Positions 1 to 64,000 are shown, counted from the stretch's first letter. The stretch: 64,000 nucleotides of DNA from Planctomycetota bacterium (GCA_019186845.1 JABARW010000007.1:1386-65385), one strand, 5' to 3'. The notes: a model not told the origin generated them from the letters alone. A program made the numbers and translations.

Positions 1-5
1 CCGGC

Positions 6-1940
6 ATGCTTGAGTTCGCGCGCGGTCAATTCCTGTGGCTGTTTGCGCTGGTCGCGCTGTTCTTCGTGGTGTTCTTCCTGGCCCGGCGCTGGAAGCGGGC
101 CGCTGTCACTTACGGTTTCATCTGGCAGCGCGTGGCAGGCCGCGTGCGCCCCCCGGCCTGGAAGCGACTGCTGCGCCTGCTGCTCACGCTGCTGGTTTCA
201 AGTGCCATGCTGTCATCGGCGGCGCTCTACGCGGCCGGGTTGCAGCCCGCGGCCCAGAACGAAACGCCGCCCCTGCTGCTCTTCATCGTCATCGACAACT
301 CGCCAAGCATGAGGGCCTTCAGCTACACCCACAGGCAAACCCGGCAGAATCTGGCCCAGGACCGCGCCCAGCAAGTGCTCAACAGCCTCGCGCCCGAAGA
401 CCGCGCCTGCATCGTGCACTGGCAACTGGGCCGCCCCGTGGCGGGCCCGTTCCTCAAGCGCGGCGATGCCGCCGGGCCAGCCCCCCGCACAGACTATGCC
501 CCGGCGAGACCGGAGGAACTCGCAGGCTGCCTGCAGGCCGTGGGCCTGCCACCGCATTTTGCGCCGGCTCCAGCCGCCGTTTGCGCCGTCTGGCTGCTGA
601 CAGATGACCCGCCGGCGCTGGCGGCAGCGCCGGCCCCGGCGCGGCTTGAGCGTCTGGCGCCGGCAGCGCGCTGGGCCACGGTGGGTGGACTTCCCTGCGT
701 CGTGGAGACCTTCGGAGAGGCGGGGGAGAACGCGGGCTTCATCGAGGCCGTTTTCCGGCCCTCGCCGGCCGGAAGCGAGGACCGCGGCCTGCTGAGCGCG
801 CGCCTGCGAGGCCGGGGCAAGGCTGGGGCCATGTATCTGGGGTTCAAGCGGGACACGTGGGAAATGGATGCCCGGAGCTTTGAGCTTCCGCTGAAGGTCC
901 CCCACGACCTCGATTCCGACGGTCTGGACCTCCTGGTGCAATCCGAGCACGACATCCTCACACTCGACGACTTCATTCGTGTGCCCCTGCCTCGCAGCCC
1001 CATCCGGCGGATTCTGATCCTGCGACCCAAGGGTGAAGAGGCCAACCCCCTGCTGCGCGAAGGCATGGAACTGCTGCTGCCCGGGCGCAAGATTGAGGAA
1101 CGCGAGGCCGTCAACGGTGAAGCGGCCGAAAGCGACCTGGTCGTGATGGACCGCGTTGCGGCCGAGCCAAGCGCCAGGGCCCTGCTCTGTTTTGGAGCCC
1201 TGCCGCCGGGCCTGGGAGAAGTCGAGCCAGCCCGCGAAGCCAAGGCGGGCCTGTTTGAAGCAACGGCGCAGAGGCCCTGGCTGGGCTTTGAAGTCCCCAA
1301 TCTTCAGTTGCTCGCCGGCCGCGAGGCCTTTCCACTCAAGTCCGGCGTAAAGCTCACGCCCCTGGCCACACACATTGAGGCGGGCGTTTTGCTGGCCGCG
1401 GCCACGGGAGAGCGTGACGTTCTTTACGTTGGCTACTCGCCCAGGCAGAGCAATTTCCTGTTCGTTCCGGAGGGGCCCACCCTGCTGCAACGCTGGTTGA
1501 ACGCGCTGTTGGGTCGCGACACCACCTTGATGCCGCCCCTGCTGCCCATGGCGCAGTCCACGGAGATCGACGCCGGGGCTTTCATGACGCTGGAGGTCCG
1601 TCGCGATCCGGATGTCGGACCGGGCTATGCCTATGGCGCCGAAAGCTATCGGGTAGTCACGGGGCTGGACGGGCGCGCCCGCATCGGCCCCCTGGAGCAG
1701 CCTGGCCTCTACCGCCTGCTGCATGAAGGACGTGAGCTGGCGCGGTTCAGCGCCTACTGGGTGGATGAGCCGGAGCAGGCCGCGTCGTTCCTGCCCCTGC
1801 CCCCGCTGGACGAGCGGGCGCTGGTGCCCGCCGCGCGCGAGCAAACCTGGATAGACTGGTTTCCGGAAATCCTGCTCTGGATGGCGCTCCTGGGCCTTGT
1901 GCTCGAATGGCTGCTCTGGCTTGCCGGCATCACCGACTGA
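6..1940 (+). CDS. BatA-like membrane protein (N-terminal double-TM segment + von Willebrand factor A domain)
   Basis: 644-aa ORF. The N-terminus MLEFARGQFLWLFALVALFFVVFFLARRWKR resembles the BatA-type double-TM N-terminal domain. LLLFIVIDNSPSM is a VWA MIDAS DxSxS motif. There is a C-terminal hydrophobic helix, ILLWMALLGLVLEWLLWLAGI. Confidence 0.7.
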   Translation: MLEFARGQFLWLFALVALFFVVFFLARRWKRAAVTYGFIWQRVAGRVRPPAWKRLLRLLLTLLVSSAMLSSAALYAAGLQPAAQNETPPLLLFIVIDNSPSMRAFSYTHRQTRQNLAQDRAQQVLNSLAPEDRACIVHWQLGRPVAGPFLKRGDAAGPAPRTDYAPARPEELAGCLQAVGLPPHFAPAPAAVCAVWLLTDDPPALAAAPAPARLERLAPAARWATVGGLPCVVETFGEAGENAGFIEAVFRPSPAGSEDRGLLSARLRGRGKAGAMYLGFKRDTWEMDARSFELPLKVPHDLDSDGLDLLVQSEHDILTLDDFIRVPLPRSPIRRILILRPKGEEANPLLREGMELLLPGRKIEEREAVNGEAAESDLVVMDRVAAEPSARALLCFGALPPGLGEVEPAREAKAGLFEATAQRPWLGFEVPNLQLLAGREAFPLKSGVKLTPLATHIEAGVLLAAATGERDVLYVGYSPRQSNFLFVPEGPTLLQRWLNALLGRDTTLMPPLLPMAQSTEIDAGAFMTLEVRRDPDVGPGYAYGAESYRVVTGLDGRARIGPLEQPGLYRLLHEGRELARFSAYWVDEPEQAASFLPLPPLDERALVPAAREQTWIDWFPEILLWMALLGLVLEWLLWLAGITD

Positions 1941-2146
1941 TTTCTTCATTTTTGTTCAAGGGCGCACCCTTTGCCAGCCGATAGGCCAAGGACGTACACC
2001 GTTTCCACACCCGGAGAGCGCCATGACGATCACCGTTCGCACGCGCGGCAGCGCCCAGAATATCCGCCCACAGCCCGATTCGGGCAGCCAGTCCTCACGC
2101 CGCGGCTCTGTGGGCCGTTGAGCTTCCACTCGCCATTGCCCTCCTT

Positions 2147-3391
2147 TTGACAAGGCCGGACATGACCCGTCGCCGCCGCGCTTTTGCATTGATGTCAATC
2201 TTTGCCTTACTGGTGCTTGCCGTAGCCGCCAGCGGTTGCGCCCAGACACAGGCGGAAGAAAAGGACTACTGGCGCGAACTGCCGCCGGGCGCACACGCGC
2301 TGCGCAAGATCACGGATCCCGCCCAGATTCCCGATTTCACGCGCGCCTTCTCCGACACCGCGCGCCTGGACGAAACCTGCGCCAACAGCCTCAACTACCT
2401 CGCCAAGCCGTCAGCGGCCCAGTTCTTTCCGGTCAGCGGCATCTCGCACGAGCAGGTGCGGCTTTCGCTGCAGGAGTTCCGCGCCATGCTCGCGGGAGGC
2501 ATGAACGCGGCTGAACTCAACGCGGAGCTGCGCCGGCGCTTTGACGTGTACACGACCGTGGGCTACGACAACCAGGGCTCCGTGCTGTTCACCGGTTACT
2601 ACACGCCCATCTTCGAGGCCTCGCTGACAAAGGACCACCGCTTCAGGTTCCCCCTGCACAAGCTGCCGCCCGATCACGTCAAGGACCCCGTTACAGGCCA
2701 GACCCTCGGCCTCAAGCAGCCTGATGGCAGCATCAACCCCAGTTACCCAAGCCGCACGGAACTCATGCAGTCCGGCATGCTGGAAGGCCTGGAGCTGGTC
2801 TGGCTGGCAGACCCCGTAGAGGCCTACGTCATCCAGGTCCAGGGCAGTGCCATCTTGAGCCTGCCCGATGGCTCGCGCCTGGAGGTTGGCTATGCGGGCA
2901 CCAACGGCGCCGAGTACAAGTCTTTGGGGCTGGAGATGGTCAAGCGCGGCATGCTCAAGCGCGAGGAACTGAATCTGCGCTCCATCATGCGCTACTTCCG
3001 CCAGCACCCCAATGACTTCGAGGCGGTAGTGGCCGCCAACCCGCGCTACATTTTCTTTCAGCAGAACAGCGGCGGGCCCTACGGCTCCCTGAACGAGCCC
3101 GTGATCCAGATGCGCAGCATTGCAACCGACAAGAGCATCTTCCCTCGTGGCTCCCTTGTGTTCGTGGAAGCTGACATCAGCGCCCGCGGCACGAAGGAAC
3201 GTCTGAGCCGCTTCATGCTCGACCAGGACACCGGCGGCGCCATAAGGGCCCCCGGCCGCTGCGACCTCTATTGGGGCGTGGGCGAAGGCGCCGAGCGCTA
3301 CGCGGGGCGGACGTTCAATGAAGGCCGCATGTATTACCTGATACTGAAGGACAGCGAGATGGAGCGCCTGAAATCCCGCGTTGAACGCTAA
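2147..3391 (+). CDS. mltA: membrane-bound lytic murein transglycosylase A (lipoprotein)
   Basis: 414 aa. Lipobox-like signal LAVAASGCAQ. MltA-type motifs are present: GYYTPIFEASL, VWLADPVEAYVIQVQGS, and the 3D-domain-like DTGGAIRAPGRCDLYWGVG. Confidence 0.85.
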   Translation: MTRPDMTRRRRAFALMSIFALLVLAVAASGCAQTQAEEKDYWRELPPGAHALRKITDPAQIPDFTRAFSDTARLDETCANSLNYLAKPSAAQFFPVSGISHEQVRLSLQEFRAMLAGGMNAAELNAELRRRFDVYTTVGYDNQGSVLFTGYYTPIFEASLTKDHRFRFPLHKLPPDHVKDPVTGQTLGLKQPDGSINPSYPSRTELMQSGMLEGLELVWLADPVEAYVIQVQGSAILSLPDGSRLEVGYAGTNGAEYKSLGLEMVKRGMLKREELNLRSIMRYFRQHPNDFEAVVAANPRYIFFQQNSGGPYGSLNEPVIQMRSIATDKSIFPRGSLVFVEADISARGTKERLSRFMLDQDTGGAIRAPGRCDLYWGVGEGAERYAGRTFNEGRMYYLILKDSEMERLKSRVER

Positions 3392-3444
3392 GCAGGCCGC
3401 GCCTGAACCAGGCTCAGGCTGTCACTGAACGCAACGAGAGATGA

Positions 3445-3478
3445 GGGGCCGCCGCAGGGCGGCCCCCGTACATTTGCG
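3445..3478 (+). terminator. putative intrinsic terminator after mltA
   Basis: Perfect 9-bp GC stem ggggccgcc / ggcggcccc with loop gcag. It is followed by only a weak T-containing tail (cgtacatttg). Confidence 0.4.
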
Positions 3479-3529
3479 GAATTGCAGCCCCGCCACTTCC
3501 GTTCCGGATAAAACAGAACAGGAGCGCCC

Positions 3530-4108
3530 ATGGAACCTGCAAGGATACTCGCCTTCTCCGCCAGTCTGCGGAAAGACTCGCTCAACGCCAAACTCGTCAG
3601 GAACGCGGCCAAAGCCGCCGAGTCCGAAGGTGCAGCCGTCACCCTGATCCACTTGCGGGACTACCCCCTTCCCGTTTATGACGGCGACGAAGAGGCCGCC
3701 AAGGGCCTGCCCGAAAACGCCATCAGGCTCAAGGCCATGTTCAAGGAGCACCAGGGACTGCTGATCGCCTCGCCTGAATACAACGGCAGCTACCCCGGCG
3801 GCTTCAAGAACATGCTTGACTGGCTCTCGCGCAGCGCGCCCGGCGAGCGCCCGTTTGCAGCCTTTGAAGGCAAAGCCGCCGCGATCATGGCGGCCTCCCC
3901 CGGCGCCTTTGGCGGTATGCGCATGCTGCCGTTGCTGCGTCTGCTGCTTTCTGGCATGCGCGTGCTGGTGCTGCCAGACCAGGTCGCCTTGCCAAAGGCC
4001 ACCGAGGCCTTCCAGGAAGACGGCAGCCTGCGCGACCCCAAGATCGCCGCCAGCGTTCAAGCCCTAGGCAAACTGCTGGCACGTACCTGCGCGAGGCTCG
4101 CGGAATAA
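3530..4108 (+). CDS. NAD(P)H-dependent FMN reductase family oxidoreductase
   Basis: 192 aa. ILAFSASLRKDSLNAKLVRNA..., LIASPEYNGSYPGGFKNMLDWLSR is typical of the FMN_red/NADPH-dependent FMN reductase family. Confidence 0.8.
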   Translation: MEPARILAFSASLRKDSLNAKLVRNAAKAAESEGAAVTLIHLRDYPLPVYDGDEEAAKGLPENAIRLKAMFKEHQGLLIASPEYNGSYPGGFKNMLDWLSRSAPGERPFAAFEGKAAAIMAASPGAFGGMRMLPLLRLLLSGMRVLVLPDQVALPKATEAFQEDGSLRDPKIAASVQALGKLLARTCARLAE

Positions 4109-4165
4109 GGGCGCCCCGCCGCCTGTTCTAATGTTGTTCTACATAGAATGATAAAGGGGGCAGTC

Positions 4166-4864
4166 ATGATTTCCGTTCGCAAGGCACAAGACCGCGGCCA
4201 CTTCGACTTCGGCTGGCTCAAGACCTGGCACAGCTTTTCTTTCGGCGAGTATTTCGACCCCCAGCATCACGGGTTTCGCAACCTGCGCGTCATCAACGAG
4301 GACTTCGTCGCGCCCGGACACGGCTTCCCCATGCACCCCCACCGGGACATGGAGATCATCACCTACGTGATGAAGGGCGCCCTGGAACACCGCGACAGCC
4401 TCGGCAACGGCGACATCATCCGCCCCGGAGACGTCCAGCGCATGAGCGCCGGCAGCGGCATTCGCCACAGCGAGGCCAACCCGATGCCCGGCGAAGCCAC
4501 TCACCTCTACCAGATCTGGATTTTGCCCTCACAGCGCGGCATTGCCCCGGGCTACGAGCAGCAGAAGCTGCCCTTTGAGGACCGCGCCAACCGCCTCAAG
4601 CTGGTTGCCGCGCCCAAGGGTGAGGGCGCCACGGTGAGCATCAGCGCCGACGCCAGGCTCTATGCCGCCAATCTGGACGCGGGCAAGGCGCTATCGCTGG
4701 ATCTGGCCAAGGGCCGCCACGCGTGGCTGCAAGTCGCGCACGGTGAAGTCACTCTCAACGGCCACCCCCTGCAGACGTCCGATGGCGCGGCCGTCAGCGA
4801 CACGGCGCGGCTTGAAATCCGGGCGGCCCGTGACGCCGAGATTCTTCTCTTTGACCTGGCATAA
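4166..4864 (+). CDS. pirin family protein
   Basis: RGHFDFGWLKTWHSFSFGEYFDP...GFPMHPHRDMEIITYVMKGALEH is the pirin cupin signature. I chose the start at the ATG at 4166, which is preceded by AAGGGGG 5 nt upstream. The ORF extends to the ATG at 4148. Confidence 0.85.
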   Translation: MISVRKAQDRGHFDFGWLKTWHSFSFGEYFDPQHHGFRNLRVINEDFVAPGHGFPMHPHRDMEIITYVMKGALEHRDSLGNGDIIRPGDVQRMSAGSGIRHSEANPMPGEATHLYQIWILPSQRGIAPGYEQQKLPFEDRANRLKLVAAPKGEGATVSISADARLYAANLDAGKALSLDLAKGRHAWLQVAHGEVTLNGHPLQTSDGAAVSDTARLEIRAARDAEILLFDLA

Positions 4865-4921
4865 GCCGGCCCGCAAGCGCCTTGCTGCATCGGGAGGCCC
4901 CGGCGACTACAATTCCGCGCC

Positions 4922-5650
4922 ATGCGCTCAGCCCTGCTGGTGATGTTCGCCTTGACCCTGGCCGCCTGCGGCGGCGGCCAGGCCAATAATGCCCCGCGTT
5001 CGAACAACCCAACCAACGCCCCTCCCAAGGAGGACATCAAGTTCGAACGCGTGCCGCTGGAAGAATTGCCCGAGCGCGACCCACCCTACGTCTGGCCCTC
5101 AGACGGCTTTCGCATGGCGGCGGACCTCTTCTGGGTGTCCTGGAAGACATCGGAGTTTGTTCCATCGCGGCTGATTGCCTCACGCGACGGCAAACTCTGG
5201 TACGACCTTGGCAGCACGGTGAACCTCGTGCACTACCTGCCCGTGGACCTGGCGGGCTTTGGCAGCGACGTTTTGTTCAGCATCGAGTTTGAGGAGCAGG
5301 GCCGGAAGTTCCGCAGCAGGCCGCGCCGCGTGAAGTACGGAGCCGGCATTCGCTACGGTGTGCGCGAACTGGATGTGACGCTGGAAGCCAGACCGGATCA
5401 GAAGGTGGAGCTGACAGTTGAGGGGGGCGACTTGCAGGGCCTGTCCGCCGATGACTTCTGGTTTGCCCTGCTGCCCGATGAGCTGCGGATCTACGGGCTG
5501 CCGCGCCGTGACTCGGAGAAATCGGGCCGCATCGAACTGGTCATCGACGGTGCTACGCTGCCCAAGGACGGCTGCTGGGGATTCATGGAAATGAGGGACA
5601 GCCGCCGCGGCACACGCGACCGCGTGCTGCTCAAGTTCCGCCGCAAGTAG
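4922..5650 (+). CDS. hypothetical lipoprotein
   Basis: 242 aa. Signal peptide with lipobox MRSALLVMFALTLAACGGG. No recognisable catalytic motifs. Confidence 0.6.
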   Translation: MRSALLVMFALTLAACGGGQANNAPRSNNPTNAPPKEDIKFERVPLEELPERDPPYVWPSDGFRMAADLFWVSWKTSEFVPSRLIASRDGKLWYDLGSTVNLVHYLPVDLAGFGSDVLFSIEFEEQGRKFRSRPRRVKYGAGIRYGVRELDVTLEARPDQKVELTVEGGDLQGLSADDFWFALLPDELRIYGLPRRDSEKSGRIELVIDGATLPKDGCWGFMEMRDSRRGTRDRVLLKFRRK

Positions 5651-5660
5651 ACGCTGCGCG

Positions 5661-6878
5661 TCAGTTCTTGAGGGCTTCGGGGTCGTAAATGGCGCCGGCG
5701 AAAAGCAGCGAGCCGCTGGCACGGTCCACAATCGCCACCGCAAATGGCCGGTCAGCCCTGAACGTGAAAGGCGGTTCGGCGGGGGCGCTTTCCGCCTTCA
5801 TTTCAACCACTGTGGCTGCCGCGGCTTCCGCCCCCTGCTCATTGACTTCGAGCACCGCTTCATGCAGCACCCGCCCGATGAAGATGGGCCCCAGGGGGCT
5901 TGTGCCAAAGCGCGAGAAATCAGCTTCGCCAAAGCAGCGCTTCATGCCCAGCGCCTTCAAGGCATCCACAAGGCCGGCCTTGTAGCGCACCTTGAAGCGC
6001 GGAATCTCGATGGTTCCGCCGCGGCTTTTCATCCGCGTCATGGCGGAAAACTGGTCCGTGTTGAGGCCGGCCATGAGGTCAGACAGCTTCTTGCCCTTGG
6101 CGGGCAGGATGAACCACATGATGGCCTGATGCTCTTCGCCGAAGTAGAGGCCCACGGCCTGCCAGTCGGCGCTTTCGTTGTAGGGCACATCTTCCCACTG
6201 ACTCATCATGGGCAGCTTCTTCGTGGAACCGTCGGCCCGCGTGAAGTCGGCTTCCTTGGTGGAGGTCTTCTTGAACTGATGGGACCAGCCGCCCTTGAAG
6301 TGAACAGCGTTGACCAGGTAGCTGACGGCATCGTGCGGAATGGCGTCGAGCATGTCCGTGATCTTCTGGTTGGTCTTTCCGGCAATCCAGTCGTTGATGA
6401 CCTTGACGGAGGATTTGTCCGAGAAGTTCAGCGTGCGGACCTCCGCGCCGAAGAAATAGCGGCACTCACCCACAAACTCATCCTGCAGCGTCACGCGCGC
6501 CTTGTCGCTCCACAGCGAGTTGGCCACGCTGAGCTTGAAGTCCTTGCGCAAGTTCAGGGCGTCAAGCAGAGCCTTGTTGTGCGCGGGCAGCTTGAGGTCC
6601 GACACGCCCATGGCCTTGAGCATTTCGTCGCGCGTTTCGCCACGCGCGCCTCCGGCCGTCATCTGCAGCGCCGTCGAGATGGAAAGCGGCGAGAGGAACA
6701 GATTCTCGCCCTCCTTGTGCAGCTTGCCCATCAGGTTCAGGCCGAACTGGTTGTTGCGCGCGGCCAGCACCTTGGGGTCACCTTCACCCCTGGCCGTGCT
6801 CTCCTGAGCGCCCGTGGAGGCGCAAGCGGGCAGCAGGAAAGCGAAAGACACAACAGCAATGAGTCGAAGCGAGGACAC
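5661..6878 (-). CDS. serpin family protein with lipoprotein-type signal peptide
   Basis: 405 aa. N-terminus MSSLRLIAVVSFAFLLPACAST (lipobox LLPAC). Serpin motifs SPLSISTALQMTAGGARGETRDEM. The hinge/RCL is EQGAEAAAATVVEMKAES...FRADRPF. Confidence 0.85.
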   Translation of the reverse strand: MSSLRLIAVVSFAFLLPACASTGAQESTARGEGDPKVLAARNNQFGLNLMGKLHKEGENLFLSPLSISTALQMTAGGARGETRDEMLKAMGVSDLKLPAHNKALLDALNLRKDFKLSVANSLWSDKARVTLQDEFVGECRYFFGAEVRTLNFSDKSSVKVINDWIAGKTNQKITDMLDAIPHDAVSYLVNAVHFKGGWSHQFKKTSTKEADFTRADGSTKKLPMMSQWEDVPYNESADWQAVGLYFGEEHQAIMWFILPAKGKKLSDLMAGLNTDQFSAMTRMKSRGGTIEIPRFKVRYKAGLVDALKALGMKRCFGEADFSRFGTSPLGPIFIGRVLHEAVLEVNEQGAEAAAATVVEMKAESAPAEPPFTFRADRPFAVAIVDRASGSLLFAGAIYDPEALKN

Positions 6879-6936
6879 GGAGTCTCCCGGCAGAGGGTTG
6901 CCTTATTGGACGCAAGCCGGCGCGGCAAGTTTCGCC

Positions 6937-6967
6937 AAAAATGAAAACCGGCGCCGCAAGGCGCCGG
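6937..6967 (-). terminator. intrinsic terminator downstream of the 546-aa gene
   Basis: On the minus strand: ccggcgcc-ttgc-ggcgccgg hairpin (8-bp GC stem) followed by TTTTCATTTTT. Confidence 0.75.
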
Positions 6968-7031
6968 AGTATGGTCAGGCTCCCGGTTTGGGCCCGCCAC
7001 CCTTGAGGTTCTTGAGGGCCTCGAGGCCCTT
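6939..7031. repeat. 93-bp direct repeat copy A (remnant 3' end of the coiled-coil gene plus its terminator)
   Basis: Ungapped alignment to 9744..9836 gives 82/93 identical by hand count. On the minus strand it reads AKGLEALKNLKGGGPKPGA-stop, matching the C-terminus KKGLDALKKLKGGGPKPGA-stop of the 9780..10994 product. No long ORF lies upstream of it. Confidence 0.85.
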
Positions 7032-7042
7032 TGCCGTCTGGC

Positions 7043-8683
7043 TTACTGGATCGGCACCAGTTTGCCGACGTCCACCTGAACCGGAACCTCACCCTCGGCT
7101 TGCGTAAGGTCTACCAGGGATTGGGCAATGGGCCCGTTCTGGGCGCCCCGAACGACAATCAGATACTTGCGCCGAGGGACGGGACCTGTGCGGAGGGTAC
7201 CATCGAATGAAACACTTAACCTTTGAAAGTGATGCGCAACCGGCGCCGGATTGATGTACGACACCTTGTAATTCCCGGGCTTGGCGTTGGTGAGGGTAAT
7301 AGCCATGGTGACGGTGGCACGCTGTAGCACACAGGTCATTTCAAGCGCGACGCCCGGCAAGGGCGACACGTCAATGGGATAAACTTCAAAACCCTCACCC
7401 TCCACCAGCAATCGCTGTTCAGAGGCAGATACGCCTACCAGTGCGGCATGCCCCTTTTCGTCGGTCATGGCCTCGGTGCCGTTGGTGGCAAGCCGGTGCG
7501 GAAATGAGATGTAGGTTCCGTCCGCGTAGTGCAGGACGGCCCCCTTGACGGGGACGCCTGCCTCATCAACGACCCGGACCCTTACCGTGGCTCCCGGCTC
7601 GAAGTCATAGGCGTCCACCTCGCAGACTTCCGAGGGCAGCACCATCACGCTTCTGAAAAACACGTTGCCTTCATACCGCAGGGTTATGTCGTAGCGGCCG
7701 GGTTTGAGGTCGTACGAAGCAAAACGAAGTGTCTTGCTGTCTTTGCTGGGATCAGTTCCCAGCCTTCCCTTCTTGACGACAAACCCCAATTCCGCGTTGA
7801 TAATGAGCGCGTTCATATTCAAGGCCGCCTCGACGCCGTGACGATTGCCGACATCGGGCACACGCACCACCAGGCCGCCCCTGGGTGACTTCGACTGAGC
7901 CAGCGTCAGGGTAAAGTGGGCATCGGCTACGATCTCGTCAGCCTTGATGACGCGCACCGCCTGCGCGAACCCCGGCCGCGCTGAATTGGCCATACAGGTC
8001 AGGGCCAAAGCCGGCACGCGGCTGACATCGCAACGCCCCTGCACGACGTGTACGGAATCGCGAAACCCTCCGGAGACCAACTCAAGCGAACCCTCCCAAG
8101 GCGTATCATCAGCGTATTTCACGTCAAAGTAGAGGCGAAACACCGGCACAAGTTCGAGGTCGGCAGTGAATACACCGGAGGACTCATCCCAGGAGAAGTC
8201 CCGGTAGCTCAAGGTGCGAGCGCCTCCCCAGCGATCGTCGTCAACGCGAGCGATCAGCGATGCCAGACCCGCTCGGGAGTCAAAGCTCGCCACACCCGCG
8301 GCGTCGCATTGGACCCTGAACTTCTCATGGGCTTGTGAGGCCTCGGTGTAGTAAAGCGCAATGGCCAGCATCGCGTCGGCCACCGGCCCCTGTGGGCCCA
8401 GGCAGCGAACACGCCAGCGCTTGCCCTCCTGCACCATCGCCGCGCTTGGCACCCTGCGAGAGGGCACCCCCGTCGCCACCTTGGGTGCTTCGCCGGGCTG
8501 GGCACGGTCAGTGTGAGATGTGTGTACGTCCTCAACGGGGGCGGGCGCACCGCCTTTGGCAACATCGCTGCCCCCGCTATCCACCAGCCAGTAAGCGGAA
8601 CCAAGCGCCAGCAGAAGAAACAAGCCAATCACCAACCTCAGGGGCCAGCGACTTCTCGATTGCATGTCAGCACTTGCCGTCAT
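7043..8683 (-). CDS. secreted/anchored hypothetical protein with carboxypeptidase-regulatory-like beta-sandwich repeats
   Basis: 546 aa. N-terminal hydrophobic segment WPLRLVIGLFLLLALGSAYWLV. Segments such as VRVRVVDEAGVPVKGAVLHYADGT resemble CarboxypepD_reg-type domains. GC is visibly lower than in the flanks (53% in one sampled 60-nt line). Confidence 0.6.
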   Translation of the reverse strand: MTASADMQSRSRWPLRLVIGLFLLLALGSAYWLVDSGGSDVAKGGAPAPVEDVHTSHTDRAQPGEAPKVATGVPSRRVPSAAMVQEGKRWRVRCLGPQGPVADAMLAIALYYTEASQAHEKFRVQCDAAGVASFDSRAGLASLIARVDDDRWGGARTLSYRDFSWDESSGVFTADLELVPVFRLYFDVKYADDTPWEGSLELVSGGFRDSVHVVQGRCDVSRVPALALTCMANSARPGFAQAVRVIKADEIVADAHFTLTLAQSKSPRGGLVVRVPDVGNRHGVEAALNMNALIINAELGFVVKKGRLGTDPSKDSKTLRFASYDLKPGRYDITLRYEGNVFFRSVMVLPSEVCEVDAYDFEPGATVRVRVVDEAGVPVKGAVLHYADGTYISFPHRLATNGTEAMTDEKGHAALVGVSASEQRLLVEGEGFEVYPIDVSPLPGVALEMTCVLQRATVTMAITLTNAKPGNYKVSYINPAPVAHHFQRLSVSFDGTLRTGPVPRRKYLIVVRGAQNGPIAQSLVDLTQAEGEVPVQVDVGKLVPIQ

Positions 8684-8700
8684 GGTCTCAACCCGACATC

Positions 8701-9539
8701 TTAATTGAACATGAACACGTTCAGCACGTGTCCGGAGGCCAAATCACGCGCGATCGCAAAACCAGTGATCTTGCCGTCCGCCGTATCCACCGTGTTCACA
8801 CCCAAGGACACTTCGTGCCCAAAGTTGAACTGCGTTCCATCGGGGAAGGCGTAGGTAAACGGCCGATGAACCAGTCGCAGGGTGTCGCTGTGGTTGGCGA
8901 AATCAATGATGACCACTGGCAGCGAAGTGGAAACGGTGTCCGTGTGCGTTGGCCAACCGGTGGAGTCCTGGTTGGTGACGCTACCGCTGCTTCGCGTGCG
9001 CTTGCAGACAAGAAAGCCATCCGTGGAGGAAGTGCGATAGTCCCAAAAGCCGTCGAAATCAGACTCGCCGTTGCCCACCAACAGGTGACCTCCTCCCCAA
9101 ACTAGACTGACGCCGTCCACTCTGCCGTACCCGAAGTGAGCGGCCTATGCCGAGTAATAGTAGGAGGACATGCCCCAGATCAGCGGAGCGTTGGTTTCAC
9201 CAGCGACCTGAACCGTCTGACGCGTGCTCAGCGAAACAACCCACAGGGGCATTTCGACATCCTCCATGACACCGACCCAGGGGGTGAGATCCGTGGCATG
9301 GGAATCCCACGCATAGCTATTCGAAGTTGACTTGATGCGTCCGTGTGCGGTAGCTCGCACCGGTGTGCCTTGAGACACGTTGACCGACAGGAACTGGTCA
9401 GGGCCAGAGCTCCAGGAGACCCCGAAATATCGATGGGAGCGCCGTGATAGCCCCATGCAAACCCGGCGAGTAGCGTCGTGACGGCCAGCGACGACAACGC
9501 GATTCCGCAAAGAACTACTCTTGTGACGATTGCTTTCAT
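8701..9539 (-). pseudogene. disrupted secreted-protein gene (one frameshift and one in-frame TAG)
   Basis: The signal-peptide frame starts at the ATG at 9539 (MKAIVTRVVLCGIALSSLAVTTLLAGFAWGYHGAPIDISG). The protein-like reading then continues in the -1 frame (VSWSSGPDQFLSVNVSQ...YYYSA) after a GGGG run near 9428-9431. A TAG at 9145-9147 is followed in the same frame by AAHFGYGR and then ORF 8701..9120. Confidence 0.55.
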
Positions 9540-9743
9540 ACATAGCCCTTTCTCACGCAAGATTGAGCGCGCAAGATTAGGGAGGAGGGCCGTCGGGTAG
9601 TCAAGCAATTTTATTGCTAGTCGCACTTTCAAAACTTTTGTATGTGTAAAAGTTGTAAACTATGCACCGAAATGCCCACTGGACTGCCGCGCCATCGGAG
9701 GACGCGGCAGCGCACTGAGTTCAGGTACGGGCAACGGAAGTAG

Positions 9744-9772
9744 AAATGAAAACCGGCGCCTTGCGGCGCCGG
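9744..9772 (-). terminator. intrinsic terminator downstream of the coiled-coil gene
   Basis: On the minus strand: ccggcgcc-gcaa-ggcgccgg hairpin followed by TTTTCATTT, directly after the stop of 9780..10994. Confidence 0.75.
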
Positions 9773-9836
9773 AGTGAGGTCAAGCTCCCGGTTTGGGCCC
9801 GCCACCTTTGAGTTTCTTGAGGGCATCCAGGCCCTT
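9744..9836. repeat. 93-bp direct repeat copy B (authentic 3' end plus terminator of the coiled-coil gene)
   Basis: See copy A. The stems are identical and the 4-nt hairpin loop is inverted (gcaa vs ttgc). Confidence 0.85.
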
Positions 9837-10994
9837 CTTGGCGGCAACGCCGGCGCCCTTGTCCACCTTGCGGTCCTTTTCCATGTTGCCGAGGTTGACC
9901 TCGACGTCGTCCATGCCCTTGAACGCGGCATTGACCATGACGTTGGAGACTTCGACAGCTTCGCTGGCGCTGACCTGCTTCTTCATGAGGCCGGCCGCCG
10001 CCAGCTCGCTGAACATCTTTTCCTGCATCTCGCGCATGGCCTGCATCATCTCGGGGCTCGCGGTGCCTCCGCCGCCGCCGCTGGCCTTGATGTCGGCCGC
10101 GGCCACCAGCTTGTCCTTGAGATCCTCACGCAAGCCGGCGATTTCGGCCTTCAGCGTGGAGACGATCTCTTCCTGGCCGTTCCTGCGGTCGAGGTGCGAC
10201 TGCATGTCCGACATCATCTGCCGCACGCTCTTGATGGCCGTGCCGCCCACTTCAGCCACCGCCAACTCGGCGCCGGCAGTGCCCACCAAAGCTTCACGCA
10301 GCTCGCCAAGCTTGTCGTTGATGTTCTCGTTCTGCTCAATGACGGCCTTTTCCGTGTTGCGCGAGATCTGAACCAGTTGCTTGAGCTGGGACGCCATTTC
10401 CTTGATGGCCGCCTGGGTGTCGTCATCCAGCTTGGCGGAAGCCGAAACCTGGGAGACCACACTGTTCTGGGCCGCCAGAGTTTCACGCAACTCAGAGAAA
10501 CGGTCGTTCAGGAACTCCTGCTGCTGTTCCAGCATGGCCTGGCGGGTCATTTGCTCGCTCTGGGCGCGCGCCGCCTGGTTCATCATGAAGGCCTTGAGCT
10601 CGGCAATCTCGTCCGAGACCTGGGAGGTGGCCACCACGGCCTGGCTTTCGTTGCGCTGCGTCAACTGCTCGCGCAGGGCCGCCAGTTCCTCCTGCAGCTT
10701 GTTCTGACCTTCCTGCTCTTTCTTCTGCTCGGCAAAGAGGCGCTTGAACTCCTCCATGGAGTCCTGAACGATCTGCTGCTTGTCTTCCTTGATGTGGGCG
10801 ATATCAACGCCCGACCCCTCCATCTTGCCGATGATGTTCGTGACCGCCTGGGAGATCAGTTCATTGATCTTCTTGGCGTTGATTACGTTGACCTTCTTGA
10901 GGCCGCGCTCTTTGAAGGCGTCAATGTCGATCTGACGCGTCTGATTCTTGATCAGGCTCGCGTAATCGACGGGATTTTGCGCAGTCTCAGCCAT
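9780..10994 (-). CDS. hypothetical coiled-coil protein
   Basis: 404 aa. No signal peptide or TM segment. Long heptad-like E/Q/K/L-rich stretches (QEELAALREQLTQRNESQ...). There is an internal GGGGG tract and a basic Gly/Pro C-terminal tail, KKLKGGGPKPGA. Confidence 0.7.
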   Translation of the reverse strand: MAETAQNPVDYASLIKNQTRQIDIDAFKERGLKKVNVINAKKINELISQAVTNIIGKMEGSGVDIAHIKEDKQQIVQDSMEEFKRLFAEQKKEQEGQNKLQEELAALREQLTQRNESQAVVATSQVSDEIAELKAFMMNQAARAQSEQMTRQAMLEQQQEFLNDRFSELRETLAAQNSVVSQVSASAKLDDDTQAAIKEMASQLKQLVQISRNTEKAVIEQNENINDKLGELREALVGTAGAELAVAEVGGTAIKSVRQMMSDMQSHLDRRNGQEEIVSTLKAEIAGLREDLKDKLVAAADIKASGGGGGTASPEMMQAMREMQEKMFSELAAAGLMKKQVSASEAVEVSNVMVNAAFKGMDDVEVNLGNMEKDRKVDKGAGVAAKKGLDALKKLKGGGPKPGA

Positions 10995-11246
10995 AGTTCA
11001 CGCTGGAAGGGCCACCGCTAAGGTGCACGCACCGGACGCGGCGAAATGGTTTTGGACTGTTCGGTGAAGTAAACCACCCCAAGCCGCTCCCGACAAGCCA
11101 ATTCATGACCCGGAGCTGCGGCCGGCTCCAGCTATCGTTTTTACTGTCATGGCTTTGCAACAAGCTGCCCTTTGGGGCATGCTGAGACTTCAAGGGCATT
11201 TATCGGCCACCCTTCAACTGTCACTGAAGCATTATCGGACTTTGCC

Positions 11247-11549
11247 ATGAAACGACCCGCGAGGGCGACACCCTCCGAAATCCAGAGCGCCTTGACCGCT
11301 TTGCCCCACTGGGAGCTCCGCAGCGCTTCCATTTTCCGCCGGTTCAAGTTTTCCGACTTCAGGCAGGCCTTCGCCTTCATGACCTCTGTCGCCCTGGCCG
11401 CCGAGAAGCTCGACCATCACCCCGACTGGCGCAACGTCTACAACACCGTGGAAATCGAGTTGATGACCCATGACGCCCAGGGCCTGACAAGGCTGGACTT
11501 CGAACTGGCGCGCCTGATCGAGGCTGCGGCTTGCGCAGTTCCTGAGTAA
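11247..11549 (+). CDS. phhB: 4a-hydroxytetrahydrobiopterin (pterin-4a-carbinolamine) dehydratase
   Basis: LTALPHWEL...[44 protein letters not shown] is the PCD/DCoH signature. Start taken at the internal ATG at 11247 ([13 protein letters not shown]). The ORF extends to 11172. Confidence 0.85.
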
Positions 11550-11602
11550 CGCGCCAGGGGCTTGGGCGGTAGAGGCATTGAAGACCGACGGGGGGCCAAA
11601 GA

Positions 11603-12160
11603 GTGTCGGGTGAGGACGCAGGCGAAGCGCTGTCGCGGCTGGCGGTGCTCCATCACGGGGCGCTGTACGGCTATTGCCGCCGGCGCCTGGGCCGCGACGC
11701 CGACGCCAACGACGCCCTTCAGGAGACCTTCTTGCGCGCCCACAAATATTGGGGAAGCCTGGACCAGAGCCGCGACGCCCGCAAGTGGCTCTTCGGCATC
11801 GCCCATAACGTGTGCGTGGAGGTAGCCCGCAGCCGCGCCCGCCACGTGACGCTCGAGGAGCTGCCCGAAGGTGGCGAGGCCCCCAGTGCGACGAGCGAGG
11901 CCCTGGAGCGCATCGCCCACGAAGAACGCATGGTCCACATCCGGCGCGAGCTGGAACGGATGCCGGACAAGGCGCGCCGCATTCTGGAGCTGCGTTTCTT
12001 TGGACAGATGGACAGCAAGGACATTGCCGCGCTGGAGGGAATGACGGAGACCTCCGTGCGCGTCACGGTGCACCGCGCCCTGGAATCCCTGCGCGAGAAG
12101 CTGGGCCGCAAGCTGGGCCAGGAGCCGGACGAAGCAACAGGAAGCACGAGGCAAACATGA
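11603..12160 (+). CDS. ECF-type RNA polymerase sigma-70 family factor
   Basis: 185 aa. Region 2 is LQETFLRAHKYWGSLDQSRDARKWLFGIAHNVC. Region 4 is ILELRFFGQMDSKDIAALEGMTETSVRVTVHRALESLR. The putative start is a GTG, so it is uncertain. Confidence 0.85.
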   Translation: MSGEDAGEALSRLAVLHHGALYGYCRRRLGRDADANDALQETFLRAHKYWGSLDQSRDARKWLFGIAHNVCVEVARSRARHVTLEELPEGGEAPSATSEALERIAHEERMVHIRRELERMPDKARRILELRFFGQMDSKDIAALEGMTETSVRVTVHRALESLREKLGRKLGQEPDEATGSTRQT

Positions 12161-13623
12161 ACCATCCGCAACCCCATGACATCACAGCCCTGGCCTATGG
12201 CCTGGTGCCCAGCCCCGAGCGCGAATCGCTGCTGGAGCATGTGCACTTCTGCGCCCCCTGCCGCGAAGCCTATGACCTGGCGTTGGCCGAGCAGGTCGAG
12301 GTGCGCGAGGTGCTGCTTGGGGAAACGCGCAGCGGCGATGCGGAGTCCCGCGCGCTCGACGCCGTCTTGCAGCAGCTCAAGAAGGTCGGCCAGGTTCAGA
12401 GGCCGGGGAGGCTGTTTTCGCTGCGGCCCGCCGCATGGGCCCTTCAGGCTGCCGCGGCCCTGCTGCTGGCGGCGGGTGTCTACTATGTGGCAGTCGCTCT
12501 GCCCGGCGGCGAGACTCCGCCCACGACAGTGGCCGGCGGAGAGTCCGCGGGGGGCGGCAGCGTGAAGAGCCCCGATGCGGCCTCCCTGCCCGGGCTGGAA
12601 GCCGGCGGCCGCGTCACGGACGGCAGCGTGATGGTGGCCATGGACCCCGAGGCCAACCCGGAAACTGCCCGCTGGACGCGCTCGAAGGTGATTCCGGCCA
12701 ACGTGTGGGTGCATAGTTCCGGCTCGGAACCGGTGGCCTGCGAACTGGACAACGCGCGGCTGTCGTTCGTTCCCGACTCCATGTTCAAGCTGGTGCCCGA
12801 TTCCGGCACGCCGGGCCAGTACGCCATCTTTGTGCTGCGCGGCGATGCCAACTTCGCGGTGAAGGATCCGCGGCGCAGCCTCACCGTGCAGACCGGCACC
12901 GGCGACATTCTGGCCACGCCGGGCTCGACCTTTGACCTCGAGTGCGACCCCGCCTTCGTGTTCGCCAATTACCGGCAGCGCGGCAAAGACCTTCCCAGTC
13001 CGCAGAAGGGTCGCGCCCTGGTACGCACCCACGTGCAGCGCGGCGACGTGCTGTTCATGCCCTACGGTGAAAGCTGGGAACGGCCGGAAGCCAGCCGGGT
13101 GGCTTCAGGCCAGACTCTTGAGGTGCAGACAGTGGTGCTGGACCGCATGCAACGCCTGCGCGCCCAGGGCGGGTCTTCGGAGCTGGAGGAAGTCATGAAC
13201 CTGGTTGAGCGACTGCTGCCGGGCGAGCGAAGGAAGTTCGAGGATGAGCTCGAGCGCATGCGCAAGCAGCTTGACACGGCCCAGAAGATCATCGAGCTGA
13301 CCGAGAATGTAGTACTCAAGATCAGCGTCAACGGGCGCGAGTACGAACACTCCAACGGGGTCATGCAGATCATCGAGGGCGCGACCCGCGTTACGCTTCG
13401 TGTCACGACGGCTGAAGTGCTGGGTGAAGCGGAGCTGGACGGCAAGAAGGTCGAGCTGCGCGCCGCCAACTTCGAAGAACTGGCCCGCCAGCACCCGCAG
13501 CTCAAGGAAATGCTGGAAACGCTTTCGCTCAAGGAAGTTCCCGGCGGCCGCCGCATTTCCCTGCGCAGAATAGCCGTGCAGCAGGAGTCGCGGCAGGAAA
13601 CCAGCCCTCAGCAGCAACGCTAG
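12157..13623 (+). CDS. anti-sigma factor (zf-HC2 N-terminus, one TM, FecR-like and coiled-coil extracytoplasmic part)
   Basis: The ATG at 12157 overlaps the sigma gene stop (ATGA). HVHFCAPCREAYDLAL is a zf-HC2 motif. TM segment AAWALQAAAALLLAAGVYYVAVAL. The part of ORF 11812..13623 upstream of 12157 overlaps the sigma gene and is rejected. Confidence 0.75.
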   Translation: MNHPQPHDITALAYGLVPSPERESLLEHVHFCAPCREAYDLALAEQVEVREVLLGETRSGDAESRALDAVLQQLKKVGQVQRPGRLFSLRPAAWALQAAAALLLAAGVYYVAVALPGGETPPTTVAGGESAGGGSVKSPDAASLPGLEAGGRVTDGSVMVAMDPEANPETARWTRSKVIPANVWVHSSGSEPVACELDNARLSFVPDSMFKLVPDSGTPGQYAIFVLRGDANFAVKDPRRSLTVQTGTGDILATPGSTFDLECDPAFVFANYRQRGKDLPSPQKGRALVRTHVQRGDVLFMPYGESWERPEASRVASGQTLEVQTVVLDRMQRLRAQGGSSELEEVMNLVERLLPGERRKFEDELERMRKQLDTAQKIIELTENVVLKISVNGREYEHSNGVMQIIEGATRVTLRVTTAEVLGEAELDGKKVELRAANFEELARQHPQLKEMLETLSLKEVPGGRRISLRRIAVQQESRQETSPQQQR

Positions 13624-15704
13624 CTTGGTCGCACCGGCGCGCTGCGCTTGCTGCCGCGCCGGTCAGCCTCCACCTGCTGGGCGGCGTCGGCGGCCTTGCC
13701 GCGCGTGACGGCGGCGAAACTGCGCATGGCGCCCGCGCTGGTGCCCTCGGGGCGCGGCACCTCACCGTTGCCGGCGGGCTGATCCTTGGGAGTGTCCGCC
13801 AGGGCCGAATACTGCAGCTGGTAAAGCCGGTGGTAGATGCCGCGCAGGGCCAGCAACTGCTGGTGGTTGCCCTGTTCAGCGAGCTTGCCCTTGTGCATGA
13901 CGAGGATCTTGTCCGCTCGCTGGATGGTGCTCAGGCGATGCGCGATGATGACACTGGTGCGGCCGCGGGTGAGCTTGACCATGGCGGCCTGGATCATCTC
14001 TTCGGTGTGGGTGTCGATGCTGCTGGTGGCTTCGTCGAGAATCAGGATGCTGGGGTTGAACACGAGGGCGCGCGCGAAGCTGAGCAACTGGCGCTCGCCC
14101 GCTGAAAAAGTCTTGCCGCCTTCTTCAACCTTGGCGTCGTAGCCGCCGGGCAGCTTCTCGATGAACCTGTGCGCGCCCACGTACTCGCAGGCCGCCTTCA
14201 CCTGCTCGAGCGTGATGGACTCTTCACCCAGCCGGATGTTGTCAAAGATGGTTCCCGCGAACAGGAACACGTCCTGGTGCACGACGGCGATGTTCCGCCT
14301 CAGTCCCTGCAACGTGTAGTCGCGCACGTCGCGGCCGTCCACGAGCACGCGGCCGCCGTTGACGTCATAGAAGCGGCAGACGAGATTGATGATCGTGGTC
14401 TTGCCCGCGCCGGTGTGACCGACGATGGCCACGCTCTGGCCGGGCTTGACCTCAAAACTCACGCCCCGCAACACGGGCTCCTGGGGCTTGTAGCTGAAGT
14501 GTACGTCGTCGAAGGTCAATGAACCTGAGAAGCGGCCGGGAGTCTGGGCTGCCTCACGGTCGACGATTTCGCGCTTTTCATCGAGGATCGTGAAAATGCG
14601 CTCGCCGCTTGTCATGGCGCCGACGATGACATCGATTTTTTCCGTCAGGTCGCGGATGGGATTGAAGAACAGTTCCGCGTACTGCAGGTAGCTGACGAGC
14701 ACGCCCACGGAAATGGCCCCCACCGCCGTCAGTTCCGCCGCCGTGCTCAGGCCCTGGCCACGGAACACCGCGCTGCCGCAGAACCAGAGCACCAGGCCGA
14801 TACCGCAGGCCGAAAGCGTCGTCGCCGCGGGCCGGAAGTAAGCCCAGGCCTTGCGCTGCACGAGGAAGTGGTGCCTGAAATCGCTGCCGATGCGGTCGTA
14901 GGCTTCGTCGTTGCGCTTCTCCTTGTGAAAGAGCTGCACGACGCGCACGCCGCTCATACTCTCGGCCATGAACGCATTGAGACGGCTCTGCGCGGCGTAC
15001 CACTTGCGATAGGCCACGCGCGAGTATTTGCGGAAGATCAGCGCGGCCAGCACCATGAAGGGGATCACGCTCAATACGATGGCCGCCAGCGTGACATCAA
15101 GGATGAACAGCATGATCACGATGCCCGTGAGCATGAAGAGGTCCTTGAGCACCGTGACCAGGGCTACGCTGAACATCTTCTCCAGGGAGCCCACGTCGTT
15201 GGTGGTGCGGTTGACCAGCCGGCCCACGGGGTTGCGGTGGAAGAAGTTCAGGGACAGCGAGTGCATGTGGCTGAAGAGCTCCATGCGGATGTCATAGAGG
15301 ATCTTCTGGCCCAGGTTGTTGAGCAGGTAGCCGTTGCCCCAGTCAATGAAGAAGGTCCCCACCCGCAAGGACAGAAACAGCACACCAAAGATGGCGAGCT
15401 TGTCCGCCGCCTCCAGCCGGCGGATTTCAAGGGCGGACCAGGGCGTGAACAGGCTCACGGCGCCGGCGACAATATCGCCGGGCCAGCTCTGGCCGGTGTT
15501 GAACACGATGTCCACCAGCGCCCCGACCAGCAGCGGCGGCATGACAGCCAGAAACGAACTGACCATGACCAGCAGGGTGCCCGTCAGCACCATGGGCCAG
15601 TAGCGACGGGCGTAGAGGAGCATCCGGCGCAGCAGCACCGGGTCCCACGTCTTGGTCTTTATCCTCTCTTCGAGGAGATCATCCTCGAACTGGTCGTCGC
15701 TCAT
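13620..15704 (-). CDS. ABC exporter subunit (TMD-NBD), canonical Walker B, degenerate signature
   Basis: 694 aa. Six predicted TM helices, then Walker A GHTGAGKTT, signature FSAGERQ (instead of LSGGQ), Walker B ILILDEATSSID, and H-loop IIAHRLS. Confidence 0.85.
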   Translation of the reverse strand: MSDDQFEDDLLEERIKTKTWDPVLLRRMLLYARRYWPMVLTGTLLVMVSSFLAVMPPLLVGALVDIVFNTGQSWPGDIVAGAVSLFTPWSALEIRRLEAADKLAIFGVLFLSLRVGTFFIDWGNGYLLNNLGQKILYDIRMELFSHMHSLSLNFFHRNPVGRLVNRTTNDVGSLEKMFSVALVTVLKDLFMLTGIVIMLFILDVTLAAIVLSVIPFMVLAALIFRKYSRVAYRKWYAAQSRLNAFMAESMSGVRVVQLFHKEKRNDEAYDRIGSDFRHHFLVQRKAWAYFRPAATTLSACGIGLVLWFCGSAVFRGQGLSTAAELTAVGAISVGVLVSYLQYAELFFNPIRDLTEKIDVIVGAMTSGERIFTILDEKREIVDREAAQTPGRFSGSLTFDDVHFSYKPQEPVLRGVSFEVKPGQSVAIVGHTGAGKTTIINLVCRFYDVNGGRVLVDGRDVRDYTLQGLRRNIAVVHQDVFLFAGTIFDNIRLGEESITLEQVKAACEYVGAHRFIEKLPGGYDAKVEEGGKTFSAGERQLLSFARALVFNPSILILDEATSSIDTHTEEMIQAAMVKLTRGRTSVIIAHRLSTIQRADKILVMHKGKLAEQGNHQQLLALRGIYHRLYQLQYSALADTPKDQPAGNGEVPRPEGTSAGAMRSFAAVTRGKAADAAQQVEADRRGSKRSAPVRPS

Positions 15705-17539
15705 GCGTTACTCAACTCCGCTTCCAACTGCTGCTTCTTGTGCAAGTCCGCGTAATAGCCGCCCCGGGCCAGCAGTTCTTCGTGCGTGCCGCGCTCCGTG
15801 ACCCGGCCTTCGCCCAGCACGATGATCTCGTCGGCGTGCTCGACCGTGCTGACGCGATGGCTGACAATCAGAGTCGTGCACTCCTTCATGACTTCCTTCA
15901 GGCCGCGCAGAATGGCCTCTTCCGTCTGGGTGTCCACAGCGCTGAGGCAGTCATCCAGCAGCAGGATGGCCGGCCTGCGCGCCACGGCGCGCGCAATGGC
16001 CACGCGCTGCTTCTGGCCGCCGGACAAGTTGACGCCCTTCTCGCCCAGCATGGTCTCGTACTGCCGGGGAAAGGCGAGAATGTCCGGCTCCACCTGAGCC
16101 AGCCGCGCGCATTGCTTGAGCCACTCCAAGTCGGGCTTGGCGCCGTGGACCCCCAGCCCCAGGTTCTGCAGGATGGTCTCACTGAACAGAAAGGTCTCCT
16201 GGGGCACCACTCCGATCTGCGTGCGCAGCACCTCCAGGGGAATCTCGCGCACGTCAATGCCGTCAATGAACAGGGCGCCCGGCGGCGGGTCATACAGCCG
16301 CGTGATCAGGTTCAGCAGCGTGCTCTTGCCGCTGCCCACCGCGCCCACGATGGCCAGAGTGCGCCCGGCCTTGACGCTGAGCGAAACATCGCTCAAGGCG
16401 GCCGGGCCGTTGTCGAAGAACCTGAAGGTGAGCCCCCGGGCCTCGATGTCTCCCCTCAGCCTGGTGACGTTGGCCGGGCGCGCCGCATCAACGATTTCCG
16501 CCGGGGTATTCAACACTTCCTCAATGCGCTTCATGCTGACGTTGGCACGCTGGTACAGCGTCACGACCCAGCCCATGCCCACCATGGGGCCGGACAGCTT
16601 GATCAGGTACATGAAGAATGCCGAGAACTGGCCCACGCTCAGCTCGCCCGAGATCACCAGATAACCGCCGTAGATGACCATCGCGAGGTCGGCCAGTGCC
16701 AGGAGCAGCACCAGCAGCGGCTGCTCCAGTGAGTCCAGGGCCGCCAGCTTCAGCGCACGCCGCTGATACTCACGGGCCAGCTTGCCGAAGGTTCTCACCT
16801 CGCTGGCTTCCTGCGCGAACGACTTGATGACCTTGGCCCCGGCGTAACTCTCTCGCGCGCGTTCGGCCAGCAGGTCGTACTGCTTCTGCAACTCGTCGTA
16901 GCGCTTCTCGACGCGGCTGGTCAGCAGCCAGACAATCAGGGGAATCAGGGGCAGGGTGCAGAGGCTGGCCAGCAGCAGCTTCCAGGAGATCATGCCCATG
17001 TAGAGGGGCACCATCGTGAAATAGAAGGCTGTATCGATGCCGATCAGCACGCCAACCCAGAAGAATTCGCGACAGGCGTTCATGTCGCTGGTGGCGAGCG
17101 TCATCATCTCGCCGATCTTGCTCTTGTCGTGGTACTTGGCAGGCAGCCGCTGGACGTGGCTGAAGAACCGCCCGCGCAGGTCGTGGGTCAGGTTCACCGC
17201 ACCGTGACTGTACTGCATGCTCATGTGGTAGCGGAAAATGCCCGTCACGGCGACCGTGATGACGAAGAACAGGCCGTAGAACCACATGCCGCCCATGAAG
17301 CTGTCGGGGCCAAACCAGCCCTCCGGCAGCATGGAGGTCAGGGGGCTGTCCACCACCTTGCCCACCGACTGCCCGCCCTGCCCCTGGGTAACGAACACGA
17401 GATGGTCAACGGCCCACATCACGATCTTGGGCGCGAAGGTATCCAGGGCGTCCACGATCAAGAGTGTGAGCGTGCCCCACAGGTAAGGCCGCCAGTAGGG
17501 CTTGACATATCGGAGCAGATGGAACAAATCGCGAAGCAT
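15701..17539 (-). CDS. ABC exporter subunit (TMD-NBD), Walker B Glu replaced by Asp
   Basis: Walker A GAVGSGKST, signature LSGGQKQRV, Walker B ILLLDDCLSAVD. It overlaps the downstream subunit by 4 bp. Start chosen at MLRDLFHLLRYVKPYW (ATG at 17539). The ORF extends to 17746. Confidence 0.85.
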   Translation of the reverse strand: MLRDLFHLLRYVKPYWRPYLWGTLTLLIVDALDTFAPKIVMWAVDHLVFVTQGQGGQSVGKVVDSPLTSMLPEGWFGPDSFMGGMWFYGLFFVITVAVTGIFRYHMSMQYSHGAVNLTHDLRGRFFSHVQRLPAKYHDKSKIGEMMTLATSDMNACREFFWVGVLIGIDTAFYFTMVPLYMGMISWKLLLASLCTLPLIPLIVWLLTSRVEKRYDELQKQYDLLAERARESYAGAKVIKSFAQEASEVRTFGKLAREYQRRALKLAALDSLEQPLLVLLLALADLAMVIYGGYLVISGELSVGQFSAFFMYLIKLSGPMVGMGWVVTLYQRANVSMKRIEEVLNTPAEIVDAARPANVTRLRGDIEARGLTFRFFDNGPAALSDVSLSVKAGRTLAIVGAVGSGKSTLLNLITRLYDPPPGALFIDGIDVREIPLEVLRTQIGVVPQETFLFSETILQNLGLGVHGAKPDLEWLKQCARLAQVEPDILAFPRQYETMLGEKGVNLSGGQKQRVAIARAVARRPAILLLDDCLSAVDTQTEEAILRGLKEVMKECTTLIVSHRVSTVEHADEIIVLGEGRVTERGTHEELLARGGYYADLHKKQQLEAELSNA

Positions 17540-17862
17540 AGGGCTGGCGCCCGGGGCGCCCGTTGAATCGTTGGCAATCAGAGTCGACTGATACGTATGA
17601 AGCGGCGCGAAGCGGAGTATCAGCGCCGGAAACCCGACGGAAACTGCGCGTGGAGAACGCCGCGAACCGTCTTGAGCATGGCTTTCTCCTTTCCGTCGGC
17701 CGCGCAGAATTGCGTCGGCAAGACGCTGCAACCTAGTCAGCGGCAATGGCCTGTCAACACCTCGCCACCGCGGCCCTTCCCTCGCGCGGCACTTTCTGGC
17801 GCTGAAGGCAACCCCGCCCTGTTACAATCCGGGGCCTTTTACGCGGGCCGCGGAGATACCTT

Positions 17863-20568
17863 ATGAGAGCGACTTTCGGTTTGTTGCTGGCTTTGGTGCT
17901 GGCCGCGCCGCTTTGCGCGCGGGAACAGGGAGACTTCACACCCCGCGGAGCGCTGCTGCACGCCCGCCTCTCCAACGCGCAGGCCAATCTCAAGAAGCTG
18001 GGCGGCGACAGTTATCTGGCGCCCTTTGAGCGCATCTGGGCCACGGCGCCCAGCCGCGACGCCGCAGAAATGCAGCCCCTGATTGACGAATTGCGCGCCT
18101 ACATCCCCAGCGCCAACAGCCTGGAGTTCGCATTGGGCGACATCATGGTGCGCGAACCCTACACCCAGACCATCACGGTGGTCGAACTCACCGAAGGGGC
18201 TCCCGAAGAGTTCAGCGAGCCCTTGCGCGAGTGGGTCAAACAGGAGTTCGGGCGCAAAGCCAAGGCCGAGCCCAAGGCCCTGGACATGGAGACCGTGCGC
18301 GTGCGCCGCTTCCCCGGCCTGCTCGTGGTCACCACCGGCGAGGGCATGCTCAAGCACGTGGAGGATGTGCTGGGCGGCAGCACCGAAGAAAGCCTGAGCA
18401 AGGTCAAGCGCTTCAAGGACTGGCGCGAGCGCGCCCGCGGCGACCTGGTGGCCTTTGCCGACATGAAGGCCTGGCGCAACTGCTTTGACCGCCTCGGCCG
18501 CGAAGTGGACCGCGAACTGCTGGACGTGTTGGGCATCCTCGAGTGGTCCAAGTGGGACGTGTTTTCCCTTGAACTGGACATCACGGAAGCCGGCCTGAAC
18601 CTGCGGGCCGACCTCAGCCTAACCGAGGCCCTGGGCCCGGCAGCCGCCCTGCTGCGCAGCGCCGGAGGCTACGCCCTCTTTGACAGCCTGCCCGCCGAAA
18701 CCCTGGGCCTGATTGCCGCGCAGCTGGGCAACGACCACGAGCGCAGCTTCAACGAACTGCTGCGCTTCTTCCATGACGTCGAATTCCGCACTCGCTTTGG
18801 CCGGCTCACGACGGACATTGAGAACTACGAACGCTGGGCCAAGGAAATGGATGAACTGGCGGCCCGCGCTGAGTCGGAAGAAGAAAAGAAATCCTTCCAG
18901 GAGCAGGCAGCCTCCTATCGCGAGGAAGCCGAGCGCATGAAGGCCGAACTGGCTTCGGGCAAGATGCGCGCCTTCGAGCCCAGCCGCGAGGAGCGCGCGC
19001 GCCAGCAGACCAGAGCCAGCGAAGCCGAGCGCTTTCTGGACGAATTCAATGAGTTCTGCACAGGGTGCGGCTTCACCCGCGAGCAGCTCTTCGAGATTCT
19101 GGGTAGCGAGGTGGCACTGGGAATCGTCGGCTTGCCGGATCCAGCGCCGGAAGACGACGACCCGAGCATTTTCAGCGAGATGTGGTTCATGGCGGCCCGC
19201 ACCCGGGGCGACATCAAAGCCATCCGCGATAAGTTTCTCGAGGCCATGAATCGCGAGCGCGGCCAGCGCACGCCCATTGCCGGCAAGGCCGTCGAGGGCG
19301 GCGAGATTATCACTCCCGGAGAGGGCGACTCGACGGTCATCTATCTGGGTGAGGGTATCCTGGGCCTGGCGGCCAATGATGAAGTCGCCAAGCTCATTCT
19401 CCTGGCCCATGCCGGCAAGGGCCGCTTTGCGCTGGGCAAGGTGCCGGGCGGAGTGCCCTCAGGCAGCAAGGTGTTGTACGCCGATATCGGTGAAATGGCG
19501 GCGCGGATGCTGGCCGGCGACCGCGCCAGGAGGGCCCGCTGGGGCTCCCCGCCGCAGTCCATGCAGGACCTGCGCTCCTATTTCAAGGACGGTCTGCGAC
19601 TGGCGGCCTACGACATCGAAAGCCCCACACGCATCCAGCTTCAGGCCAGTACAGGCGGAACGAGCAGCCTGCGCGTGCTGTTTGACCACCTCGCGGAGGA
19701 TTTCGAGTTCGAGCGTGCCTGGCGCCATGACGAACGCGAGCTCTATGCCTTGAGTGAGGCCTGCGATGCATGGTTGTCCGCCAACCGCGAAGGGCTGGCC
19801 AAACTCAAGGAGAGTGAGCGCAAGGACGCCATCAGGGCCATCACGCCTCAGGCGCTGCTGCGGCAGAGCCTGTATCAGCCGGCAGATGGCCTGCGCAGCG
19901 CCCTGGACCCCGCCATGGTTGACAAGTTCAAGGCCATGCTCAAGGCGCGCGGCGACAAGCTGGCTGAAAAGTCCGCCGAGCTTGATGAAAGCGGCTTTGA
20001 GTGGTTTGGCCTGCCTCTGGACGAAGTCGTGATTCGCAGTGATGAAGAGTACGGCTACGGCGACCTCACGGACGCCTGGCTCGTGGCCGCGCACAAGGGT
20101 AGTTGGGCACGCGAGGGGCGCATGTGCCTGCTGCAGTCCGGCTTGAACATGCGCGTGGTGTGGCTCAGCGAGTCCGACTACAACGCCCTGAAGCTTTCCA
20201 ACAGTTCGGGCGGCCGCCTCAAGGCCTTCAAGCAGCGCGTGGAGCTGCCGGCATGGAAGGTCAAGTCCAAGCTGCGCCGCCTGCGTCACAACCTTTACTA
20301 CACCCGCGAAATCTGCGAGCGCAAACTGGCCAAGGACGGAGGCTATGTCGAGTTCACCTTTGCCGGGGCCGAGCACGAAGACGCCTATGAGGCCCTGCGC
20401 AAGGCATTGAAGGTCACGGAAGAAGACGGCTTCTGGATGGATCGCCAAGCCGCGGAGCACATGACCATCACCTCTTCGGCCAAGGGCTACAAAGTGCGCA
20501 TCTCGATTCAGGGCGAGTGGATCGAGATGGACCACGAGGGCAAGATCAGCACCTCGTGGGGCGAATAA
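17863..20568 (+). CDS. large secreted hypothetical protein
   Basis: 901 aa. Signal peptide MRATFGLLLALVLAAPLCARE. There is a central charged coiled-coil-like stretch. No catalytic motif recognised. Confidence 0.65.
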   Translation: MRATFGLLLALVLAAPLCAREQGDFTPRGALLHARLSNAQANLKKLGGDSYLAPFERIWATAPSRDAAEMQPLIDELRAYIPSANSLEFALGDIMVREPYTQTITVVELTEGAPEEFSEPLREWVKQEFGRKAKAEPKALDMETVRVRRFPGLLVVTTGEGMLKHVEDVLGGSTEESLSKVKRFKDWRERARGDLVAFADMKAWRNCFDRLGREVDRELLDVLGILEWSKWDVFSLELDITEAGLNLRADLSLTEALGPAAALLRSAGGYALFDSLPAETLGLIAAQLGNDHERSFNELLRFFHDVEFRTRFGRLTTDIENYERWAKEMDELAARAESEEEKKSFQEQAASYREEAERMKAELASGKMRAFEPSREERARQQTRASEAERFLDEFNEFCTGCGFTREQLFEILGSEVALGIVGLPDPAPEDDDPSIFSEMWFMAARTRGDIKAIRDKFLEAMNRERGQRTPIAGKAVEGGEIITPGEGDSTVIYLGEGILGLAANDEVAKLILLAHAGKGRFALGKVPGGVPSGSKVLYADIGEMAARMLAGDRARRARWGSPPQSMQDLRSYFKDGLRLAAYDIESPTRIQLQASTGGTSSLRVLFDHLAEDFEFERAWRHDERELYALSEACDAWLSANREGLAKLKESERKDAIRAITPQALLRQSLYQPADGLRSALDPAMVDKFKAMLKARGDKLAEKSAELDESGFEWFGLPLDEVVIRSDEEYGYGDLTDAWLVAAHKGSWAREGRMCLLQSGLNMRVVWLSESDYNALKLSNSSGGRLKAFKQRVELPAWKVKSKLRRLRHNLYYTREICERKLAKDGGYVEFTFAGAEHEDAYEALRKALKVTEEDGFWMDRQAAEHMTITSSAKGYKVRISIQGEWIEMDHEGKISTSWGE

Positions 20569-20593
20569 TCTTCGCCTGTGCTTCAGATCCCGC

Positions 20594-20626
20594 GTGCCCC
20601 GCCTCATTGGCGGGGCACTGCTTTGT
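20594..20626 (+). terminator. intrinsic terminator after the 901-aa gene
   Basis: Perfect 10-bp stem gtgccccgcc / ggcggggcac with loop tcatt, followed by tgctttgt. Confidence 0.7.
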
Positions 20627-20675
20627 CTGCCCGCGGCCGCTGCCACAGTCCTGCGTCCGTGGTATCCTCGCCCCC

Positions 20676-21200
20676 ATGAAGAAACTTCTCTGCCTCTTGT
20701 TGCTGCTTCCCTGCGGGTGCGGCAAGGTTCTCGGCTACTACCCCACGGAAGAAGAGCTGGCCGCCATCCAGCGCGGCGAAGACCCGCGCGCCAACGAAAG
20801 CGCCGAGCCCAGGGCCAGGCCCACGGAAGAGCCGCGAGATCGCAGCACGTCTGGCGGCCTGGAAAGCGACAGCGGCAGAAACCCCGCCTCTCCCGATGCG
20901 CCCCGGCAGCCGGCTGAAGAAGCGCAGGCAGGCCCCGCCTCGGCCAGCGTGCTGCGCTGGGTGGATTGCAGCCTCGTGATTGTGGAGGCGGAGGGGCGGC
21001 GCGAGCGCCTGCGCCTGGCAGGTGTCAGCGTGCCGCGCGATTTTGTCGAGGCCCAGGAAGCGCTGGAACAGGCGCGACAGGACTATCCTTCGGGCACGAG
21101 GCTTAGCCTGAGCTATCCGCAGAAAAACAGTGACGGCAAGTCAGTGGTATTCCGCAACGCCGAGGGTGAACTCCTCGCCACCATCGCCCGGGCGCCGTAA
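20676..21200 (+). CDS. hypothetical lipoprotein
   Basis: The start at ATG 20676 gives MKKLLCLLLLLPCGCGK (lipobox). A disordered acidic/Pro-rich linker follows. The C-terminal VLRWVDCSLVIVEAEGRRERLRLAGVSVPRDF loosely resembles an SNase-like OB fold without the usual catalytic residues (weak). Confidence 0.55.
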   Translation: MKKLLCLLLLLPCGCGKVLGYYPTEEELAAIQRGEDPRANESAEPRARPTEEPRDRSTSGGLESDSGRNPASPDAPRQPAEEAQAGPASASVLRWVDCSLVIVEAEGRRERLRLAGVSVPRDFVEAQEALEQARQDYPSGTRLSLSYPQKNSDGKSVVFRNAEGELLATIARAP

Positions 21201-21212
21201 AGCGCCTGGGGG

Positions 21213-22367
21213 TTACCCCGGCACGGGAATTCGCCCGGGGTCGGCCGCCATGCGTTCCTCGCGCAGCTTCTCGTCCAGCCCCTTGGGCTCTTCGCGCAAC
21301 TGGTAGTAGAAGTTGCGGCGCCGGGGCGTGAAGCCCGCGTCGCGCACGAGATCGCGGATGGTCAGTTCCGTCATGCGGAAGGCCGCACCGGCCAGGCGCA
21401 CGACGTTTTCCTCGATCATGAGCGAGCCCATGTCGTTGCAGCCATAGCGCAGGCTGACCTGCCCCACCTGCCCGCCCTGCGTCACCCAGCTGGCCTGGCA
21501 GTTGTCAAAGTTGTCCAGAAAGATGCGGGCGACGGCCTGCGTGCGCAGATACTCGCGCCCCCCCGCCACGGGGATATGGGCCATGCGGTTGTCGCGGTTC
21601 TGGAACGTCCAGCATATGAAGGCGGTGAATCCCCCCGTCTCGTCCTGAAGGTCACGCAGGCGCTGCAGGTGTTCAATGCGTTCTGCCAGCGTCTCGACAT
21701 GGCCGAACATCATCGTCGCGGAGCTGCGGATGCCGAGCTTGTGGGCCTGCCGCATGGGCTCAAGCCAGGCATCGGCGCCTCCCTTCTTGGGGCAGATAAT
21801 CTCGCGCACGCGGTCTGACAGCACTTCGGCGCCGCCGCCGGGAATGCTGTCGAGGCCCGCGGCCTTGAGCTCCTTGAGCACGTCGCCAAGCGACATGCGC
21901 CAGAAGAGGGCGAAGTGCTGGATCTCGCTTGGCGAAAACCCGTGATTGTGCAGCCCCATGCCTTTGAAAAGCCCCAGCATGTCCTGGTAGTACCTCAGGG
22001 GCAACTTGGGGTTGTGGCCGCCCTGCAGCAGGATTTCCGTACCGCCGAGGTCCAGCGTTTCCTGCGCCTTGGAGCGCAGACTTGACAGGTCAAGCGTATA
22101 GGCCTCGCCGTCCAGCGGGTGGCGGTAGAATGAGCAGAAGTCGCAATCCGTGATGCACACGTTTGTGTAATTCACGTTGCGGGAGATCACGTAGGTCACC
22201 CGGTCATCGGGGTGCTTGCGCATGCGCACGTGATGGGCCAGCAGGCCCAGCTCGTGGTCTCCGGCGTTCTCCAGCAGCCACAGGCCCTCCGACGCGCTGA
22301 TGCGGCGCCCGTTGAGCACTTTGTCGGCAATGGCGTTGAACGGTGCGTGGTTGCTTGTCGCGATCAT
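21213..22367 (-). CDS. radical SAM enzyme of the MqnC/MqnE family (futalosine menaquinone pathway), MqnC-like
   Basis: 384 aa. VTYVISRNVNYTNVCITDCDFCSFYR carries the CxxxCxxC radical SAM cluster in the CofH/MqnC/MqnE context. It sits directly downstream of mqnA. Confidence 0.75.
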   Translation of the reverse strand: MIATSNHAPFNAIADKVLNGRRISASEGLWLLENAGDHELGLLAHHVRMRKHPDDRVTYVISRNVNYTNVCITDCDFCSFYRHPLDGEAYTLDLSSLRSKAQETLDLGGTEILLQGGHNPKLPLRYYQDMLGLFKGMGLHNHGFSPSEIQHFALFWRMSLGDVLKELKAAGLDSIPGGGAEVLSDRVREIICPKKGGADAWLEPMRQAHKLGIRSSATMMFGHVETLAERIEHLQRLRDLQDETGGFTAFICWTFQNRDNRMAHIPVAGGREYLRTQAVARIFLDNFDNCQASWVTQGGQVGQVSLRYGCNDMGSLMIEENVVRLAGAAFRMTELTIRDLVRDAGFTPRRRNFYYQLREEPKGLDEKLREERMAADPGRIPVPG

Positions 22368-22412
22368 GGAATATCCCGGCCTGAACAGCCCCCCAGCCTC
22401 TGCAGTGCCCGT

Positions 22413-23216
22413 TTATGCCGCGCCCAGCTTCAAGATAGCCGACTTCGGCAGTATCTCAAGATCGGCGGCGCGGCGCGCGAACTCCGTCAGCCCCTCGACG
22501 CAGCGCCCGTCCAGGCGGTGGCGGATGGTGCGTGTCAGGTAGTTCGTAAGGAAGTCTTCGCTTTGACGCGTGGACTCGCGGGCGGCACGCACCAGCCTTG
22601 GCACCTCCAGCAGGCCCAGGTTCAACGCGTCATGGAGCTTGCGTCGCACGGCAGCACTGAGTACGCCGGGCCTTGCCGTCCACAGGGCAAACACGAAGGG
22701 CAGGCCCGTCCACTCAAACCATGCCTGGCTGAGGTCCAGGTAGCGCCAATCCGGCCACAGCGCGCGCGCCCGCAGGCAGTCATCGCCGATCAGCATCAGC
22801 GCGCTCTCGCTGTAGTTGGCAAAAAGCTCAGGCCGAACCTCCGCCAGGTTGATCTCGGGCTGGACGTCCAGCACATTGAGGATGATGCGGGCCAAAGCCA
22901 CGCTGGTGCGCGAGCGCTGATCCATGCGCAGACTGTTGGCCTCGACGGTGTCGCCGCTGGAAAGCCGCGTGAAAATGCCCACGCTGTCCACGGGCCCTTC
23001 CGCCGAAACGCCAAGTTCCAGCACCAGCTCGGTGTCCGGCAGGCGCAGGGCCTCCACCGCGGGCAGCACACCGAGGTCGAGGCGCCCCTGCTCCATGAGG
23101 TCGGAAAGTCGGGCCGGAGTGTCCGGAATCAATTCGATATCCGGGTCACGCTCCAGCGCCACCCACAGGGGTTGGGCGTTGAGAAAGGAAACCACACCAA
23201 CACGAAGCCTGGCCAT
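22413..23216 (-). CDS. mqnA: chorismate dehydratase (menaquinone via futalosine, MqnA)
   Basis: MARLRVGVVSFLNAQPLWVALERDPDIELIPDTPARLSDLMEQGRLDLGVLPAVEAL is typical of MqnA periplasmic-binding-fold proteins. Start taken at ATG 23216. The ORF extends to 23411. Confidence 0.8.
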   Translation of the reverse strand: MARLRVGVVSFLNAQPLWVALERDPDIELIPDTPARLSDLMEQGRLDLGVLPAVEALRLPDTELVLELGVSAEGPVDSVGIFTRLSSGDTVEANSLRMDQRSRTSVALARIILNVLDVQPEINLAEVRPELFANYSESALMLIGDDCLRARALWPDWRYLDLSQAWFEWTGLPFVFALWTARPGVLSAAVRRKLHDALNLGLLEVPRLVRAARESTRQSEDFLTNYLTRTIRHRLDGRCVEGLTEFARRAADLEILPKSAILKLGAA

Positions 23217-23268
23217 GGGCGCAAGAGCGTAGCCTTGGTCGCGAAAAACGACAGGGCGTGGCGCCCCC

Positions 23269-25158
23269 TCATGGGCGGCCACCGTCCAGCGCGGCTCGGA
23301 CCTTGCGCGCCAGTTCGCCCAGCGAGAACGGCTTTTGCAGGAAGAGGCCGCCAGCGCCCCCCTGAAACACGCCGTTCTCCGTATAGCCTGACATGTACAG
23401 CACGCGGACATCGGGGCGGGCCTGCCGAAGGTTCTCCGCCAGCTCGCGGCCGCCCATGCGCGGCATCACCATGTCCGTGAGCACCAGGTCAAAGCGGTTC
23501 TCCTCCGCCATGGCCAGGGCCAGAGCCTCCAGCCCGTCCCTGGCGGCCAGCACGTCATAGCCAAGTTTGCGCAGCTGCAGCACCGCGATCTCGCGCACCG
23601 TGGGTTCGTCCTCCACCAGCAGGACTCGCTCGTGCCCCGTGGGCAGGGACTCGAGCCCGGCGGCCGGTCCCTGGAGCGGGGTTTGGGCGCAGCGCGGCAG
23701 GTAAACCTTGAAGGCCGCCCCATGGCCGGGCTCGCTGTAGACGGCAATGTGGCCGGCATTCTGCTTCACGATGCCAAAGCAGGTGGCAAGCCCCAGCCCC
23801 GTTCCCTTGCCGACTTCTTTGGTGGTGAAGAAGGGCTCAAAGAACTTCTCTTGAAGTTCCCGGGCGATGCCCACGCCCGTGTCGGTAACCGTGACCACCA
23901 CGTATTCGCCGGGCTTGACGTCGCGCCGTGTCCGGACATAGGCCTCATCCAGCACGCAGTTGGCAGTTTCGATGGTCAGGCGTCCGCCCGAAGGCATGGC
24001 ATCGCGCGCGTTGACCACCAGGTTCATGAGAATCTGCTCGAACTGGTTGGGGTCCATGCTCACGCGCCAGAGGTCTTTGGCCAGCACAAACGAAGTGTCA
24101 ATCTCCTCGCCCAGGCGCAACATCTGCTCCATGCCGCGGATGACATCATTGAGCGAAAGCACCCGTGGCTGCGTCATCTGCTTGCGGGCAAAGCCGAGCA
24201 TCTGGCGCGTCAACTCCGCGGCGCGCCGGGAGGCTTTGCGCACCACCTCCAGTTCTTCGTGCTCGCGCGAGGTTTCAGGCAGGCGCCCCAGCACCATTTC
24301 GGTGTAGCCCATGATGGTGGTCAGCAGGTTGTTGAAGTCATGGGCGATGCCACCGGCGAGACGCCCGATGCTCTCCATCTTCTGTGCCTGCAGAAGCTGC
24401 TCTTGAAGCCTGCGGCTCTCCGTAATGTCTCGCAGCGAGCCGATCACGCGCCAGGGCATGCCCTGCGCATCGCAGATGGCCTGGCCCCGCGCTTCCAGCC
24501 AGACCCAGGAGCCGTCGCAACGCTCCACGCGAAACGTATCGGCGTAAGGCAGACCCTTGTCAAAATGCTCGCGCTGGGCCGCCATGTAACGGTCACGGTC
24601 TTCCGGGTGGATGCGGCGCTGCACCTCGGAAAAGCTCGGTTCCTCGCCCCCCTCGGGCCATGCCAGCAGCTCGCGTAGGGGCCCGGCATAGCGGGCCCGG
24701 CCGCCGGGGACATCCCACTCCCAGATGACGTCGCGGGTGGATTCCAGCACCAGGCGGTAACGCTCTTCCTCCAGGCGCGCGCTCTGGCCCTGCGGGCCGG
24801 CCGCGGCCGCCTCGATGGCCTGCTTGTAGGCGGTGATGTCGTCCGCCAGGGCGATGAGTCCCCAGGGAGCCGCATGAACGTGAGCCAGCATGCAGCGTTT
24901 GCCCAACCAGCCCTCCACCCGGGCCGGATGGCCGGTCTTGAGGACTTCACGGTAAGCCGCCAGAGACTTGGTTTGCGCGAACACGGGAAACAGGCTGAGC
25001 AGATTCTGGCCGGCGAGTTCTTGCACCTTCATGCCCACGAAGCGGGCGTAGGCCTCATTGCAGAACTCGACAGTCATGTCCGGCCGCAGGGCCAGCACCA
25101 TCCATGGCTTGCAGGCCATGAGCGCGGCAAAGCGCTGCTGCGCCAGGGAAGGATCCAT
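23269..25158 (-). CDS. hybrid sensor histidine kinase / response regulator with PAS domains
   Basis: HisKA H-box [17 protein letters not shown]. HATPase N/G boxes [12 protein letters not shown] and [14 protein letters not shown]-terminal receiver [13 protein letters not shown]...[14 protein letters not shown]. The start is uncertain. The ORF runs to 25356, but that stretch overlaps the divergent gene. Confidence 0.85.
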
Positions 25159-25316
25159 GTCCAGGCCGGCCGCAGGGTCTACGGGTTTGGGCGTATCGTT
25201 CAACGAAGAGGCCCCCGAAAACCAATCATAACTCGCAGCAAGCTCCAATGCCTTGCAGGATCCGAATGACACGTGTAGAGGAGGGTCACACGACTGACGG
25301 AATCCCGGGTGCCAGA

Positions 25317-26105
25317 ATGCAGATTTTCGGACTCTTGGGGGCACTCCTGGGCGCATTGCTGGGGGCCCTCATTTGGGGCCTGGGATTTGGCGGGCCAGGC
25401 GCGATGGAGGGTTCCTGGGTGGCGCTGCTGGTCGGCGCCCTCTCCGGCGGAGGCTGCGCGCTTTTGGGTGGGCGCGGCATGAAGATGGCCCTGCTGGCCG
25501 GGGGCCTGGCGGTGGTCGCCATGCTTGGCGGGCGCGTGCTGGGCGCATGGATTTTGCTGAATCGGGAATGGGGATGGAAGGACCGTCAAACCATCGCGGC
25601 CAGCGCCCTGCGGCACCACCCCTTCGTAGACGTCACCTACGACCGCATGCTGCGCCAGATCGGTGAGTTCAAAGAGACTCCGCCGGACCAGTTGGAGTCC
25701 TTTATTGTGCGTTGGGGCTACGAACTGGGAGAAAGGGACCATCAGGTTTCTTCCGTTGAACTTGAGCACTTCAACGGCGATGTGGCGCCCTACCTGAAGG
25801 CCTGGGCGAGCCAACCTCCCAGGCAGAGTGACGCGCGTGAGGCCTACTACGACATCTACGCCCGCGGCTATGAACGGCACTTCAAGGCCACGACCCCGCT
25901 CTGGCAGATCGCCCGCCCGCCCCTGGATTTCGTGGACCTGCTGTTTGCCCTGAGCGGCCTCGTGGTGGCAGTGGCCATCGTCGAGACCGTCACGGAGAAG
26001 GCCCGCATGGCGCGCGAGGCTGCCGAGCGTGCGGCCCGGCAGAAGGCCGAGCGAAAGCCGCTGCCTAAGGGCAAACCCGCACCTACGAAACAGGGCGAGG
26101 CCTGA
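25317..26105 (+). CDS. hypothetical membrane protein
   Basis: Gly/Leu-rich TM helices at the N-terminus (MQIFGLLGALLGALLGALIWGLGFGG...), a later TM helix, and a basic C-terminal tail. Confidence 0.6.
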   Translation: MQIFGLLGALLGALLGALIWGLGFGGPGAMEGSWVALLVGALSGGGCALLGGRGMKMALLAGGLAVVAMLGGRVLGAWILLNREWGWKDRQTIAASALRHHPFVDVTYDRMLRQIGEFKETPPDQLESFIVRWGYELGERDHQVSSVELEHFNGDVAPYLKAWASQPPRQSDAREAYYDIYARGYERHFKATTPLWQIARPPLDFVDLLFALSGLVVAVAIVETVTEKARMAREAAERAARQKAERKPLPKGKPAPTKQGEA

Positions 26106-26139
26106 GCCTCGCCCCGCGTGAAACGCCCCAGCGTGCGGC

Positions 26140-26970
26140 CTACTCGCCGACCTTGATGCGGGCGTAGGCCTTGACCGTCAGCTTGGCGCCGATGGTCTTG
26201 CCGATGTTCTCCACGTGCTGGCTTACGCTCAGCTTGGGTTCCTTCACGAAGGGCTGCTCGATGAAGCACTTTTCCTTGAGCAGGGCGTTGACCTTGCCCT
26301 CGGCGATCTTGTCGAGCACACCTTCGGCCTTGCCTTCGGCCTTGGCTGCCTCGCGAGCGATTTCCTTTTCCTTGGCCAGGTAGTCCGCCGGCACACCTGA
26401 GCGGTCCAGGGCAATGGGCGCGCTGGCCGCGGCGTGCATGGCCAGGTCCTTGGCCAGAGCCTTGGCCGTGTCGCTCTTGCCCCCGTCGCCCTCGACCTGT
26501 ACCAGCACACCCAGCTTGAAGTCGCTGTGCAGGTAGGTGCCAAAGAAACCCGCGCCGCCCAGCGTCAGCCGCGCGCTCTTACCGAACTTCATGTTTTCGC
26601 CGGTCTTGGCCACCATGGCGGTCAGTTTGTCCTGGCGCGCAGCCAGGTCGCCGCCCTTGTCAGCGAAGTCCTGCGCGATGGCATCGACCATGGCCACGAA
26701 CTGGTCGTTACGAGCCGTGAAGTCCGTCTCCGACTGGACCTCGACCAGCGCGGCATGCTTGCCGTCCTTGCTCACCGCCACGCCGATGCGCCCCTGGGCG
26801 GGGCTGCGGCCGGCCGGCTTGCCGCCCTTGGGCGCGCCCTGCTTGCGGAGCAGCTCAATGGCGGCTTCCTGGTTTCCGTTGGTTTCCGTCAACGCGCGCT
26901 TGGCGTCCATCATGCCGCAGTCCGTTGCGTCGCGAAGCGCCTTGATCATCGCTGCCGTAATCTCTGCCAT
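26140..26970 (-). CDS. tsf: translation elongation factor Ts
   Basis: MAEITAAMIKALRDATDCGMMDAKRALTETNGNQEAAIELLRKQG is the EF-Ts UBA-like N-terminus. The gene is downstream of rpsB, as in most bacteria. Confidence 0.95.
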   Translation of the reverse strand: MAEITAAMIKALRDATDCGMMDAKRALTETNGNQEAAIELLRKQGAPKGGKPAGRSPAQGRIGVAVSKDGKHAALVEVQSETDFTARNDQFVAMVDAIAQDFADKGGDLAARQDKLTAMVAKTGENMKFGKSARLTLGGAGFFGTYLHSDFKLGVLVQVEGDGGKSDTAKALAKDLAMHAAASAPIALDRSGVPADYLAKEKEIAREAAKAEGKAEGVLDKIAEGKVNALLKEKCFIEQPFVKEPKLSVSQHVENIGKTIGAKLTVKAYARIKVGE

Positions 26971-27083
26971 GGGTCATTCCTCGTTGGTCGGTAATGCGCC
27001 GATCACAAATCGCGAAATCAGAAGCCGGAGATCAGAAGCAAAGCCGGTTCTGACCCCCGCTTCTGACTTCTGAGTTCACAGGA

Positions 27084-28124
27084 CTATTCCTTGGACTCGG
27101 CCTTCTCGCCACCTTCCGCCGGAGTGTCCTTCTTCTGGGCGCGGGGCTTGGTGCGAACCGTGGGGGCCGGAGCCGGTGCTGACTGCGCCTCGGCGACTTC
27201 CACGGCCTCCTTGGCCGCGGCCTCCGCCTCGGGGCTGGCCTCATCAGCGCGACCGCGCCGGCGCGTGCCGCCGCCACCGCCGCGACGGTCGCCGCGGGGG
27301 CCGCCGCGTCCGCGGTCGTCCTTGGGCTTGGGCGCCGCATCGTCATAACCGACGATGCCCAGGCCCTTCTTCAATTCGAGGCCCTTGCCCTGCTCGGCCA
27401 GCTTCTTGCCTTCGATGCAGGAATCGGCCAGGGCATGGAGCACAATCTGGATGCCGCGCACGGAATCGTCGTTGCCGGGAATGACGATGTCGACGTGCTC
27501 GGGGTTGCTGTCCGTGTCCACCACGGCAATCACCGGCACGCCCAGCTTCCGGGCCTCGAGAATGGCCGTGCGTTCCATGTTGGCGTCAACGATGATCAGG
27601 GCGCTGGGCAGGTTGTCGAGGCGGCGCAGACCCTCCAGGTTGCTGAGGATCTTGCGGCGCTCGCGGTTGACGACGGCCTGCATCTTCTTGGGCATCTTGG
27701 CGAGCTGACCGCTGGTTTCGAGGGCCTCCAGCTTGTCAAGGCGCGCCAGACGCTTGCGGATCGTGGGGAAGTTGGTCAGGGTGCCGCCCAGCCAGCGCTC
27801 ACTCACAAAGGCCTGCTCGCAGCGCTCAGCTTCGGCGCGGACAATGTCCTTGGCCTGCTTCTTGGTGCCGACGAACACGACCTTCACGCCGGTGCTCACC
27901 AGGTTGCGCAGGAAGTGCTTGGCGGCAATCAGGCCGCGCAGCGTTTCCTTCAGATTAATGATGTGGATGCCGTTCTTCTTGTCGCGGATGTACCCCTTCA
28001 TGCGGGGGTCCCAGCGGCTGGTTCGGTGCCCGAAGTGGAAGCCGGCTTCAAGAAGGGACTCGGGAGAAAGCTTGGGAATGTCCGCCTGGCCGCTGGGGGC
28101 CGGCTGCGCCTGCGCTGTTGCCAT
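27084..28124 (-). CDS. rpsB: 30S ribosomal protein S2 with long Arg/Gly- and Ala/Glu-rich C-terminal extension
   Basis: GFHFGHRTSRWDPRMKGYI and VDTDSNPEHVDIVIPGNDDSVRGI are S2 signatures. The product is 346 aa, against roughly 250 aa for a typical S2. Confidence 0.95.
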   Translation of the reverse strand: MATAQAQPAPSGQADIPKLSPESLLEAGFHFGHRTSRWDPRMKGYIRDKKNGIHIINLKETLRGLIAAKHFLRNLVSTGVKVVFVGTKKQAKDIVRAEAERCEQAFVSERWLGGTLTNFPTIRKRLARLDKLEALETSGQLAKMPKKMQAVVNRERRKILSNLEGLRRLDNLPSALIIVDANMERTAILEARKLGVPVIAVVDTDSNPEHVDIVIPGNDDSVRGIQIVLHALADSCIEGKKLAEQGKGLELKKGLGIVGYDDAAPKPKDDRGRGGPRGDRRGGGGGTRRRGRADEASPEAEAAAKEAVEVAEAQSAPAPAPTVRTKPRAQKKDTPAEGGEKAESKE

Positions 28125-28253
28125 GTGATCTCGCCTGTTCCAGTCCGGGCTTTGGGGCGCCGTTGGTGCTGACCACGGTGCCGGCCCTGCTGGAGTCTGA
28201 ATTCATGCCGTCACCAGGCCCTGTGCCCGGCGCGTCCGGCAATGAGGGCGAGA

Positions 28254-28281
28254 AGTGTAGGGAGCAGTGGCGGATTGTCAA
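28254..28281 (-). promoter_or_regulatory. putative sigma70-type promoter for rpsB-tsf
   Basis: The minus strand reads TTGACA-N16-TACACT. It would give a ~120-nt 5' UTR before the rpsB ATG at 28124. Confidence 0.45.
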
Positions 28282-28390
28282 CCGGCGGGCGGCGCAAAAC
28301 CGTGCCTCCGGACCTCCGGCACGGCGTGACCATGCCGTGACGGCCAAAACACCCTGCGCATAAGCTTGGCAGGGGCGGCCATTTATCCTC

Positions 28391-28418
28391 TTGACCTGCC
28401 TAGCCCGACCGCTATCTT
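28391..28418 (+). promoter_or_regulatory. putative sigma70-type promoter for the 28497.. gene cluster
   Basis: TTGACC-N16-TATCTT, about 80 nt upstream of the GTG at 28497. Confidence 0.35.
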
Positions 28419-28496
28419 TCGTTTCTCACCCCCAGAGAAGCACATCATTCAACCAGGCGCGGTTGGGCGCTTGCTGTTTGCGTGTAGGAGTTTCGC

Positions 28497-29381
28497 GTGC
28501 ATATCGCCACCAAGGTGCTGATCATCGTCGTACTGCTGCTGAGCTTGATCCTGAGCCAGTATGTGGCTGTCGCGCTTGCCGGCAACGTGCAGTGGCGCGA
28601 GCGCTACGAATGGGAAGTGGCGGCGCGCCACCGCGACAAGGACCGCCTCGAGGCGGCCTACCGCGAGTATCTGGCAGCCCGCCACAAGAATCGCGAGGAC
28701 AAGGCCGAGCAGAGTGCCGAACTGGCCAAGCTCAACGCGTCGCGCGCGACCATGGAGTCCTGGCAGGCGGACTCTGCCCTGGCCCGGAGCGACGTGGAAG
28801 CCCGCGCCCAGGAACTTGAAGACGCCGTTCGCGACTTCCCTTCCATTACCCGCGACTATGACAACGAAGTCGTCTCCGTGCTTCAGGCCGCCGTTGCCGA
28901 GCGCACGGGCAAGAAGCGCGAACTGTTCACCGAGCGCGGCGCGCTGCTCAAGCAGGTGGCCACCGCCCACAGCCTTTATGCCCGCCACCAGGAAGACTAT
29001 CTGCGCATGGAGTTCCAGCAGTTCGTGCTGCAGGAAGAGCTGGAGCGCCGCCTCGACATGCGCGCCCGTTATCGCTCCCTGCGCCCCGACCTGCAGGCGG
29101 ACCTTGGCGAAAACGGCCCCGTGATTTTCGCCCGTGTGGTGTGGTCCACCCCCACCAGCCTCCAGCTCAACAAGGGCCGCCGCGATGGCGTCGAACTGTT
29201 CCAGAAGTACACGATCACGCGAAACGGCGTGACCGTGGCTGTGGTCAACGTCGTGGAAGTCCAGAACGAAACCTGTGAATGCACCATTGAGGATGTTCCG
29301 AACCGTCAGGTGCTGCCCCGCGAAGGCGACGAGGCTGTCACCCGCCTGTTCATGGCGCGCCTGACGGGCCGACGCCCCTAG
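28497..29381 (+). CDS. bitopic membrane protein: TM + coiled coil + small C-terminal beta domain (paralog 1)
   Basis: GTG start preceded by AGGAG. TM segment KVLIIVVLLLSLILSQYVAVALAG. The C-terminus carries LQLNKGRRDGVELFQKYTITRNGVTVAVVNVVEV. Confidence 0.7.
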   Translation: MHIATKVLIIVVLLLSLILSQYVAVALAGNVQWRERYEWEVAARHRDKDRLEAAYREYLAARHKNREDKAEQSAELAKLNASRATMESWQADSALARSDVEARAQELEDAVRDFPSITRDYDNEVVSVLQAAVAERTGKKRELFTERGALLKQVATAHSLYARHQEDYLRMEFQQFVLQEELERRLDMRARYRSLRPDLQADLGENGPVIFARVVWSTPTSLQLNKGRRDGVELFQKYTITRNGVTVAVVNVVEVQNETCECTIEDVPNRQVLPREGDEAVTRLFMARLTGRRP

Positions 29382-29457
29382 GCGGAAGTCTGAAACTCTG
29401 AAGTGCATGGCACAGTCGATCACTTGCAGTGCAGCGCTGGAAACCTGAGGAACAACG

Positions 29458-30513
29458 ATGGGCGTATTCTCCCGAACGATGCTGATGCTCGCCGTCGCGT
29501 GGCTTGTCGGCCTGAATGTGGCGTTCATCTTCATGCATATGGACCCCGAGCCCGACTGGCGTGACAAGTGGGTCGCCGAGGCCAACATCCGCCGCGCCAT
29601 AGCCTACCGCTATGTCGACCTCAACGGCGGCATTGTGGGCGAGCGCGGCCACGACAAGGGCCTGAACTCGGCCGATGCCCAGCTTGCCCCTGAAAGCCTG
29701 GGGGGCGCGCCCTACGGCCTGCCGGACGAAGGCGGCTCGGGCGGCTCCGAAGATCCGCTGCCCGGCTCCAAGATTGACAAGCGCCACAGCCTCATTGAGC
29801 TCGAGCGCAACCAGGGCGGCGAAGCCAAGCGTGCCCACCTTGCAAGCGTGGCCGAAATCAACAGCCAGCTGGCAACGCTGGAAAAGCAGATCGCGGAAAA
29901 CGGCCGCGCCTGGCGCAAGGCCCTGAACCGCTTCAGCGAGTCGCGCGACCGCGCCCGTCTGTTTGGCGCGGAGATGCAGGCTTTCCGCTACATCATCGCG
30001 AGTTTCCAGCAGAAGGTGTTCAACCTCGACTATGAAATCCAGCGCGTGATCATCGAGCGTGATGCCCTGACGGCCGAACTGGCCCAGGTCAAGAACGACA
30101 TCGAGCGTATCAAGAAGCAGGAAACGGAGCTGGAAGACGTCTACTACCAGCTCTCCCGCAACTACACCAACACGGTCAAGACGCTGGCCATGTACGAGCA
30201 GATCGACCCCAACATCCGCCGTCTCGCCGACATGTCCGGCCGCACCTGGCTGCAGGGCCGCGTCATGGCCGTTGGAGATGACCCGCGCACGGGCGTCGTC
30301 ACCATCAGCATCGGCAAGCAGGCGGGCGTGGAGTTCAACCAGCTCTTTACCATTCACCGCGCAGGCAAGGTCATCGGCCGCATGCGCGTGGAGCAGATCG
30401 AGGACAACTACTCCGTGGGCCGCCTGACGGACGAGTTCCGCGGCAAGGTCACCGTGCTCGAGAATGACTCCATCAAGAGCGCGGCCACCTTTGGCTCCGC
30501 GGCAGTTCGGTAG
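29458..30513 (+). CDS. bitopic membrane protein: TM + coiled coil + small C-terminal beta domain (paralog 2)
   Basis: RBS GAGGA. TM segment MLMLAVAWLVGLNVAFIFM. Long coiled coil. The C-terminus carries VTISIGKQAGVEFNQLFTIHRAGKVIGRMRVEQI. Confidence 0.7.
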   Translation: MGVFSRTMLMLAVAWLVGLNVAFIFMHMDPEPDWRDKWVAEANIRRAIAYRYVDLNGGIVGERGHDKGLNSADAQLAPESLGGAPYGLPDEGGSGGSEDPLPGSKIDKRHSLIELERNQGGEAKRAHLASVAEINSQLATLEKQIAENGRAWRKALNRFSESRDRARLFGAEMQAFRYIIASFQQKVFNLDYEIQRVIIERDALTAELAQVKNDIERIKKQETELEDVYYQLSRNYTNTVKTLAMYEQIDPNIRRLADMSGRTWLQGRVMAVGDDPRTGVVTISIGKQAGVEFNQLFTIHRAGKVIGRMRVEQIEDNYSVGRLTDEFRGKVTVLENDSIKSAATFGSAAVR

Positions 30514-30588
30514 CAGTCTGGCTGACGCAGGAACTATTGAAAGTTTTCGGGCCTCGCCCGCTGAATCGCAAATCAGGAAGAGAAGACC

Positions 30589-31233
30589 ATGGCCAAGAAG
30601 CCGCCACCCGCAGGAAAAGTTCCGCCTCCCGGAGCCGCAGGCGCCCCGGTGCAGAATGAGGCCGTCGGCAAGTTCGACAAGTTCGCCCTCTTCGGCCTGA
30701 CCCTCCCGGCCACCGTGCTGGCTCTGACGGCGCTGGTACTGGCGGTCAGCTACACCCACCAGCACATGGATACGGGCTTCCTTGGCTTCCTGCCGGGCCC
30801 CAAGAAGATTACTGACTATGAGTCCGCGGGGCCCAAGGGCCTGAACAAGGCGGACAACGTCCACATCATCGGCCTGGAGAGCCAGAACTACATCGGCCGC
30901 CTCCAGGAAGGTGACGTCGATGTCGCGGTCTTTGATGCAGGCTCGCGCCACGGCGTTCAACTGGGCGACGTATTCACGGTCAAGGCCCAGGGCGACGCGG
31001 CAGTCCGGCTTGAGTTCGTGGTGTTTGACCTGCAGCGTGATACCAGTCGCGCCTATATTCTGCTCGGCCAGGACGTCTCGGCTTCCAATGGCGAGCGCAA
31101 GCACTCCCTCGCGCTCTCCAGCATGAAGACCTTGATCGGGGCCACAGAAGGCGCCCTGAACGTCGAGGTCCAGCGCAAGTGGGCCGACCAGATTGTGCGC
31201 CGTCACGTCGAGGCTCGCTCGAACAAGCCCTGA
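30589..31233 (+). CDS. bitopic membrane protein: Pro-rich N-terminus + TM + small beta domain (paralog 3)
   Basis: MAKKPPPAGKVPPPGAAG..., TM segment FALFGLTLPATVLALTALVLAV, then VAVFDAGSRHGVQLGDVFTVKAQGDAAVRLEF. Confidence 0.65.
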   Translation: MAKKPPPAGKVPPPGAAGAPVQNEAVGKFDKFALFGLTLPATVLALTALVLAVSYTHQHMDTGFLGFLPGPKKITDYESAGPKGLNKADNVHIIGLESQNYIGRLQEGDVDVAVFDAGSRHGVQLGDVFTVKAQGDAAVRLEFVVFDLQRDTSRAYILLGQDVSASNGERKHSLALSSMKTLIGATEGALNVEVQRKWADQIVRRHVEARSNKP

Positions 31234-31248
31234 CCTGCGTGAACTCCC

Positions 31249-31281
31249 GGCGCCGCCTCTTCTGGGGCGGCGCTTCTTTTT
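31249..31281 (+). terminator. intrinsic terminator after paralog 3
   Basis: Stem ggcgccgcc / ggcggcgct with an 8-nt loop, followed by TTCTTTTT. Confidence 0.75.
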
Positions 31282-31497
31282 CATCCCCGAAATCCTGCGT
31301 GAGGATTGGCAATGCCCGCCGCACTAGAGCCCGTGCCGGCAGCGCGGTCCTGATTGAACTGAACGGGCCCCGTGGTTTTTCTGGCCATTGGGGCCGGCCA
31401 CCGCGTAATAGGCTTGGGGCAGGACATTTCAGAAGGGCCGCACTTCCGGGGCCGAAGGTCACCGCTAACCGCAAACAAGGTCAAGAGAGGGTTTCGC

Positions 31498-32673
31498 ATG
31501 CCGCAGATGCGATTGAAGCTTGCCGCATTGTCCGTGCTCGCGCTGGGACTCAGCGCAGCCACCATAACGCTTGAAGCCGCGCCGGCCCAGGCGCAGGAAT
31601 TTCCAACTTTGAAGAAGCTTCAGGCCGAGCGCGTGGCGCTGGCCCGGAAGCTGACACCCAGCGTGGTGGCCGTCGCGGACAGCCTTCCCGACCTGAGCAA
31701 CCCCCAGGCCACCGGTCTGGCGCAGGGCGCAGCGTTTGCGGCTTCGGGCTTTGTGGTGGACGAAGAGTACGTCGTGACGAACTTCGAGTCCGCGCCCACG
31801 AACAACCTGGAGCCCGGTTCTTCCTGCTGGCTGATGGCCCATGACGGCAAGGAGTTCACGGGCAAGGTGGTCGGCAAGGACAAGCGCAACCTCATGCTTC
31901 TGGTCAAGATGGACGAAGGTCACCCCAAGCTGCCTTCCCTGAAGCTGGCCAACTCCGACAAGGTGGAAGTCGGCTCCACGGCGCTGGCTCTGGGCAACAC
32001 GCTGGACAGCCTGCTCATCGACCGCCAGATCAGCTTTTCCTTTGGAACGGTTTCGGGCTTCTACCGCTTTGAACCCATCGGTGTGCTCAATCCCGACGAA
32101 GGCGGCGACCCCTACCGCGGCAACGTATTCGAGGTCGATACGGCCATCCACGCCGGCGACCACGGCGGACCCATCTGCAACCTGGACGGCGAAGTCATCG
32201 CCATGATGTGCCCCCACTGGATGGCCGGCCGCCACATGGGCTGCGCCGTACCCTCCAACCAGATTGCCGCGGTGCTGCCGCAGCTCAAGAAGGGTGTCAA
32301 GGAAGACGACCTGGCTCAGGCCACGCTCGGCTTCAAGGCCAAGTACTCGAAGGAAGCGGGCGCCATCATCGTCACCGACGTAACGCCCGGCGGACCTGCC
32401 GAGAAGGCGGGCATGAAGAACGGCATGCACCTCATGCGGGTAGACAACTACAAGATTCCCAGCATGCCGCGGCTGAAGGAAATGCTGGGCATCGGATTCA
32501 TCGAGCGGGAAGTGGAGATTGACGGCGGCTTTGGCCGCACGCGCAAGACCAAGGTGGCCGTGAGCTATGGCCTGCCCATCGGTACGCACATCCAGCTCAC
32601 GGTGAAGGATGCCGAGAGCGGGCGGGAAAAGACGGTGGACCTGATCACGGTCCAGAAGGAAGACGACTTCTAA
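31498..32673 (+). CDS. HtrA/DegP-like trypsin-fold + PDZ protein lacking the catalytic triad (pseudoprotease)
   Basis: Signal peptide MPQMRLKLAALSVLALGLSAATITLEAAPAQA. At the His position VVTNFES has Phe. At the Asp position KRNLMLLVKM has Asn. At the Ser position HAGDHGGP replaces GNSGGP. One PDZ domain (IIVTDVTPGGPAEKAGMKNGM). Confidence 0.75.
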   Translation: MPQMRLKLAALSVLALGLSAATITLEAAPAQAQEFPTLKKLQAERVALARKLTPSVVAVADSLPDLSNPQATGLAQGAAFAASGFVVDEEYVVTNFESAPTNNLEPGSSCWLMAHDGKEFTGKVVGKDKRNLMLLVKMDEGHPKLPSLKLANSDKVEVGSTALALGNTLDSLLIDRQISFSFGTVSGFYRFEPIGVLNPDEGGDPYRGNVFEVDTAIHAGDHGGPICNLDGEVIAMMCPHWMAGRHMGCAVPSNQIAAVLPQLKKGVKEDDLAQATLGFKAKYSKEAGAIIVTDVTPGGPAEKAGMKNGMHLMRVDNYKIPSMPRLKEMLGIGFIEREVEIDGGFGRTRKTKVAVSYGLPIGTHIQLTVKDAESGREKTVDLITVQKEDDF

Positions 32674-32724
32674 CCTCGAAACTGGTCCCGACATCACTCC
32701 CGGACAGAACGACAAAGAACGATC

Positions 32725-33816
32725 ATGAAAACCAAGTTCACAACCTTCGCACTGCTTCTGGCCCTGGGCCTGTCGGCGGCGGCACTCCCGGCCCAGGAGC
32801 CTGTGCTGCACAAAGAGCTCGAGGCCCAGCGCATCAAGGTGGCCAAGTCCATGGCCAAGTTCACGGTCTCGGTCGAAATCGATTACGACCACGAGGCCGT
32901 GCGCCCGCCCACGCCGCGTACCCCGCGGCTGCCCATTCCCGGCATGGGCGGCGAGGACCCCAATGACCCCTTCCAGCGCTATGACATCGGGCCCTTCTCG
33001 GGCCTGATCGTGGGCAAGAACCACGTGTTGATCTCTGATCGCACCCTGGGCGACTTCAACACGACGGGGGCGGGCCCGGGCGTTGAGGGCGTGACCGTTA
33101 CGCTGCCCAGTGGCGACCGCTACCCGGCCAAGGTCGTCGGCCGTCACCAGGAGATTGACCTCGCCCTGCTCGAGATCAGCGCCGACCTGAGCACCAGCAT
33201 AGACGTCGCCATTGCCACCTTTCCCGCCGATGAGCTGAAGCCCGAGCGCGGCCAGCAGGTCTTCGTCGTGGGGCGCGGGCAGAACCCGCTGCGCGTGCTG
33301 GTCAATGACGGTATTGTCAGCGCCATTGACCGTGAGGCGCGCAAGGCCTTCCAACTCGATGCCCGCATCGGAAACGCCACTCTGGGCGCGCCCGTGGCCG
33401 ACAACGACGGAAGGATCATCGGCATGGTCACGCTGCACAACCACGAAACGTTCGGGCAGGCCTCGGGCGTGAGCTACGCGGCCTACATGCACGAAGTAAA
33501 GCGCGCCTATGCGCTGATGAAGGAAGGCAAGTTCGTCGAGCGGCCCAAGGCCCCCTTCATGGGCATTGGCGCCAACAAGAAGTGGCCCGACAAGCCGGGC
33601 CTCGAAGTAGGCAACGTGGTTTCAGGATCCGGTGCGGAGAAGGCCGGCATCCGCACGGGCGACATCATCCTCAAGGTGGACGATGCCGAGATGAACGACG
33701 TGCCGGACCTGATTGCCCACATCGCCGGCCACAAGGTGGGCGATGTGCTTACCGTGAAGCTGCTGCGCGGCGAAAAGGAAATGGACGTCAAGGTTACCCT
33801 TGGCCCCAGGCCCTAG
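32725..33816 (+). CDS. HtrA/DegP-like trypsin-fold + PDZ protein lacking catalytic His and Ser (pseudoprotease)
   Basis: Signal peptide MKTKFTTFALLLALGLSAAALPAQE. VLISDRTL replaces LTNxHV. EIDLALLEI keeps the Asp. IGNATLGAPV replaces NPGNSGGPL. One PDZ domain (EVGNVVSGSGAEKAGIRTGD). Confidence 0.75.
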   Translation: MKTKFTTFALLLALGLSAAALPAQEPVLHKELEAQRIKVAKSMAKFTVSVEIDYDHEAVRPPTPRTPRLPIPGMGGEDPNDPFQRYDIGPFSGLIVGKNHVLISDRTLGDFNTTGAGPGVEGVTVTLPSGDRYPAKVVGRHQEIDLALLEISADLSTSIDVAIATFPADELKPERGQQVFVVGRGQNPLRVLVNDGIVSAIDREARKAFQLDARIGNATLGAPVADNDGRIIGMVTLHNHETFGQASGVSYAAYMHEVKRAYALMKEGKFVERPKAPFMGIGANKKWPDKPGLEVGNVVSGSGAEKAGIRTGDIILKVDDAEMNDVPDLIAHIAGHKVGDVLTVKLLRGEKEMDVKVTLGPRP

Positions 33817-33856
33817 ACACTCAAACACTCAACCCACTCCAGTTGCGGAGCGAATC

Positions 33857-35251
33857 ATGAAGAAGTTGATGGCAGCACTTGCACTCTCGCTTTTCATCGG
33901 CGGGTTTGCCGCGCAGGCGCAGGACAAGAAGACGTCGGCGCCCTCGACCAGCATCGAGAAGATTGACCGTGAAACGCGCGACCTGGTCAAAAAGGTCTGG
34001 CCCGCGTTCGTGCACATCGGCGGCGGCTCCGGCGTGTGCATCAGCGAGGACGGCTACTTCCTGACCAACCACCACGTTTACAACGACGCCCCCAAGGGCA
34101 TGGTGGCCAAGACCTCGGTGCGCATGGCCGGCAACTCGCGCAAGTTCACGGCCATCCCCGTGGGAGCTGACCCGCGCGGCGACATCGTGCTGGGCAAGAT
34201 CGTGCTGGAGAAGGGCGAGAAGGTGCCCTTTGCCAAGCTGGCGGACAGCGAAAAGGTCCAGATTGGCGACCTTTGCCTGAGCATCGGCGACCCCTTCCTG
34301 CTCTCGGGAGGCGGCTCCGAGCCGACCATCACCCTGGGCACTGTGACCGCGAAGAACCGCTTCCAGGGCGGCTACTGCGACTGCATCCAGATTGACACGG
34401 CCATCAACCCCGGCAACTCGGGCGGCCCCTCCTTCAACATGGACGGCGAAATCATCGGCATCAACGGCCGTAACATCGCCAGCCACGGCAAGCGCTTCAA
34501 TACGGGCGCGGGCTACGCCATCCCCGCAAACCAGATCCGGCACTTCATGGACGCGCTGAAGGCCCAGGAAGGCGGCGCCATCGTTGTTCGCCATGGCCTC
34601 GTCAGCGGCCTGAAGATTTCGCTGGGCGCCAAGGCCGAGGGCGCGGTGGTGGAGGCCGTCGAGCCCGAGACCGAGGCCTCTGACGCCGGCTTTCAGGCGG
34701 GCGACGTCATCGTCAAGATGGACGATTCCGTCATCTTCAACGCCTTCCGCTATTACGGCGTCGTCGGGACCAAGCCTCGCGGCAGCACCTTCAAGTTCAT
34801 GGTCAAGCGCGGCGACAAAACGGTCGAACTCAGCGCCCGCAACGACCTGCCCACGGAATCCGGCCAGTTCGGTACCATCCCGCGCAGCGATGAAGAAGCC
34901 CGCCGCGACGGTGGCGGCGGCATTGCCGGCATGATGGACCCCTTCAAACTCCCCACAGCCAAGAGTTCCCTGGGCATCGCCAACGGCGGCTGGAAGCGCA
35001 ACCCGGACCGCAAGGTGGGCGGCTTCATCATGCTCAAGTTCGCCAAGGTGGGCGGTGAACAGAGCCCGCTGGAGGCCGCCGGCCTTCAGGTCAATGACAT
35101 CCTCATCAGCATTGGCGGGCGCAGGATTCACTTCCTTTGCGACGTGAGCGATATCCTCATCTCCGTGGACGCCGGTACCCCCCTGCTCGTCAAATATATC
35201 CGCGACGGTCAGGAAGCCGAAGTCACCGTCATCACCGCCGCCAGGCCTTGA
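33857..35251 (+). CDS. HtrA/DegP family serine protease with two PDZ domains (intact triad)
   Basis: Signal peptide MKKLMAALALSLFIGGFAAQA. GYFLTNHHV (His), RGDIVLGKI (Asp) and DTAINPGNSGGP (Ser). Two PDZ-like segments. Confidence 0.85.
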   Translation: MKKLMAALALSLFIGGFAAQAQDKKTSAPSTSIEKIDRETRDLVKKVWPAFVHIGGGSGVCISEDGYFLTNHHVYNDAPKGMVAKTSVRMAGNSRKFTAIPVGADPRGDIVLGKIVLEKGEKVPFAKLADSEKVQIGDLCLSIGDPFLLSGGGSEPTITLGTVTAKNRFQGGYCDCIQIDTAINPGNSGGPSFNMDGEIIGINGRNIASHGKRFNTGAGYAIPANQIRHFMDALKAQEGGAIVVRHGLVSGLKISLGAKAEGAVVEAVEPETEASDAGFQAGDVIVKMDDSVIFNAFRYYGVVGTKPRGSTFKFMVKRGDKTVELSARNDLPTESGQFGTIPRSDEEARRDGGGGIAGMMDPFKLPTAKSSLGIANGGWKRNPDRKVGGFIMLKFAKVGGEQSPLEAAGLQVNDILISIGGRRIHFLCDVSDILISVDAGTPLLVKYIRDGQEAEVTVITAARP

Positions 35252-35260
35252 CCCCATCAA

Positions 35261-35303
35261 ATGCATACGGGCGCGGCATGTCGCCGCGCCCGTATGCATT
35301 TTT
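35261..35303 (+). terminator. strong intrinsic terminator between the convergent htrA-like and ubiD-like genes
   Basis: Perfect 17-bp stem atgcatacgggcgcggc / gccgcgcccgtatgcat with a 5-nt loop, followed by TTTT. Confidence 0.85.
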
Positions 35304-35309
35304 CGCCTT

Positions 35310-37163
35310 TCAAACCGCAAGCCCGTGCCTTCCCAGCAGTTCACGGACCCGGGCCAGAACCTCCGGCGCATGGGTCTGTTTGCGGGGCCAGTCTCGGGCA
35401 AAACCGTCACGGCTGTCCTTGCTCGTGGCGTCAATCACCAGGCGGCCGGTGTGGCGCGCCAGTCTGACGCGGCCGGAAGACTCGGCCTGAGGGCGCTCAT
35501 CAAAGATGCAGTCCCGCTCGGGGTCCATGTTCGCCAGGGCGGCCCACACCAGTTCCTCGCCGCTGCCGCGCGTCACCAGCCCCGCCTCCAGTACCACAAT
35601 GGGGGGCAAGGGGGCATCCTTGGCCCGCTGGAACAGCTCCCGGGCCAACTCGTGCGCCTGATAGCCGCGCTGCTTCTGAATCTCCAGCACGTGAACGCCG
35701 CCGACTTCCCAGTGGCCGGCCAGGCCCAGGCCGTCGAGCGGCGGCATGGCCGCCGGACCCTCAGAGGCCAGGAAAAGCCCCGTCAGCTCTTCGCCGGGAA
35801 GCTTGCGGGTGGCATCGAGGCTGACCTTGCTGCCGAAGTGAAGGGCGCGGGTGGCGTGGTCCAGGGTCTCGGTGGGCCCCAGCACAAACTCGACATCGCG
35901 TGCAAAGTTGACACGCTCAAGGATATGGCGCGCCAGGGCCGGCTCGTCGGTCATGTCAGGCGCGGTCTCATCGACCACGCAGATCACCTTGGTGAACATG
36001 GCCTGACCCAGACCCCAGACGGCGTGGGCCACTTTGCGGGCCTGACCGGGGTAGCTCTTGCGGATTTTGACCAGCATGAGGTTGTGGGCCACGCCGGCAA
36101 AGGGCAGGCGATAATCGATGACTTCGGGGATGGTCTGCTGCATCAGGGGCAGGAACAGGCGCTCAATCGCCCGCGCCATCCATGAATCCTCCTGGGGGGG
36201 CGGTCCCACGACGGTGGCAAAGTAGACGGGCTCGCGCCGCCGCGTAATGGCAGTGACGTGGAATGTGGGGTAGTCGTCCGCCAGCGAGTAAAAGCCCGTA
36301 TGGTCGCCAAAGGGGCCTTCGCGGCGCTTTTCGTCGATGGCCACGTAGCCCTCGATCACGAAGTCGGCGCTCGCCGGCACCTGGAGGTTTACGGTCTTGC
36401 ACTGCACCATCTCGACGGGCCGGCCCTGCAGAAAGCCCGCCAGGATCATCTCGTCCAGCCCCGGGGGCAGCGGCAGCACGGCCGAAAACGTGACCGCGGG
36501 GGCTCCACCGATGGCAATCGCGGCCTCCAGACGGTCCTTGCCGGCGCGTTTGGCCTCGCGCATGTGTTCGGCGGCCGTGTGGTGCGTGTGCACGTGAAAG
36601 CCCGTGGTGCGCCGATCGTAGAGCTGGATGCGGTACATGCCGCAGTTGCGCTTGCCGTCGCGCGGCGAGTGCGTGAACACCAGCGGAAAGGTGATGAAGG
36701 GTCCGCCGTCTTCCGGCCATGTTCTGAGTACGGGAAGTATTGACAAGTCAATGGCATCCCCCGTATGCACAACTTCCTGGCAGGGAGCCCGCTTCACATA
36801 ACGCGGGAAGTAGCCCGCAAGCTGGGAAAGCAGTGGCAGGGCCTTGAGTTTGTCCATCAGGCTCTTGCGCGGCGCCTGCAGCAGTTCGAGAAGTTCGGCC
36901 AGTCGGTGCTTCAGGCCCTCAAAGTGTTCGACGCCGCACACCAGCGAGAGTCGCCTCTCGCTGCCCAGGGCATTGATCAGCACGGGCACGCCGGCGCCCC
37001 GCACGTTGGAAAACAGCAGCGCGGGGCCGCCCCTGGGCAGCTTGGAGACACGGTCGGCCGCACAGGCGATTTCCTGGTCCGTCGAAACGGCATCGCTGAT
37101 TTCGACGAGTTCCTTGCGGCGCTTGAGGTCGGCGATGAAGGAGCGCAAATCGGGATAGGGCAT
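35310..37163 (-). CDS. UbiD family decarboxylase (probable menaquinone-biosynthesis decarboxylase)
   Basis: 617 aa. MPYPDLRSFIADLKRRKELVEI..., GGPFITFPLVFT and EGPFGDHTGFYS are UbiD-family motifs. Confidence 0.85.
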   Translation of the reverse strand: MPYPDLRSFIADLKRRKELVEISDAVSTDQEIACAADRVSKLPRGGPALLFSNVRGAGVPVLINALGSERRLSLVCGVEHFEGLKHRLAELLELLQAPRKSLMDKLKALPLLSQLAGYFPRYVKRAPCQEVVHTGDAIDLSILPVLRTWPEDGGPFITFPLVFTHSPRDGKRNCGMYRIQLYDRRTTGFHVHTHHTAAEHMREAKRAGKDRLEAAIAIGGAPAVTFSAVLPLPPGLDEMILAGFLQGRPVEMVQCKTVNLQVPASADFVIEGYVAIDEKRREGPFGDHTGFYSLADDYPTFHVTAITRRREPVYFATVVGPPPQEDSWMARAIERLFLPLMQQTIPEVIDYRLPFAGVAHNLMLVKIRKSYPGQARKVAHAVWGLGQAMFTKVICVVDETAPDMTDEPALARHILERVNFARDVEFVLGPTETLDHATRALHFGSKVSLDATRKLPGEELTGLFLASEGPAAMPPLDGLGLAGHWEVGGVHVLEIQKQRGYQAHELARELFQRAKDAPLPPIVVLEAGLVTRGSGEELVWAALANMDPERDCIFDERPQAESSGRVRLARHTGRLVIDATSKDSRDGFARDWPRKQTHAPEVLARVRELLGRHGLAV

Positions 37164-37175
37164 GGCGTGCTTTGG

Positions 37176-40148
37176 CTACCTGGCGGTGAGCTTGACGCTC
37201 AGCTTCGATGAAATCACGTCGTCGTCCGTCTCTGCCAGCTGCTCGTTCGTAATCGTCAAGGTCAGGCGGCGCAACTGGCAGCGCGCGCCCGCAAGTTCAG
37301 CCACACACTCCACGCGCCCGCCGTCATTCACGTACTCGGGGTCGCCGCCGGCGTAACGGCCCCGGGCCGCCACGCGGCGCACCACCAGGTTGTCCCCCAC
37401 CAGCTGCTCAATGGCAGCGGCCTCGGCATAGCCCTCACCGCTGTAGTGGGCCGGACCCTGCGTGCGCTCGTTGCGCCAGCCATAGGGCGGAAGAATCTGC
37501 GAATCCCCCAGGCCCAGGCAGAGCGCGTCGCACAGGGCGGAGATCGCGGGGTCCACGGCATCGGCCAGAGCACGGGACGCCGGCAGCGGATTGCGCACCA
37601 GCCCAAACCATGGGCTGAGTTCCACCTGGAGCCGAAGCTCTTCCAGCCCCGGCACGGCCGCCGCTGCACCCGGCGCAAAGGTGACTATCAGCTTCCAGAC
37701 GCCGCCGTTTTCCGGCGTGGCCGCGACCTCCACACGCATTTCAAAGCCCCATTGGGCGCGGTGCTGACCCACCTCGCCGCCCTCACCCTCACCCGAGATG
37801 CTGACATCAAACTTCAGCTTCTCGCCCGCCGTCCAGCGCGGCGTGACGGCCCGCGCGCCCTGTGCCTTGACGGGCGCCAGACCCAGCAGCGTCAACACCT
37901 GGTCGCTGGGTCGCAGGAGTATGGAACCGGGCACCTCCGCGTAAAGGCGCCGCATCAGCGCCGCGGCACCCGCCTCGTCACCCAGGGCGCGCCGTGCCAG
38001 CGCCGCCATCATGAGGGACGTACCGTCATCACGGTCAAGCGCAAATGCGGCCTCCATGTCTTCAGCGGCGGACTCAAAACGCCGAAGCTGTACGCGCACA
38101 CGCCCCAGTTCGAGGCGCGCCGATGCCTTGGCGTAGTTGTCCTCCGCGTGCTGCCAAGCCTGGCCGAGCAGGACCTCCGCGCGCTCGAGCATGCCGATGT
38201 TTCGCTCGCCGGAAGCGACGGCCTCTTCACGCAGCAAACGGGCCAGGTCCGTCAGCGCTTCGGAGAACGTGGGGTCTTGCTCCACGGCCTTTTCAAGCTG
38301 CGCCTTGCGGTTTCGCGGCGCGTCTGTCGGGGTGGAGGCTCCAATCCAGGTGCGCACGGCTTCGGCGCGCGCCTTGCCCTTGGTAAGCGCGCTTCTGGCG
38401 ATGCGAACCCAGCGCCGCGTACCGCGGTAGTCGTCGCTCAGGGCGTTCAGCGTTTCCCAGTGTTTCAGGGCCTGCTGGTAGTCACCAAGGTTGATGCTGG
38501 CAAAGCCGGCGCCGTACAGGGCCTGGAGGTTCTCCGGCCCAAGCTCGAGAGCCTGCTTGTAGGCGGCCAGAGCTTCCTCGTTGAACTTCTGAAGGAAGTT
38601 GACTTCACCCAGCATCAGCCAGGCATCAAAGAAGCGGGGAGCACGCTTGACCAGAGACTCCAGCAGGCTGCGCTGAAGCTTGAAGTCCGAGTCCCGGCCC
38701 AGATTGAGCAAGGCCATGTAGTCCGGCGCCGAGTAGAGGCCCGCCGCAATATCCCGCGCGGCACGGGCATAGCGGCGCGCGTACTCGTCCTCCGGGTCCA
38801 GCCTGGCCGTGCGAGTAAACGCCTCGGCCGCATCTTCGTAGCGCCCAAGATGCCAAAGCGCCAGCGCCCGCAGCCGCGAGGCATCAGGCAATTTCTCGCC
38901 CAACTCTGCGGCCTTGTCGACGGCCTTGACCGCTCCCTCGTACCAGGAGTTGCGAGCCTCTATGTTCTCCGTGATCGTTTCGGCGCGGCTGATCAGGGCC
39001 TCCGCGGCCAGCAGGTGAATCTCCAGGAAGTCCGGCTGAAGCTGAAGCAGTTCGCCGCAGCCCTGAAGGCGCGCCTCGCCCCGCAGACCAAACACGACGC
39101 GATACTCCCGCCAGCGGACAAAGGGCCACTTGGAATCCCGAATCCTGCGCGCGGCGGACAGATCGAGTGCGCTGTCCACGTCGTTGTAGGCCCGGTGTCT
39201 CAACTCCAGATTGGCAATCAGCAGCTCCTGGTCGCCCGTCGCGCTTGCTACGTCGATCAAGATGGCAGTCAGGCGGTTGGTGACCGGCGCGTTCTCGCCC
39301 GAGAGCAGCAGTGCCGCGTCACACTCGCGGCGCGCTTCTTCGTAGCGCTTGAGGCGCAGCAGCACCTGGCAAAGGGCCGCGCGGGCCGTGAGGTCGAGCG
39401 CGCTGGTTTCGATGACGCGCCGGTACAGCTTCTCAGCCCGCTCCAGCAGCATCTGCGCCGCTTCGCCAAAGGGCCCAAAACGCTCATGAAGCTTTGAGAA
39501 GCTCTCAAAGCGGCGCGCGCGGAAATCCAGCTCCTGAGCCGCCAGGAAGCAGACTTCGCCAGTCCGCGGCGTCTGCCGGCTCGCTCGCGCCAGCCAGGCC
39601 AGCGAAAGGTCCGCCCGGGGCGATGCCGCGCCGGGCAGGGTCTCTGCAGGAGCGACAATGTAATCGGCGAGTTCCTGGAAAATCTCAATCTCGGCCTTCA
39701 GGCGCGTAAGCGCAGCCTTGACTTCGTCATCCTTGCCGGGATTGGGAGCCACCAGGTCGGGCTGCGTGATGAACAGAAAGTTGGCGATCTCGAAACAGGC
39801 CTCGTAATCATCGGGGAAATTCTTGGCCAGGGCTTGGGCCCACTTGCGCGCATCTTCAGCGCCGCCGGTGCTGCGCGTATAGAGCCGCAACTGCCAGAGC
39901 ATCACGTCGCGGCTCTGGGGGTCCTGAGCCAGGGCGAGATCAAGCTGCTTCTTGGCCAGCAGCGGCCGGCCAAAGTCGATCAGGCGGCGGGCACGCCGCA
40001 CATGCTCCTGGGCCAGCTCCTTTGGAGTGCGCTTGTCCTGCTTGGCGGCGGGGTTGGCGTCCTCACTCCCCTGTCCGTGATGCAACGCTGTCATCAACGA
40101 CAGGCAGAGACTTACCGCCAGGATGGCGGTCCATAGACGAACGTGCAT
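37176..40148 (-). CDS. secreted tetratricopeptide (TPR) repeat protein
   Basis: 990 aa. Signal peptide MHVRLWTAILAVSLCLSLMTAL. Many TPR-like A/L/Y-rich 34-mers (e.g. EEALAAYKQALELGPENLQALYGAGFASINLGDYQQAL). Confidence 0.75.
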   Translation of the reverse strand: MHVRLWTAILAVSLCLSLMTALHHGQGSEDANPAAKQDKRTPKELAQEHVRRARRLIDFGRPLLAKKQLDLALAQDPQSRDVMLWQLRLYTRSTGGAEDARKWAQALAKNFPDDYEACFEIANFLFITQPDLVAPNPGKDDEVKAALTRLKAEIEIFQELADYIVAPAETLPGAASPRADLSLAWLARASRQTPRTGEVCFLAAQELDFRARRFESFSKLHERFGPFGEAAQMLLERAEKLYRRVIETSALDLTARAALCQVLLRLKRYEEARRECDAALLLSGENAPVTNRLTAILIDVASATGDQELLIANLELRHRAYNDVDSALDLSAARRIRDSKWPFVRWREYRVVFGLRGEARLQGCGELLQLQPDFLEIHLLAAEALISRAETITENIEARNSWYEGAVKAVDKAAELGEKLPDASRLRALALWHLGRYEDAAEAFTRTARLDPEDEYARRYARAARDIAAGLYSAPDYMALLNLGRDSDFKLQRSLLESLVKRAPRFFDAWLMLGEVNFLQKFNEEALAAYKQALELGPENLQALYGAGFASINLGDYQQALKHWETLNALSDDYRGTRRWVRIARSALTKGKARAEAVRTWIGASTPTDAPRNRKAQLEKAVEQDPTFSEALTDLARLLREEAVASGERNIGMLERAEVLLGQAWQHAEDNYAKASARLELGRVRVQLRRFESAAEDMEAAFALDRDDGTSLMMAALARRALGDEAGAAALMRRLYAEVPGSILLRPSDQVLTLLGLAPVKAQGARAVTPRWTAGEKLKFDVSISGEGEGGEVGQHRAQWGFEMRVEVAATPENGGVWKLIVTFAPGAAAAVPGLEELRLQVELSPWFGLVRNPLPASRALADAVDPAISALCDALCLGLGDSQILPPYGWRNERTQGPAHYSGEGYAEAAAIEQLVGDNLVVRRVAARGRYAGGDPEYVNDGGRVECVAELAGARCQLRRLTLTITNEQLAETDDDVISSKLSVKLTAR

Positions 40149-40324
40149 CAGTGATCACTCCGCACAGTCTTAGCCGCGCCCCCAACCCCAACCAAACTTG
40201 AGCCAGGATGCCGCGCGTCGGAACAGGCTCGCCCATTGGCACAGGCCGCCACCCAGGTCCAACGCGAACCCTTCCATGGCTTGCCTTCAGTCTGCCCCGG
40301 GGGTAGACGCTGAAGGTCTTGCAA

Positions 40325-40768
40325 TTATGCCATAGTCCGGCCCGGGGGGGGTCCCTGATCCTCCTCATAGAAGATAGGTACCAGAAACTGCTGGGCTTGA
40401 CGCAAAAGCTCAATGGACGCGGCATCGAGTCGATGTCCGGCCGCCAAGGTGCGCCCCTGGCTCAAGGAAAGGTCGCGGCCCAAGATCATGCCGGGCCTGA
40501 CGTGCTCGATTGAAGTGGGGTGAAGCACGCCAACTTCCGGGGCCCGGCGCCGGAAGCGGAACAGGGGGTCCGCCAGCCGCGCTGCTTCGGCGCGTTTGAT
40601 CTGGTCCAGGCGGGCTGCCTCCCGGGCGCGAGTGCGCTCGGCGTGCAGGGCGTCCAGTTGCTCACGATGGCGCACGAGCAGCATGACGTAGCTGTAAAGT
40701 GCCATCGCGGGCAGTCCGAGCAGGACCGCCATGAAGACCATGCGCTCGAGCAGATAGGGCCAGTTCAC
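40325..40768 (-). CDS. hypothetical membrane-anchored protein
   Basis: 147 aa. TM segment MVFMAVLLGLPAMALYSYVMLLV. A charged helix and a small C-terminal domain follow. Confidence 0.55.
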   Translation of the reverse strand: MNWPYLLERMVFMAVLLGLPAMALYSYVMLLVRHREQLDALHAERTRAREAARLDQIKRAEAARLADPLFRFRRRAPEVGVLHPTSIEHVRPGMILGRDLSLSQGRTLAAGHRLDAASIELLRQAQQFLVPIFYEEDQGPPPGRTMA

Positions 40769-40827
40769 GACATTCCGCCGACATCACGTATCCGATACAT
40801 CGACTGACGTGGCGGAAATCTTGAGCG

Positions 40828-41718
40828 CTAATCGTCGCCGGCGATGCCGGTGCGTTTGCGGAACTGGGCAAAGTCGCTGGGCGGGGCCGCCGCCATGGCA
40901 ACATTCATGGCATCGCGCACGGGGCCGCCGTAATTTACGCCCTGATAACCGATGAACCACATGGCACTCTGGACCGAAAGGCCAAAGTGCGTCTTGTTCG
41001 AGAGCTGGTCCTTGAGGGCCTGCTCGGCCGAAAGCACTTCTTCGGACTTCTTGTAGTACAGCAGCACGATGAAGCCCACGTGTTGCACGCCCTTGGCATC
41101 CGTGTGCTTGACGATGAAGCTGTAGGAGCGGTGCGGAGACCCCGGCTTGGGCGGCGTGCTCCAGGGCAGCTTCATGCCGCCCGTGGGCTGGGCGGAGATG
41201 GCCTCCAGGGCCTGGGTCAGGTCGGAGGCCTCAATCACTTCGTTCTTGCCCCCGGCGCTGAGGGCAGAGCGCACACGCTTGAGGGCCTCATCGACGGCGG
41301 CTTCATAGGCTTTGACGTCGAGCACCGTTTCACGTTCCTGCTTCTTGCGCTCAGCCGCGCCGCTTTGAAGGTTGCTGATCAGCATGTAGCCCAGAATCAG
41401 CACCGCGAGCCCCGCTACGACCACAAACACCATGCGAAGCATGGCCGTGGAATCCTTCTTGCCGTGGGCCACGGTGAAGTCCACGGTAACAGGATCGTCC
41501 GATGCGGGCGCGCCCAGGGCCGCGGCATAGGGCGAGGCCCCGGGTCCCTTGCGGGCGGCCTGCACGGGTCTTCCGTCCGGGCCCACGATCTTGCCCCAAG
41601 TGCGGCACTTGGGGCAGATGGGCTGAACCATCATCTGCTCTTTGGTCGAGGGAAAGCTGTTGCCGCAGGCCTGGCAGCTGAAGTGGACGGTCACGGTTTG
41701 TGGTTGAGGTGCAGGCAT
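40828..41718 (-). CDS. hypothetical zinc-ribbon / TM protein
   Basis: Start at MPAPQPQTVTVHFSCQACG...CPKC (CxxC...CxxC zinc ribbon). TM segment MLRMVFVVVAGLAVLILGYMLI. A C-terminal globular part follows. The ORF extends to 41784. Confidence 0.6.
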   Translation of the reverse strand: MPAPQPQTVTVHFSCQACGNSFPSTKEQMMVQPICPKCRTWGKIVGPDGRPVQAARKGPGASPYAAALGAPASDDPVTVDFTVAHGKKDSTAMLRMVFVVVAGLAVLILGYMLISNLQSGAAERKKQERETVLDVKAYEAAVDEALKRVRSALSAGGKNEVIEASDLTQALEAISAQPTGGMKLPWSTPPKPGSPHRSYSFIVKHTDAKGVQHVGFIVLLYYKKSEEVLSAEQALKDQLSNKTHFGLSVQSAMWFIGYQGVNYGGPVRDAMNVAMAAAPPSDFAQFRKRTGIAGDD

Positions 41719-41844
41719 CGCTCGCAGGCTTCCTTGTGTGTCTGTGGAGCTATTGTACGCTGAAAGAGTGTATTGGCGGAACATTTGGTTACGGGCGGTG
41801 TTGAGTATGTCAGAATCAGTGCATGACGATGACGGAGGCAGCCC

Positions 41845-42099
41845 ATGGACTTCTTAGCGTTCTTCAACCTCTCAACGGGTGAAATCATTGTCATCTGTGT
41901 GGTGGCGCTGATTCTCTTTGGCGGCAGCCTTCCCATGATCGCCAAGAACCTTGGAAAGAGCGTGGTCGAGTTCAAGAAGGGCATCAAGGACGTCAAGGAC
42001 GACATCAGCGACGCCGCCAACTCCGACCCCAAGCTTGAAAGCAAACCCTCGCGCGAGGTCAATGTGGAAAAGTCTGAGCGCGAAACGGTTTCAAAGTAG
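41845..42099 (+). CDS. tatA: twin-arginine translocase TatA/E family protein
   Basis: 84 aa. GEIIVICVVALILFGGSLPMIAKNLGKSVVEFKKGIKD matches the TatA TM + amphipathic helix signature. Confidence 0.85.
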   Translation: MDFLAFFNLSTGEIIVICVVALILFGGSLPMIAKNLGKSVVEFKKGIKDVKDDISDAANSDPKLESKPSREVNVEKSERETVSK

Positions 42100-42111
42100 T
42101 CTCCCCGGCCC

Positions 42112-42139
42112 TTGAAGGCCCTTGCTTCCTTTGTATCTT
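42112..42139 (+). promoter_or_regulatory. putative sigma70-type promoter for tRNA-Leu
   Basis: TTGAAG-N16-TATCTT, about 35 nt upstream of the tRNA 5' end. It uses the same -10 hexamer and spacer length as the element at 28391. Confidence 0.35.
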
Positions 42140-42174
42140 TCCCGCCTCGCCACGGCATGTTTTGCCGTGACAGT

Positions 42175-42261
42175 GCACGGGTGGCGGAATTGGCAGACGC
42201 GCTCGTTTCAGGTGCGAGTGCTCGCAAGGGCTTGTGGGTTCAAGTCCCACCCCGTGCACCA
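42175..42261 (+). tRNA. tRNA-Leu (anticodon CAG)
   Basis: Hand-folded cloverleaf. Acceptor GCACGGG/CCCGTGC. D arm GCG-GAATTGGCAGA-CGC. Anticodon stem CTCGT/GCGAG with loop TTCAGGT. Long variable arm TGCTCGCAAGGGCTT. T arm GTGGG-TTCAAGT-CCCAC. Encoded ACCA end. Confidence 0.92.
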
Positions 42262-42280
42262 AAAGACTTCGGAAGCCCGG

Positions 42281-42304
42281 CGACGCCCCAAGGGGCGTCG
42301 TTTC
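42281..42304 (+). terminator. intrinsic terminator after tRNA-Leu
   Basis: Stem cgacgcccc / ggggcgtcg with loop aa, followed by TTTCG. Confidence 0.6.
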
Positions 42305-42371
42305 GCGTGTTGCGGACCACACTCAGGGGCCGTTGCGCCCCGCAGAACATCGCCCAGCGTCACGAGAAGCA

Positions 42372-43325
<954 letters not shown>

Positions 43326-43485
43326 GTGTAAAAAGGTAACACCTGCCGCGACGCTTGAGAAGCGGAGATGTGGTGGTGCGCCGCTCAGTTGTTGACCCAA
43401 GTCACGAAGAATGGCAAGTATTTCGGATTCACCGTATCTCAAATCATGGCCCGACCGTCCTTACGGGACAACCCAAGGAGACAAC

Positions 43486-44088
43486 ATGATTCGCTTTGCC
43501 TACACGATGTGTGCCGCGCTGTTCGTGATTGTCTGTGCCAACCTGATTCCCGCCCTTTCGCAGGACATGGGCGGGGAGAAGAAGGAGGGTGACATGCACG
43601 AGGACTGGGCCAAGCTGCAGCAGCCCGGGCCCGAGCACAAGTGGCTCGCCGAAGAAGTTGGCGACTGGACCATTGAGGGCAAGATGTGGATGGAGCCCGG
43701 CAAGGACCCCATGCCCTTCAAGGCCACTTCGAAGATCACGATGCGCTTGGACCGCTACATCCACGAAGAATTCAACGGCGAAGGCGAAATGCCCATGCAG
43801 GGCTTTGGCATCTTCGGCTACGACAACAGCAACAAGGAATTCCAGGGCTTGTGGACGAGCAACATGGGCACCTCGATGCACATCATGAGCGGGCAGCTTG
43901 ATGAAAAGACGGGCAAGTTGACCATATCCGGCGAGTGGACCGAGAAGGGCATGGGCGGCATGAAGATCAAGAGCCGCGTCGTGAACACCCGCAAGAGCAA
44001 AGACGAAGCCCTGGTCGAGGTGTTCGATACCTACGGCGACAACCCGGAAATGAAGATCGTGGAGATGACCTACAAGCGCAAGAAGTAG
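43486..44088 (+). CDS. DUF1579 family secreted protein
   Basis: AAGGAG RBS. Signal peptide MIRFAYTMCAALFVIVCANLIPALSQ. EHKWLAEEVGDWTIEGKMW...FGYDNSNKEFQGLWTSNMGT is typical of DUF1579. Confidence 0.7.
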   Translation: MIRFAYTMCAALFVIVCANLIPALSQDMGGEKKEGDMHEDWAKLQQPGPEHKWLAEEVGDWTIEGKMWMEPGKDPMPFKATSKITMRLDRYIHEEFNGEGEMPMQGFGIFGYDNSNKEFQGLWTSNMGTSMHIMSGQLDEKTGKLTISGEWTEKGMGGMKIKSRVVNTRKSKDEALVEVFDTYGDNPEMKIVEMTYKRKK

Positions 44089-44106
44089 GCCTCTCGCGAC
44101 TCTCGC

Positions 44107-44133
44107 GGGCGCGGCTCTTGCCGCGCCCGTTTT
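44107..44133 (+). terminator. intrinsic terminator after the DUF1579 gene
   Basis: Perfect 9-bp stem gggcgcggc / gccgcgccc with loop tctt, followed by GTTTTCG. Confidence 0.8.
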
Positions 44134-44159
44134 CGTTGGCGCGGGCCCTGCATGGATAA

Positions 44160-44215
44160 AATCGTATTTTTACGATTGAAAGTCGGGCGTCGGACGTTTA
44201 TCGTAACATGACGAT
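44160..44215. promoter_or_regulatory. ars promoter region with two ATCGT-type palindromes (candidate ArsR operators)
   Basis: AATCGTA-tttt-TACGATT (44160..44177) overlaps a TTGAAA-N17-TATCGT promoter-like element (44176..44204). ATCGT-aacatg-ACGAT (44200..44215) spans the arsR ATG. Confidence 0.45.
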
Positions 44216-44537
44216 GAAAGCCAAACCCGACGACTGTTGCCTCCCCCCGGCTCCCGCGCGAAGGCTCAAGCCTGAGCAGGAACTGGCCAGGCTCGCCAAG
44301 GCCATGGGACACCCGGCGCGCGTGCGCATTGTGCAGCTCTTGCTGCGGCGCGAGGGCTGCATGTGCGGCGACATCGTCGACCAGCTTCCCTTGGCCCAGA
44401 GCACGGTGAGCCAGCACCTCAAAGTGCTCAAGGAGGCCGGCATCATTGTGGGCCAAACCGAGGGGCCCAAGATCTGCTACTGCGTTAGGCGCGAAGCGCT
44501 CAGGCGCCTGGAGGAACTTTTGAGCGAACTTGCATGA
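44208..44537 (+). CDS. arsR: ArsR/SmtB family metalloregulator
   Basis: LAKAMGHPARVRIVQLLLRREGCMCGDIVDQLPLAQSTVSQHLKVLKEAGII is a winged HTH carrying the CxC metalloid site. The start could be ATG 44208 or ATG 44214. Confidence 0.85.
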   Translation: MTMKAKPDDCCLPPAPARRLKPEQELARLAKAMGHPARVRIVQLLLRREGCMCGDIVDQLPLAQSTVSQHLKVLKEAGIIVGQTEGPKICYCVRREALRRLEELLSELA

Positions 44538-44554
44538 ATCTTCATGCGACAATA

Positions 44555-44572
44555 TATCGTATTTATACGATA
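44555..44572. promoter_or_regulatory. perfect 18-bp palindrome TATCGTAT-tt-ATACGATA upstream of the arsI-like gene (candidate ArsR operator)
   Basis: It shares the ATCGTA/TACGAT core with the palindromes at 44160..44215. It lies 11 nt before the ATG at 44584 and abuts the AAAGGAG RBS. A further hairpin, TGCATGAA-tc-TTCATGCA (44531..44548), spans the arsR stop codon. Confidence 0.45.
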
Positions 44573-44583
44573 AAGGAGCAGCC

Positions 44584-45114
44584 ATGAAAACCCGAGTCCA
44601 CATCAACCTCAGCGCGAGCGACCTCGACAAGTCTGTCGAGTTCTACGGCGCACTCTTGGGGGTGAAGCCCACCAAGCTCAGGCCTGACTACGCCAACTGG
44701 CGCCTGGATAACCCCGCGCTGCACCTGGCGCTGGTGCACATTCCCAAGGCCAGCGTGGCCGACGCCCACGCCCGCCACTTCGGCATCGAACTCTTTGATG
44801 ACCGGGAACTGGAAGGCTGGAAGCAGCGCGTCGAGGAAGCCGGCCTGAGCGTACGCACCGAGCAGGAAGTGACCTGCTGCTACGCCATTGCCAACAAGTT
44901 CTGGGTAGCCGACCCCGATGGCAACGAGTGGGAGTTCTGGGTGCGGCACGAAGAGGCCAACGCCATGCACGGAGCCGACAACGCCCCCAGCGAAGAAGGT
45001 GCCTGCTGCGGCGCCAGCGCGCAGGAGAACGCCAAGGCAAAGGCCGCCGGGAGCTGCTGCGCCGCCGGGGCCACCGTCAAACAGGAGCAGCCCGCCAAGT
45101 CCGCCTGCTGCTAG
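44584..45114 (+). CDS. ArsI/CadI family VOC (glyoxalase-fold) metalloenzyme with Cys-rich tail
   Basis: MKTRVHINLSASDLDKSVEFYGALLGVKP..., the vicinal Cys pair in EVTCCYA, KFWVADPDGNEWEFW, and a C-terminal CC...CC...CC tail. Confidence 0.75.
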   Translation: MKTRVHINLSASDLDKSVEFYGALLGVKPTKLRPDYANWRLDNPALHLALVHIPKASVADAHARHFGIELFDDRELEGWKQRVEEAGLSVRTEQEVTCCYAIANKFWVADPDGNEWEFWVRHEEANAMHGADNAPSEEGACCGASAQENAKAKAAGSCCAAGATVKQEQPAKSACC

Positions 45115-45219
45115 AGAAGTGGAACCACGCATGGATACAGGTCGATACGCCGATCGAAAACGGGGCAGCAAGACACTGTGTTCATGCGTGGTTGCCTGCC
45201 GTTTGGGACCTTCACCCTG

Positions 45220-45882
45220 ATGCGGACACTGGCCGCCGAGTTTGTGGGTACCTTTGCGCTGGTGTTTGCCGGCACGGGCGCCATCGTCATCAATGACGTC
45301 AGTGGCGGGGCGATCACCCACGTGGGCGTGGCGCTGACTTTCGGCCTCATCGTCAGCGCCATGATCTACACGCTGGGAGACGTCAGCGGAGCCCACCTGA
45401 ATCCCGCCGTCACGCTGGCATTTGCCGTGGCAGGCCGATTTCGGGCCGCGCGCGTGCTGCCCTACATCGCGGCCCAGGTGGCTGGCGCCTGTGCCGCCAG
45501 CCTGCTCTTGCGCGCCCTGTTCGAAAGCCACGCCACGCTGGGCGCCACGCTGCCCGCCGGCAGCGCCATGCAGGCCGCCGTCCTGGAGCTCGTCCTGACG
45601 CTGCTGCTCATGTTCACCATACTGGGCGTCAGCCAGGGAGCGCGCGAAAAGGGCCTGTTTGCAGGCGCGGCCATTGGCGGCGTGGTCGCGCTGGAGGCCC
45701 TCTTCGCAGGGCCCATTTCCGGCGCATCCATGAACCCTGCACGCTCCCTGGCCCCGGCGCTGGTCAGTGCCCGTATGGATGGCATCTGGATTTATCTGGC
45801 CGCGCCAACGTTGGGGGCGCTGGCGGCCGTGCCGCTTTCGGCCTTCATTCACCGGCGAGCGGCCAATTCTTCCAACCGCTGA
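45220..45882 (+). CDS. MIP family aquaporin/aquaglyceroporin (likely arsenite channel)
   Basis: Two NPA boxes, HLNPAVTLAF and SMNPARSLAP. Six hydrophobic helices. Located inside the ars operon. Start taken at MRTLAAEF. The ORF begins at 45178. Confidence 0.85.
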   Translation: MRTLAAEFVGTFALVFAGTGAIVINDVSGGAITHVGVALTFGLIVSAMIYTLGDVSGAHLNPAVTLAFAVAGRFRAARVLPYIAAQVAGACAASLLLRALFESHATLGATLPAGSAMQAAVLELVLTLLLMFTILGVSQGAREKGLFAGAAIGGVVALEALFAGPISGASMNPARSLAPALVSARMDGIWIYLAAPTLGALAAVPLSAFIHRRAANSSNR

Positions 45883-45898
45883 ATCTCGGGGAAACCGC

Positions 45899-46351
45899 AT
45901 GACCAGAGTCCGGGTTCTTTTTCTGTGTACGGGCAACTCCGCACGCTCCCAGATGGCGGAAGCGCTGCTGCGCCATGCTGCGGGTGACCGCTTCGAAGCT
46001 CACAGCGCGGGGATCGAGCCCAAGGGGGTGCACGCCCTGACCCTTGAGGTGCTTCGCGAGGCAGGCATTGACACGTCAAGCCTTCGCTCCAAGCACCTGC
46101 GAGAATACCAGGGGCGCGTGACGTTTGACTGCCTGATCACAGTCTGCGGCCACGCCGACCAGAATTGCCCCACCTGGACCGGCGTCTCTCAGCGGCTTCA
46201 CTGGCCCTTTGATGACCCGGCGGCGGCGCAAGGCACCCAGGAGGAACGACTGGCGGTCTTCCGGCGTGTGCGTGACGAGATTGCGGCCCGCATCGGCGCC
46301 TGGCTCCGGACGCAGGGGCAGAGCACGCCCGGCACCTGGGCCAAGTCCTGA
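45899..46351 (+). CDS. arsC: arsenate reductase, LMW-PTPase (thioredoxin-coupled) type
   Basis: VLFLCTGNSARSQMAEALLR is the CX5R(S) P-loop. The downstream Cys pair is in ITVCGHADQNCP. Confidence 0.85.
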   Translation: MTRVRVLFLCTGNSARSQMAEALLRHAAGDRFEAHSAGIEPKGVHALTLEVLREAGIDTSSLRSKHLREYQGRVTFDCLITVCGHADQNCPTWTGVSQRLHWPFDDPAAAQGTQEERLAVFRRVRDEIAARIGAWLRTQGQSTPGTWAKS

Positions 46352-46353
46352 CG

Positions 46354-47142
46354 TCAGGCCAGGCCAAGCGTCCAGACCTGCTCCTGGCCGTGGGTGAACG
46401 GCTGGCCGTCAAAACCGCCTTCGAGCGAGAGCACCCTGAAGCCGCAGCGCGCAAACAGATGCTCCATCTCGAAGCGGTAGCACCAGCGCAGCGTGAGTGT
46501 ATGGAGCCGGCGCGAGACTGAGCGTCCCTGGGCGTCAAAGCGCTCAACCACCCACTGGTCCTGCATGCGTTGTTGCTCAGGCGAAAGGGTGCGCGAGCTC
46601 CAAACAATCAGCTTCTCGTCGCCGTCGAGTCTGGTTTCCACGCGCGTCACGGGGCCCGGCAGCCCTGACTGCATGTGGGCGGCCAGGATGCGCAGGTTGG
46701 GATCGAACAGGTTGATCACCAGACGTCCTTGACGCGTCAAGTGCTTCCGGCAGCAGGCCAGGCAATCCATCTGCTCCTCGACAGTGAGCAGATGCTGGAA
46801 GGCCCGGAATGGAATGACAATCAGCGGAAAGCGCTTCCCCAGCCCAAATGCGCGCATGTCGGCTTCAAGCAGGCGCACGCGGCCCTGAACGGCAGCGCTC
46901 TCGCTGCCGCCCTTTTCTCGCGCCAGGGCCAGCATTTCTCCCACCAGATCCAGCGCCGTCACCCTGGCTCCCGCGCGCGCCATGGGCCAGGTAACACGCC
47001 CCGTGCCGCAGGCCAACTCGAGTACCGATCTGGACTTCTCTGCCAGGCGGCTGAAGTAGGCAATGTCGCCCGCGACACCGTGGCCTGAAATCAGGTCGTA
47101 GTCGCGGGCATTCAGGTAGAACTCGCGGACGGGGTCGGTCAT
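46354..47142 (-). CDS. class I SAM-dependent methyltransferase
   Basis: VLELACGTGRVTWPMARAGARVTALDLVGEML is SAM-binding motif I. Confidence 0.8.
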   Translation of the reverse strand: MTDPVREFYLNARDYDLISGHGVAGDIAYFSRLAEKSRSVLELACGTGRVTWPMARAGARVTALDLVGEMLALAREKGGSESAAVQGRVRLLEADMRAFGLGKRFPLIVIPFRAFQHLLTVEEQMDCLACCRKHLTRQGRLVINLFDPNLRILAAHMQSGLPGPVTRVETRLDGDEKLIVWSSRTLSPEQQRMQDQWVVERFDAQGRSVSRRLHTLTLRWCYRFEMEHLFARCGFRVLSLEGGFDGQPFTHGQEQVWTLGLA

Positions 47143-47166
47143 GGGTTCGATGTCGCGGCGCCGGCC

Positions 47167-48192
47167 TCAGGCTTCGCGCACGTTATTGACGGTTTCCGCG
47201 GCGAACAGCTTTGTCTCCTTGCCGCCTTCGAGCTTCAGGGTGATGCCTCGGGCCGGATCGAGCTCGACGACCGTTCCCGTAAACTCCTTGTCGCCCTGGG
47301 AAAGCCGGACCTTGCGCCCGCCCATGGGCACAAACTCAGCCCAGGCGCGGGCGATCTTGTCGTACTTCTTTTTGTGGATGAGCCGATACACACTGTCGAG
47401 ATAGAACAGCAGCGGCCGTACCACGCGCACGCGATTGACCGGGGCGCTGCCCGGTCGCTCAATACGCAGGCTCGTCGCAATGCCCCTCAGCTCCTCCGGG
47501 AAGTCCGCCGTTTGCTGGTTGACGTTCAGGCCAATGCCCATCACATAGGTATCAGGCAGGGTGCTGCGGGCTTCTACCAGCACACCTGCCACCTTGCGGC
47601 CGCGCACCATCACGTCATTGGGCCACTTGATCTCGCTGGGCAGGTGGATGAACTGCTGCAACATGTTGGCCAGCGCCACGCTGGCCGTCGCGGTCAACAG
47701 GGCCAGCTTGTCCGGGGGCAGCTGCACACGCAGGATCACGCTCATCCAGATGCCGCACCCCGCCGGGCTGTGCCAGGAACGTCCAAGACGGCCCCGCCCG
47801 TTGACCTGGCGCTCGGCGAGAATGACCGTGCCATCCTCGGCGGCGGGGTTGGACTCCAGGAGCTTCCAGGCGGCCTCGTTGGTGCTGTCCACCTGATCAT
47901 GGATGTGGAGGACTTTTCCGACGCGCTCGGTATTGAGGTCCTCGCGGATTTCGTGCTCGAACAGGCGGTCCGGAATATCAATCAGTTTCACGCCCAGATA
48001 AGGGTGGAATTCGATGTTGTAGCCCTGCTCGATCAGTTCTTCGATGTCGCGGAACAGGGCATCATTGGCGGGCCCCTGCTTGCCCGTGCTCTTGGGCTTC
48101 TTCGACTTCCCCCTGGTCAGGGCCGCCTCGACGTCAGCGACCGCCGTGAAGTCGCTCTGCTTCTTGAGGTAACTCAATAGTTCGAAGTTCAT
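47167..48192 (-). CDS. birA: bifunctional biotin--[acetyl-CoA-carboxylase] ligase / biotin operon repressor
   Basis: The ligase motif is ILAERQVNGRGRLGRSWHSPAGCGIWMS. There is an N-terminal winged-helix-like region. Start at MNFELLSYLKK (ATG 48192). The ORF extends to 48234. Confidence 0.85.
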   Translation of the reverse strand: MNFELLSYLKKQSDFTAVADVEAALTRGKSKKPKSTGKQGPANDALFRDIEELIEQGYNIEFHPYLGVKLIDIPDRLFEHEIREDLNTERVGKVLHIHDQVDSTNEAAWKLLESNPAAEDGTVILAERQVNGRGRLGRSWHSPAGCGIWMSVILRVQLPPDKLALLTATASVALANMLQQFIHLPSEIKWPNDVMVRGRKVAGVLVEARSTLPDTYVMGIGLNVNQQTADFPEELRGIATSLRIERPGSAPVNRVRVVRPLLFYLDSVYRLIHKKKYDKIARAWAEFVPMGGRKVRLSQGDKEFTGTVVELDPARGITLKLEGGKETKLFAAETVNNVREA

Positions 48193-48260
48193 GGAGCGCG
48201 CCCGTGGATGGGCGGGAGTGTACAAACTGGGCAAGCCTCACAAAAGGCGCGCCGGGCCGC

Positions 48261-49058
48261 CTACTTGTTCTCGCGCTCGCGCACCACGCCGCGGTCACTC
48301 TCGCGGAAGAACCTGACCCAGTGCTGGGCCGGCTCGCAGTCCTTGAAGTCAGCCTCCAGCGACGCCAGAGCCTTCTCGTAGGGAACATCACTGCGGAACA
48401 GCACCTTGTAGGCTTCGCGAATTCGACGAATCTGATCCTTGGAGTAGCCGTTGCGCTCCAGGCCGATGAGGTTGAGGCCGAACACGGCGCAGCCCCAGCC
48501 CCCCACCCGCGTGTACGGCGGAATGTCCAGGCTCGTCACGCTGCCGCCGGAGACCATAGCCATCTTGCCGACGCGGCAGAACTGGTGAATGGCAACCGTG
48601 CCGCCAAAGACCACCTTGTCCTCCACCCTGACATGGCCGGCCAGCTGCACAGCGTTGGCGGCGATGATACGGTCGCCGAGCACACAATCGTGGCCGACGT
48701 GGCAATAGGCCATAAGGAAGCAGTTGTTGCCGATGCGGGTCGTCTGGTCAGGGTTCTTGGTGGTGCCGCGCGAAAGCTGCACGTAGTCGCCAAAGAAGTT
48801 TTCGTTGCCGATAACGAGCTTCGTGGGATCGCCCTTGTAGCCCAGGTCCTGGGGAGGGGCCCCGAAGCTGCAAAAGTTGCTGATGCGGTTTCGCTCGCCG
48901 ATCTCGAGGGGGCCGGCCAGCACGCAGTGGTGGCCTATCATGGTGCCCGCGCCGATTTTCACGCCGGCTTCAATGACGCTGTAGGCGCCGACGCAGACCC
49001 CGTCACCGAGTTGAGCGGAATTGTCGACCAGCGCAGTGGGATGAATCTGGGTGGGCAT
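48261..49058 (-). CDS. lpxA: acyl-ACP--UDP-N-acetylglucosamine O-acyltransferase
   Basis: MPTQIHPTALVDNSAQLGDGVCVGAYSVIEAGVKIGAGT shows hexapeptide repeats. FGAPPQDLGYKGDPTKLVIGNENFFGDYVQLSRGT is LpxA-typical. Confidence 0.9.
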   Translation of the reverse strand: MPTQIHPTALVDNSAQLGDGVCVGAYSVIEAGVKIGAGTMIGHHCVLAGPLEIGERNRISNFCSFGAPPQDLGYKGDPTKLVIGNENFFGDYVQLSRGTTKNPDQTTRIGNNCFLMAYCHVGHDCVLGDRIIAANAVQLAGHVRVEDKVVFGGTVAIHQFCRVGKMAMVSGGSVTSLDIPPYTRVGGWGCAVFGLNLIGLERNGYSKDQIRRIREAYKVLFRSDVPYEKALASLEADFKDCEPAQHWVRFFRESDRGVVRERENK

Positions 49059-49160
49059 CGGCTTGGAAACAACAGGGGTATAGGGTTTCGGGGACCAGCC
49101 CTGACACGCTGCACCAGGACGGGTGACACCCGACACCCAGGATGTGGGGCCCGTGGAGGC

Positions 49161-49778
49161 CTACCGTCTCTGGAGGATACTCAGGATGGCCGTGAGTTGC
49201 GTCTTCTGCATTTCGAGCTGATCCTTGATGGCCGTGATTTCCCCGGAGCTTCCACCGCCGCCACCCCCCCCCGCGACAAAATTCTCGCCGATGGTGCGCA
49301 GCAGTTCCTGAAGCTCGCCGTACCAACGGGCCTCCGGCATGCTGGTGACCAGTTTCTCGGCCAGCTCGCGGTTGGCCTTGCTTGAAGCGCTGAGATGCTT
49401 GAGCGCCTGATCAACGAGTTCGACTGCGCCATCGTCAAAGCCCACTTTGCTGCCCTTCTCGCGCATCTTGCGGATCTCTCCGGTCAGATCCTTGATGCCG
49501 TCGCGGATGTCGCCCAGAACGTTGCGCAGCGGGGTGAGGTCGATGTTGACCGTCACCGGGCCGCCCCCGCCTCCGCCGCCGGCCACAACGGGCGCTGTGG
49601 TGCGGGCGGGCGCGGGAGCCGCCTCCGTCGCCCCGGAAGAGGTCGCCGTCCCGGTTTCGTCGCGCCCTTCGGCCTCCGGCTCATCCGGCACGACGGCAGC
49701 CGTGCGGTCATCCACGTTCTTGGGAGTCGCCGTCTTCATTCGCTTGGACAGGCTTGCGAGCTTAGCCAGGTCAGCCAT
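49161..49778 (-). CDS. hypothetical helical protein with two hepta-glycine tracts
   Basis: Start at MADLAKLASLSKRMK, preceded by AAAGGAA. There is a disordered N-terminus, then GGGGGGG, a helical core, then GGGGGGG and a C-terminal helix. The ORF extends to 49865. Confidence 0.6.
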   Translation of the reverse strand: MADLAKLASLSKRMKTATPKNVDDRTAAVVPDEPEAEGRDETGTATSSGATEAAPAPARTTAPVVAGGGGGGGPVTVNIDLTPLRNVLGDIRDGIKDLTGEIRKMREKGSKVGFDDGAVELVDQALKHLSASSKANRELAEKLVTSMPEARWYGELQELLRTIGENFVAGGGGGGGSSGEITAIKDQLEMQKTQLTAILSILQRR

Positions 49779-49811
49779 TTCGAATTTCCTTTGCGCAGAA
49801 AACCCGCTGTG

Positions 49812-49847
49812 AAAAGCAAAGCGCCCGACCGCGATTTGGCCGGGCGC
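49812..49847 (-). terminator. putative intrinsic terminator/attenuator between the actin-like gene and the poly-Gly gene
   Basis: Minus strand: agcgcccggcc / ggtcgggcgct hairpin (10 bp, one mismatch) followed by TTGCTTTTC. Confidence 0.55.
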
Positions 49848-49872
49848 TCGGCTCTGAAACCGCAACGGGATT

Positions 49873-52695
49873 CTATTCTTCGTTGCTCAGGGCCGCAAGC
49901 AAGCAGCCCTTGGCCGTGGCATTGAACTGGTCCTCGGCGCGGCGGATGTCGGAAACCTTGATCGGGAAGCTCTTGGACACCTTACTGAACTCGTCCTTGA
50001 ACACCTCGATGAACCCGCCCACCATCGACGTGCCGCCGGAAACCGCGATCGGCACGGGCTTGGGGAAGTTCGGGATGTCCTTGGTGACTGCGAACTTCTT
50101 CATGATGTTTTCGAGCGAATACTTGATGAGGTGGCGATAGTAGATGACGATCGCTTCCTCTTCGGGCGTCTTGGGCGCGTTGATGTCCACGCCCGACTCC
50201 TTGATGTGAGTGATGCGCGAGGCGGCGCAACCCATGACCTGCGCGGCCTGCTGGTCAATCCAGTCACCGCCCTTGGCAGACGAGAACGAAATGACGTTCA
50301 TCGAGCGGAAGGCCACGCACACGTTCACCATGCCGCCGCCGCAGGAGATGCCGATGCCCGTGAATTCGTCGTCGCCGAGTTCAGAGAAGACGATGGCCAG
50401 ACCTTCATTGAAGGGCGTGCCCTTGTACCCCAGGCGCTGCAGCAGGCCGTTGGCGATGTTCGTGTGGTACACGATGTTCATCGTGCTGTCCACCGGGTCC
50501 GCCGGGATCGAGTAGTAGCAGGCTTCGCCATCCACGCGCGGCGGGCCCAGAATCTTCTTGAACAGCTCGACTTCCATGGGCATGGCGTCGGCGTCCGTGG
50601 GGCTGATCAGGCCGTTCTTCATCGGGCGGCGCATTTCGCGATTGAAGATGTTCGCCAGCTCAAACGCGTCCTGACCGATGACGTACAGCTTGTTTTCACG
50701 CTTGATGTACGGCACGCCCTGGCTCTTCAACATCTTCAGGGTGTAGGGGTCTTCCGGCACGTCAAGGAACGCGTTGCGCGCGGGGAAGAATTCAATGCCG
50801 CCTTCGGCGTCCATGCGGGCAGCGACCAGGTTGGCCGTTCCCACGTCAAGGCCGCGTCCCAGCGGCGCTCCAGAATCGTCACTCACGAGAGAAACCTCCG
50901 ACTGTGAATCCTTGGTGTTCGCGGGTTGAGCATGGCCGCCCGAGACCGTCCCGGAAACCCTGCCCCCGTCCACCCTGGGGTTATTCTGACCTTGGCCTTT
51001 AGCGGCATGGGCCGCCCAGGCCTGTTCTATCTTCGCCTCTCTGGCACGGCGGGCCTTCTGCTCCGCCTCCAGCCGCGCGATCTCCTGCTCCACCGCGCGC
51101 TTGTTCTTGTCCTTCTCGCTCTGCCGCCTGGCGTGCTTCTCGCGCCGGGCCGCCATTTCGCGCTCAAACTCGCTGCCATGCTCCTGCGCGACCCTGATTC
51201 CTTCCTGCTCGGCGCTCTTGCGCTGCCGTTCCTGCTCGAAGGTGGCGCGGGCGTCCTGCTGTTCGCGCTGCCGCACCGCCTGCTCTTCCGCGCGACGCCT
51301 GGCTTCGCGCTGCTGCGCCTGTTCCTGCGCCTGCTGCCGCAGCAGCTCGGCCCTTCTCTGCTCGGCCAGCGCGGCGTCCTCCCGGCGCTTGCGCTCATCT
51401 TCCTGCCTGCGCTTCTGGCTTTCAGCCCTGGCCTGCGCGGCCTTTCGGGCCTCTTCGGCCAGGCGCCGTTCTTCTTCCTGCTGCTCCTGTCTGAGCTGCT
51501 CGGCCTCCTGCTCCTGCCGCGCCTGCTCTTGTGCCGCCTCCCGCTCCAGCCTCTGGCGCTCAGCCTCCAGACGGTCCTGTTCCGCGGCATCCCTCGCGGC
51601 CTGCTCGGCTCTTGCCTGCTCCTGCCTCGCCAGCTCCGCCGCCTCCCGCTCCTCTTCAAGCCGCCTTTGCTCATCAGCGCGGCGGGCAATCTCTGCCAGT
51701 TCCTCGTTCTCGGTCAGACGGCGCGCGAGATGGTCGCTGCGCACGATACGCCCGGTTTCGTCCCGCTCATAGGTCAACGTGCGATCCGGCGCAACGGGCC
51801 CCCCGATATCGGTCCGCGAAAATGTCAGCGTGTCTCCGCCGCTGCTCGGGATTCCGTCCCCAAACGCCGTGGAACCCGCCATCTCCTCTTCAGACGTCAA
51901 AGGACCAGAGCCGGAACTTTCCAGTTCCGCGTCCGCTTGCGCGGGGTCTTCTCCAGAAATTCCGAATGGCCTGATATCTACCAGCTTAGGGTCGGTTACG
52001 CCAGTGGCTAGTGGGGCGCTGTCCTCGGCCGCCACTTCATCTCCCCGGTCCGTATCGCTTATCGGACCCAGTGTCAGATTCTGGCCGGCCTCGTGTATGG
52101 CCATTGTCATTGGGCCGGCCTGCATGTCGGGGGCCGCAGGCAAGCCCATGGCGTCGAGCTTCATATCCGCGACGGTCGCCGGCCCCGCCTCGCCCCTGAG
52201 TTGCTCGAGCTTGGCACGCTCGATAGCCTCGGTATCGTCCCAACCTTCCTGAATCTCGCCGACTTCCGCAGCCTGCGCGTCAGGGTTGAACTCTTCGGGC
52301 CCGGTTTCCGACGCAACATCTTCGAGATTGATGTCCCCCACGTCGTCGTCGTGTTCTTCCACGACTTCGTGGCCGCCATCGCCCTCCAGGGAAATATCTC
52401 CGAGGCTGTCGTCTTCTTCTTCCACCACCTCATGAACCGGGGGCTCACCTTCGTGATGGGCTTTGACCTTGCCGCGCTCTGCTGCCTGCCTCATTCGATC
52501 GGCCAAAGACGGAGCGGCCTGGCGAGCGCGCTCGGCGGCCCGTTGAAGGCGCTGCTCCACGGTTTCACCGAGGGGGGCAACGTCGTCCAGACTCAGATCG
52601 AGATCCTCGTCTTCTTCCTCGAAAACCTGGCCCTCATGCGGCGCATCGTCGTCTTGGGGCGGAGGAACGCGGGACATTGGGAGAGCCGGGGGCAA
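49873..52695 (-). CDS. actin/MreB-fold (ASKHA) protein with ~610-aa acidic + charged-helix N-terminal extension
   Basis: 940 aa. The C-terminal ~330 aa carry GLDVGTANLVAA (phosphate 1), RPMKNGLIS, GIGISCGGGMVNV (phosphate 2) and VSGGTSMVGGF (adenosine motif). The N-terminus has acidic repeats and an E/R/Q/A-rich stretch of ~240 aa. The start could be M1 (52695) or M7 (52677). Confidence 0.75.
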   Translation of the reverse strand: MPPALPMSRVPPPQDDDAPHEGQVFEEEDEDLDLSLDDVAPLGETVEQRLQRAAERARQAAPSLADRMRQAAERGKVKAHHEGEPPVHEVVEEEDDSLGDISLEGDGGHEVVEEHDDDVGDINLEDVASETGPEEFNPDAQAAEVGEIQEGWDDTEAIERAKLEQLRGEAGPATVADMKLDAMGLPAAPDMQAGPMTMAIHEAGQNLTLGPISDTDRGDEVAAEDSAPLATGVTDPKLVDIRPFGISGEDPAQADAELESSGSGPLTSEEEMAGSTAFGDGIPSSGGDTLTFSRTDIGGPVAPDRTLTYERDETGRIVRSDHLARRLTENEELAEIARRADEQRRLEEEREAAELARQEQARAEQAARDAAEQDRLEAERQRLEREAAQEQARQEQEAEQLRQEQQEEERRLAEEARKAAQARAESQKRRQEDERKRREDAALAEQRRAELLRQQAQEQAQQREARRRAEEQAVRQREQQDARATFEQERQRKSAEQEGIRVAQEHGSEFEREMAARREKHARRQSEKDKNKRAVEQEIARLEAEQKARRAREAKIEQAWAAHAAKGQGQNNPRVDGGRVSGTVSGGHAQPANTKDSQSEVSLVSDDSGAPLGRGLDVGTANLVAARMDAEGGIEFFPARNAFLDVPEDPYTLKMLKSQGVPYIKRENKLYVIGQDAFELANIFNREMRRPMKNGLISPTDADAMPMEVELFKKILGPPRVDGEACYYSIPADPVDSTMNIVYHTNIANGLLQRLGYKGTPFNEGLAIVFSELGDDEFTGIGISCGGGMVNVCVAFRSMNVISFSSAKGGDWIDQQAAQVMGCAASRITHIKESGVDINAPKTPEEEAIVIYYRHLIKYSLENIMKKFAVTKDIPNFPKPVPIAVSGGTSMVGGFIEVFKDEFSKVSKSFPIKVSDIRRAEDQFNATAKGCLLAALSNEE

Positions 52696-52855
52696 AGGTA
52701 GTGCGTATCAAGGGGACCCGGGCGGGGCCGGCGGATTGTAACGCGCTTGAAGAGTGAAGCAAGGCGGCAGCATACGACAGAACAAGTTCACGCCAGGGCA
52801 AACCGGGCGCGGCGCCAAAATCGCGGCAGCAACCCCGCTCATGGGGTAGAATGAG

Positions 52856-53491
52856 ATGAGGTGCGAGATGGGACCACTGAAGTACAACTCGCAGGGCCCA
52901 AATCCCCGCCGCGATGCCCGCGCGACCGGCCTGCGGCGCGTTCCCTACGGCTATGCGCCGCTGGTTACATGGCACCAACCTGCCGCCCCGCAGCCCGTAT
53001 CCGTTCGCCCTGATCCGCCGCGCAACGCGGCCGCCTGGTGGGCCTTCAGCCTGGGGCTGGGCTCACTCATGTTTGCTCTGCGGGCCCACGAAGACACTTT
53101 GGCCAAGGCCGCCATTGCGCTCTCGCTGCTGGCCATGGCCAGCGGAATCATCGGGCTCTCCATCTCGGGAATGTTCCGGCTCAAGAAGGGCCGCTGGACA
53201 TCCACCCTGGGGTTGATGATGGCCACCCTGGCACTGATCGTCTCGCCGCGCCCTTCGGGCCCGGTATCCGGCCCCGGCTTGACCATCTGCGAGCCCGCCT
53301 GCCCATACGAAACAGAATGCGTGCCGGAATTGCCTCCGGCCCCTGAGGCACGCCCCTTGCCGCCCCATGCGCAAGCCGCCCCCAAGTCTCCGGCTGCAAA
53401 CCAGCCTCTCCCGGAGCGTCAGACTGCACCCCCGGCACCCCGACAGGCAACTCCGCCGGCGGACCCCGACGAGCAGGAAGAGCAATTCTGA
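52856..53491 (+). CDS. hypothetical membrane protein with Pro-rich C-terminal tail
   Basis: 211 aa. Three hydrophobic helices (AAWWAFSLGLGSLMFAL, AAIALSLLAMASGIIGLSI, TLGLMMATLALIV). The tail is Pro/Ala-rich. Confidence 0.55.
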   Translation: MRCEMGPLKYNSQGPNPRRDARATGLRRVPYGYAPLVTWHQPAAPQPVSVRPDPPRNAAAWWAFSLGLGSLMFALRAHEDTLAKAAIALSLLAMASGIIGLSISGMFRLKKGRWTSTLGLMMATLALIVSPRPSGPVSGPGLTICEPACPYETECVPELPPAPEARPLPPHAQAAPKSPAANQPLPERQTAPPAPRQATPPADPDEQEEQF

Positions 53492-53573
53492 TCTCGCGAA
53501 CAAAGCACCGCCGGCCCCTTGACGGCAAGGCGGGCGCGAAGCAAATACTCCGCCTCAATCACGGAGAGTTTCC

Positions 53574-53678
53574 ATGGCGTACTTCAGCAGCAAGCGAGGA
53601 CACCTCAAGGCCAAGCGTCGCAAGATTGCCAACGCCCGCGCCAAGAAGCGCGCCGCGCAACTCGCCAAGAAGAAGTAG
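53574..53678 (+). CDS. possible 34-aa highly basic small protein
   Basis: Not in the ORF track because it is under 60 aa. GGAGAG lies 5 nt before the ATG. The product is MAYFSSKRGHLKAKRRKIANARAKKRAAQLAKKK. A TTGACG -35-like hexamer lies ~50 nt upstream. Confidence 0.35.
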   Translation: MAYFSSKRGHLKAKRRKIANARAKKRAAQLAKKK

Positions 53679-54161
53679 CTACTTCAGGGCTTCGTCCGCA
53701 TCCTGGGCCAGTTCAAGCTGGCTGATTATGTATTTCTTGCGGTTGTCTTCGGCCCGCTGCAGCCTGACAAGCGCCTCCACCGCCGCGACATGGGCCAGTT
53801 CCCGTGCCAGGTTCAGCGCGTAAGTCGTGAGTTTCGCGCCCTGGGCTTCCATGTTTCCAAGCATGTGCAGGGAGAAGCGGCCGCCCGTAAGGGTGGTCAG
53901 CCGGCCCCACAGGCTCGTCAGCGGACCGATCACCCAGCGTAACAGGGGCCGGCCCCGGCCGAAGAGTCCCAGCAGGCGTGCCGCTTCTGACTGCCGGTCG
54001 CGCAGTTCGGTCACGTGGGCTTCGAGGCGGGCACGGGTCTCTCCCGCGTGAATGCGGACGTGGGCGGCGCACACGTTGGCGGCCGTCAGTGAGGTCAGAT
54101 AGATGGCTCTCATCACCCGCACGAAGCGGCTGGAAAGTGCCCTGCGCTCGGAATCGTCCAT
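53679..54161 (-). CDS. hypothetical helical protein
   Basis: 160-aa ORF in the gap before alr, with a helix-rich composition. No motif recognised. Confidence 0.45.
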   Translation of the reverse strand: MDDSERRALSSRFVRVMRAIYLTSLTAANVCAAHVRIHAGETRARLEAHVTELRDRQSEAARLLGLFGRGRPLLRWVIGPLTSLWGRLTTLTGGRFSLHMLGNMEAQGAKLTTYALNLARELAHVAAVEALVRLQRAEDNRKKYIISQLELAQDADEALK

Positions 54162-54214
54162 GCAGTTCAGCCCCGCTTCAGGCCGATAGCTATAGTGCGC
54201 TTGCGGGTGCGGCC

Positions 54215-55333
54215 ATGTCCAGACTTCCCCAGCGCGTGTGGGCTGAAATCAGCCTCGACCACGCGCGGCACAACCTGAAACAGATTCGGCGCGCAGCGGG
54301 CCGGCGCAAGGTCATGGCCGTGCTGAAGGCCAACGCCTACGGCCACGGCGCCGCGGAAATGGCGCGGGTGTTCGTGCGCGATGGAGTGGACGCCCTCGGC
54401 GTGGGCGATTCCGGTGAAGCACTGGAACTGCGGGAAGCGGGCATCAAGGCCCCCATCCTGATCGTGGGGGCCATCATTGAGGGCGAGATGCCCGCTGTCG
54501 TCGAGCAGGACCTGGAAGTCAACCTGCACACCGTGGAAATGGCTGAAGCGCTGAACCAGGAAGCCGCGCGCCAGGGCAAACGGGTGCGCGTGCACTTGAA
54601 GATCGACACCGGCATGGGCCGCCTGGGCATGCAGCCCTTTCAGGCCGTGCCGTTCCTGCACCGCATGCACAACCTCGCCAACCTTGAACTGGTGGGCATG
54701 TGCACGCACTTCAGCTACCCCTACGAAGAGAACCCCAGCTTCACGCTGCGCCAGCTTGAGCGCTTCAACGTCGCCGTGGATGTCGCGCGCCGCCTGGGCT
54801 ACGACAATCTGACACTGCACGCGGCCTCGAGCCTGGCCCTGTTCCGGCGCAAAGAGTCGCTGTTCAACATGGTGAGGCCGGGCGTGGCCCTGTGGGGGCT
54901 GCTGCCCGGCGACGAGCGGGGCCTGGCGAAGAGACTGAAACCGGTGCTGTCGTGGAAGACGCGCATCGTGTTTTTGAAGGACGTGCCCGAAGGGCAGCCC
55001 ATCGGCTACAACCGCACCTACTACACGCCCAACCCCACGAAAATCGCCACGCTGCCCGTGGGCTACAACGACGGCTACCGCCGCGCTCTGAGCAACAAGG
55101 CGGAAGTTCTGATCCGCGGAAAACGCTGCCCGGTCGTCGGCCTTGTAAGCATGGACTACACCACGGTGGATGTCAGCGCGGTGCCGCAGGCGCAGGTGGG
55201 CGACGTTGTAACGCTCATTGGCTCCGACGGCAGGCAGGCGATCTCCGCCGAAGGTCTCGCGGCGGACGCGGGCGTCAGCGTCTATGAACTTCTCTGCGGC
55301 CTTGGGCGCCGCGTGGTGCGGGTTTATTCTTAG
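54215..55333 (+). CDS. alr: alanine racemase
   Basis: MSRLPQRVWAEISLDHARHNLKQIRR...VMAVLKANAYGHGA contains the PLP-lysine motif. PVGYNDGYRRALSN and the C-terminal beta domain are present. The upstream part of ORF 53978..55333 is rejected. Confidence 0.9.
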   Translation: MSRLPQRVWAEISLDHARHNLKQIRRAAGRRKVMAVLKANAYGHGAAEMARVFVRDGVDALGVGDSGEALELREAGIKAPILIVGAIIEGEMPAVVEQDLEVNLHTVEMAEALNQEAARQGKRVRVHLKIDTGMGRLGMQPFQAVPFLHRMHNLANLELVGMCTHFSYPYEENPSFTLRQLERFNVAVDVARRLGYDNLTLHAASSLALFRRKESLFNMVRPGVALWGLLPGDERGLAKRLKPVLSWKTRIVFLKDVPEGQPIGYNRTYYTPNPTKIATLPVGYNDGYRRALSNKAEVLIRGKRCPVVGLVSMDYTTVDVSAVPQAQVGDVVTLIGSDGRQAISAEGLAADAGVSVYELLCGLGRRVVRVYS

Positions 55334-55335
55334 GC

Positions 55336-55725
55336 ATGCTTCCTCTGCTGAACTTCGGCCCCAAGGGCCGGCCCTGGCCTGTCGATCACGGTGCACGCGC
55401 GCCCGCCTGGCTGCGATCGTTTGACGTTTGGCGCTGGATGGAAAGCCCCACTGGGCGGCTGATGCTCTCCTTCGGGCTGGTGGTGCTGTCTTCTGTGGTG
55501 ATTTCACTGCTGTTCGAGGTCTGCCGACGGCGCCATACCTACGGTGAGAACTTCAGGTTTCTCGTGACTCTCTTGATCGGGAGCTGGGGCTACTTCGTAC
55601 TTGGCTCACTGTTCGACCTGGAGACGACCTGGCACGCGGCAAACATCGCTTTGGTTACCATTGTGGTCAGCACGAGTTACCTGATGCGTCGGCCTGAGAA
55701 AACCGGCGTTCCTACCGACGCTTGA
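55336..55725 (+). CDS. hypothetical membrane protein
   Basis: 129 aa. Three hydrophobic helices. It starts 2 nt after the alr stop. Confidence 0.5.
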   Translation: MLPLLNFGPKGRPWPVDHGARAPAWLRSFDVWRWMESPTGRLMLSFGLVVLSSVVISLLFEVCRRRHTYGENFRFLVTLLIGSWGYFVLGSLFDLETTWHAANIALVTIVVSTSYLMRRPEKTGVPTDA

Positions 55726-55950
55726 TCTGCGACCGCCGAGCGCCGGTTCGAGGCGCCGCAGCGATCAATGGCTGAACGCCGACTGGCTCAAATGACAGGT
55801 CCAACTCCTCGGGCGGCTCCCATGAACCGTGATCCCACCGCACCGGTCGCGTAACACCGTAGCGCAGGTGGCGCCCCCATGCTCAGTCGCCGGGTGCATG
55901 CTGCCACCCTCCGATGAAAGGGCACAACGGCATGCTGTCGTCTGTGTCCG

Positions 55951-56664
55951 CTAGATTGAGCGCTTGGCCCGCTCGGCCAGCTTCCGGGCCTCTTCCTCTT
56001 TGCGGGCCTTGGCGCGCTCTCGCTTGGCCGCGTTCTCGGCCTCCATCTTCTCCTGGTTCTGGCGAATCTGTTCTGCCCTCTCGGCCAGCTCCTGCTGTTC
56101 GCGCTGATGCTCCGACTCCTGATGGGCCTGAAAGTCCTCAACGGTCATCGTCGGTTGAATGGCCTTGCGCGTAAACGGAAAGAGCCGCCCCGCGTTGGGG
56201 TTGAAGAGAAACGCTAACGCGCCCCCGATAGCCGCGACCAGGCCGGCCTCAAACAGCACGCCCACCGCCACACGGCTCAACGTATCGGGAAGCACACTCT
56301 TACCCACGCCAAAGGCAGCAAACAGCAGTACCGGCGCCAGAAACACAAACGCCGTGACCGCGGCCCCCTGCATGATCTTGAGGCGCTTGGCGCGAATCAT
56401 GAAGCCCTGCACCCGGCTGCAGCGCGGGCAGGGCGCGATGTCCACCGCCTTGGCCAGTTCCTTCTGCAAACGCTGATAGGCCGCCTTCTCAGCACTGCTT
56501 TCCGCCGCCTCCTGAAACATGAACAGGGGTGCAAGCCCGTGGCCTGAGCCGCTGCGCGCTGCCACGTACACATACTCGCAGCGGCACTGCTCGCAGCACA
56601 CCTCTTTGAGGCTCGAGCCCTCGAGTTGGGCGGTGTAAGAAGTGCCAATCGGGATCAGAACCAT
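55951..56664 (-). CDS. hypothetical zinc-ribbon membrane protein with charged C-terminal helix
   Basis: 237 aa. CCEQCRC...CPRC Cys pairs. Two TM helices (GAAVTAFVFLAPVLLFAAFGV, VAVGVLFEAGLVAAIGGALAFLF). The C-terminus is E/R/K/Q-rich. Confidence 0.6.
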   Translation of the reverse strand: MVLIPIGTSYTAQLEGSSLKEVCCEQCRCEYVYVAARSGSGHGLAPLFMFQEAAESSAEKAAYQRLQKELAKAVDIAPCPRCSRVQGFMIRAKRLKIMQGAAVTAFVFLAPVLLFAAFGVGKSVLPDTLSRVAVGVLFEAGLVAAIGGALAFLFNPNAGRLFPFTRKAIQPTMTVEDFQAHQESEHQREQQELAERAEQIRQNQEKMEAENAAKRERAKARKEEEARKLAERAKRSI

Positions 56665-56808
56665 GGCCTTGCCCCTGACAGCGACGAAAGCCTGCTACAC
56701 GTGTCGATATTGACAGTGTCGTATCCAATCACTTCAGGACAAGTTAATTTCATCCGGCTCAGACGAGCGCGGACAGCCGCGGCACACCAACGCCTGCGCG
56801 GCGAGTCA

Positions 56809-59565
56809 TCAGGTTTGGGGCAGCTCCTTCATAAGCGCCTGGGTCTGGTCCAACTCGCGCTGGCGCACGATGTTGCCGCTCTGGATCATCTGCGAATACT
56901 CGCGGGCGGCCTCTTCCAGCAAGGCGCGGCAGCGCGCGATCGGGTCGCCGGTCACCGCGCCCTGGGCCGCAAGCGAGGGCCCGTGCTTCATCAGGAAAGG
57001 CACAAAGCGCAAAACCAGGTCGCCCTTGGCCATTTCCTCGCTGGTCATGCCCAGAGCCGTGAGTTCGTCAAACTTCGCCAGGCTTTCTTCAAAGCGACGG
57101 CAGGCGTCAACCAGCTTGCCGTCGTGGGCCAGCAACTCGCCCTCCAGCGCCAGATTCATGGCCTCGAAGTCAATCTGCCCCTGCGCCACGGAAGTCTGAC
57201 GCGCCGTGGCCACCAGGTCGCGGGCGTCGGACATGCGGCCCAGGGCCACGTAAGCCCGCGCCAGGCCGGTCTCGATGACGGGCAGCGCGGCGGTCGTGCC
57301 GGCGTTGATGCACTCCGAGCGCGCCTCGCTCAGGCGTGCCACGGCCTGTTCGTGGCGCCCGCCATAGAGCGCGATGAGCCCCAGGTTGAGCAGGCAGTAA
57401 AGCGTGGCCGCCGCCTCGTCGCGCCGGCGCGCATTACTCAGGATGTTCTCGTAGGTCTGCACCGCTTCCTCGATGCGGCCCTGCCAGTAGTAAACCGAGC
57501 CCAGATTGAGCCGGGCCATTTCCGCGCGGCCGATGTCGCCGATGGCGACGAGCAGGTCGTAGGCTTTCTTGAAGGCGGCCTCGCCTTCCAGGGGGCGGCC
57601 GCGGTGGGCCTTGACGGAACCCAGGGCCAGGAGCGTGCCTGCAAGATCAAAGCGGTTGGCCGTCTTTCCGGTCAGCTCGTAGGCCTCGTCCAGCAGCATT
57701 TCGGCCTGATCGAGCCTGTTCTCCTGACGATAGACGTTGGCCGCCTGGTGGAGGCAATCAAGCGCGCGGCCGTGGAGCCCCTGAGCGAGGAAGATCTCGC
57801 GAGAGACGAAGAACAGATCCCGCGCGCGCTCAGTTTCGCCGCGCCGGCGCACAATCACGCCAAAGGAGAAGGCCAGCTCCGCGTAATCCAGCGTGCCGCG
57901 CGGGGTCAGTGAAAGGGCAACTTCGAGTTCAGCCACAATTTCGGGGTGGCGCCCCGAAACCACATATACGTCGGCCGTCTCGCACAGGGCAAGTCGCAGC
58001 GTCTCGGCATCAAGCTGGGAGCGGTCCGGCAGCCGTCCGATGACGTCTGCCGCGCGACCGTAATTACCGAGCTTGATGTGGGCGCGCGTAAGGGCCAGCA
58101 GCAACGCAGCTTTGTGAGCCACCGTTTCGGGGCTGTCCTTGATCTGCGCCAGCACCGGCAAAATGCGGTCTGCCAGTTCCACGACGCCGAGAAACAGGCC
58201 TCGCTTGATGACATCGCGCGCGGCGGCGGCCGCCCAGCTCAGGGCTTCGGTGTAGGCGTGGCATTCCAGGGCATGGTGCATCTGCAGGCAGGCCATGCGC
58301 TGGGGAAGGGCCGCCGTGAAGGGCGCCAGGGCGTTGATGGCGGCGCGGTGGAACTGGCGCTGGTCGGCCGCCGGCATGACCATTTCGCAGGCGTCACGGA
58401 ACACGGGGTGCCGGAACACCCAGTCGCCCTCGGCGCGCTGCAGGGGCTTGAGGAAACCCTGCTTGATCAGGCGCACGGCGTGGCGCGGCAGGTCTTCAAT
58501 GTCGCCGCCGAGCTCGCGGATCATGGCCACGAGCATGGGCTGGGGCGCGCGCAGGCCAATGGCGCTTGCCGCGACAATGGCCTGGAGTGTGGGCCCCGGC
58601 AGGCCGCGCAGGTTGTCGGCGATCATGGGCGCCGTGGACTTGGTCGAGCCCGCGCTTTCGACGCCCTCGGCCACGGTCCAGGTGTTCTCCGCGCTGCTGA
58701 TGATGATGTGCTGCGTGACCAGCAGGCGGATCTGCTGTTCGAGCACCAGGGCGTTACCGTTGCTGCGCCGCCACAGCGTTTCATTGAGGCGGCGCGGCAG
58801 CACAGTGCCTTTGAGAATGCGGCTGACGAACACGCTCTGCTCTTCGGCTGTGAACGCCGGCACATGCACGACGGCGGGCTCGCGACCGAGCGAGCGCACG
58901 CGGGAAAGGGCTTCGGCCGAATTGGCGCAGGTGGCGACAATCACCGGCGACTCGGCCTCTGCCAACCCCTGGAGCGCGCGGCCGATCAACTGGCCACTGG
59001 AGGAGTCCGCGCGGTCGAGGTCGTCCATGACCAGCAGCAGGCGCTGGCCGCCGCCCCGGGCATCCAGCGTCAGGCAGCCAAGCAGGCCGCGCAACGCGGC
59101 CACCAGCTCGCCGAAGTATCCGTACTTCGTGAGGGAACGCTCAAGTGTGTCCGCGGCGTCGTAGCCCGCACTCCTCAACAGATAGGGCAAGCCGGCCTTG
59201 AGGTCCTTGCCGCGCGCCGTCTCGCCGTGGCGCGAGGCCAACTCGGACAACTGGACCCGAAGCTTTTCCACGGGGTCTTGAATGGATTCGTCTTCGTCCA
59301 GCAGGGCGAGCAGCATCTCCATGACCAGCGACCCGGGCACACTCACGGGGCGCGGCGCAGTCACCGTCAAAATGCGGAACTCGGCGCGATCCTTGAAGGC
59401 ATGGGCCACCAGCCGTGACTTGCCCACGCCGGCCTCTCCGGTGACCAGAACGATGGGAGACTGGTCGGGCGCGGCGAGGCTTTGGGCCAGTTGCGCCAGT
59501 TGGGCCTCCCGGCCGACAAACTCCGGCACCGCCGGCAACGTCAGAAGTACGCGCGTGTAGGCCAT
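56809..59565 (-). CDS. STAND/AAA_16-type P-loop NTPase fused to TPR repeats
   Basis: FVGREAQLAQLAQSL...IVLVTGEAGVGKSRL (Walker A), LLLVMDDLDRAD (Walker B), and a C-terminal half of TPR-like repeats. No HTH or enzymatic effector domain recognised. Start at MAYTRV (59565). The ORF extends to 59643. Confidence 0.75.
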   Translation of the reverse strand: MAYTRVLLTLPAVPEFVGREAQLAQLAQSLAAPDQSPIVLVTGEAGVGKSRLVAHAFKDRAEFRILTVTAPRPVSVPGSLVMEMLLALLDEDESIQDPVEKLRVQLSELASRHGETARGKDLKAGLPYLLRSAGYDAADTLERSLTKYGYFGELVAALRGLLGCLTLDARGGGQRLLLVMDDLDRADSSSGQLIGRALQGLAEAESPVIVATCANSAEALSRVRSLGREPAVVHVPAFTAEEQSVFVSRILKGTVLPRRLNETLWRRSNGNALVLEQQIRLLVTQHIIISSAENTWTVAEGVESAGSTKSTAPMIADNLRGLPGPTLQAIVAASAIGLRAPQPMLVAMIRELGGDIEDLPRHAVRLIKQGFLKPLQRAEGDWVFRHPVFRDACEMVMPAADQRQFHRAAINALAPFTAALPQRMACLQMHHALECHAYTEALSWAAAAARDVIKRGLFLGVVELADRILPVLAQIKDSPETVAHKAALLLALTRAHIKLGNYGRAADVIGRLPDRSQLDAETLRLALCETADVYVVSGRHPEIVAELEVALSLTPRGTLDYAELAFSFGVIVRRRGETERARDLFFVSREIFLAQGLHGRALDCLHQAANVYRQENRLDQAEMLLDEAYELTGKTANRFDLAGTLLALGSVKAHRGRPLEGEAAFKKAYDLLVAIGDIGRAEMARLNLGSVYYWQGRIEEAVQTYENILSNARRRDEAAATLYCLLNLGLIALYGGRHEQAVARLSEARSECINAGTTAALPVIETGLARAYVALGRMSDARDLVATARQTSVAQGQIDFEAMNLALEGELLAHDGKLVDACRRFEESLAKFDELTALGMTSEEMAKGDLVLRFVPFLMKHGPSLAAQGAVTGDPIARCRALLEEAAREYSQMIQSGNIVRQRELDQTQALMKELPQT

Positions 59566-59687
59566 GCGAAGTTCAATGCCTGAAGGGAACGTGACACAAG
59601 TGTATAGGTTGGCTAGTGGACGGGGCCAATGGTTTGCTTGCAAGACGTCTCTCGAATATCGTGGATGCCTACTCGTGGAGCCAGCCG

Positions 59688-60167
59688 ATGCCCGATGTTT
59701 CCGACGAAATGCAGGCCCTGGGACGCATCCCCTCGGGGTTGTTCATCGTGACCGCGGAGAACTCAGGCCAGCGCGCCGCGTTCCTCGCCAGTTGGGTCAT
59801 GCAGGCGGGGTTTTCGCCGCCTTCGGTGAGCGTGGCAGTAAAGCAGGATCGTCCCATCATGCGACAGATGGGCAGGGGCGCCCGGCTCGCCGTCAACATT
59901 CTGGCCAAAGAGGACAAGGCGCTGCTGGGCCAGTTCGCCAAGGGATTTCCCCTGGACGCCGACCCCTTTGCCGGCGCGAAGATCGCGCGCACGGCCAACG
60001 GCACTCCCTATCTGCTCGACGCCCTGGGCTTTCTTGAGCTCAGTGTGATCCGCGTGCTCGAACCTTCCACGGAACATAACCTGATCGTGGGCGAAGTTGT
60101 TTCGGGCAAGATGCTCAAGGAGGGCGAGCCCTGGGTTCATGTTCGCAAGAACGGGGCGAACTACTAG
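59688..60167 (+). CDS. flavin reductase-like domain protein
   Basis: IPSGLFIVTAENSGQRAAFLASWVMQAGFSPPSVSVAV is typical of the flavin reductase (FMN-binding split barrel) family. Confidence 0.75.
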   Translation: MPDVSDEMQALGRIPSGLFIVTAENSGQRAAFLASWVMQAGFSPPSVSVAVKQDRPIMRQMGRGARLAVNILAKEDKALLGQFAKGFPLDADPFAGAKIARTANGTPYLLDALGFLELSVIRVLEPSTEHNLIVGEVVSGKMLKEGEPWVHVRKNGANY

Positions 60168-60169
60168 CC

Positions 60170-60565
60170 ATGAACATGTGCGAAATCCTGCGAACCTCCC
60201 GCCGCATCGCCGTACTGGGGGCTTCCCCCCGGCCTGACCGCACGGCCCATGACATCGCCAATTACCTATCACGCCACGGCTATGAAGTGGTGCCGGTGAA
60301 CCCGCGCTACGAGGAGATCCAGGGCGCGCGCTGCTACAAGTCCCTGGCCGAGATTCCGCAGCCGGTGGACATCGTGGATGTCTTCCGCGCCGCGGAACAC
60401 GAAGATGAAGTGGCCGCGGAGATTCTCGCCATGAAGGTCAAGCCGCGCGCGGTCTGGTTCCAGTTGTTCGCGGGGGGCGAAGGGGTCAGGGAAGAACTGG
60501 AGCAGGCCGGCATCACGGTATTCGTGGATCAGTGCATCAAAGTGGATCATTCAGCCTGCGCCTGA
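60170..60565 (+). CDS. CoA-binding domain protein
   Basis: RRIAVLGASPRPDRTAHDIANYLSRHGYEVVPVNPRYEEIQGARCYKSLAEIPQPVDIVDVFR matches the YccU/YneT CoA-binding family. Confidence 0.8.
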   Translation: MNMCEILRTSRRIAVLGASPRPDRTAHDIANYLSRHGYEVVPVNPRYEEIQGARCYKSLAEIPQPVDIVDVFRAAEHEDEVAAEILAMKVKPRAVWFQLFAGGEGVREELEQAGITVFVDQCIKVDHSACA

Positions 60566-60624
60566 AGGCAGGTGCCTTGAGCGCGCGGCGCTGATAAAAG
60601 GCTGCGGGGCGAACCGGCCAAACC

Positions 60625-62124
60625 ATGAACCGCACCTTTGACGAAGTCCACGCCTTTATCCGCACCAACGAACTGCTCGAGCGCGGCGAGAGCGTTCTGC
60701 TCGGGTTTTCCGGCGGGCCGGACAGCATGTTTCTGGCCTTTGCCCTCAAGTCCATCAGCCAGACCTACAAGTACGGCTGGGACCTGACACTGGCTCACCT
60801 CAATCACGGCATCACCCCGCGCGCCAGCGAGAACGAGGCCTTCTGCCGCAAGGCGGCCGGGGAGTTCTTCAAGCTGCCCCTGCTGGTACAGAGTTCCAAT
60901 GTGCTGGAGCTGCATGCCAAGCCGGGAAATCGCGGATTCTCCGTGGAGTCCCTGGCCCGCCGCGAGCGCTACCGCTTTTTCATCGACACCTGCCGGGAAC
61001 GGGGCATCTCCAAACTGGCCACGGGGCACCAGCTCGACGATCAGGCCGAAACCGTGCTCATGCGCGCCATCGGTGGCTCCTGGCTCATCGGCATGGCCGG
61101 CATTCCCGTGCGCCGCCCGCTGGCGCGCGGCATCAGCACCGAAGTCGTCCGGCCCCTGTTGCGCATCTCCCGCGAGCAGGTGGAGGACTTCCTGCGTTCG
61201 GAGAAAATCTACTGGTTCGAAGACCAGTCCAACGCCGACTTGCGCTACGCGCGCAATCGCGTGCGGCACCAGCTCATGCCCATGCTGGTCCGTGAGTTCA
61301 ACCCTAACGCCAAGCTGCACCTTGCCAGCCTGGGCATGCAGGCCGCCGAACTGGAACAGGAGCTTGCGCGCATGAGCGCCGGCTTTTTCGAGCCGCCGCA
61401 GACCCGCGCCGGGCAAACCAGCGCCCGCATCGACATCGAGCGCCTGCGCATGCAGGGCCCCCTGGTGCAGCGCTACATCCTGCGCAATGCGCTCTTGGGC
61501 GTGGGCATGCCCATCCGCGAAGTGACCCACCGCCGCGTGGAGAGCATCCGTGACCTGCTCTCAAGTGAGCGCCGCGGCATCGTCGTCAAGCTTACGGACG
61601 CCGCCACGGTGCGGCTGGATGACCGCGAGCTGGTCGTGCTGCTCTCGCATGAAGAATTGGAGGGTGAACACCTCCAGCATGCCGAATTCACCATCTGCAG
61701 TGACGGCTCGTGGCTGGCGGAGCTGAACGCGGGCCCCTATTCGCGGGTGCGCGCCGAAATGCTGGCCATGCCGGCGGGAGGCGTGAAACAGCTGCTCCAG
61801 GGCAAACCGCCTGAGGTGGAGTATGTGGACGCCTCCAAGGTCCTGTTCCCCCTTTATGTGCGCAGCCGCAAGGATGGTGACCGCATTCGCCCTCTGGGCA
61901 TGGAGGGCGAAAAGAAGGTTCAGGACCTGTTGACTGACTCCAAGGTGCCGCGCGAGCAGCGCGACCTCGTTCCCCTTGTCTGCGACAGCAACGGCATTGT
62001 CTGGGTGGTAGGCCAGACCATCGCCAACCATCTCAAGGTGACCGAGCGCAGCAGCCAGGTCCTGGCCCTGAGCGTGCTGGCGCGCACCGCCGAGCAGAGC
62101 GGATGGCTGCCGGCCGTCGAATGA
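60625..62124 (+). CDS. tilS: tRNA(Ile)-lysidine synthetase
   Basis: PP-loop VLLGFSGGPDSMFLA. LATGHQLDDQAETVLMR. C-terminal TilS domain FPLYVRSRKDGDRIRPLGMEGEKKVQDLLTDSKVP. Confidence 0.9.
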   Translation: MNRTFDEVHAFIRTNELLERGESVLLGFSGGPDSMFLAFALKSISQTYKYGWDLTLAHLNHGITPRASENEAFCRKAAGEFFKLPLLVQSSNVLELHAKPGNRGFSVESLARRERYRFFIDTCRERGISKLATGHQLDDQAETVLMRAIGGSWLIGMAGIPVRRPLARGISTEVVRPLLRISREQVEDFLRSEKIYWFEDQSNADLRYARNRVRHQLMPMLVREFNPNAKLHLASLGMQAAELEQELARMSAGFFEPPQTRAGQTSARIDIERLRMQGPLVQRYILRNALLGVGMPIREVTHRRVESIRDLLSSERRGIVVKLTDAATVRLDDRELVVLLSHEELEGEHLQHAEFTICSDGSWLAELNAGPYSRVRAEMLAMPAGGVKQLLQGKPPEVEYVDASKVLFPLYVRSRKDGDRIRPLGMEGEKKVQDLLTDSKVPREQRDLVPLVCDSNGIVWVVGQTIANHLKVTERSSQVLALSVLARTAEQSGWLPAVE

Positions 62125-62511
62125 TCACTTGCTGTCGTCGAGATTCTTCAGAATGGCCTTGGTGTGAGGCCCGTAAAAGCGGTCGTGCTGAAGCTCGGTG
62201 GCCCGCTTCACTACGTCAAACTGCTGCTCCTGCTCTTTGAGGTACTCCAGGCCCGCGGCCGCCGGCCGCGCCAGCGCTTCGCGGTAAATTGCGAGGTCTT
62301 CAGTCGTGATCAGGTGAATGTCCAGGCCACGCAGATGGTTGAGCACTTCGATCGCGCAAACGTCGGCGCCCTGCGAGCTGGTTTTCTTGGCCCAGTTCAT
62401 GACGGCCTGGCTTGTGAGCTGACCGTCCTCCCATTGCTTGAACACACGCAGCAATTCGTCACGAAGCCTGTTCATGGGATTCACTCTAGCAGGTCGTTGA
62501 AAGAGTGGCAT
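62125..62511 (-). CDS. hypothetical protein
   Basis: 128-aa ORF convergent with tilS. No motif recognised. An alternative start is M13 (62475). Confidence 0.45.
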   Translation of the reverse strand: MPLFQRPARVNPMNRLRDELLRVFKQWEDGQLTSQAVMNWAKKTSSQGADVCAIEVLNHLRGLDIHLITTEDLAIYREALARPAAAGLEYLKEQEQQFDVVKRATELQHDRFYGPHTKAILKNLDDSK

Positions 62512-62740
62512 CCAGCCACTTTCTCAACCCGGTCGGGCCAAAGGGAATCTGGCCCGACCTGCATTTCAAGCGGCCTTTCAGCCGGCTGAAATGCGCAAGC
62601 CATCCAAGGCTTGGCTAAGCAGGCCGTATCTCAACGGCCGGCCAGCAGCATTGCCATTGCCTTGCAGGGGCTGCCTCGCTGTGGCTGTGGGTTCTATCGC
62701 CCCTTGGTAATCATGGCCTGGCATTCAATAATCAAAGGGC

Positions 62741-63136
62741 ATGGAAAAGCTGCTGACCGCCCTTGAACCCTACGCCAGCTTCCGTTTCACGCTGGGGCTC
62801 GTGCTCACCGGGCTGACCATCTATCTCACGGTCAGCAGCGCGATATCCCTGCGCCAGTTCCTCGCCTTCCTCAACGATCTCGATCGCCAGGCCAAAGGCC
62901 AGCGACTGCTTGACAACGCCCGCCTCGCCCTGGACCCGGCGATTGACCTCACCCGCCAGCCCGCGCTCAAAGCCAGGCCAGGCCACATCATCAAGACTGC
63001 CGTGTTTCTCGCCTGCCTGCGCCTGATGTCATGGCGAACCCTGGCGCGACATTGGCGCCAGTGGCTGACCCTGGCGGCCCTCACGGGGGCCAGCTTGCCG
63101 ATGTATTGGTACGTGTTCAAATTCGGCGGAGTTTAA
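62741..63136 (+). CDS. hypothetical membrane protein
   Basis: 131 aa. Three hydrophobic helices. Confidence 0.5.
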   Translation: MEKLLTALEPYASFRFTLGLVLTGLTIYLTVSSAISLRQFLAFLNDLDRQAKGQRLLDNARLALDPAIDLTRQPALKARPGHIIKTAVFLACLRLMSWRTLARHWRQWLTLAALTGASLPMYWYVFKFGGV

Positions 63137-63140
63137 ATGA

Positions 63141-63170
63141 GAGAGCCGGCAATTGCCGGCTCTCGTGTTT
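63141..63170. terminator. bidirectional hairpin terminator between convergent genes
   Basis: Perfect 10-bp stem gagagccggc / gccggctctc with loop aatt. GTGTTT follows on the plus strand, and TCATTTAAAC follows on the minus strand. Confidence 0.65.
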
Positions 63171-63179
63171 GCGGCTGAT

Positions 63180-63827
63180 TTACTCGCCCGCCTTGAACTC
63201 CTCAAGCGTCATGGTCTGGCCCATGCCGCCGCCTTCGAACGTCATTTTGACCAGCGTGCCGGCCTTGTCCTTGGGGAACCAGTACTTCGTGGTGCTATCG
63301 CCGCGAGTGGTTGACTCCGTGCGGGTATAGACCTTGCAGTCCCACTCCACGCCCGCCAGCGTCAGCTTCTCTTCGGTCACGGTCGTGCCGGCCCTGCTGA
63401 ACTTCATGTTGCCCATGTACTTAGACCACTTCTTGGTGCTATCCTTGGCCTTGCCGACTTCCTTCTTTTCGGCGTCCATACGACTCTGGCGCTGGGTGTA
63501 GGTTTCGTCGGTGACCGCGGTGATCTCGATCTTCTGATACTCGGTGATCTTCTGCTCGCCCCGGGTCTGTTCGACCTTGAACAGCATCATCATGCCCTTC
63601 TTGACGCCCTTCTTGATTTCGTCGGCCGTCCAGGGAAGAGAGATGGTTTCCTCGGCTTTGGGCTCTTCCTTCTTGGGCTCTTCCTTCTTGGGCTCTTCCT
63701 TCTTGGGCTCTTCCTTCTTGGGCTCTTCCTTCTTCGGCGGCTCAGGAGCGGAATCCGCCAGCACGGCGGACACACCCATAGAAGACGCAAACATCGCCGC
63801 AAACATCAGGCTCCATACACTGCGCAT
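63180..63827 (-). CDS. secreted hypothetical protein with (KKEEP)5 repeat
   Basis: Signal peptide MRSVWSLMFAAMFASSMGVSAVLA, then PPKKEEPKKEEPKKEEPKKEEPKKEEPKAEE, then a beta-rich domain. The ORF extends to 63872. Confidence 0.65.
   Translation of the reverse strand: MRSVWSLMFAAMFASSMGVSAVLADSAPEPPKKEEPKKEEPKKEEPKKEEPKKEEPKAEETISLPWTADEIKKGVKKGMMMLFKVEQTRGEQKITEYQKIEITAVTDETYTQRQSRMDAEKKEVGKAKDSTKKWSKYMGNMKFSRAGTTVTEEKLTLAGVEWDCKVYTRTESTTRGDSTTKYWFPKDKAGTLVKMTFEGGGMGQTMTLEEFKAGE
63661..63735. repeat. five tandem copies of a 15-bp unit (ggctcttccttcttg) encoding KKEEP
   Basis: Four perfect copies plus one copy with a single mismatch. The repeat is in frame inside CDS 63180..63827. Confidence 0.9.
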
Positions 63828-63902
63828 ATCTATCCTCGATCCATGAATGGCCGCGATCAGCCCCGCGGCCACCGGCCGGACGGCAAAGCCGCCCGCGACT
63901 CG

Positions 63903-64000
63903 TTACTTGCCCCGTTTCAGCTCGACCAGCGTCCAGATTTCAACGTCTTTGGTACCGTTATGCTCGCCTTCAATGCTCATCTTCACCACCACCCCGGGGT
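63903..64000 (-). CDS. 3' end of a paralog of the 63180..63827 product (truncated by the window edge)
   Basis: The minus-strand translation PGVVVKMSIEGEHNGTKDVEIWTLVELKRGK-stop aligns with the C-terminus GTLVKMTFEGGGMGQTMTLEEFKAGE-stop of the neighbouring gene. Confidence 0.55.
   Translation of the reverse strand, partial: PGVVVKMSIEGEHNGTKDVEIWTLVELKRGK

Follow-up and report, generated by a model that had tools for sequence, protein, structure and literature searches.

Three consecutive genes of an uncultured Planctomycetota bacterium (GCA_019186845.1), here called A, B and C, may encode a scaffold or spacer, anchored in the inner membrane and spanning the periplasm, that serves envelope or cell-wall machinery, with a neighbouring trio of HtrA-like proteins as a plausible client or partner, a reading to which we give a probability of about 0.45. 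The genes belong to a large, unnamed and lineage-restricted Planctomycetota family for which Pfam and NCBIfam hold no model, and no description of these proteins was found in the literature searched. The window, i.e., the whole stretch of DNA analysed, comprises 64,000 nucleotides, and all coordinates are counted from its first letter.

The A-B-C locus

28391-28418, plus strand: candidate sigma-70-like promoter 5' of A (TTGACC-16-TATCTT; 9/12 matches in a consensus scan)
28497-29381, plus strand: gene A, ORF with a GTG start, 294 aa, predicted bitopic
29118-29351, plus strand: barrel domain of A, aa 208-285 (hhalign to a broad barrel profile, 97.1%, E=7e-11)
29458-30513, plus strand: gene B, ORF, 351 aa, predicted bitopic; 65 orthologs
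29791-30204, plus strand: single long helix of B, aa 112-249 (AF2 pLDDT 84-95; ~20 nm if straight)
30241-30483, plus strand: six-strand barrel of B, aa 262-342 (AF2)
30589-31233, plus strand: gene C, ORF, 214 aa; 76 orthologs
30859-31071, plus strand: barrel domain of C, aa 91-161 (AF2)
31249-31283, plus strand: intrinsic terminator 3' of C

The three ORFs are real at these coordinates. Each has 60-76 orthologs, whose N-termini agree with the chosen starts, and GC3 (0.83 in A, 0.86 in B and 0.81 in C) is comparable to that of other genes in the window. The RBS-like sites, the 75-76-bp spacers, the terminator and the divergence from rpsB described in an earlier note on this DNA were all verified in the sequence. 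Specifically, SD-like sites (AGGAG, GAGGAA and AGGAAGAG) lie 5-8 nt 5' of the starts, the spacers measure 76 bp (A-B) and 75 bp (B-C), the terminator consists of a stem-loop at 31249-31274 (11-bp stem with 9 G-C pairs, 4-nt loop) followed by TCTTTTTCAT, and rpsB (27084-28124) occupies the minus strand. The promoter candidate is a pattern match, with 0.8 such sites expected by chance in the region, and Rfam and tRNA scans revealed no RNA element within or around the operon. A-B-C may form a single transcription unit.

Comparison of gene neighbourhoods, which the earlier note had proposed, places A, B and C together in 23/23 clade loci, and the same order recurs at much lower identity in four distant loci (L024, L026, L111 and L112). 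The triad is an old unit, and three diverged copies in a row, which had been thought unusual, are not so in this family, the A-B-C order being found again in distant Planctomycetota. The sister proteins closest to B were located on short contigs only. The neighbours of A-B-C are housekeeping genes (rpsB, tsf, dnaA and rpsT), and the only markers around the triad in the 23 clade loci were rpsB/tsf, HtrA, UbiD and TPR genes.

Architecture and kinship of A, B and C

The layout first claimed for these products, a TM helix followed by a helical stalk and a small beta-barrel, proved right, as judged by AF2 for B and C and by hydrophobicity for the TM helix of A. Protein A, whose 61 orthologs are all annotated as 'hypothetical' and come from Planctomycetota MAGs, has a TM helix (~aa 6-29), then a helical stalk ~179 aa long and, C-terminally, a barrel in which a C-x-C (aa 260 and 262) is mostly conserved. 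In the AF2 model of B (mean pLDDT 77, pTM 0.32), a TM helix (aa 3-28) and a helix at 34-56 are followed by a conserved, Pro/Gly-rich, disordered insert (~aa 60-110), the long helix and a barrel with strands at 264-272, 280-283, 296-301, 304-314, 319-323 and 338-342; because the pTM is low, a straight single helix is not certain. Protein C (AF2 mean pLDDT 80.5) has a conserved Lys/Pro-rich N-terminal tail with the motif QSEAVGKFDKF, presumably cytoplasmic, ahead of a TM helix within aa 31-60, and is devoid of a coiled coil. Heptad-rich stretches had been ascribed to both A and B. This holds for B, in which residues 127-250 score 97 windows versus 10.6 +/- 9.2 in shuffles, indicating strong periodicity, whereas in a crude scan A does not rise above shuffle level (23 windows versus 14.8 +/- 10.4).

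A and B are true paralogs by sequence comparison (BLASTP E=8e-6; hhalign 95.7%, E=9e-9). When C is aligned directly with A or B by hhalign, the signal is marginal (E=0.007 and 0.043), and C has only the TM helix and the barrel in common with them, a link visible at the profile level only. A broad barrel profile from which the window proteins had been left out was used in place of this direct comparison, and all three barrels join it (A 97%, B 99.6%, C 92.5%), the match of C covering residues 108-161 with E=5e-7; the HMM of the C-ortholog alignment also matches the barrel repeats in register. The description of the three genes as paralogs is thus upheld for A and B, whereas for C it reaches as far as a barrel joined via the broad profile. 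Similarly, the three strings quoted for a shared motif do occur in the translations, but the exact consensus fails, most C orthologs having N-V rather than G-V.

The barrel resembles FlgT-C-like domains

AF2 models combined with Foldseek, as had been suggested for the C-terminal domain, returned barrels for B and C, six-stranded and of the FlgT_C/TsaP type (fold described in PMC4446572). The matches for B are MreC (9a5z_B 1.8e-4, 7eft_B 2.1e-4, 2j5u_A 3.2e-4), the N-terminal barrel of F1-ATPase and FlgT (3w1e, 8.2e-4), and C retrieves the same top set more weakly (E ~1e-2; FlgT 3w1e 2.2e-2). In sequence-profile searches of the PDB, the full-length alignments of B and of C yielded nothing meaningful; the barrel-only profile retrieves TsaP (3jc8 1.3e-7, 6ve2 2.8e-4) and FlgT (3w1e 0.21). 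FlgT_C is also the commonest sub-threshold non-coiled-coil Pfam match across the three ortholog sets (11/29 for A, 18/28 for B and 5/32 for C). Among the window proteins, C scores 13.2 bits versus a gathering score of 27 bits for FlgT_C (PF16538) and A and B have no match, while the relatives P0211, P0212 and P0213 exceed this cut-off with 27.3-33.4 bits. By sequence, the nearest relatives of the barrel are the FlgT-C-like domains found in TsaP and Pfam FlgT_C. Pfam and NCBIfam searches with A, B and C returned coiled-coil noise plus one weak FlgT_C match only; no curated family in either collection covers the three proteins, in agreement with the earlier view that no named family fits.

Relatives that share this barrel include P0212, which has a signal peptide, and P0211, which has a lipoprotein-like signal, and the barrel is also carried by the periplasmic TsaP and FlgT (bioRxiv 10.1101/2020.05.29.123786; PMC4446572), which suggests that the barrel of A-B-C is extracytoplasmic and supports the proposal that the products face the envelope.

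Since TsaP chains are the nearest solved relatives by sequence profile and FlgT_C the recurrent Pfam match, A, B and C could be conceived as TsaP/FlgT-like ring or collar parts of a trans-envelope machine (the secretin of a pilus or secretion system, or a flagellar basal body), with the inner membrane rather than peptidoglycan as their anchor. TsaP and FlgT form periplasmic rings (bioRxiv 10.1101/2020.05.29.123786; PMC4446572), and GspB/OutB provides a known case of an inner-membrane-anchored scaffold that holds a secretin (PMC9239104). However, a tblastn marker set detected no secretin, pilus or flagellar genes within ~8 kb in the 23 clade loci, a Pfam scan of window genes found none either, A/B/C have no LysM domain, and the neighbours are rpsB, tsf, dnaA and rpsT, all of which makes this reading quite unlikely.

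PilN/PilO/PilP and GspL/M/C sets comprise two paralogous bitopic proteins and a small beta protein. A set of this kind was considered and rejected, as the numbers fit but there are no Pfam matches and the fold is a barrel; a TonB- or VirB10-like energy transducer was likewise discarded, with no ExbBD or T4SS genes nearby.

A periplasmic-adaptor (membrane-fusion) role in an efflux or secretion pump is highly improbable: although adaptor barrels share their topology with the FlgT-C barrel (PMC4446572) and an N-terminal TM helix followed by a long helix and a barrel loosely recalls HlyD, Pfam searches gave no HlyD-family, lipoyl or alpha-hairpin matches, AF2 predicts a single long helix in B instead of a hairpin, and no transporter gene is adjacent.

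The wider family and the question of MreC

An exhaustive profile search recovered 1279 relatives, and ~70 of the best 148 of these share the layout of TM helix, stalk and barrel, with a stalk near 180 residues. Among 74 bitopic representatives (<=50% identical), the distance from TM helix to barrel has a median of 181.5 residues (IQR 175-185), stalk length being held while stalk sequence is poorly conserved. It is this constancy of distance despite poor sequence conservation that suggests a spacer.

Single-copy relatives (X) occur in many metagenome loci in the order lnt - X - small TM ORF - mreB - pbp2. A scan with an 11-sequence X subgroup, the 60-sequence X alignment being too diverse, located mreB <=1.5 kb from X in 27/43 metagenome loci and lnt in 21/35. 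The position of distant single-copy relatives directly upstream of mreB-pbp2 lends indirect support to an association with cell shape. The lnt-X-mreB block also holds unrelated GATase and MoeA genes in conserved order, and part of the X-mreB adjacency may therefore be inherited synteny. The adjacency concerns paralogs, not A, B and C themselves.

The earlier note had pointed to an MreC-like arrangement, which in its strongest form would make A, B and C a triplicated and highly diverged set of MreC orthologs, directly activating PBP2/RodA within the Rod system. In agreement with this idea, the layout fits, MreC chains head the Foldseek list for B, family members precede mreB, pbp2 directly follows mreB in 10/19 loci, leaving no space for mreC/mreD between them, and MreC is patchy in Planctomycetes (PMC5147048). 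A TM helix followed by a coiled coil is present in B, A has a TM helix and a stalk homologous to that of B, and C is without a coiled coil. Against orthology, the HMM comparison suggested at the outset turned out negative: Pfam MreC (PF04085) did not match A, B or C at E<=1, reached only sub-threshold matches in 5/28 B orthologs (best E=0.02), and was absent from the 25 most frequent families shown for A orthologs and from all 10 for C orthologs. Additionally, MreC has two consecutive barrels, whereas the AF2 models place one in B (aa 264-342, after which the protein ends) and one in C, and TsaP/FlgT_C are nearer than MreC by sequence. Genuine MreC is a separate gene beside family members in L028 and L030, and tblastn detects it in L046 as well. 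As for context, tblastn searches of the window for mreB, pbp2 and lnt were negative, in line with the reported lack of an mreB/mreD context, and in the 23 clade loci the surroundings of A-B-C contain neither mreB nor mreD nor pbp2. MreC orthology thus appears decidedly unlikely on these comparisons; what stands of the MreC-like description is the TM helix with a coiled coil and the presence of MreC barrels among the best fold matches of B.

The neighbouring HtrA trio

31498-32673, plus strand: H1, HtrA-like (Pfam Trypsin_2 and PDZ, signal peptide), predicted catalytically dead
32725-33816, plus strand: H2, HtrA-like (Pfam), retains His and Asp but has a degenerate serine motif (GNATLGAP, Ala at the serine position)
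33857-35251, plus strand: H3, HtrA-like, complete His-Asp-Ser triad, two PDZ domains

Trypsin_2 and PDZ Pfam matches are found in H1, H2 and H3, and NCBIfam degP_htrA_DO remains below its cut-off. In H1, the triad Asp is replaced by Leu and the Ser by His (GDHGGP), and no His is present around the catalytic His position; all three triad residues are missing in 20/20 orthologs, in which the Ser position is occupied by His (19/20) or Tyr (one). The serine motif of H2, canonically GNSGGP, reads GNSTLGAP in 16/19 orthologs and GNATLGAP in 3/19. H3 aligns to E. coli DegP (E=7e-38) over TNHHV, DPRGDIVL and GNSGGP, and its triad is kept in 19/19 orthologs. The trio is thus predicted to consist of one active protease and two degenerate ones, and the conservation of the latter suggests that they are under selection.

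The HtrA genes follow A-B-C in 20/23 clade loci and are absent in three, and UbiD and TPR genes further downstream are kept in about half. A terminator and ~260 bp separate C from H1, and no HtrA genes were found beside the distant A-B-C modules examined. The suggestion that both sets form a single module therefore draws support from their linkage within the clade, but it is weakened by the intervening terminator and gap and by the distant modules.

It could be argued that A-B-C mainly serves the HtrA trio, as membrane anchor, adaptor or regulated substrate of a heteromeric protease in which one subunit is active and two are dead. The conserved six-gene order and the partly conserved genes downstream favor this possibility, as do the matching numbers (three and three), the TM helix or signal-peptide-like N-terminus on all six products and the conservation of the degenerate paralogs. 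Nonetheless, besides the terminator and gap, the triad occurs without HtrA in L008, L018, L021, L024, L026 and L111, and A, B and C do not have the hydrophobic C-termini typical of PDZ ligands, so we regard a primarily HtrA-directed function as unlikely. PDZ-ligand motifs were in fact ruled out, the C-termini of A, B and C being basic and variable.

Proposed role and significance

In the scaffold or spacer reading that we prefer, A and B each consist of a very short N-terminal end, a single TM helix, a fixed-length stalk and, at the tip, one TsaP/FlgT-C-type six-strand barrel, and C supplies its N-terminal tail, a TM helix and a third barrel kept near the membrane. The three proteins may assemble via their TM helices and the stalks of A and B, as suggested by the co-occurrence of the genes. 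This would place the barrels of A and B ~20 nm into the periplasm, where they would bind a partner, for instance proteins of peptidoglycan synthesis, the wall itself or an assembly associated with the outer membrane. As a whole, the complex would serve envelope machinery as a spacer or scaffold, and in this clade the HtrA trio (one active and two degenerate proteins, possibly a mixed trimer) would be its plausible client or partner.

As far as is known, FtsZ has no part in the construction and shaping of the Planctomycetota envelope. How they organize MreB and PBP2 is a question because Planctomycetes are reported to be devoid of MreD and RodZ and, mostly, of MreC (PMC5147048), and the present finding bears on it: the family unites a membrane anchor, a length-conserved stalk and a barrel of a ring-building type, and many of its members precede mreB-pbp2. 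A bolder version, which we consider rather improbable, is that the family consists of Planctomycetota-specific periplasmic organizers that replace the missing MreC/MreD/RodZ for MreB-PBP2, A-B-C being a heterotrimeric version that also positions a heterotrimer of one active and two dead HtrA proteins. The family supplies concrete candidate genes for tractable planctomycetes, along with the prediction that stalk length matters, and the HtrA set, in which a live member stands beside two conserved dead ones, offers a second testable case of a protease/pseudoprotease partnership.

Comparison with known systems

TsaP (3jc8 chain Ta, 6ve2 chain O) is the closest solved barrel relative by sequence profile, with a periplasmic FlgT-C-like beta domain and the motif I-S-x-G-x-x-D-G-V-x-x-G-x-x-F-x-V-x-R. 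Unlike A, B and C, however, TsaP is anchored to peptidoglycan by LysM, contains two barrels and is without a TM helix or coiled coil; moreover, it rings PilQ, whereas no secretin genes were seen near A-B-C. The C-terminal domain of FlgT (PF16538; 3w1e) shares the six-strand barrel and is both a fold match and a recurrent Pfam match in all three families, but FlgT is a soluble three-domain protein of the flagellar H-ring of Vibrio, and A/B/C fall below the PF16538 cut-off. MreC (PF04085; 2j5u, 7eft, 6zm0) is likewise bitopic, its N-terminal TM helix being followed by a coiled coil and periplasmic beta-barrels, Foldseek ranks it first for B, and paralogs of A/B adjoin mreB-pbp2; it differs in the unmatched HMM, in its two barrels as opposed to one in A and B, and in the mreB/mreD context that A-B-C does not share.

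The HtrA trio recalls MamO/MamE, in which a competent HtrA also stands beside conserved degenerate paralogs, and weak NCBIfam similarity to MamE/MamO was detected; MamO is reportedly an inactive protease. The present trio differs in that there is no magnetosome context and in its degenerate sites (GDHGGP and GN[SA]TLGAP), which are specific to this clade.

Csd5 combines a TM helix, a coiled coil and an SH3 domain. GspB/OutB is described as anchoring the pore of the outer-membrane secretin to the inner membrane and the cell wall (PMC9239104). No homology to either was detected and the head domains differ, but scaffolds of the GspB/OutB and Csd5 type resemble, in mechanism only, the one proposed here for A-B-C.

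Organization and neighborhood of the A-B-C genes

The earlier note described three consecutive genes divergent from rpsB, here A, B and C, and this observation is borne out by the predicted open reading frames and their signals. The features concerned are, in window coordinates:

26140-26970, minus strand: tsf, divergent from A-B-C
27084-28124, minus strand: rpsB, divergent from A-B-C
28497-29381, plus strand: gene A, GTG start, 294 aa (ORF listing)
29458-30513, plus strand: gene B, 351 aa (ORF listing)
30589-31233, plus strand: gene C, 214 aa (ORF listing)
31249-31283, plus strand: hairpin after C, 11-bp G+C-rich stem with a T tail
31498-35251, plus strand: three tandem HtrA-like genes (H1, H2 and H3) downstream of C

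Third-position GC is 0.83 (A), 0.86 (B) and 0.81 (C), values within the span of the other genes in the window, and an SD-like sequence lies upstream of each start. H1 most likely starts at ATG 31498, ~260 bp past C. Given the SD-like sites, the short spacers (A/B, 76 bp; B/C, 75 bp), the hairpin and this gap, A-B-C looks like a single transcription unit, distinct from the HtrA genes.

The divergent rpsB encodes a 346-aa product that carries, past the S2 domain, a ~90-residue tail rich in Arg, Gly, Ala and Glu. Futalosine-pathway homologs, labelled MqnA and MqnC after the Pfam matches of the orthologous locus L002 (VitK2_biosynth and Radical_SAM/CofH_C), and a UbiD-family decarboxylase gene flank the region (21213-23411 and 35310-37163, both minus strand); their placement relative to the six-gene block is kept in several genomes of the clade, the 23 loci with close A-B-C relatives. 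Farther away lie a bacterial serpin (5661-6878, minus strand; Pfam Serpin, E=8e-98) and a 940-aa protein (49873-52695, minus strand) whose C-terminal ~320 residues match Pfam Volactin PF25216 (E=5.6e-81, 273 bits), its first ~610 residues having no Pfam match. Volactin is an archaeal actin homolog, and such an actin-fold protein in a planctomycete deserves separate attention.

A shared barrel domain in proteins without a named family

The earlier note could assign no named family from sequence alone. Pfam and NCBIfam searches with A, B and C returned nothing significant, no curated model fits, and the close homologs are all "hypothetical proteins" from Planctomycetota MAGs. When each species was represented by a single genome, matches came from 21 species, all of them Planctomycetota MAGs. 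With the B-family profile, an exhaustive search recovered 1279 proteins at E<=1e-3, 63 of them at E<=1e-10. Among the best 148 relatives, ~70 have an A/B-like layout (260-320 aa, TM helix at the N-terminus), and the remainder are secreted, lipoprotein-like or VIT-VWA/YfbK-type proteins with 2-7 barrels in tandem, which score 27-33 bits against Pfam FlgT_C (cut-off 27) and ~20-22 bits against MreC (cut-off 28).

A and B are paralogs, matching over 213 residues by BLASTP (E=8e-6) and, when their ortholog alignments are compared profile to profile, over the stalk end and the beta domain (95.7% probability, E=9e-9). Direct comparison of C with A and B gives only E=0.007 and 0.043, confined to the motif. 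Against a wider-family barrel profile built without any window protein, however, both C (residues 108-161; 92.5% probability, E=5e-7) and A (97.1%, E=7e-11) match, and the C-family HMM matches, in register, the same barrel repeats as the B-family HMM; one domain is therefore common to all three. The description of the genes as three tandem paralogs holds over the whole architecture for A and B, but for C in a single domain.

FlgT_C was the commonest sub-threshold non-coiled-coil Pfam match among the orthologs of the three families (18/28 for B, 11/29 for A and 5/32 for C), and the barrel-only profile matched the structures of TsaP (3jc8, E=1.3e-7; 6ve2, E=2.8e-4), with FlgT ranking behind them (E=0.21). 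TsaP contains two FlgT-C-like domains and forms a ring round the PilQ secretin (bioRxiv 10.1101/2020.05.29.123786). Judged from these profile matches, the barrel of A, B and C is a TsaP/FlgT-C-type domain. MreC, to which the earlier note had likened the layout, is a relative by fold and not their family: among the matches listed from a scan of every ortholog of the three families, its Pfam model appeared only in 5 of 28 B orthologs, below threshold.

Predicted structure and stalk

AF2 models of B and C were run on ortholog alignments. B is modeled as a TM helix (3-28), a short helix (34-56), a continuous helix (112-249) and a six-strand barrel (264-342), and C as a TM helix inside 31-60 and a barrel (91-161), with one short helix and a strand after it. 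Foldseek searches of the PDB returned for both models MreC barrels, the F1-ATPase alpha/beta N-terminal barrel, FlgT and a Vibrio LPHT-ring chain (E ~2e-4 to 1e-3 for B, ~1e-2 for C). In agreement with this list, the FlgT C-domain is described as a barrel of six strands that shares its topology with the F1 beta N-terminal domain and adaptor-protein barrels (PMC4446572).

Residues ~60-110 of B (29635-29790, plus strand) are Pro/Gly-rich and of low AF2 confidence or disordered, yet conserved in sequence (PESLGxAPYGLPDExGS...DPLPG); this stretch, absent from some orthologs, may be a linear binding motif. A C-x-C pair of the A barrel (residues 260-262, 29274-29282, plus strand; QNETCEC), kept in most but not all orthologs, could form a disulfide or metal site.

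Heptad periodicity is strong in B residues 127-250, and a crude scan found none above shuffles in A. Across 74 bitopic representatives (TM helix, helical stalk and barrel) with pairwise identity of at most 50%, the distance from TM end to barrel start has a median of 181.5 residues (IQR 175-185), with a second group, the B type, at 215-238. The stalk of A is ~179 residues and that of B ~234, counting an insert of ~50. Stalk sequence is poorly conserved (28% mean column identity in alignment A4), and fixed length with free sequence is the pattern expected of a spacer or ruler. At 1.5 Å per residue, the modeled 138-residue helix of B would span ~20 nm.

Conservation of the triad and its link to the HtrA genes

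A-B-C is real and conserved, its genes standing together in 23 of 23 clade loci (B identity 49% to 97%), with rpsB-tsf upstream in most and UbiD-TPR downstream in about half. In L024 (37% GC) and L026, adjoining rpsT or dnaA, an A-like gene is followed by a B-like gene and then by two C-like genes; L111 and L112 have a B-like then a C-like gene, preceded in L112 by an A-like barrel fragment. The triad thus predates the clade and is a stable unit.

The HtrA trio follows in 20 of the 23 clade loci (absent in L008, L018 and L021) but is missing from L024 and L026, so that the link is a feature of the clade. The single envelope module with the HtrA genes that the earlier note envisaged is supported in part, by the linkage within the clade; these HtrA-free triads and the hairpin and gap after C speak against it. 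In L008, a 1474-aa ORF (9794-14218, plus strand) follows C where the trio would stand.

Only H3 has an intact His-Asp-Ser triad (E=7e-38 to E. coli DegP), kept in 19 of 19 orthologs. H1 has lost all three residues: Leu replaces Asp, the serine motif reads GDHGGP where GNSGGP is canonical, and there is no His around the catalytic site, as in all orthologs checked. H2 keeps His and Asp with a serine motif GN(S/A)TLGAP (Ala in the window, GNATLGAP); these changes are conserved across ~19-20 species. The basic unit of HtrA proteases is a trimer, so a mixed H1-H2-H3 trimer with one live site is possible.

Single-copy relatives beside lnt and mreB

Bitopic relatives termed X (274-299 aa) occur in single copy between lnt and mreB, followed by a tiny one-TM ORF, in L028, L029 (two copies) and L030; in L027, a Pirellulales MAG, X follows lnt. 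The arrangement is:

L027-L110 (e.g., L028 8001-10197, L029 5453-8505): lnt - X - tiny one-TM ORF - mreB - pbp2

A metagenome scan added 80 X loci. Of 43 loci with enough sequence, 27 have mreB <=1.5 kb downstream of X; lnt precedes X in 21 of 35, and pbp2 follows mreB with a gap <230 bp in 10 of 19, leaving no room for mreC and mreD between them. In Planctomycetes, MreD and RodZ are reported to be missing and MreC to be patchily distributed (PMC5147048). X is not simply MreC, since L028 and L030 have a genuine MreC gene next to it and tblastn detects one in L046. The block also holds the unrelated genes GATase and MoeA, so the X-mreB adjacency may partly be inherited gene order.

A proposed envelope scaffold

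We infer that A-B-C would function as a scaffold anchored in the inner membrane and spanning the periplasm. A would pair with B through TM helices and stalks, C would join at the membrane and add a presumably cytoplasmic tail with a conserved QSEAVGKFDKF motif, and the barrels would bind a partner at a fixed distance from the membrane. A periplasmic location of the barrels is suggested by the very short N-termini and by the presence of the domain in signal-peptide or lipoprotein-like relatives and in periplasmic TsaP and FlgT. As to the partner, the X-mreB-pbp2 linkage points to the cell-wall synthesis machinery, TsaP/FlgT kinship to ring-type assemblies, and the clade-specific neighbors to HtrA.

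The family bears on a standing question of planctomycete cell biology, and it leads directly to experiments. In A, B and C, a known periplasmic barrel is built into a new variant architecture, within a large unannotated family; MreC does not stand as the name of that family but keeps its value as a pointer to function.

What the first reader, a model, noticed from the sequence alone, without database searches (positions are those of the whole stretch)
49873..52695. Actin/MreB-fold protein fused to a ~610-residue acidic and charged-helix extension: candidate novel cytoskeletal element
Residues ~612-940 (about nt 49873..50862) carry the ASKHA/actin-fold motifs in canonical order and spacing:
- GLDVGTANLVAA (compare MreB IDLGTANT)
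- RPMKNGLIS (compare MreB RPMKDGVI)
- GIGISCGGGMVNV (compare DIGGGTTEV; here the usually conserved Asp is Ser)
- VSGGTSMVGGF (compare LTGGGALLRGL)

The domain is the size of MreB or ParM (~330 aa). It is preceded by an acidic region with three repeats, a Gly/Ser/Pro-rich disordered part, and a ~240-residue E/R/Q/A stretch. Among the characterised bacterial actins I know (MreB, Mbl, FtsA, ParM, AlfA, Alp7A, MamK, PilM, BARP), none has this architecture.

The gene sits upstream of lpxA and birA on the same strand and is not in an mreCD, plasmid-partition or magnetosome context. If the genome belongs to an FtsZ-less lineage such as the Planctomycetota (inference only), an atypical actin-like protein would be of particular interest for division or shape.
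Basis: partly seen in the sequence, partly recalled or inferred. Interest (0 to 1): 0.85.

Follow-up and report, generated by a model that had tools for sequence, protein, structure and literature searches.

The report
Long-tailed volactin-type bacterial actin
This gene from an uncultured planctomycete encodes a member of the already named "volactin" actin family with an unusual 600-residue acidic and rod-like tail at its front end, and a conserved internal start signal suggests that the cell may also make a tail-less version.

Summary
The ORF is real, and the C-terminal 328 residues are a bona fide filament-type actin fold. The core is not a new family. It matches Pfam PF25216 "Volactin" end to end (E 5.6e-81). 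At least 573 species-level genomes carry relatives, and the best 80 are almost all Planctomycetota MAGs. MamK and MreB are the nearest solved structures.

The new part is the N-terminal extension. It is translated and under purifying selection (dN/dS 0.10-0.26). It consists of a disordered acidic array of short repeated motifs followed by a ~245-residue, hydrophobic-poor charged helix, probably a single alpha-helix about 37 nm long. The extension is confined to one small clade, where its length runs from 0 to about 610 residues, while the actin core stays 97-99% identical within the long-tailed subclade.

Three further findings:
- An invariant GGAGG-N8-GTG sits exactly at the tail/actin junction. 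It is the actual start of the tail-less relatives, so two isoforms are plausible.
- The coiled-coil partner gene that precedes volactin in most Planctomycetota lies 40 kb away in this window.
- A clade-specific 205-residue gene and a conserved terminator hairpin follow the actin gene.

Verdict: a new variant of a known kind. The function is inferred, not shown.

The parts
49873..52677 (-). Long-form CDS, 934 residues from the ATG at 52677 plus a TAG stop at 49873-49875. The longest ORF extends to a TTG at 52695.
   Evidence: Homologues P0001-P0003 and P0007 begin at this Met.
51775..52677 (-). Acidic, mostly disordered N-terminal region (residues 1-301, ATG numbering) that carries short linear motifs.
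   Evidence: Composition: net charge -38 in the first 160 residues. AF2 pLDDT is below 50 over most of the region. dN/dS is 0.18-0.20. The motifs are shared with the sister clade L007-L018.
52579..52626 (-). Acidic repeat 1, VFEEEDEDLDLSLDDV.
   Evidence: Nearly invariant in the 8 long forms and present in L016 and L017.
52381..52434 (-). Acidic repeat 2, HEVVEEEDDSLGDISLEG.
52315..52371 (-). Acidic repeat 3, HEVVEEHDDDVGDINLEDV.
52198..52245 (-). GWDDTEAIERAKLEQL motif, predicted as a short helix.
   Evidence: G, W, D, D and T are invariant in the 8 long forms. Predicted helix 149-161 with pLDDT about 72.
52087..52125 (-). MQAGPMTMA motif. It occurs once here and up to four times in sister-clade tails.
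51715..51780 (-). TLTYERDETGRIVRSDHLARRL, a small beta-hairpin motif that leads into the long helix.
   Evidence: Conserved in the 8 long forms and duplicated in five of them. Present in L007. Predicted strands at 303-305 and 311-313.
51004..51738 (-). Charged E/R/Q/A helix of about 245 residues (residues 314-558), a candidate single alpha-helix spacer about 37 nm long.
   Evidence: About 50% charged residues and 4-11% hydrophobic. Heptad a/d hydrophobic occupancy is at most 0.25 over most of it. AF2 predicts continuous helix 314-427 plus 431-558 with pLDDT up to 91. dN/dS is 0.10-0.26.
50887..51003 (-). Gly/Ser-rich disordered linker (residues 559-597).
50895..50899 (-). GGAGG, a Shine-Dalgarno-like motif inside the CDS, 8 nt upstream of the GTG.
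   Evidence: Invariant in 17 of 17 clade sequences although the overlapping amino acids vary. Coordinates verified.
50884..50886 (-). Invariant GTG (Val604 of the 940-codon ORF), a candidate internal start for a 337-residue tail-less isoform.
   Evidence: It is the start of the short-form relatives L087 and L019. Several 337-residue gene calls in the database begin here.
49876..50886 (-). Volactin-family actin domain.
   Evidence: PF25216, E 5.6e-81, profile positions 3-321 of 321. AF2 pLDDT 92.3, pTM 0.90. Foldseek: MamK TM 0.70, BeeR 0.71, MreB 0.64-0.69. dN/dS 0.02-0.07.
49819..49849 (-). GC-rich hairpin plus T-run immediately after the stop codon, resembling an intrinsic terminator.
   Evidence: 12-bp stem with 9 GC pairs. 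A hairpin at the same place is kept in all 18 clade loci, with paired changes in the stem.
49161..49778 (-). Clade-specific 205-residue gene. It has a basic amphipathic N-terminus (MADLAKLASLSKRMK), two poly-Gly linkers and helical segments. No family could be assigned.
   Evidence: Follows the actin gene in 18 loci, including the short forms. No significant Pfam hit.
9780..10994 (-). Homologue of the coiled-coil partner that sits immediately upstream of volactin in most Planctomycetota. Here it is about 40 kb away.
   Evidence: A partner profile built from 52 sequences hits this ORF at E 1.5e-20. It has the same N-terminal domain, coiled coil, poly-Gly stretch and C-terminal ...LDALKKLKGGG.
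52856..53491 (+). Divergently transcribed Pro-rich gene whose sequence has several hydrophobic, transmembrane-like stretches. It is syntenic in the clade.
   Evidence: Translation. A gene of about 200-210 residues sits in the same position and orientation in L001, L003 and L087. Homology between them was not tested.

Best explanation
The gene encodes a chromosomal actin-like ATPase of the volactin family (Pfam PF25216) from an uncultured Planctomycetota lineage.

**The core.** The 337-residue C-terminal core is the ancestral protein. By homology and fold it binds nucleotide and polymerises into cytoplasmic filaments. This step is inferred.

**The tail.** In this clade the reading frame has been extended upstream of the ancestral start. 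The added ~600 residues are translated and selected; this step is shown. They form:
- a disordered, strongly acidic array of short repeated motifs;
- a ~245-residue charged helix with too few hydrophobic residues for a coiled coil, most likely a stiff single alpha-helix about 37 nm long;
- a flexible Gly/Ser linker.

The tail would project from the filament surface and hold the acidic motifs away from the polymer, as docking sites for partners or as a charged spacer. This step is inferred.

**Two isoforms.** The ancestral ribosome-binding site and GTG start are kept intact inside the long frame. The gene therefore probably yields two products: an abundant tail-less subunit and a rarer tailed subunit that co-assembles with it. 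This is inferred from sequence conservation only.

**Likely partners.** Candidates are the clade-specific 205-residue protein encoded downstream and the unlinked homologue of the coiled-coil protein that accompanies volactin elsewhere. Both end or begin with a basic amphipathic LAKL..LK peptide that could bind membrane or the actin. This is speculative.
For: **Family and fold**
- PF25216 over the full profile, 273 bits against a cutoff of 35.
- AF2 pLDDT 92.
- Best structural matches are filament formers: MamK, MreB/Mbl, BeeR and actin.
- The profile search of the PDB finds MamK first.
- Haloferax volactin forms dynamic filaments attached to the membrane by their tips (PMC10869688).

**The tail is real and selected**
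- Seven independent assemblies keep the frame, with in-frame indels and conserved motifs.
- dN/dS is 0.10-0.26 at dS up to about 2.
- The sister clade shares the motifs.

**The helix**
- Composition and heptad analysis.
- AF2 predicts continuous helix 314-558.

**The internal start**
- GGAGG-N8-GTG is invariant in 17 of 17 sequences, while the amino acids coded across it vary. Only 12 of 65 amino-acid-invariant codons in the region use a single codon.
- The short-form relatives L019 and L087 start there, with an in-frame stop just upstream.
- 43 of 60 stand-alone volactin genes have a GGAG-type motif about 8 nt before their ATG.
- No such motif precedes the long-form ATG.
- Synonymous divergence is 2.5-4 times lower in the actin part than in the tail of the same gene.

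**Partners**
- The upstream coiled-coil gene is present in 60 stand-alone loci, absent next to the gene in this clade, and found at 9780-10994.
- The downstream gene is present in 18 clade loci.
Against: - No experiment exists on any bacterial member of the family. Polymerisation is inferred.
- The phosphate-2 Asp is Ser in the whole bacterial branch, whereas Haloferax volactin has Asp. Nucleotide handling may therefore differ.
- Shine-Dalgarno use is sparse in this lineage, so a GGAGG need not act as a ribosome-binding site.
- The motif conservation comes from 17 related sequences, not from independent events.
- The lower dS of the actin part could reflect codon bias of a highly expressed single product or recombination, rather than a second isoform.
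- The helix could pair with a second chain. AF2 confidence falls to 50-78 in its second half.
- Close relatives manage without any tail, so the tail is not needed for the core function.
- No partner interaction was tested. No homology was found between the tail and the coiled-coil partner, or between that partner and the downstream protein.
Confidence: 0.55

Rival explanations
1. The functional product is only the 337-residue actin made from the internal GTG. The upstream 600 codons are a lineage-specific, largely neutral read-in that is translated little or not at all.
For: - A conserved internal GGAGG-GTG.
- Tail-less close relatives with the same synteny.
- Tail length varies from 0 to about 610 residues among proteins that are 87-99% identical in the core.
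- No SD-like motif before the long-form ATG.
- Several gene callers chose the 337-residue form.
Against: - dN/dS of 0.10-0.26 in the tail at saturating dS.
- Motifs are invariant across 8 proteins and shared with the sister clade.
- All indels are in frame over 1.8 kb in at least 20 lineages.
- A confident 245-residue helix and a conserved hairpin motif are not expected from untranslated sequence.
Confidence: 0.15
2. Only the full-length ~100-kDa protein is made. The GGAGG-GTG is conserved for another reason, such as protein-level constraint at the domain boundary, a translational pause site or mRNA structure. The tail regulates polymerisation of its own actin domain in cis.
For: - SD motifs are used by only a minority of genes in this lineage.
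- Internal SD-like sequences are known from general knowledge to pause ribosomes.
- The Glu and Val codons concerned are also amino-acid-invariant.
- The tail carries small hydrophobic motifs (GPMTMA) that could dock on the actin.
Against: - The nucleotides G at -5(3) and G at -3(1) are kept while the amino acids change: S/Q/P/E and V/D/G/E/A.
- The same GTG is demonstrably the only canonical start in L019.
- The motif matches the usual volactin ribosome-binding site in spacing and sequence.
Confidence: 0.2
3. The protein is a DNA- or cargo-segregating actin of the ParM/Alp/salactin kind rather than a shape or division element. The acidic tail would replace an adaptor protein.
For: - Volactin dynamics were likened to ParM, and the related haloarchaeal salactin helps to partition DNA (PMC10869688).
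- The nearest solved relative, MamK, positions organelles.
Against: - The context is a chromosomal housekeeping one: lpxA, biotin ligase and alanine racemase.
- No ParR-like gene or plasmid or phage genes are among the neighbours. Centromere-like repeats were not searched for.
- The family is a single-copy, near-universal gene in many Planctomycetota genomes, with extreme sequence conservation.
Confidence: 0.07
4. The C-terminal domain is a non-polymerising ASKHA enzyme or chaperone of the Hsp70, EutJ or sugar-kinase type.
For: - The phosphate-2 Asp is replaced by Ser.
- EutJ appears among weak sequence and structural matches.
Against: - No Hsp70, FGGY or ROK Pfam or NCBIfam hits even at E up to 1.
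- The top 40 structural matches are MamK, MreB, BeeR, actin and Arp. EutJ ranks 42nd.
- The founding family member forms filaments in vivo.
Confidence: 0.03

Closest known systems
Volactin (VolA, HVO_2015) of Haloferax volcanii; Pfam PF25216
   Same: - Same Pfam family, matched over the whole profile.
- Same size of core.
- Shares the 'FTG.G' lead-in to phosphate 2 and the 'GGTS' adenosine motif.
- A chromosomal gene outside mreCD, par or mam contexts.
   Different: - Bacterial rather than archaeal.
- Phosphate 1 is MreB-like (GLDVGTAN) rather than 'SQDGSETV'.
- Phosphate 2 has Ser where Haloferax has Asp.
- Carries a 600-residue tail.
- No experimental data exist.
- I could not obtain the Haloferax sequence to measure identity or place both in a tree.
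Stand-alone volactin-family proteins of Planctomycetota MAGs (330-400 residues)
   Same: - 52-57% identical core with the same invariant residues.
- A GGAG-type ribosome-binding site before the core.
   Different: - They carry only a 20-90-residue acidic N-terminus.
- They are preceded in 60 loci by a coiled-coil partner gene in the same orientation.
- Here the partner is unlinked, and a long tail and a different downstream gene are present.
MamK (magnetosome actin)
   Same: - Best match among solved structures by fold (TM 0.70-0.72) and by sequence profile (E 1e-6).
- Weak hit to the NCBIfam MamK model.
   Different: - 16-17% identity.
- NCBIfam score of 18-21 bits against a cutoff of 400.
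- No magnetosome genes nearby.
MreB / Mbl
   Same: - Similar phosphate-1 and 'RPMK.G' motifs.
- TM 0.64-0.69.
   Different: - No Pfam MreB_Mbl hit at E up to 1.
- PDB profile E-value only 0.06.
- No mreC or mreD adjacent.
Saltatorellin (MamK-like actin of Saltatorellus, Planctomycetota; bioRxiv 10.1101/817700)
   Same: - A second, MamK-like actin in a planctomycete.
[quoted passage not shown]
- It may be the same family.
   Different: - Identity with PF25216 could not be tested.
- Its C-terminus from the published primer (…YWEQLK) does not resemble the family's …GCLVAALSE end.
ER/K single alpha-helix domains (myosin VI/X, caldesmon) and side-arm-bearing polymers such as neurofilament M/H (from general knowledge)
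   Same: - A long, charged, hydrophobic-poor helix with many i/i+4 opposite-charge pairs.
- An acidic projection attached to a polymerising core.
   Different: - Analogy only, with no homology.
- The helix here is richer in Ala and Gln than classic ER/K helices.
- Monomeric state is untested.

Membership tests
Volactin family (Pfam PF25216) | Score above the Pfam gathering threshold over the full-length profile | tested here: met
   272.9 bits against a cutoff of 35; profile positions 3-321 of 321; residues 614-935.
Volactin family (Pfam PF25216) | Actin fold with four subdomains | tested here: met
   AF2 pLDDT 92.3, pTM 0.90. Foldseek probability 1.00 to MamK, MreB and actin.
Volactin family (Pfam PF25216) | Nucleotide-binding motifs as in the founding member (phosphate 2 with Asp) | tested here: not met
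   The window has GIGISCGGG, and the Ser is invariant in 60 relatives. Haloferax volactin has LGVDFGAGT. Phosphate-1 Asp, the NEG Glu and the GGTS adenosine motif are present.
Volactin family (Pfam PF25216) | Forms dynamic filaments in vivo and affects cell shape | not testable with these tools
   Shown only for Haloferax volcanii (PMC10869688).
MamK | NCBIfam NF040964 score at or above its cutoff | tested here: not met
   17.6-20.7 bits against a cutoff of 400.
MamK | Location in a magnetosome gene cluster | tested here: not met
   The neighbours are lpxA, a biotin ligase, a methyltransferase, alanine racemase and a STAND NTPase.
MreB/Mbl | Pfam MreB_Mbl match and mreC/mreD neighbourhood | tested here: not met
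   No such Pfam hit at E up to 1. No mreCD among the neighbours.
ParM/Alp plasmid-segregation actins | Plasmid or phage context with adaptor gene and centromere repeats | tested here: not met
   Chromosomal housekeeping neighbours that are syntenic in 18 genomes. Centromere repeats were not searched for specifically.
Hsp70 / sugar-kinase ASKHA clades | Profile or structural assignment to these clades | tested here: not met
   No Pfam or NCBIfam hits. They are absent from the top structural matches.
Single alpha-helix (ER/K-type) domain | Long helix, about 50% charged, rich in i/i+4 opposite charges, lacking a hydrophobic heptad seam | tested here: met
   Hydrophobic content 4-11%, a/d occupancy at most 0.25 over most of the segment, up to 10 i/i+4 pairs per 28 residues. 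AF2 helix 314-558.
Single alpha-helix (ER/K-type) domain | Monomeric and stable in isolation | not testable with these tools
   Needs circular dichroism, analytical ultracentrifugation or SAXS on the isolated segment.
Saltatorellin | Sequence relationship to the Saltatorellus ferox Poly30 protein | not tested

The most novel reading that the evidence does not exclude
One gene makes a self-decorating actin filament. An abundant tail-less subunit, translated from the conserved internal GGAGG-GTG, builds the polymer. A rarer full-length subunit co-assembles and displays a rigid spacer about 37 nm long, tipped with a multivalent acidic motif array. This built-in adaptor would take over the role of the separately encoded coiled-coil partner found next to volactin in most Planctomycetota. 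Given how widespread and how strongly conserved the core is in an FtsZ-less phylum, the system could be a main organiser of membrane shape or division there.
Probability: 0.22. Interest if true: 0.8.

Novelty: new variant of a known kind. Interest (0 to 1): 0.58.

Why it matters
Planctomycetota lack FtsZ, and the machinery behind their budding, fission and membrane remodelling is largely unknown. This analysis points to several leads.

- **A widespread, uncharacterised bacterial branch.** The volactin family has so far been characterised only in a haloarchaeon, unless saltatorellin (untested here) belongs to it. At least 573 species-level genomes carry a relative, and the best 80 are almost all Planctomycetota MAGs.
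- **A conserved operon partner.** In 60 of the stand-alone loci examined, a coiled-coil gene sits directly upstream.
- **A very strongly conserved core.** dN/dS is 0.02-0.07.
- **An unusual architecture for a prokaryotic actin.** I know of no other bacterial actin that carries its own long disordered and rod-like projection.
- **A cheap experimental test.** The conserved internal start gives a clear two-isoform hypothesis that can be tested easily.

If confirmed, this would be a bacterial example of tuning filament surface properties by isoform mixing. It would also give a handle on the binding partners of a candidate planctomycete cytoskeleton.

Tried and rejected
**Searches that gave nothing useful**
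- The full-length protein search was swamped by the low-complexity helix and returned only the 7 long homologues. I repeated it with the core alone.
- The search with tail residues 1-313 returned nothing, not even the known homologues, because acidic low-complexity candidates filled the list. It is uninformative.
- Cluster-member names for ten distant representatives were almost all 'hypothetical'. They gave no help with taxonomy or with finding the archaeal founder.
- Literature searches for PF25216 and for MamK-like proteins in Planctomycetes found no description of this architecture.
- Rfam found only one tRNA in the window, so no rRNA is available for taxonomy.
- Searching for the saltatorellin primer in the held loci found no match.

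**Homology tests that were negative**
- The tail against the upstream coiled-coil partner of stand-alone loci: only compositional matches, E at least 0.12.
- The downstream 205-residue protein against the partner: BLASTP E 2.3; hhalign probability 0.2%.
- The shared terminal 'LAKL..LK' peptide is therefore only a motif resemblance.

**Readings rejected**
- The long open frames upstream of some stand-alone genes (L031, L053, L062, L071, L055) are Arg-rich out-of-frame readings of the partner gene, not extensions.
- The actin of 'Ca. Uab amorphum' belongs to the eukaryote/Asgard-like group and is a different family.
- The sigma-70 promoter scan found nothing above chance.


Full report

Yes. The minus-strand ORF 49873..52695 is open for 940 codons.

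The seven full-length relatives found in public data (893-936 residues, 61-99% identical) align from the Met at codon 7. The likely CDS is therefore 49873..52677, or 934 residues.

So are the three acidic repeats, the Gly/Ser-rich part and the 240-residue E/R/Q/A block.

The ORF is not an assembly fusion. The tail/actin junction is in frame in assemblies from NCBI (two MAGs), ENA, JGI and Logan, and all length differences are in-frame indels.

**2. What is the C-terminal domain?**

- **Pfam.** Residues 614-935 match PF25216 'Volactin' at E 5.6e-81, 273 bits against a cutoff of 35, covering profile positions 3-321 of 321.
- **Other families.** There is no MreB_Mbl, FtsA, Hsp70 or sugar-kinase hit. 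NCBIfam gives only a far sub-threshold MamK hit of 18-21 bits against a cutoff of 400.
- **Structure.** An AlphaFold2 model built with 60 relatives is confident (pLDDT 92.3, pTM 0.90). Its best PDB matches are all filament formers:
  - MamK, TM 0.70-0.72
  - the verrucomicrobial BeeR filament, TM 0.71
  - MreB/Mbl, TM 0.64-0.69
  - eukaryotic actins
- **Sequence profile.** A profile of the family finds MamK first in the PDB (E 1e-6) and MreB second (E 0.06).

The refuting outcome 'Hsp70 or sugar kinase' did not occur.

Volactin is HVO_2015 of Haloferax volcanii. It forms dynamic filaments that span the cytoplasm, touch the membrane with their tips, and promote the rod-to-disk transition (PMC10869688).

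**3. How common is the family, and where?**

- The core alone retrieves 1895 proteins at 90% clustering. The top 120 all carry PF25216, and where named they come from Planctomycetota MAGs. One is already called 'disk-shape morphogenesis protein volactin'.
- An exhaustive HMMER scan of 1.84 billion cluster representatives gives 1151 clusters at E ≤ 1e-3 and 369 at E ≤ 1e-30.
- At least 573 GTDB species-representative genomes encode a relative. The best 80 are almost all uncultured Planctomycetota.

The actin core is therefore a known, named and widespread family. Its bacterial branch has no experimental study that I could find.

'Saltatorellin' is the MamK-like filament-forming actin of the planctomycete Saltatorellus (bioRxiv 10.1101/817700). 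It may be the same family, but I could not test this. The actin of 'Ca. Uab amorphum' is a different, Asgard/eukaryote-like protein.

The bacterial branch differs from the archaeal founder in the nucleotide motifs:
- Phosphate 1 is MreB-like (GLDVGTAN), against SQDGSETV in Haloferax.
- The phosphate-2 Asp of Haloferax (GVDFGAGT) is an invariant Ser (GISCGGG) in all 60 aligned relatives.
- The phosphate-1 Asp, a conserved Glu in the 'NEG' motif and the GGTS adenosine motif are all kept.

**4. The N-terminal extension**

No Pfam or NCBIfam model matches the extension.

AlphaFold2 on the full protein gives this layout, in ATG numbering:

| Residues | Prediction |
|---|---|
| 1-301 | disorder, with short helices at 40-70 and 149-161 |
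| 303-313 | small beta-hairpin |
| 314-427 and 431-558 | essentially continuous helix, pLDDT up to 91 |
| 559-606 | disordered linker |
| 607-934 | actin domain |

The helix is about 50% charged and only 4-11% hydrophobic. Its best heptad a/d hydrophobic occupancy is at most 0.25 over most of its length, and it has many i/i+4 opposite-charge pairs. That profile fits a single alpha-helix better than a coiled coil. At 1.5 Å per residue, about 245 residues would span about 37 nm.

The extension is translated and selected. Results:

| Region | dN/dS |
|---|---|
| Acidic part | 0.18-0.20 |
| Helix | 0.10-0.26 |
| Actin core | 0.02-0.07 |

These tail values hold even where synonymous sites are near saturation.

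The core is 97-99% identical among proteins whose tails are only about 50% identical.

**5. The extension is a clade-specific, modular and length-variable feature**

The full ~600-residue form occurs only in the window and seven relatives.

The sister clade (GTDB loci L007-L018, core 87-91% identical) has genuine acidic tails of 220-480 residues. They share the same short motifs in variable copy number:
- VFEEEDxDLDLS
- HE(V/I)VE..D..DL
- GPMTMA, up to four copies
- RDETGRIVR in L007
- EDELDL

These tails lack the long helix. L007 is an exception, with a Lys/Glu-rich one.

Two close relatives have no tail at all. L019 (a 134-kb contig of a species-representative MAG) and L087 both carry an in-frame stop 14-26 codons upstream of the core, in the same gene neighbourhood.

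Across the wider family, N- and C-terminal extensions and even tandem double-actin proteins occur. The long upstream open frames in some high-GC loci are spurious.

**6. A conserved internal start**

At the tail/core junction every clade member has GGAGG, 8 nt, then GTG (window 50895-50899 and 50884-50886).

- In 17 sequences the five G/A positions and the GTG are invariant. The amino acids encoded across the motif change: S/Q/P/E at -5, always ending in G, and V/D/G/E/A at -3, always starting with G.
- By contrast, only 12 of 65 amino-acid-invariant codons in the surrounding 88 codons use a single codon.
- In the tail-less L019 this GTG is the only canonical start.
- 43 of 60 stand-alone volactin genes carry a GGAG-type motif about 8 nt before their ATG.
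- Most other genes in this lineage, including the long-form ATG itself, have none.
- Synonymous divergence of the core is 2.5-4 times lower than that of the tail in the same gene. This would fit heavier translation of the core, but it has other possible causes.

I infer that the ancestral start has been retained and that a 337-residue tail-less isoform is probably made alongside the long one. This rests on sequence conservation only.

**7. Neighbourhood**

I clustered ORFs around 86 loci.

- **Partner gene.** A coiled-coil gene sits directly upstream of stand-alone volactin in 60 loci. It has four parts: a conserved N-terminal domain, a coiled coil, a poly-Gly stretch, and a C-terminal ...GGIAANLAKLKKLKGGG. 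It is never adjacent in our clade. A profile of it finds a clear homologue in the window at 9780-10994, about 40 kb away (E 1.5e-20).
- **Downstream genes.** Our clade has a 205-residue gene directly downstream in 18 loci, followed by lpxA in 17 loci. The 205-residue protein begins MADLAKLA.LSKR.K and contains two poly-Gly linkers.
- **Terminator hairpin.** A GC-rich hairpin with a T-run follows the actin stop codon in every clade locus, with paired changes in the stem. The actin gene may therefore be largely monocistronic.
- **No detectable homology.** None was found between the tail and the partner, or between the partner and the downstream protein. Both of those proteins carry a terminal basic amphipathic LAKL..LK peptide. 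From general knowledge it resembles membrane-targeting helices such as that of MinD. This is a lead, not a test.
- **Copy number.** Only one volactin gene is in the window.

**8. Most likely mechanism**

Shown:
- a volactin-family actin fold;
- a translated, selected tail made of a disordered acidic motif array, a long charged helix and a linker;
- a conserved internal GGAGG-GTG that is the start codon in tail-less relatives;
- loss of linkage to the usual partner gene.

Inferred:
- The core polymerises.
- The tail projects from the filament and presents multivalent acidic motifs at the end of a stiff spacer, to dock partners or to space or repel filaments.
- Long and short isoforms co-assemble.

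Rivals:
- The tail is dispensable read-in (0.15).
- There is a single long product with cis-regulation (0.20).
- It has a segregation role (0.07).
- It is a non-polymerising ASKHA protein (0.03).

**9. Comparison with what is known, and novelty**

By Pfam criteria the protein is a member of the volactin family. It departs from the characterised archaeal founder at phosphate 2. It is not a MamK, MreB or ParM by their defining features (see the membership table).

The tail architecture and the putative two-isoform arrangement are undescribed. I therefore rate it a new variant of a known kind, not a categorically new element.

**10. Verdict**

Interest is moderate to high (0.58). The reasons are that the family is widespread and uncharacterised in an FtsZ-less phylum, and that the tail and internal start give a concrete, cheaply testable hypothesis.

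Noticed in passing
window 9780-10994 (-): A 404-residue coiled-coil protein homologous to the gene that sits immediately upstream of volactin in 60 other Planctomycetota loci. Here it stands alone next to a sigma-70/ECF-like ORF and a pterin-dehydratase-like ORF; I named both by eye only.
   Followed up: partly
window 49161-49778 (-): A 205-residue protein of unknown family with a basic amphipathic N-terminus and two poly-Gly linkers. It follows the actin gene in all 18 clade loci, including the tail-less forms. The longer 234-codon ORF is an artefact that reads through the terminator hairpin.
   Followed up: partly
window 49819-49849 (-) and the same position in L001, L003, L007-L019, L087 and L088: A conserved GC-rich hairpin with a T-run directly after the actin stop codon. 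The stem sequence differs between loci but the pairing is kept.
   Followed up: yes
P0129, P0131, P0135, P0130, P0152 and about 15 others: Proteins of about 700 residues that match the volactin core twice, apparently tandem double-actin fusions. There are also family members with long C-terminal extensions (P0140 at 891 residues, P0144 at 1160 residues).
   Followed up: no
window 49876-52677: Synonymous divergence is 2.5-4 times lower in the actin part than in the tail of the same gene: dS 0.17 against 0.43-0.60 versus L001, and 0.48 against about 2 versus L003.
   Followed up: partly
window 55951-56664 (-): A 237-residue protein with Cys-x2-Cys pairs (zinc-ribbon-like), hydrophobic segments and a C-terminal E/R/K/A charged helix. 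L003 has ORFs of similar size at the same relative position. In Haloferax a small CPxCG zinc-finger gene (HVO_2014) lies next to volactin, and L006 has a Cys-rich coiled-coil gene two genes upstream.
   Followed up: no
window 5661-6878 (-): A full-length bacterial serpin (PF00079, E 8e-98).
   Followed up: no
window 56809-59643 (-): A 944-residue STAND-type NTPase (AAA_16/NACHT-like) with TPR repeats. A similar gene is near the actin locus in L003.
   Followed up: no
window 53978-55333 (+): An alanine-racemase-like ORF, recognised by eye and by Ala_racemase Pfam hits on a nearby upstream gene in L003 and L087 (opposite orientation to the window ORF relative to the actin gene). It overlaps a longer spurious antisense ORF (54167-55507).
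   Followed up: no
window 42175-42258 (+): A single tRNA gene, the only Rfam match in the window.
   Followed up: no
window 13620-17746 (-): Two adjacent ABC exporter genes with fused membrane and ATPase domains.
   Followed up: no
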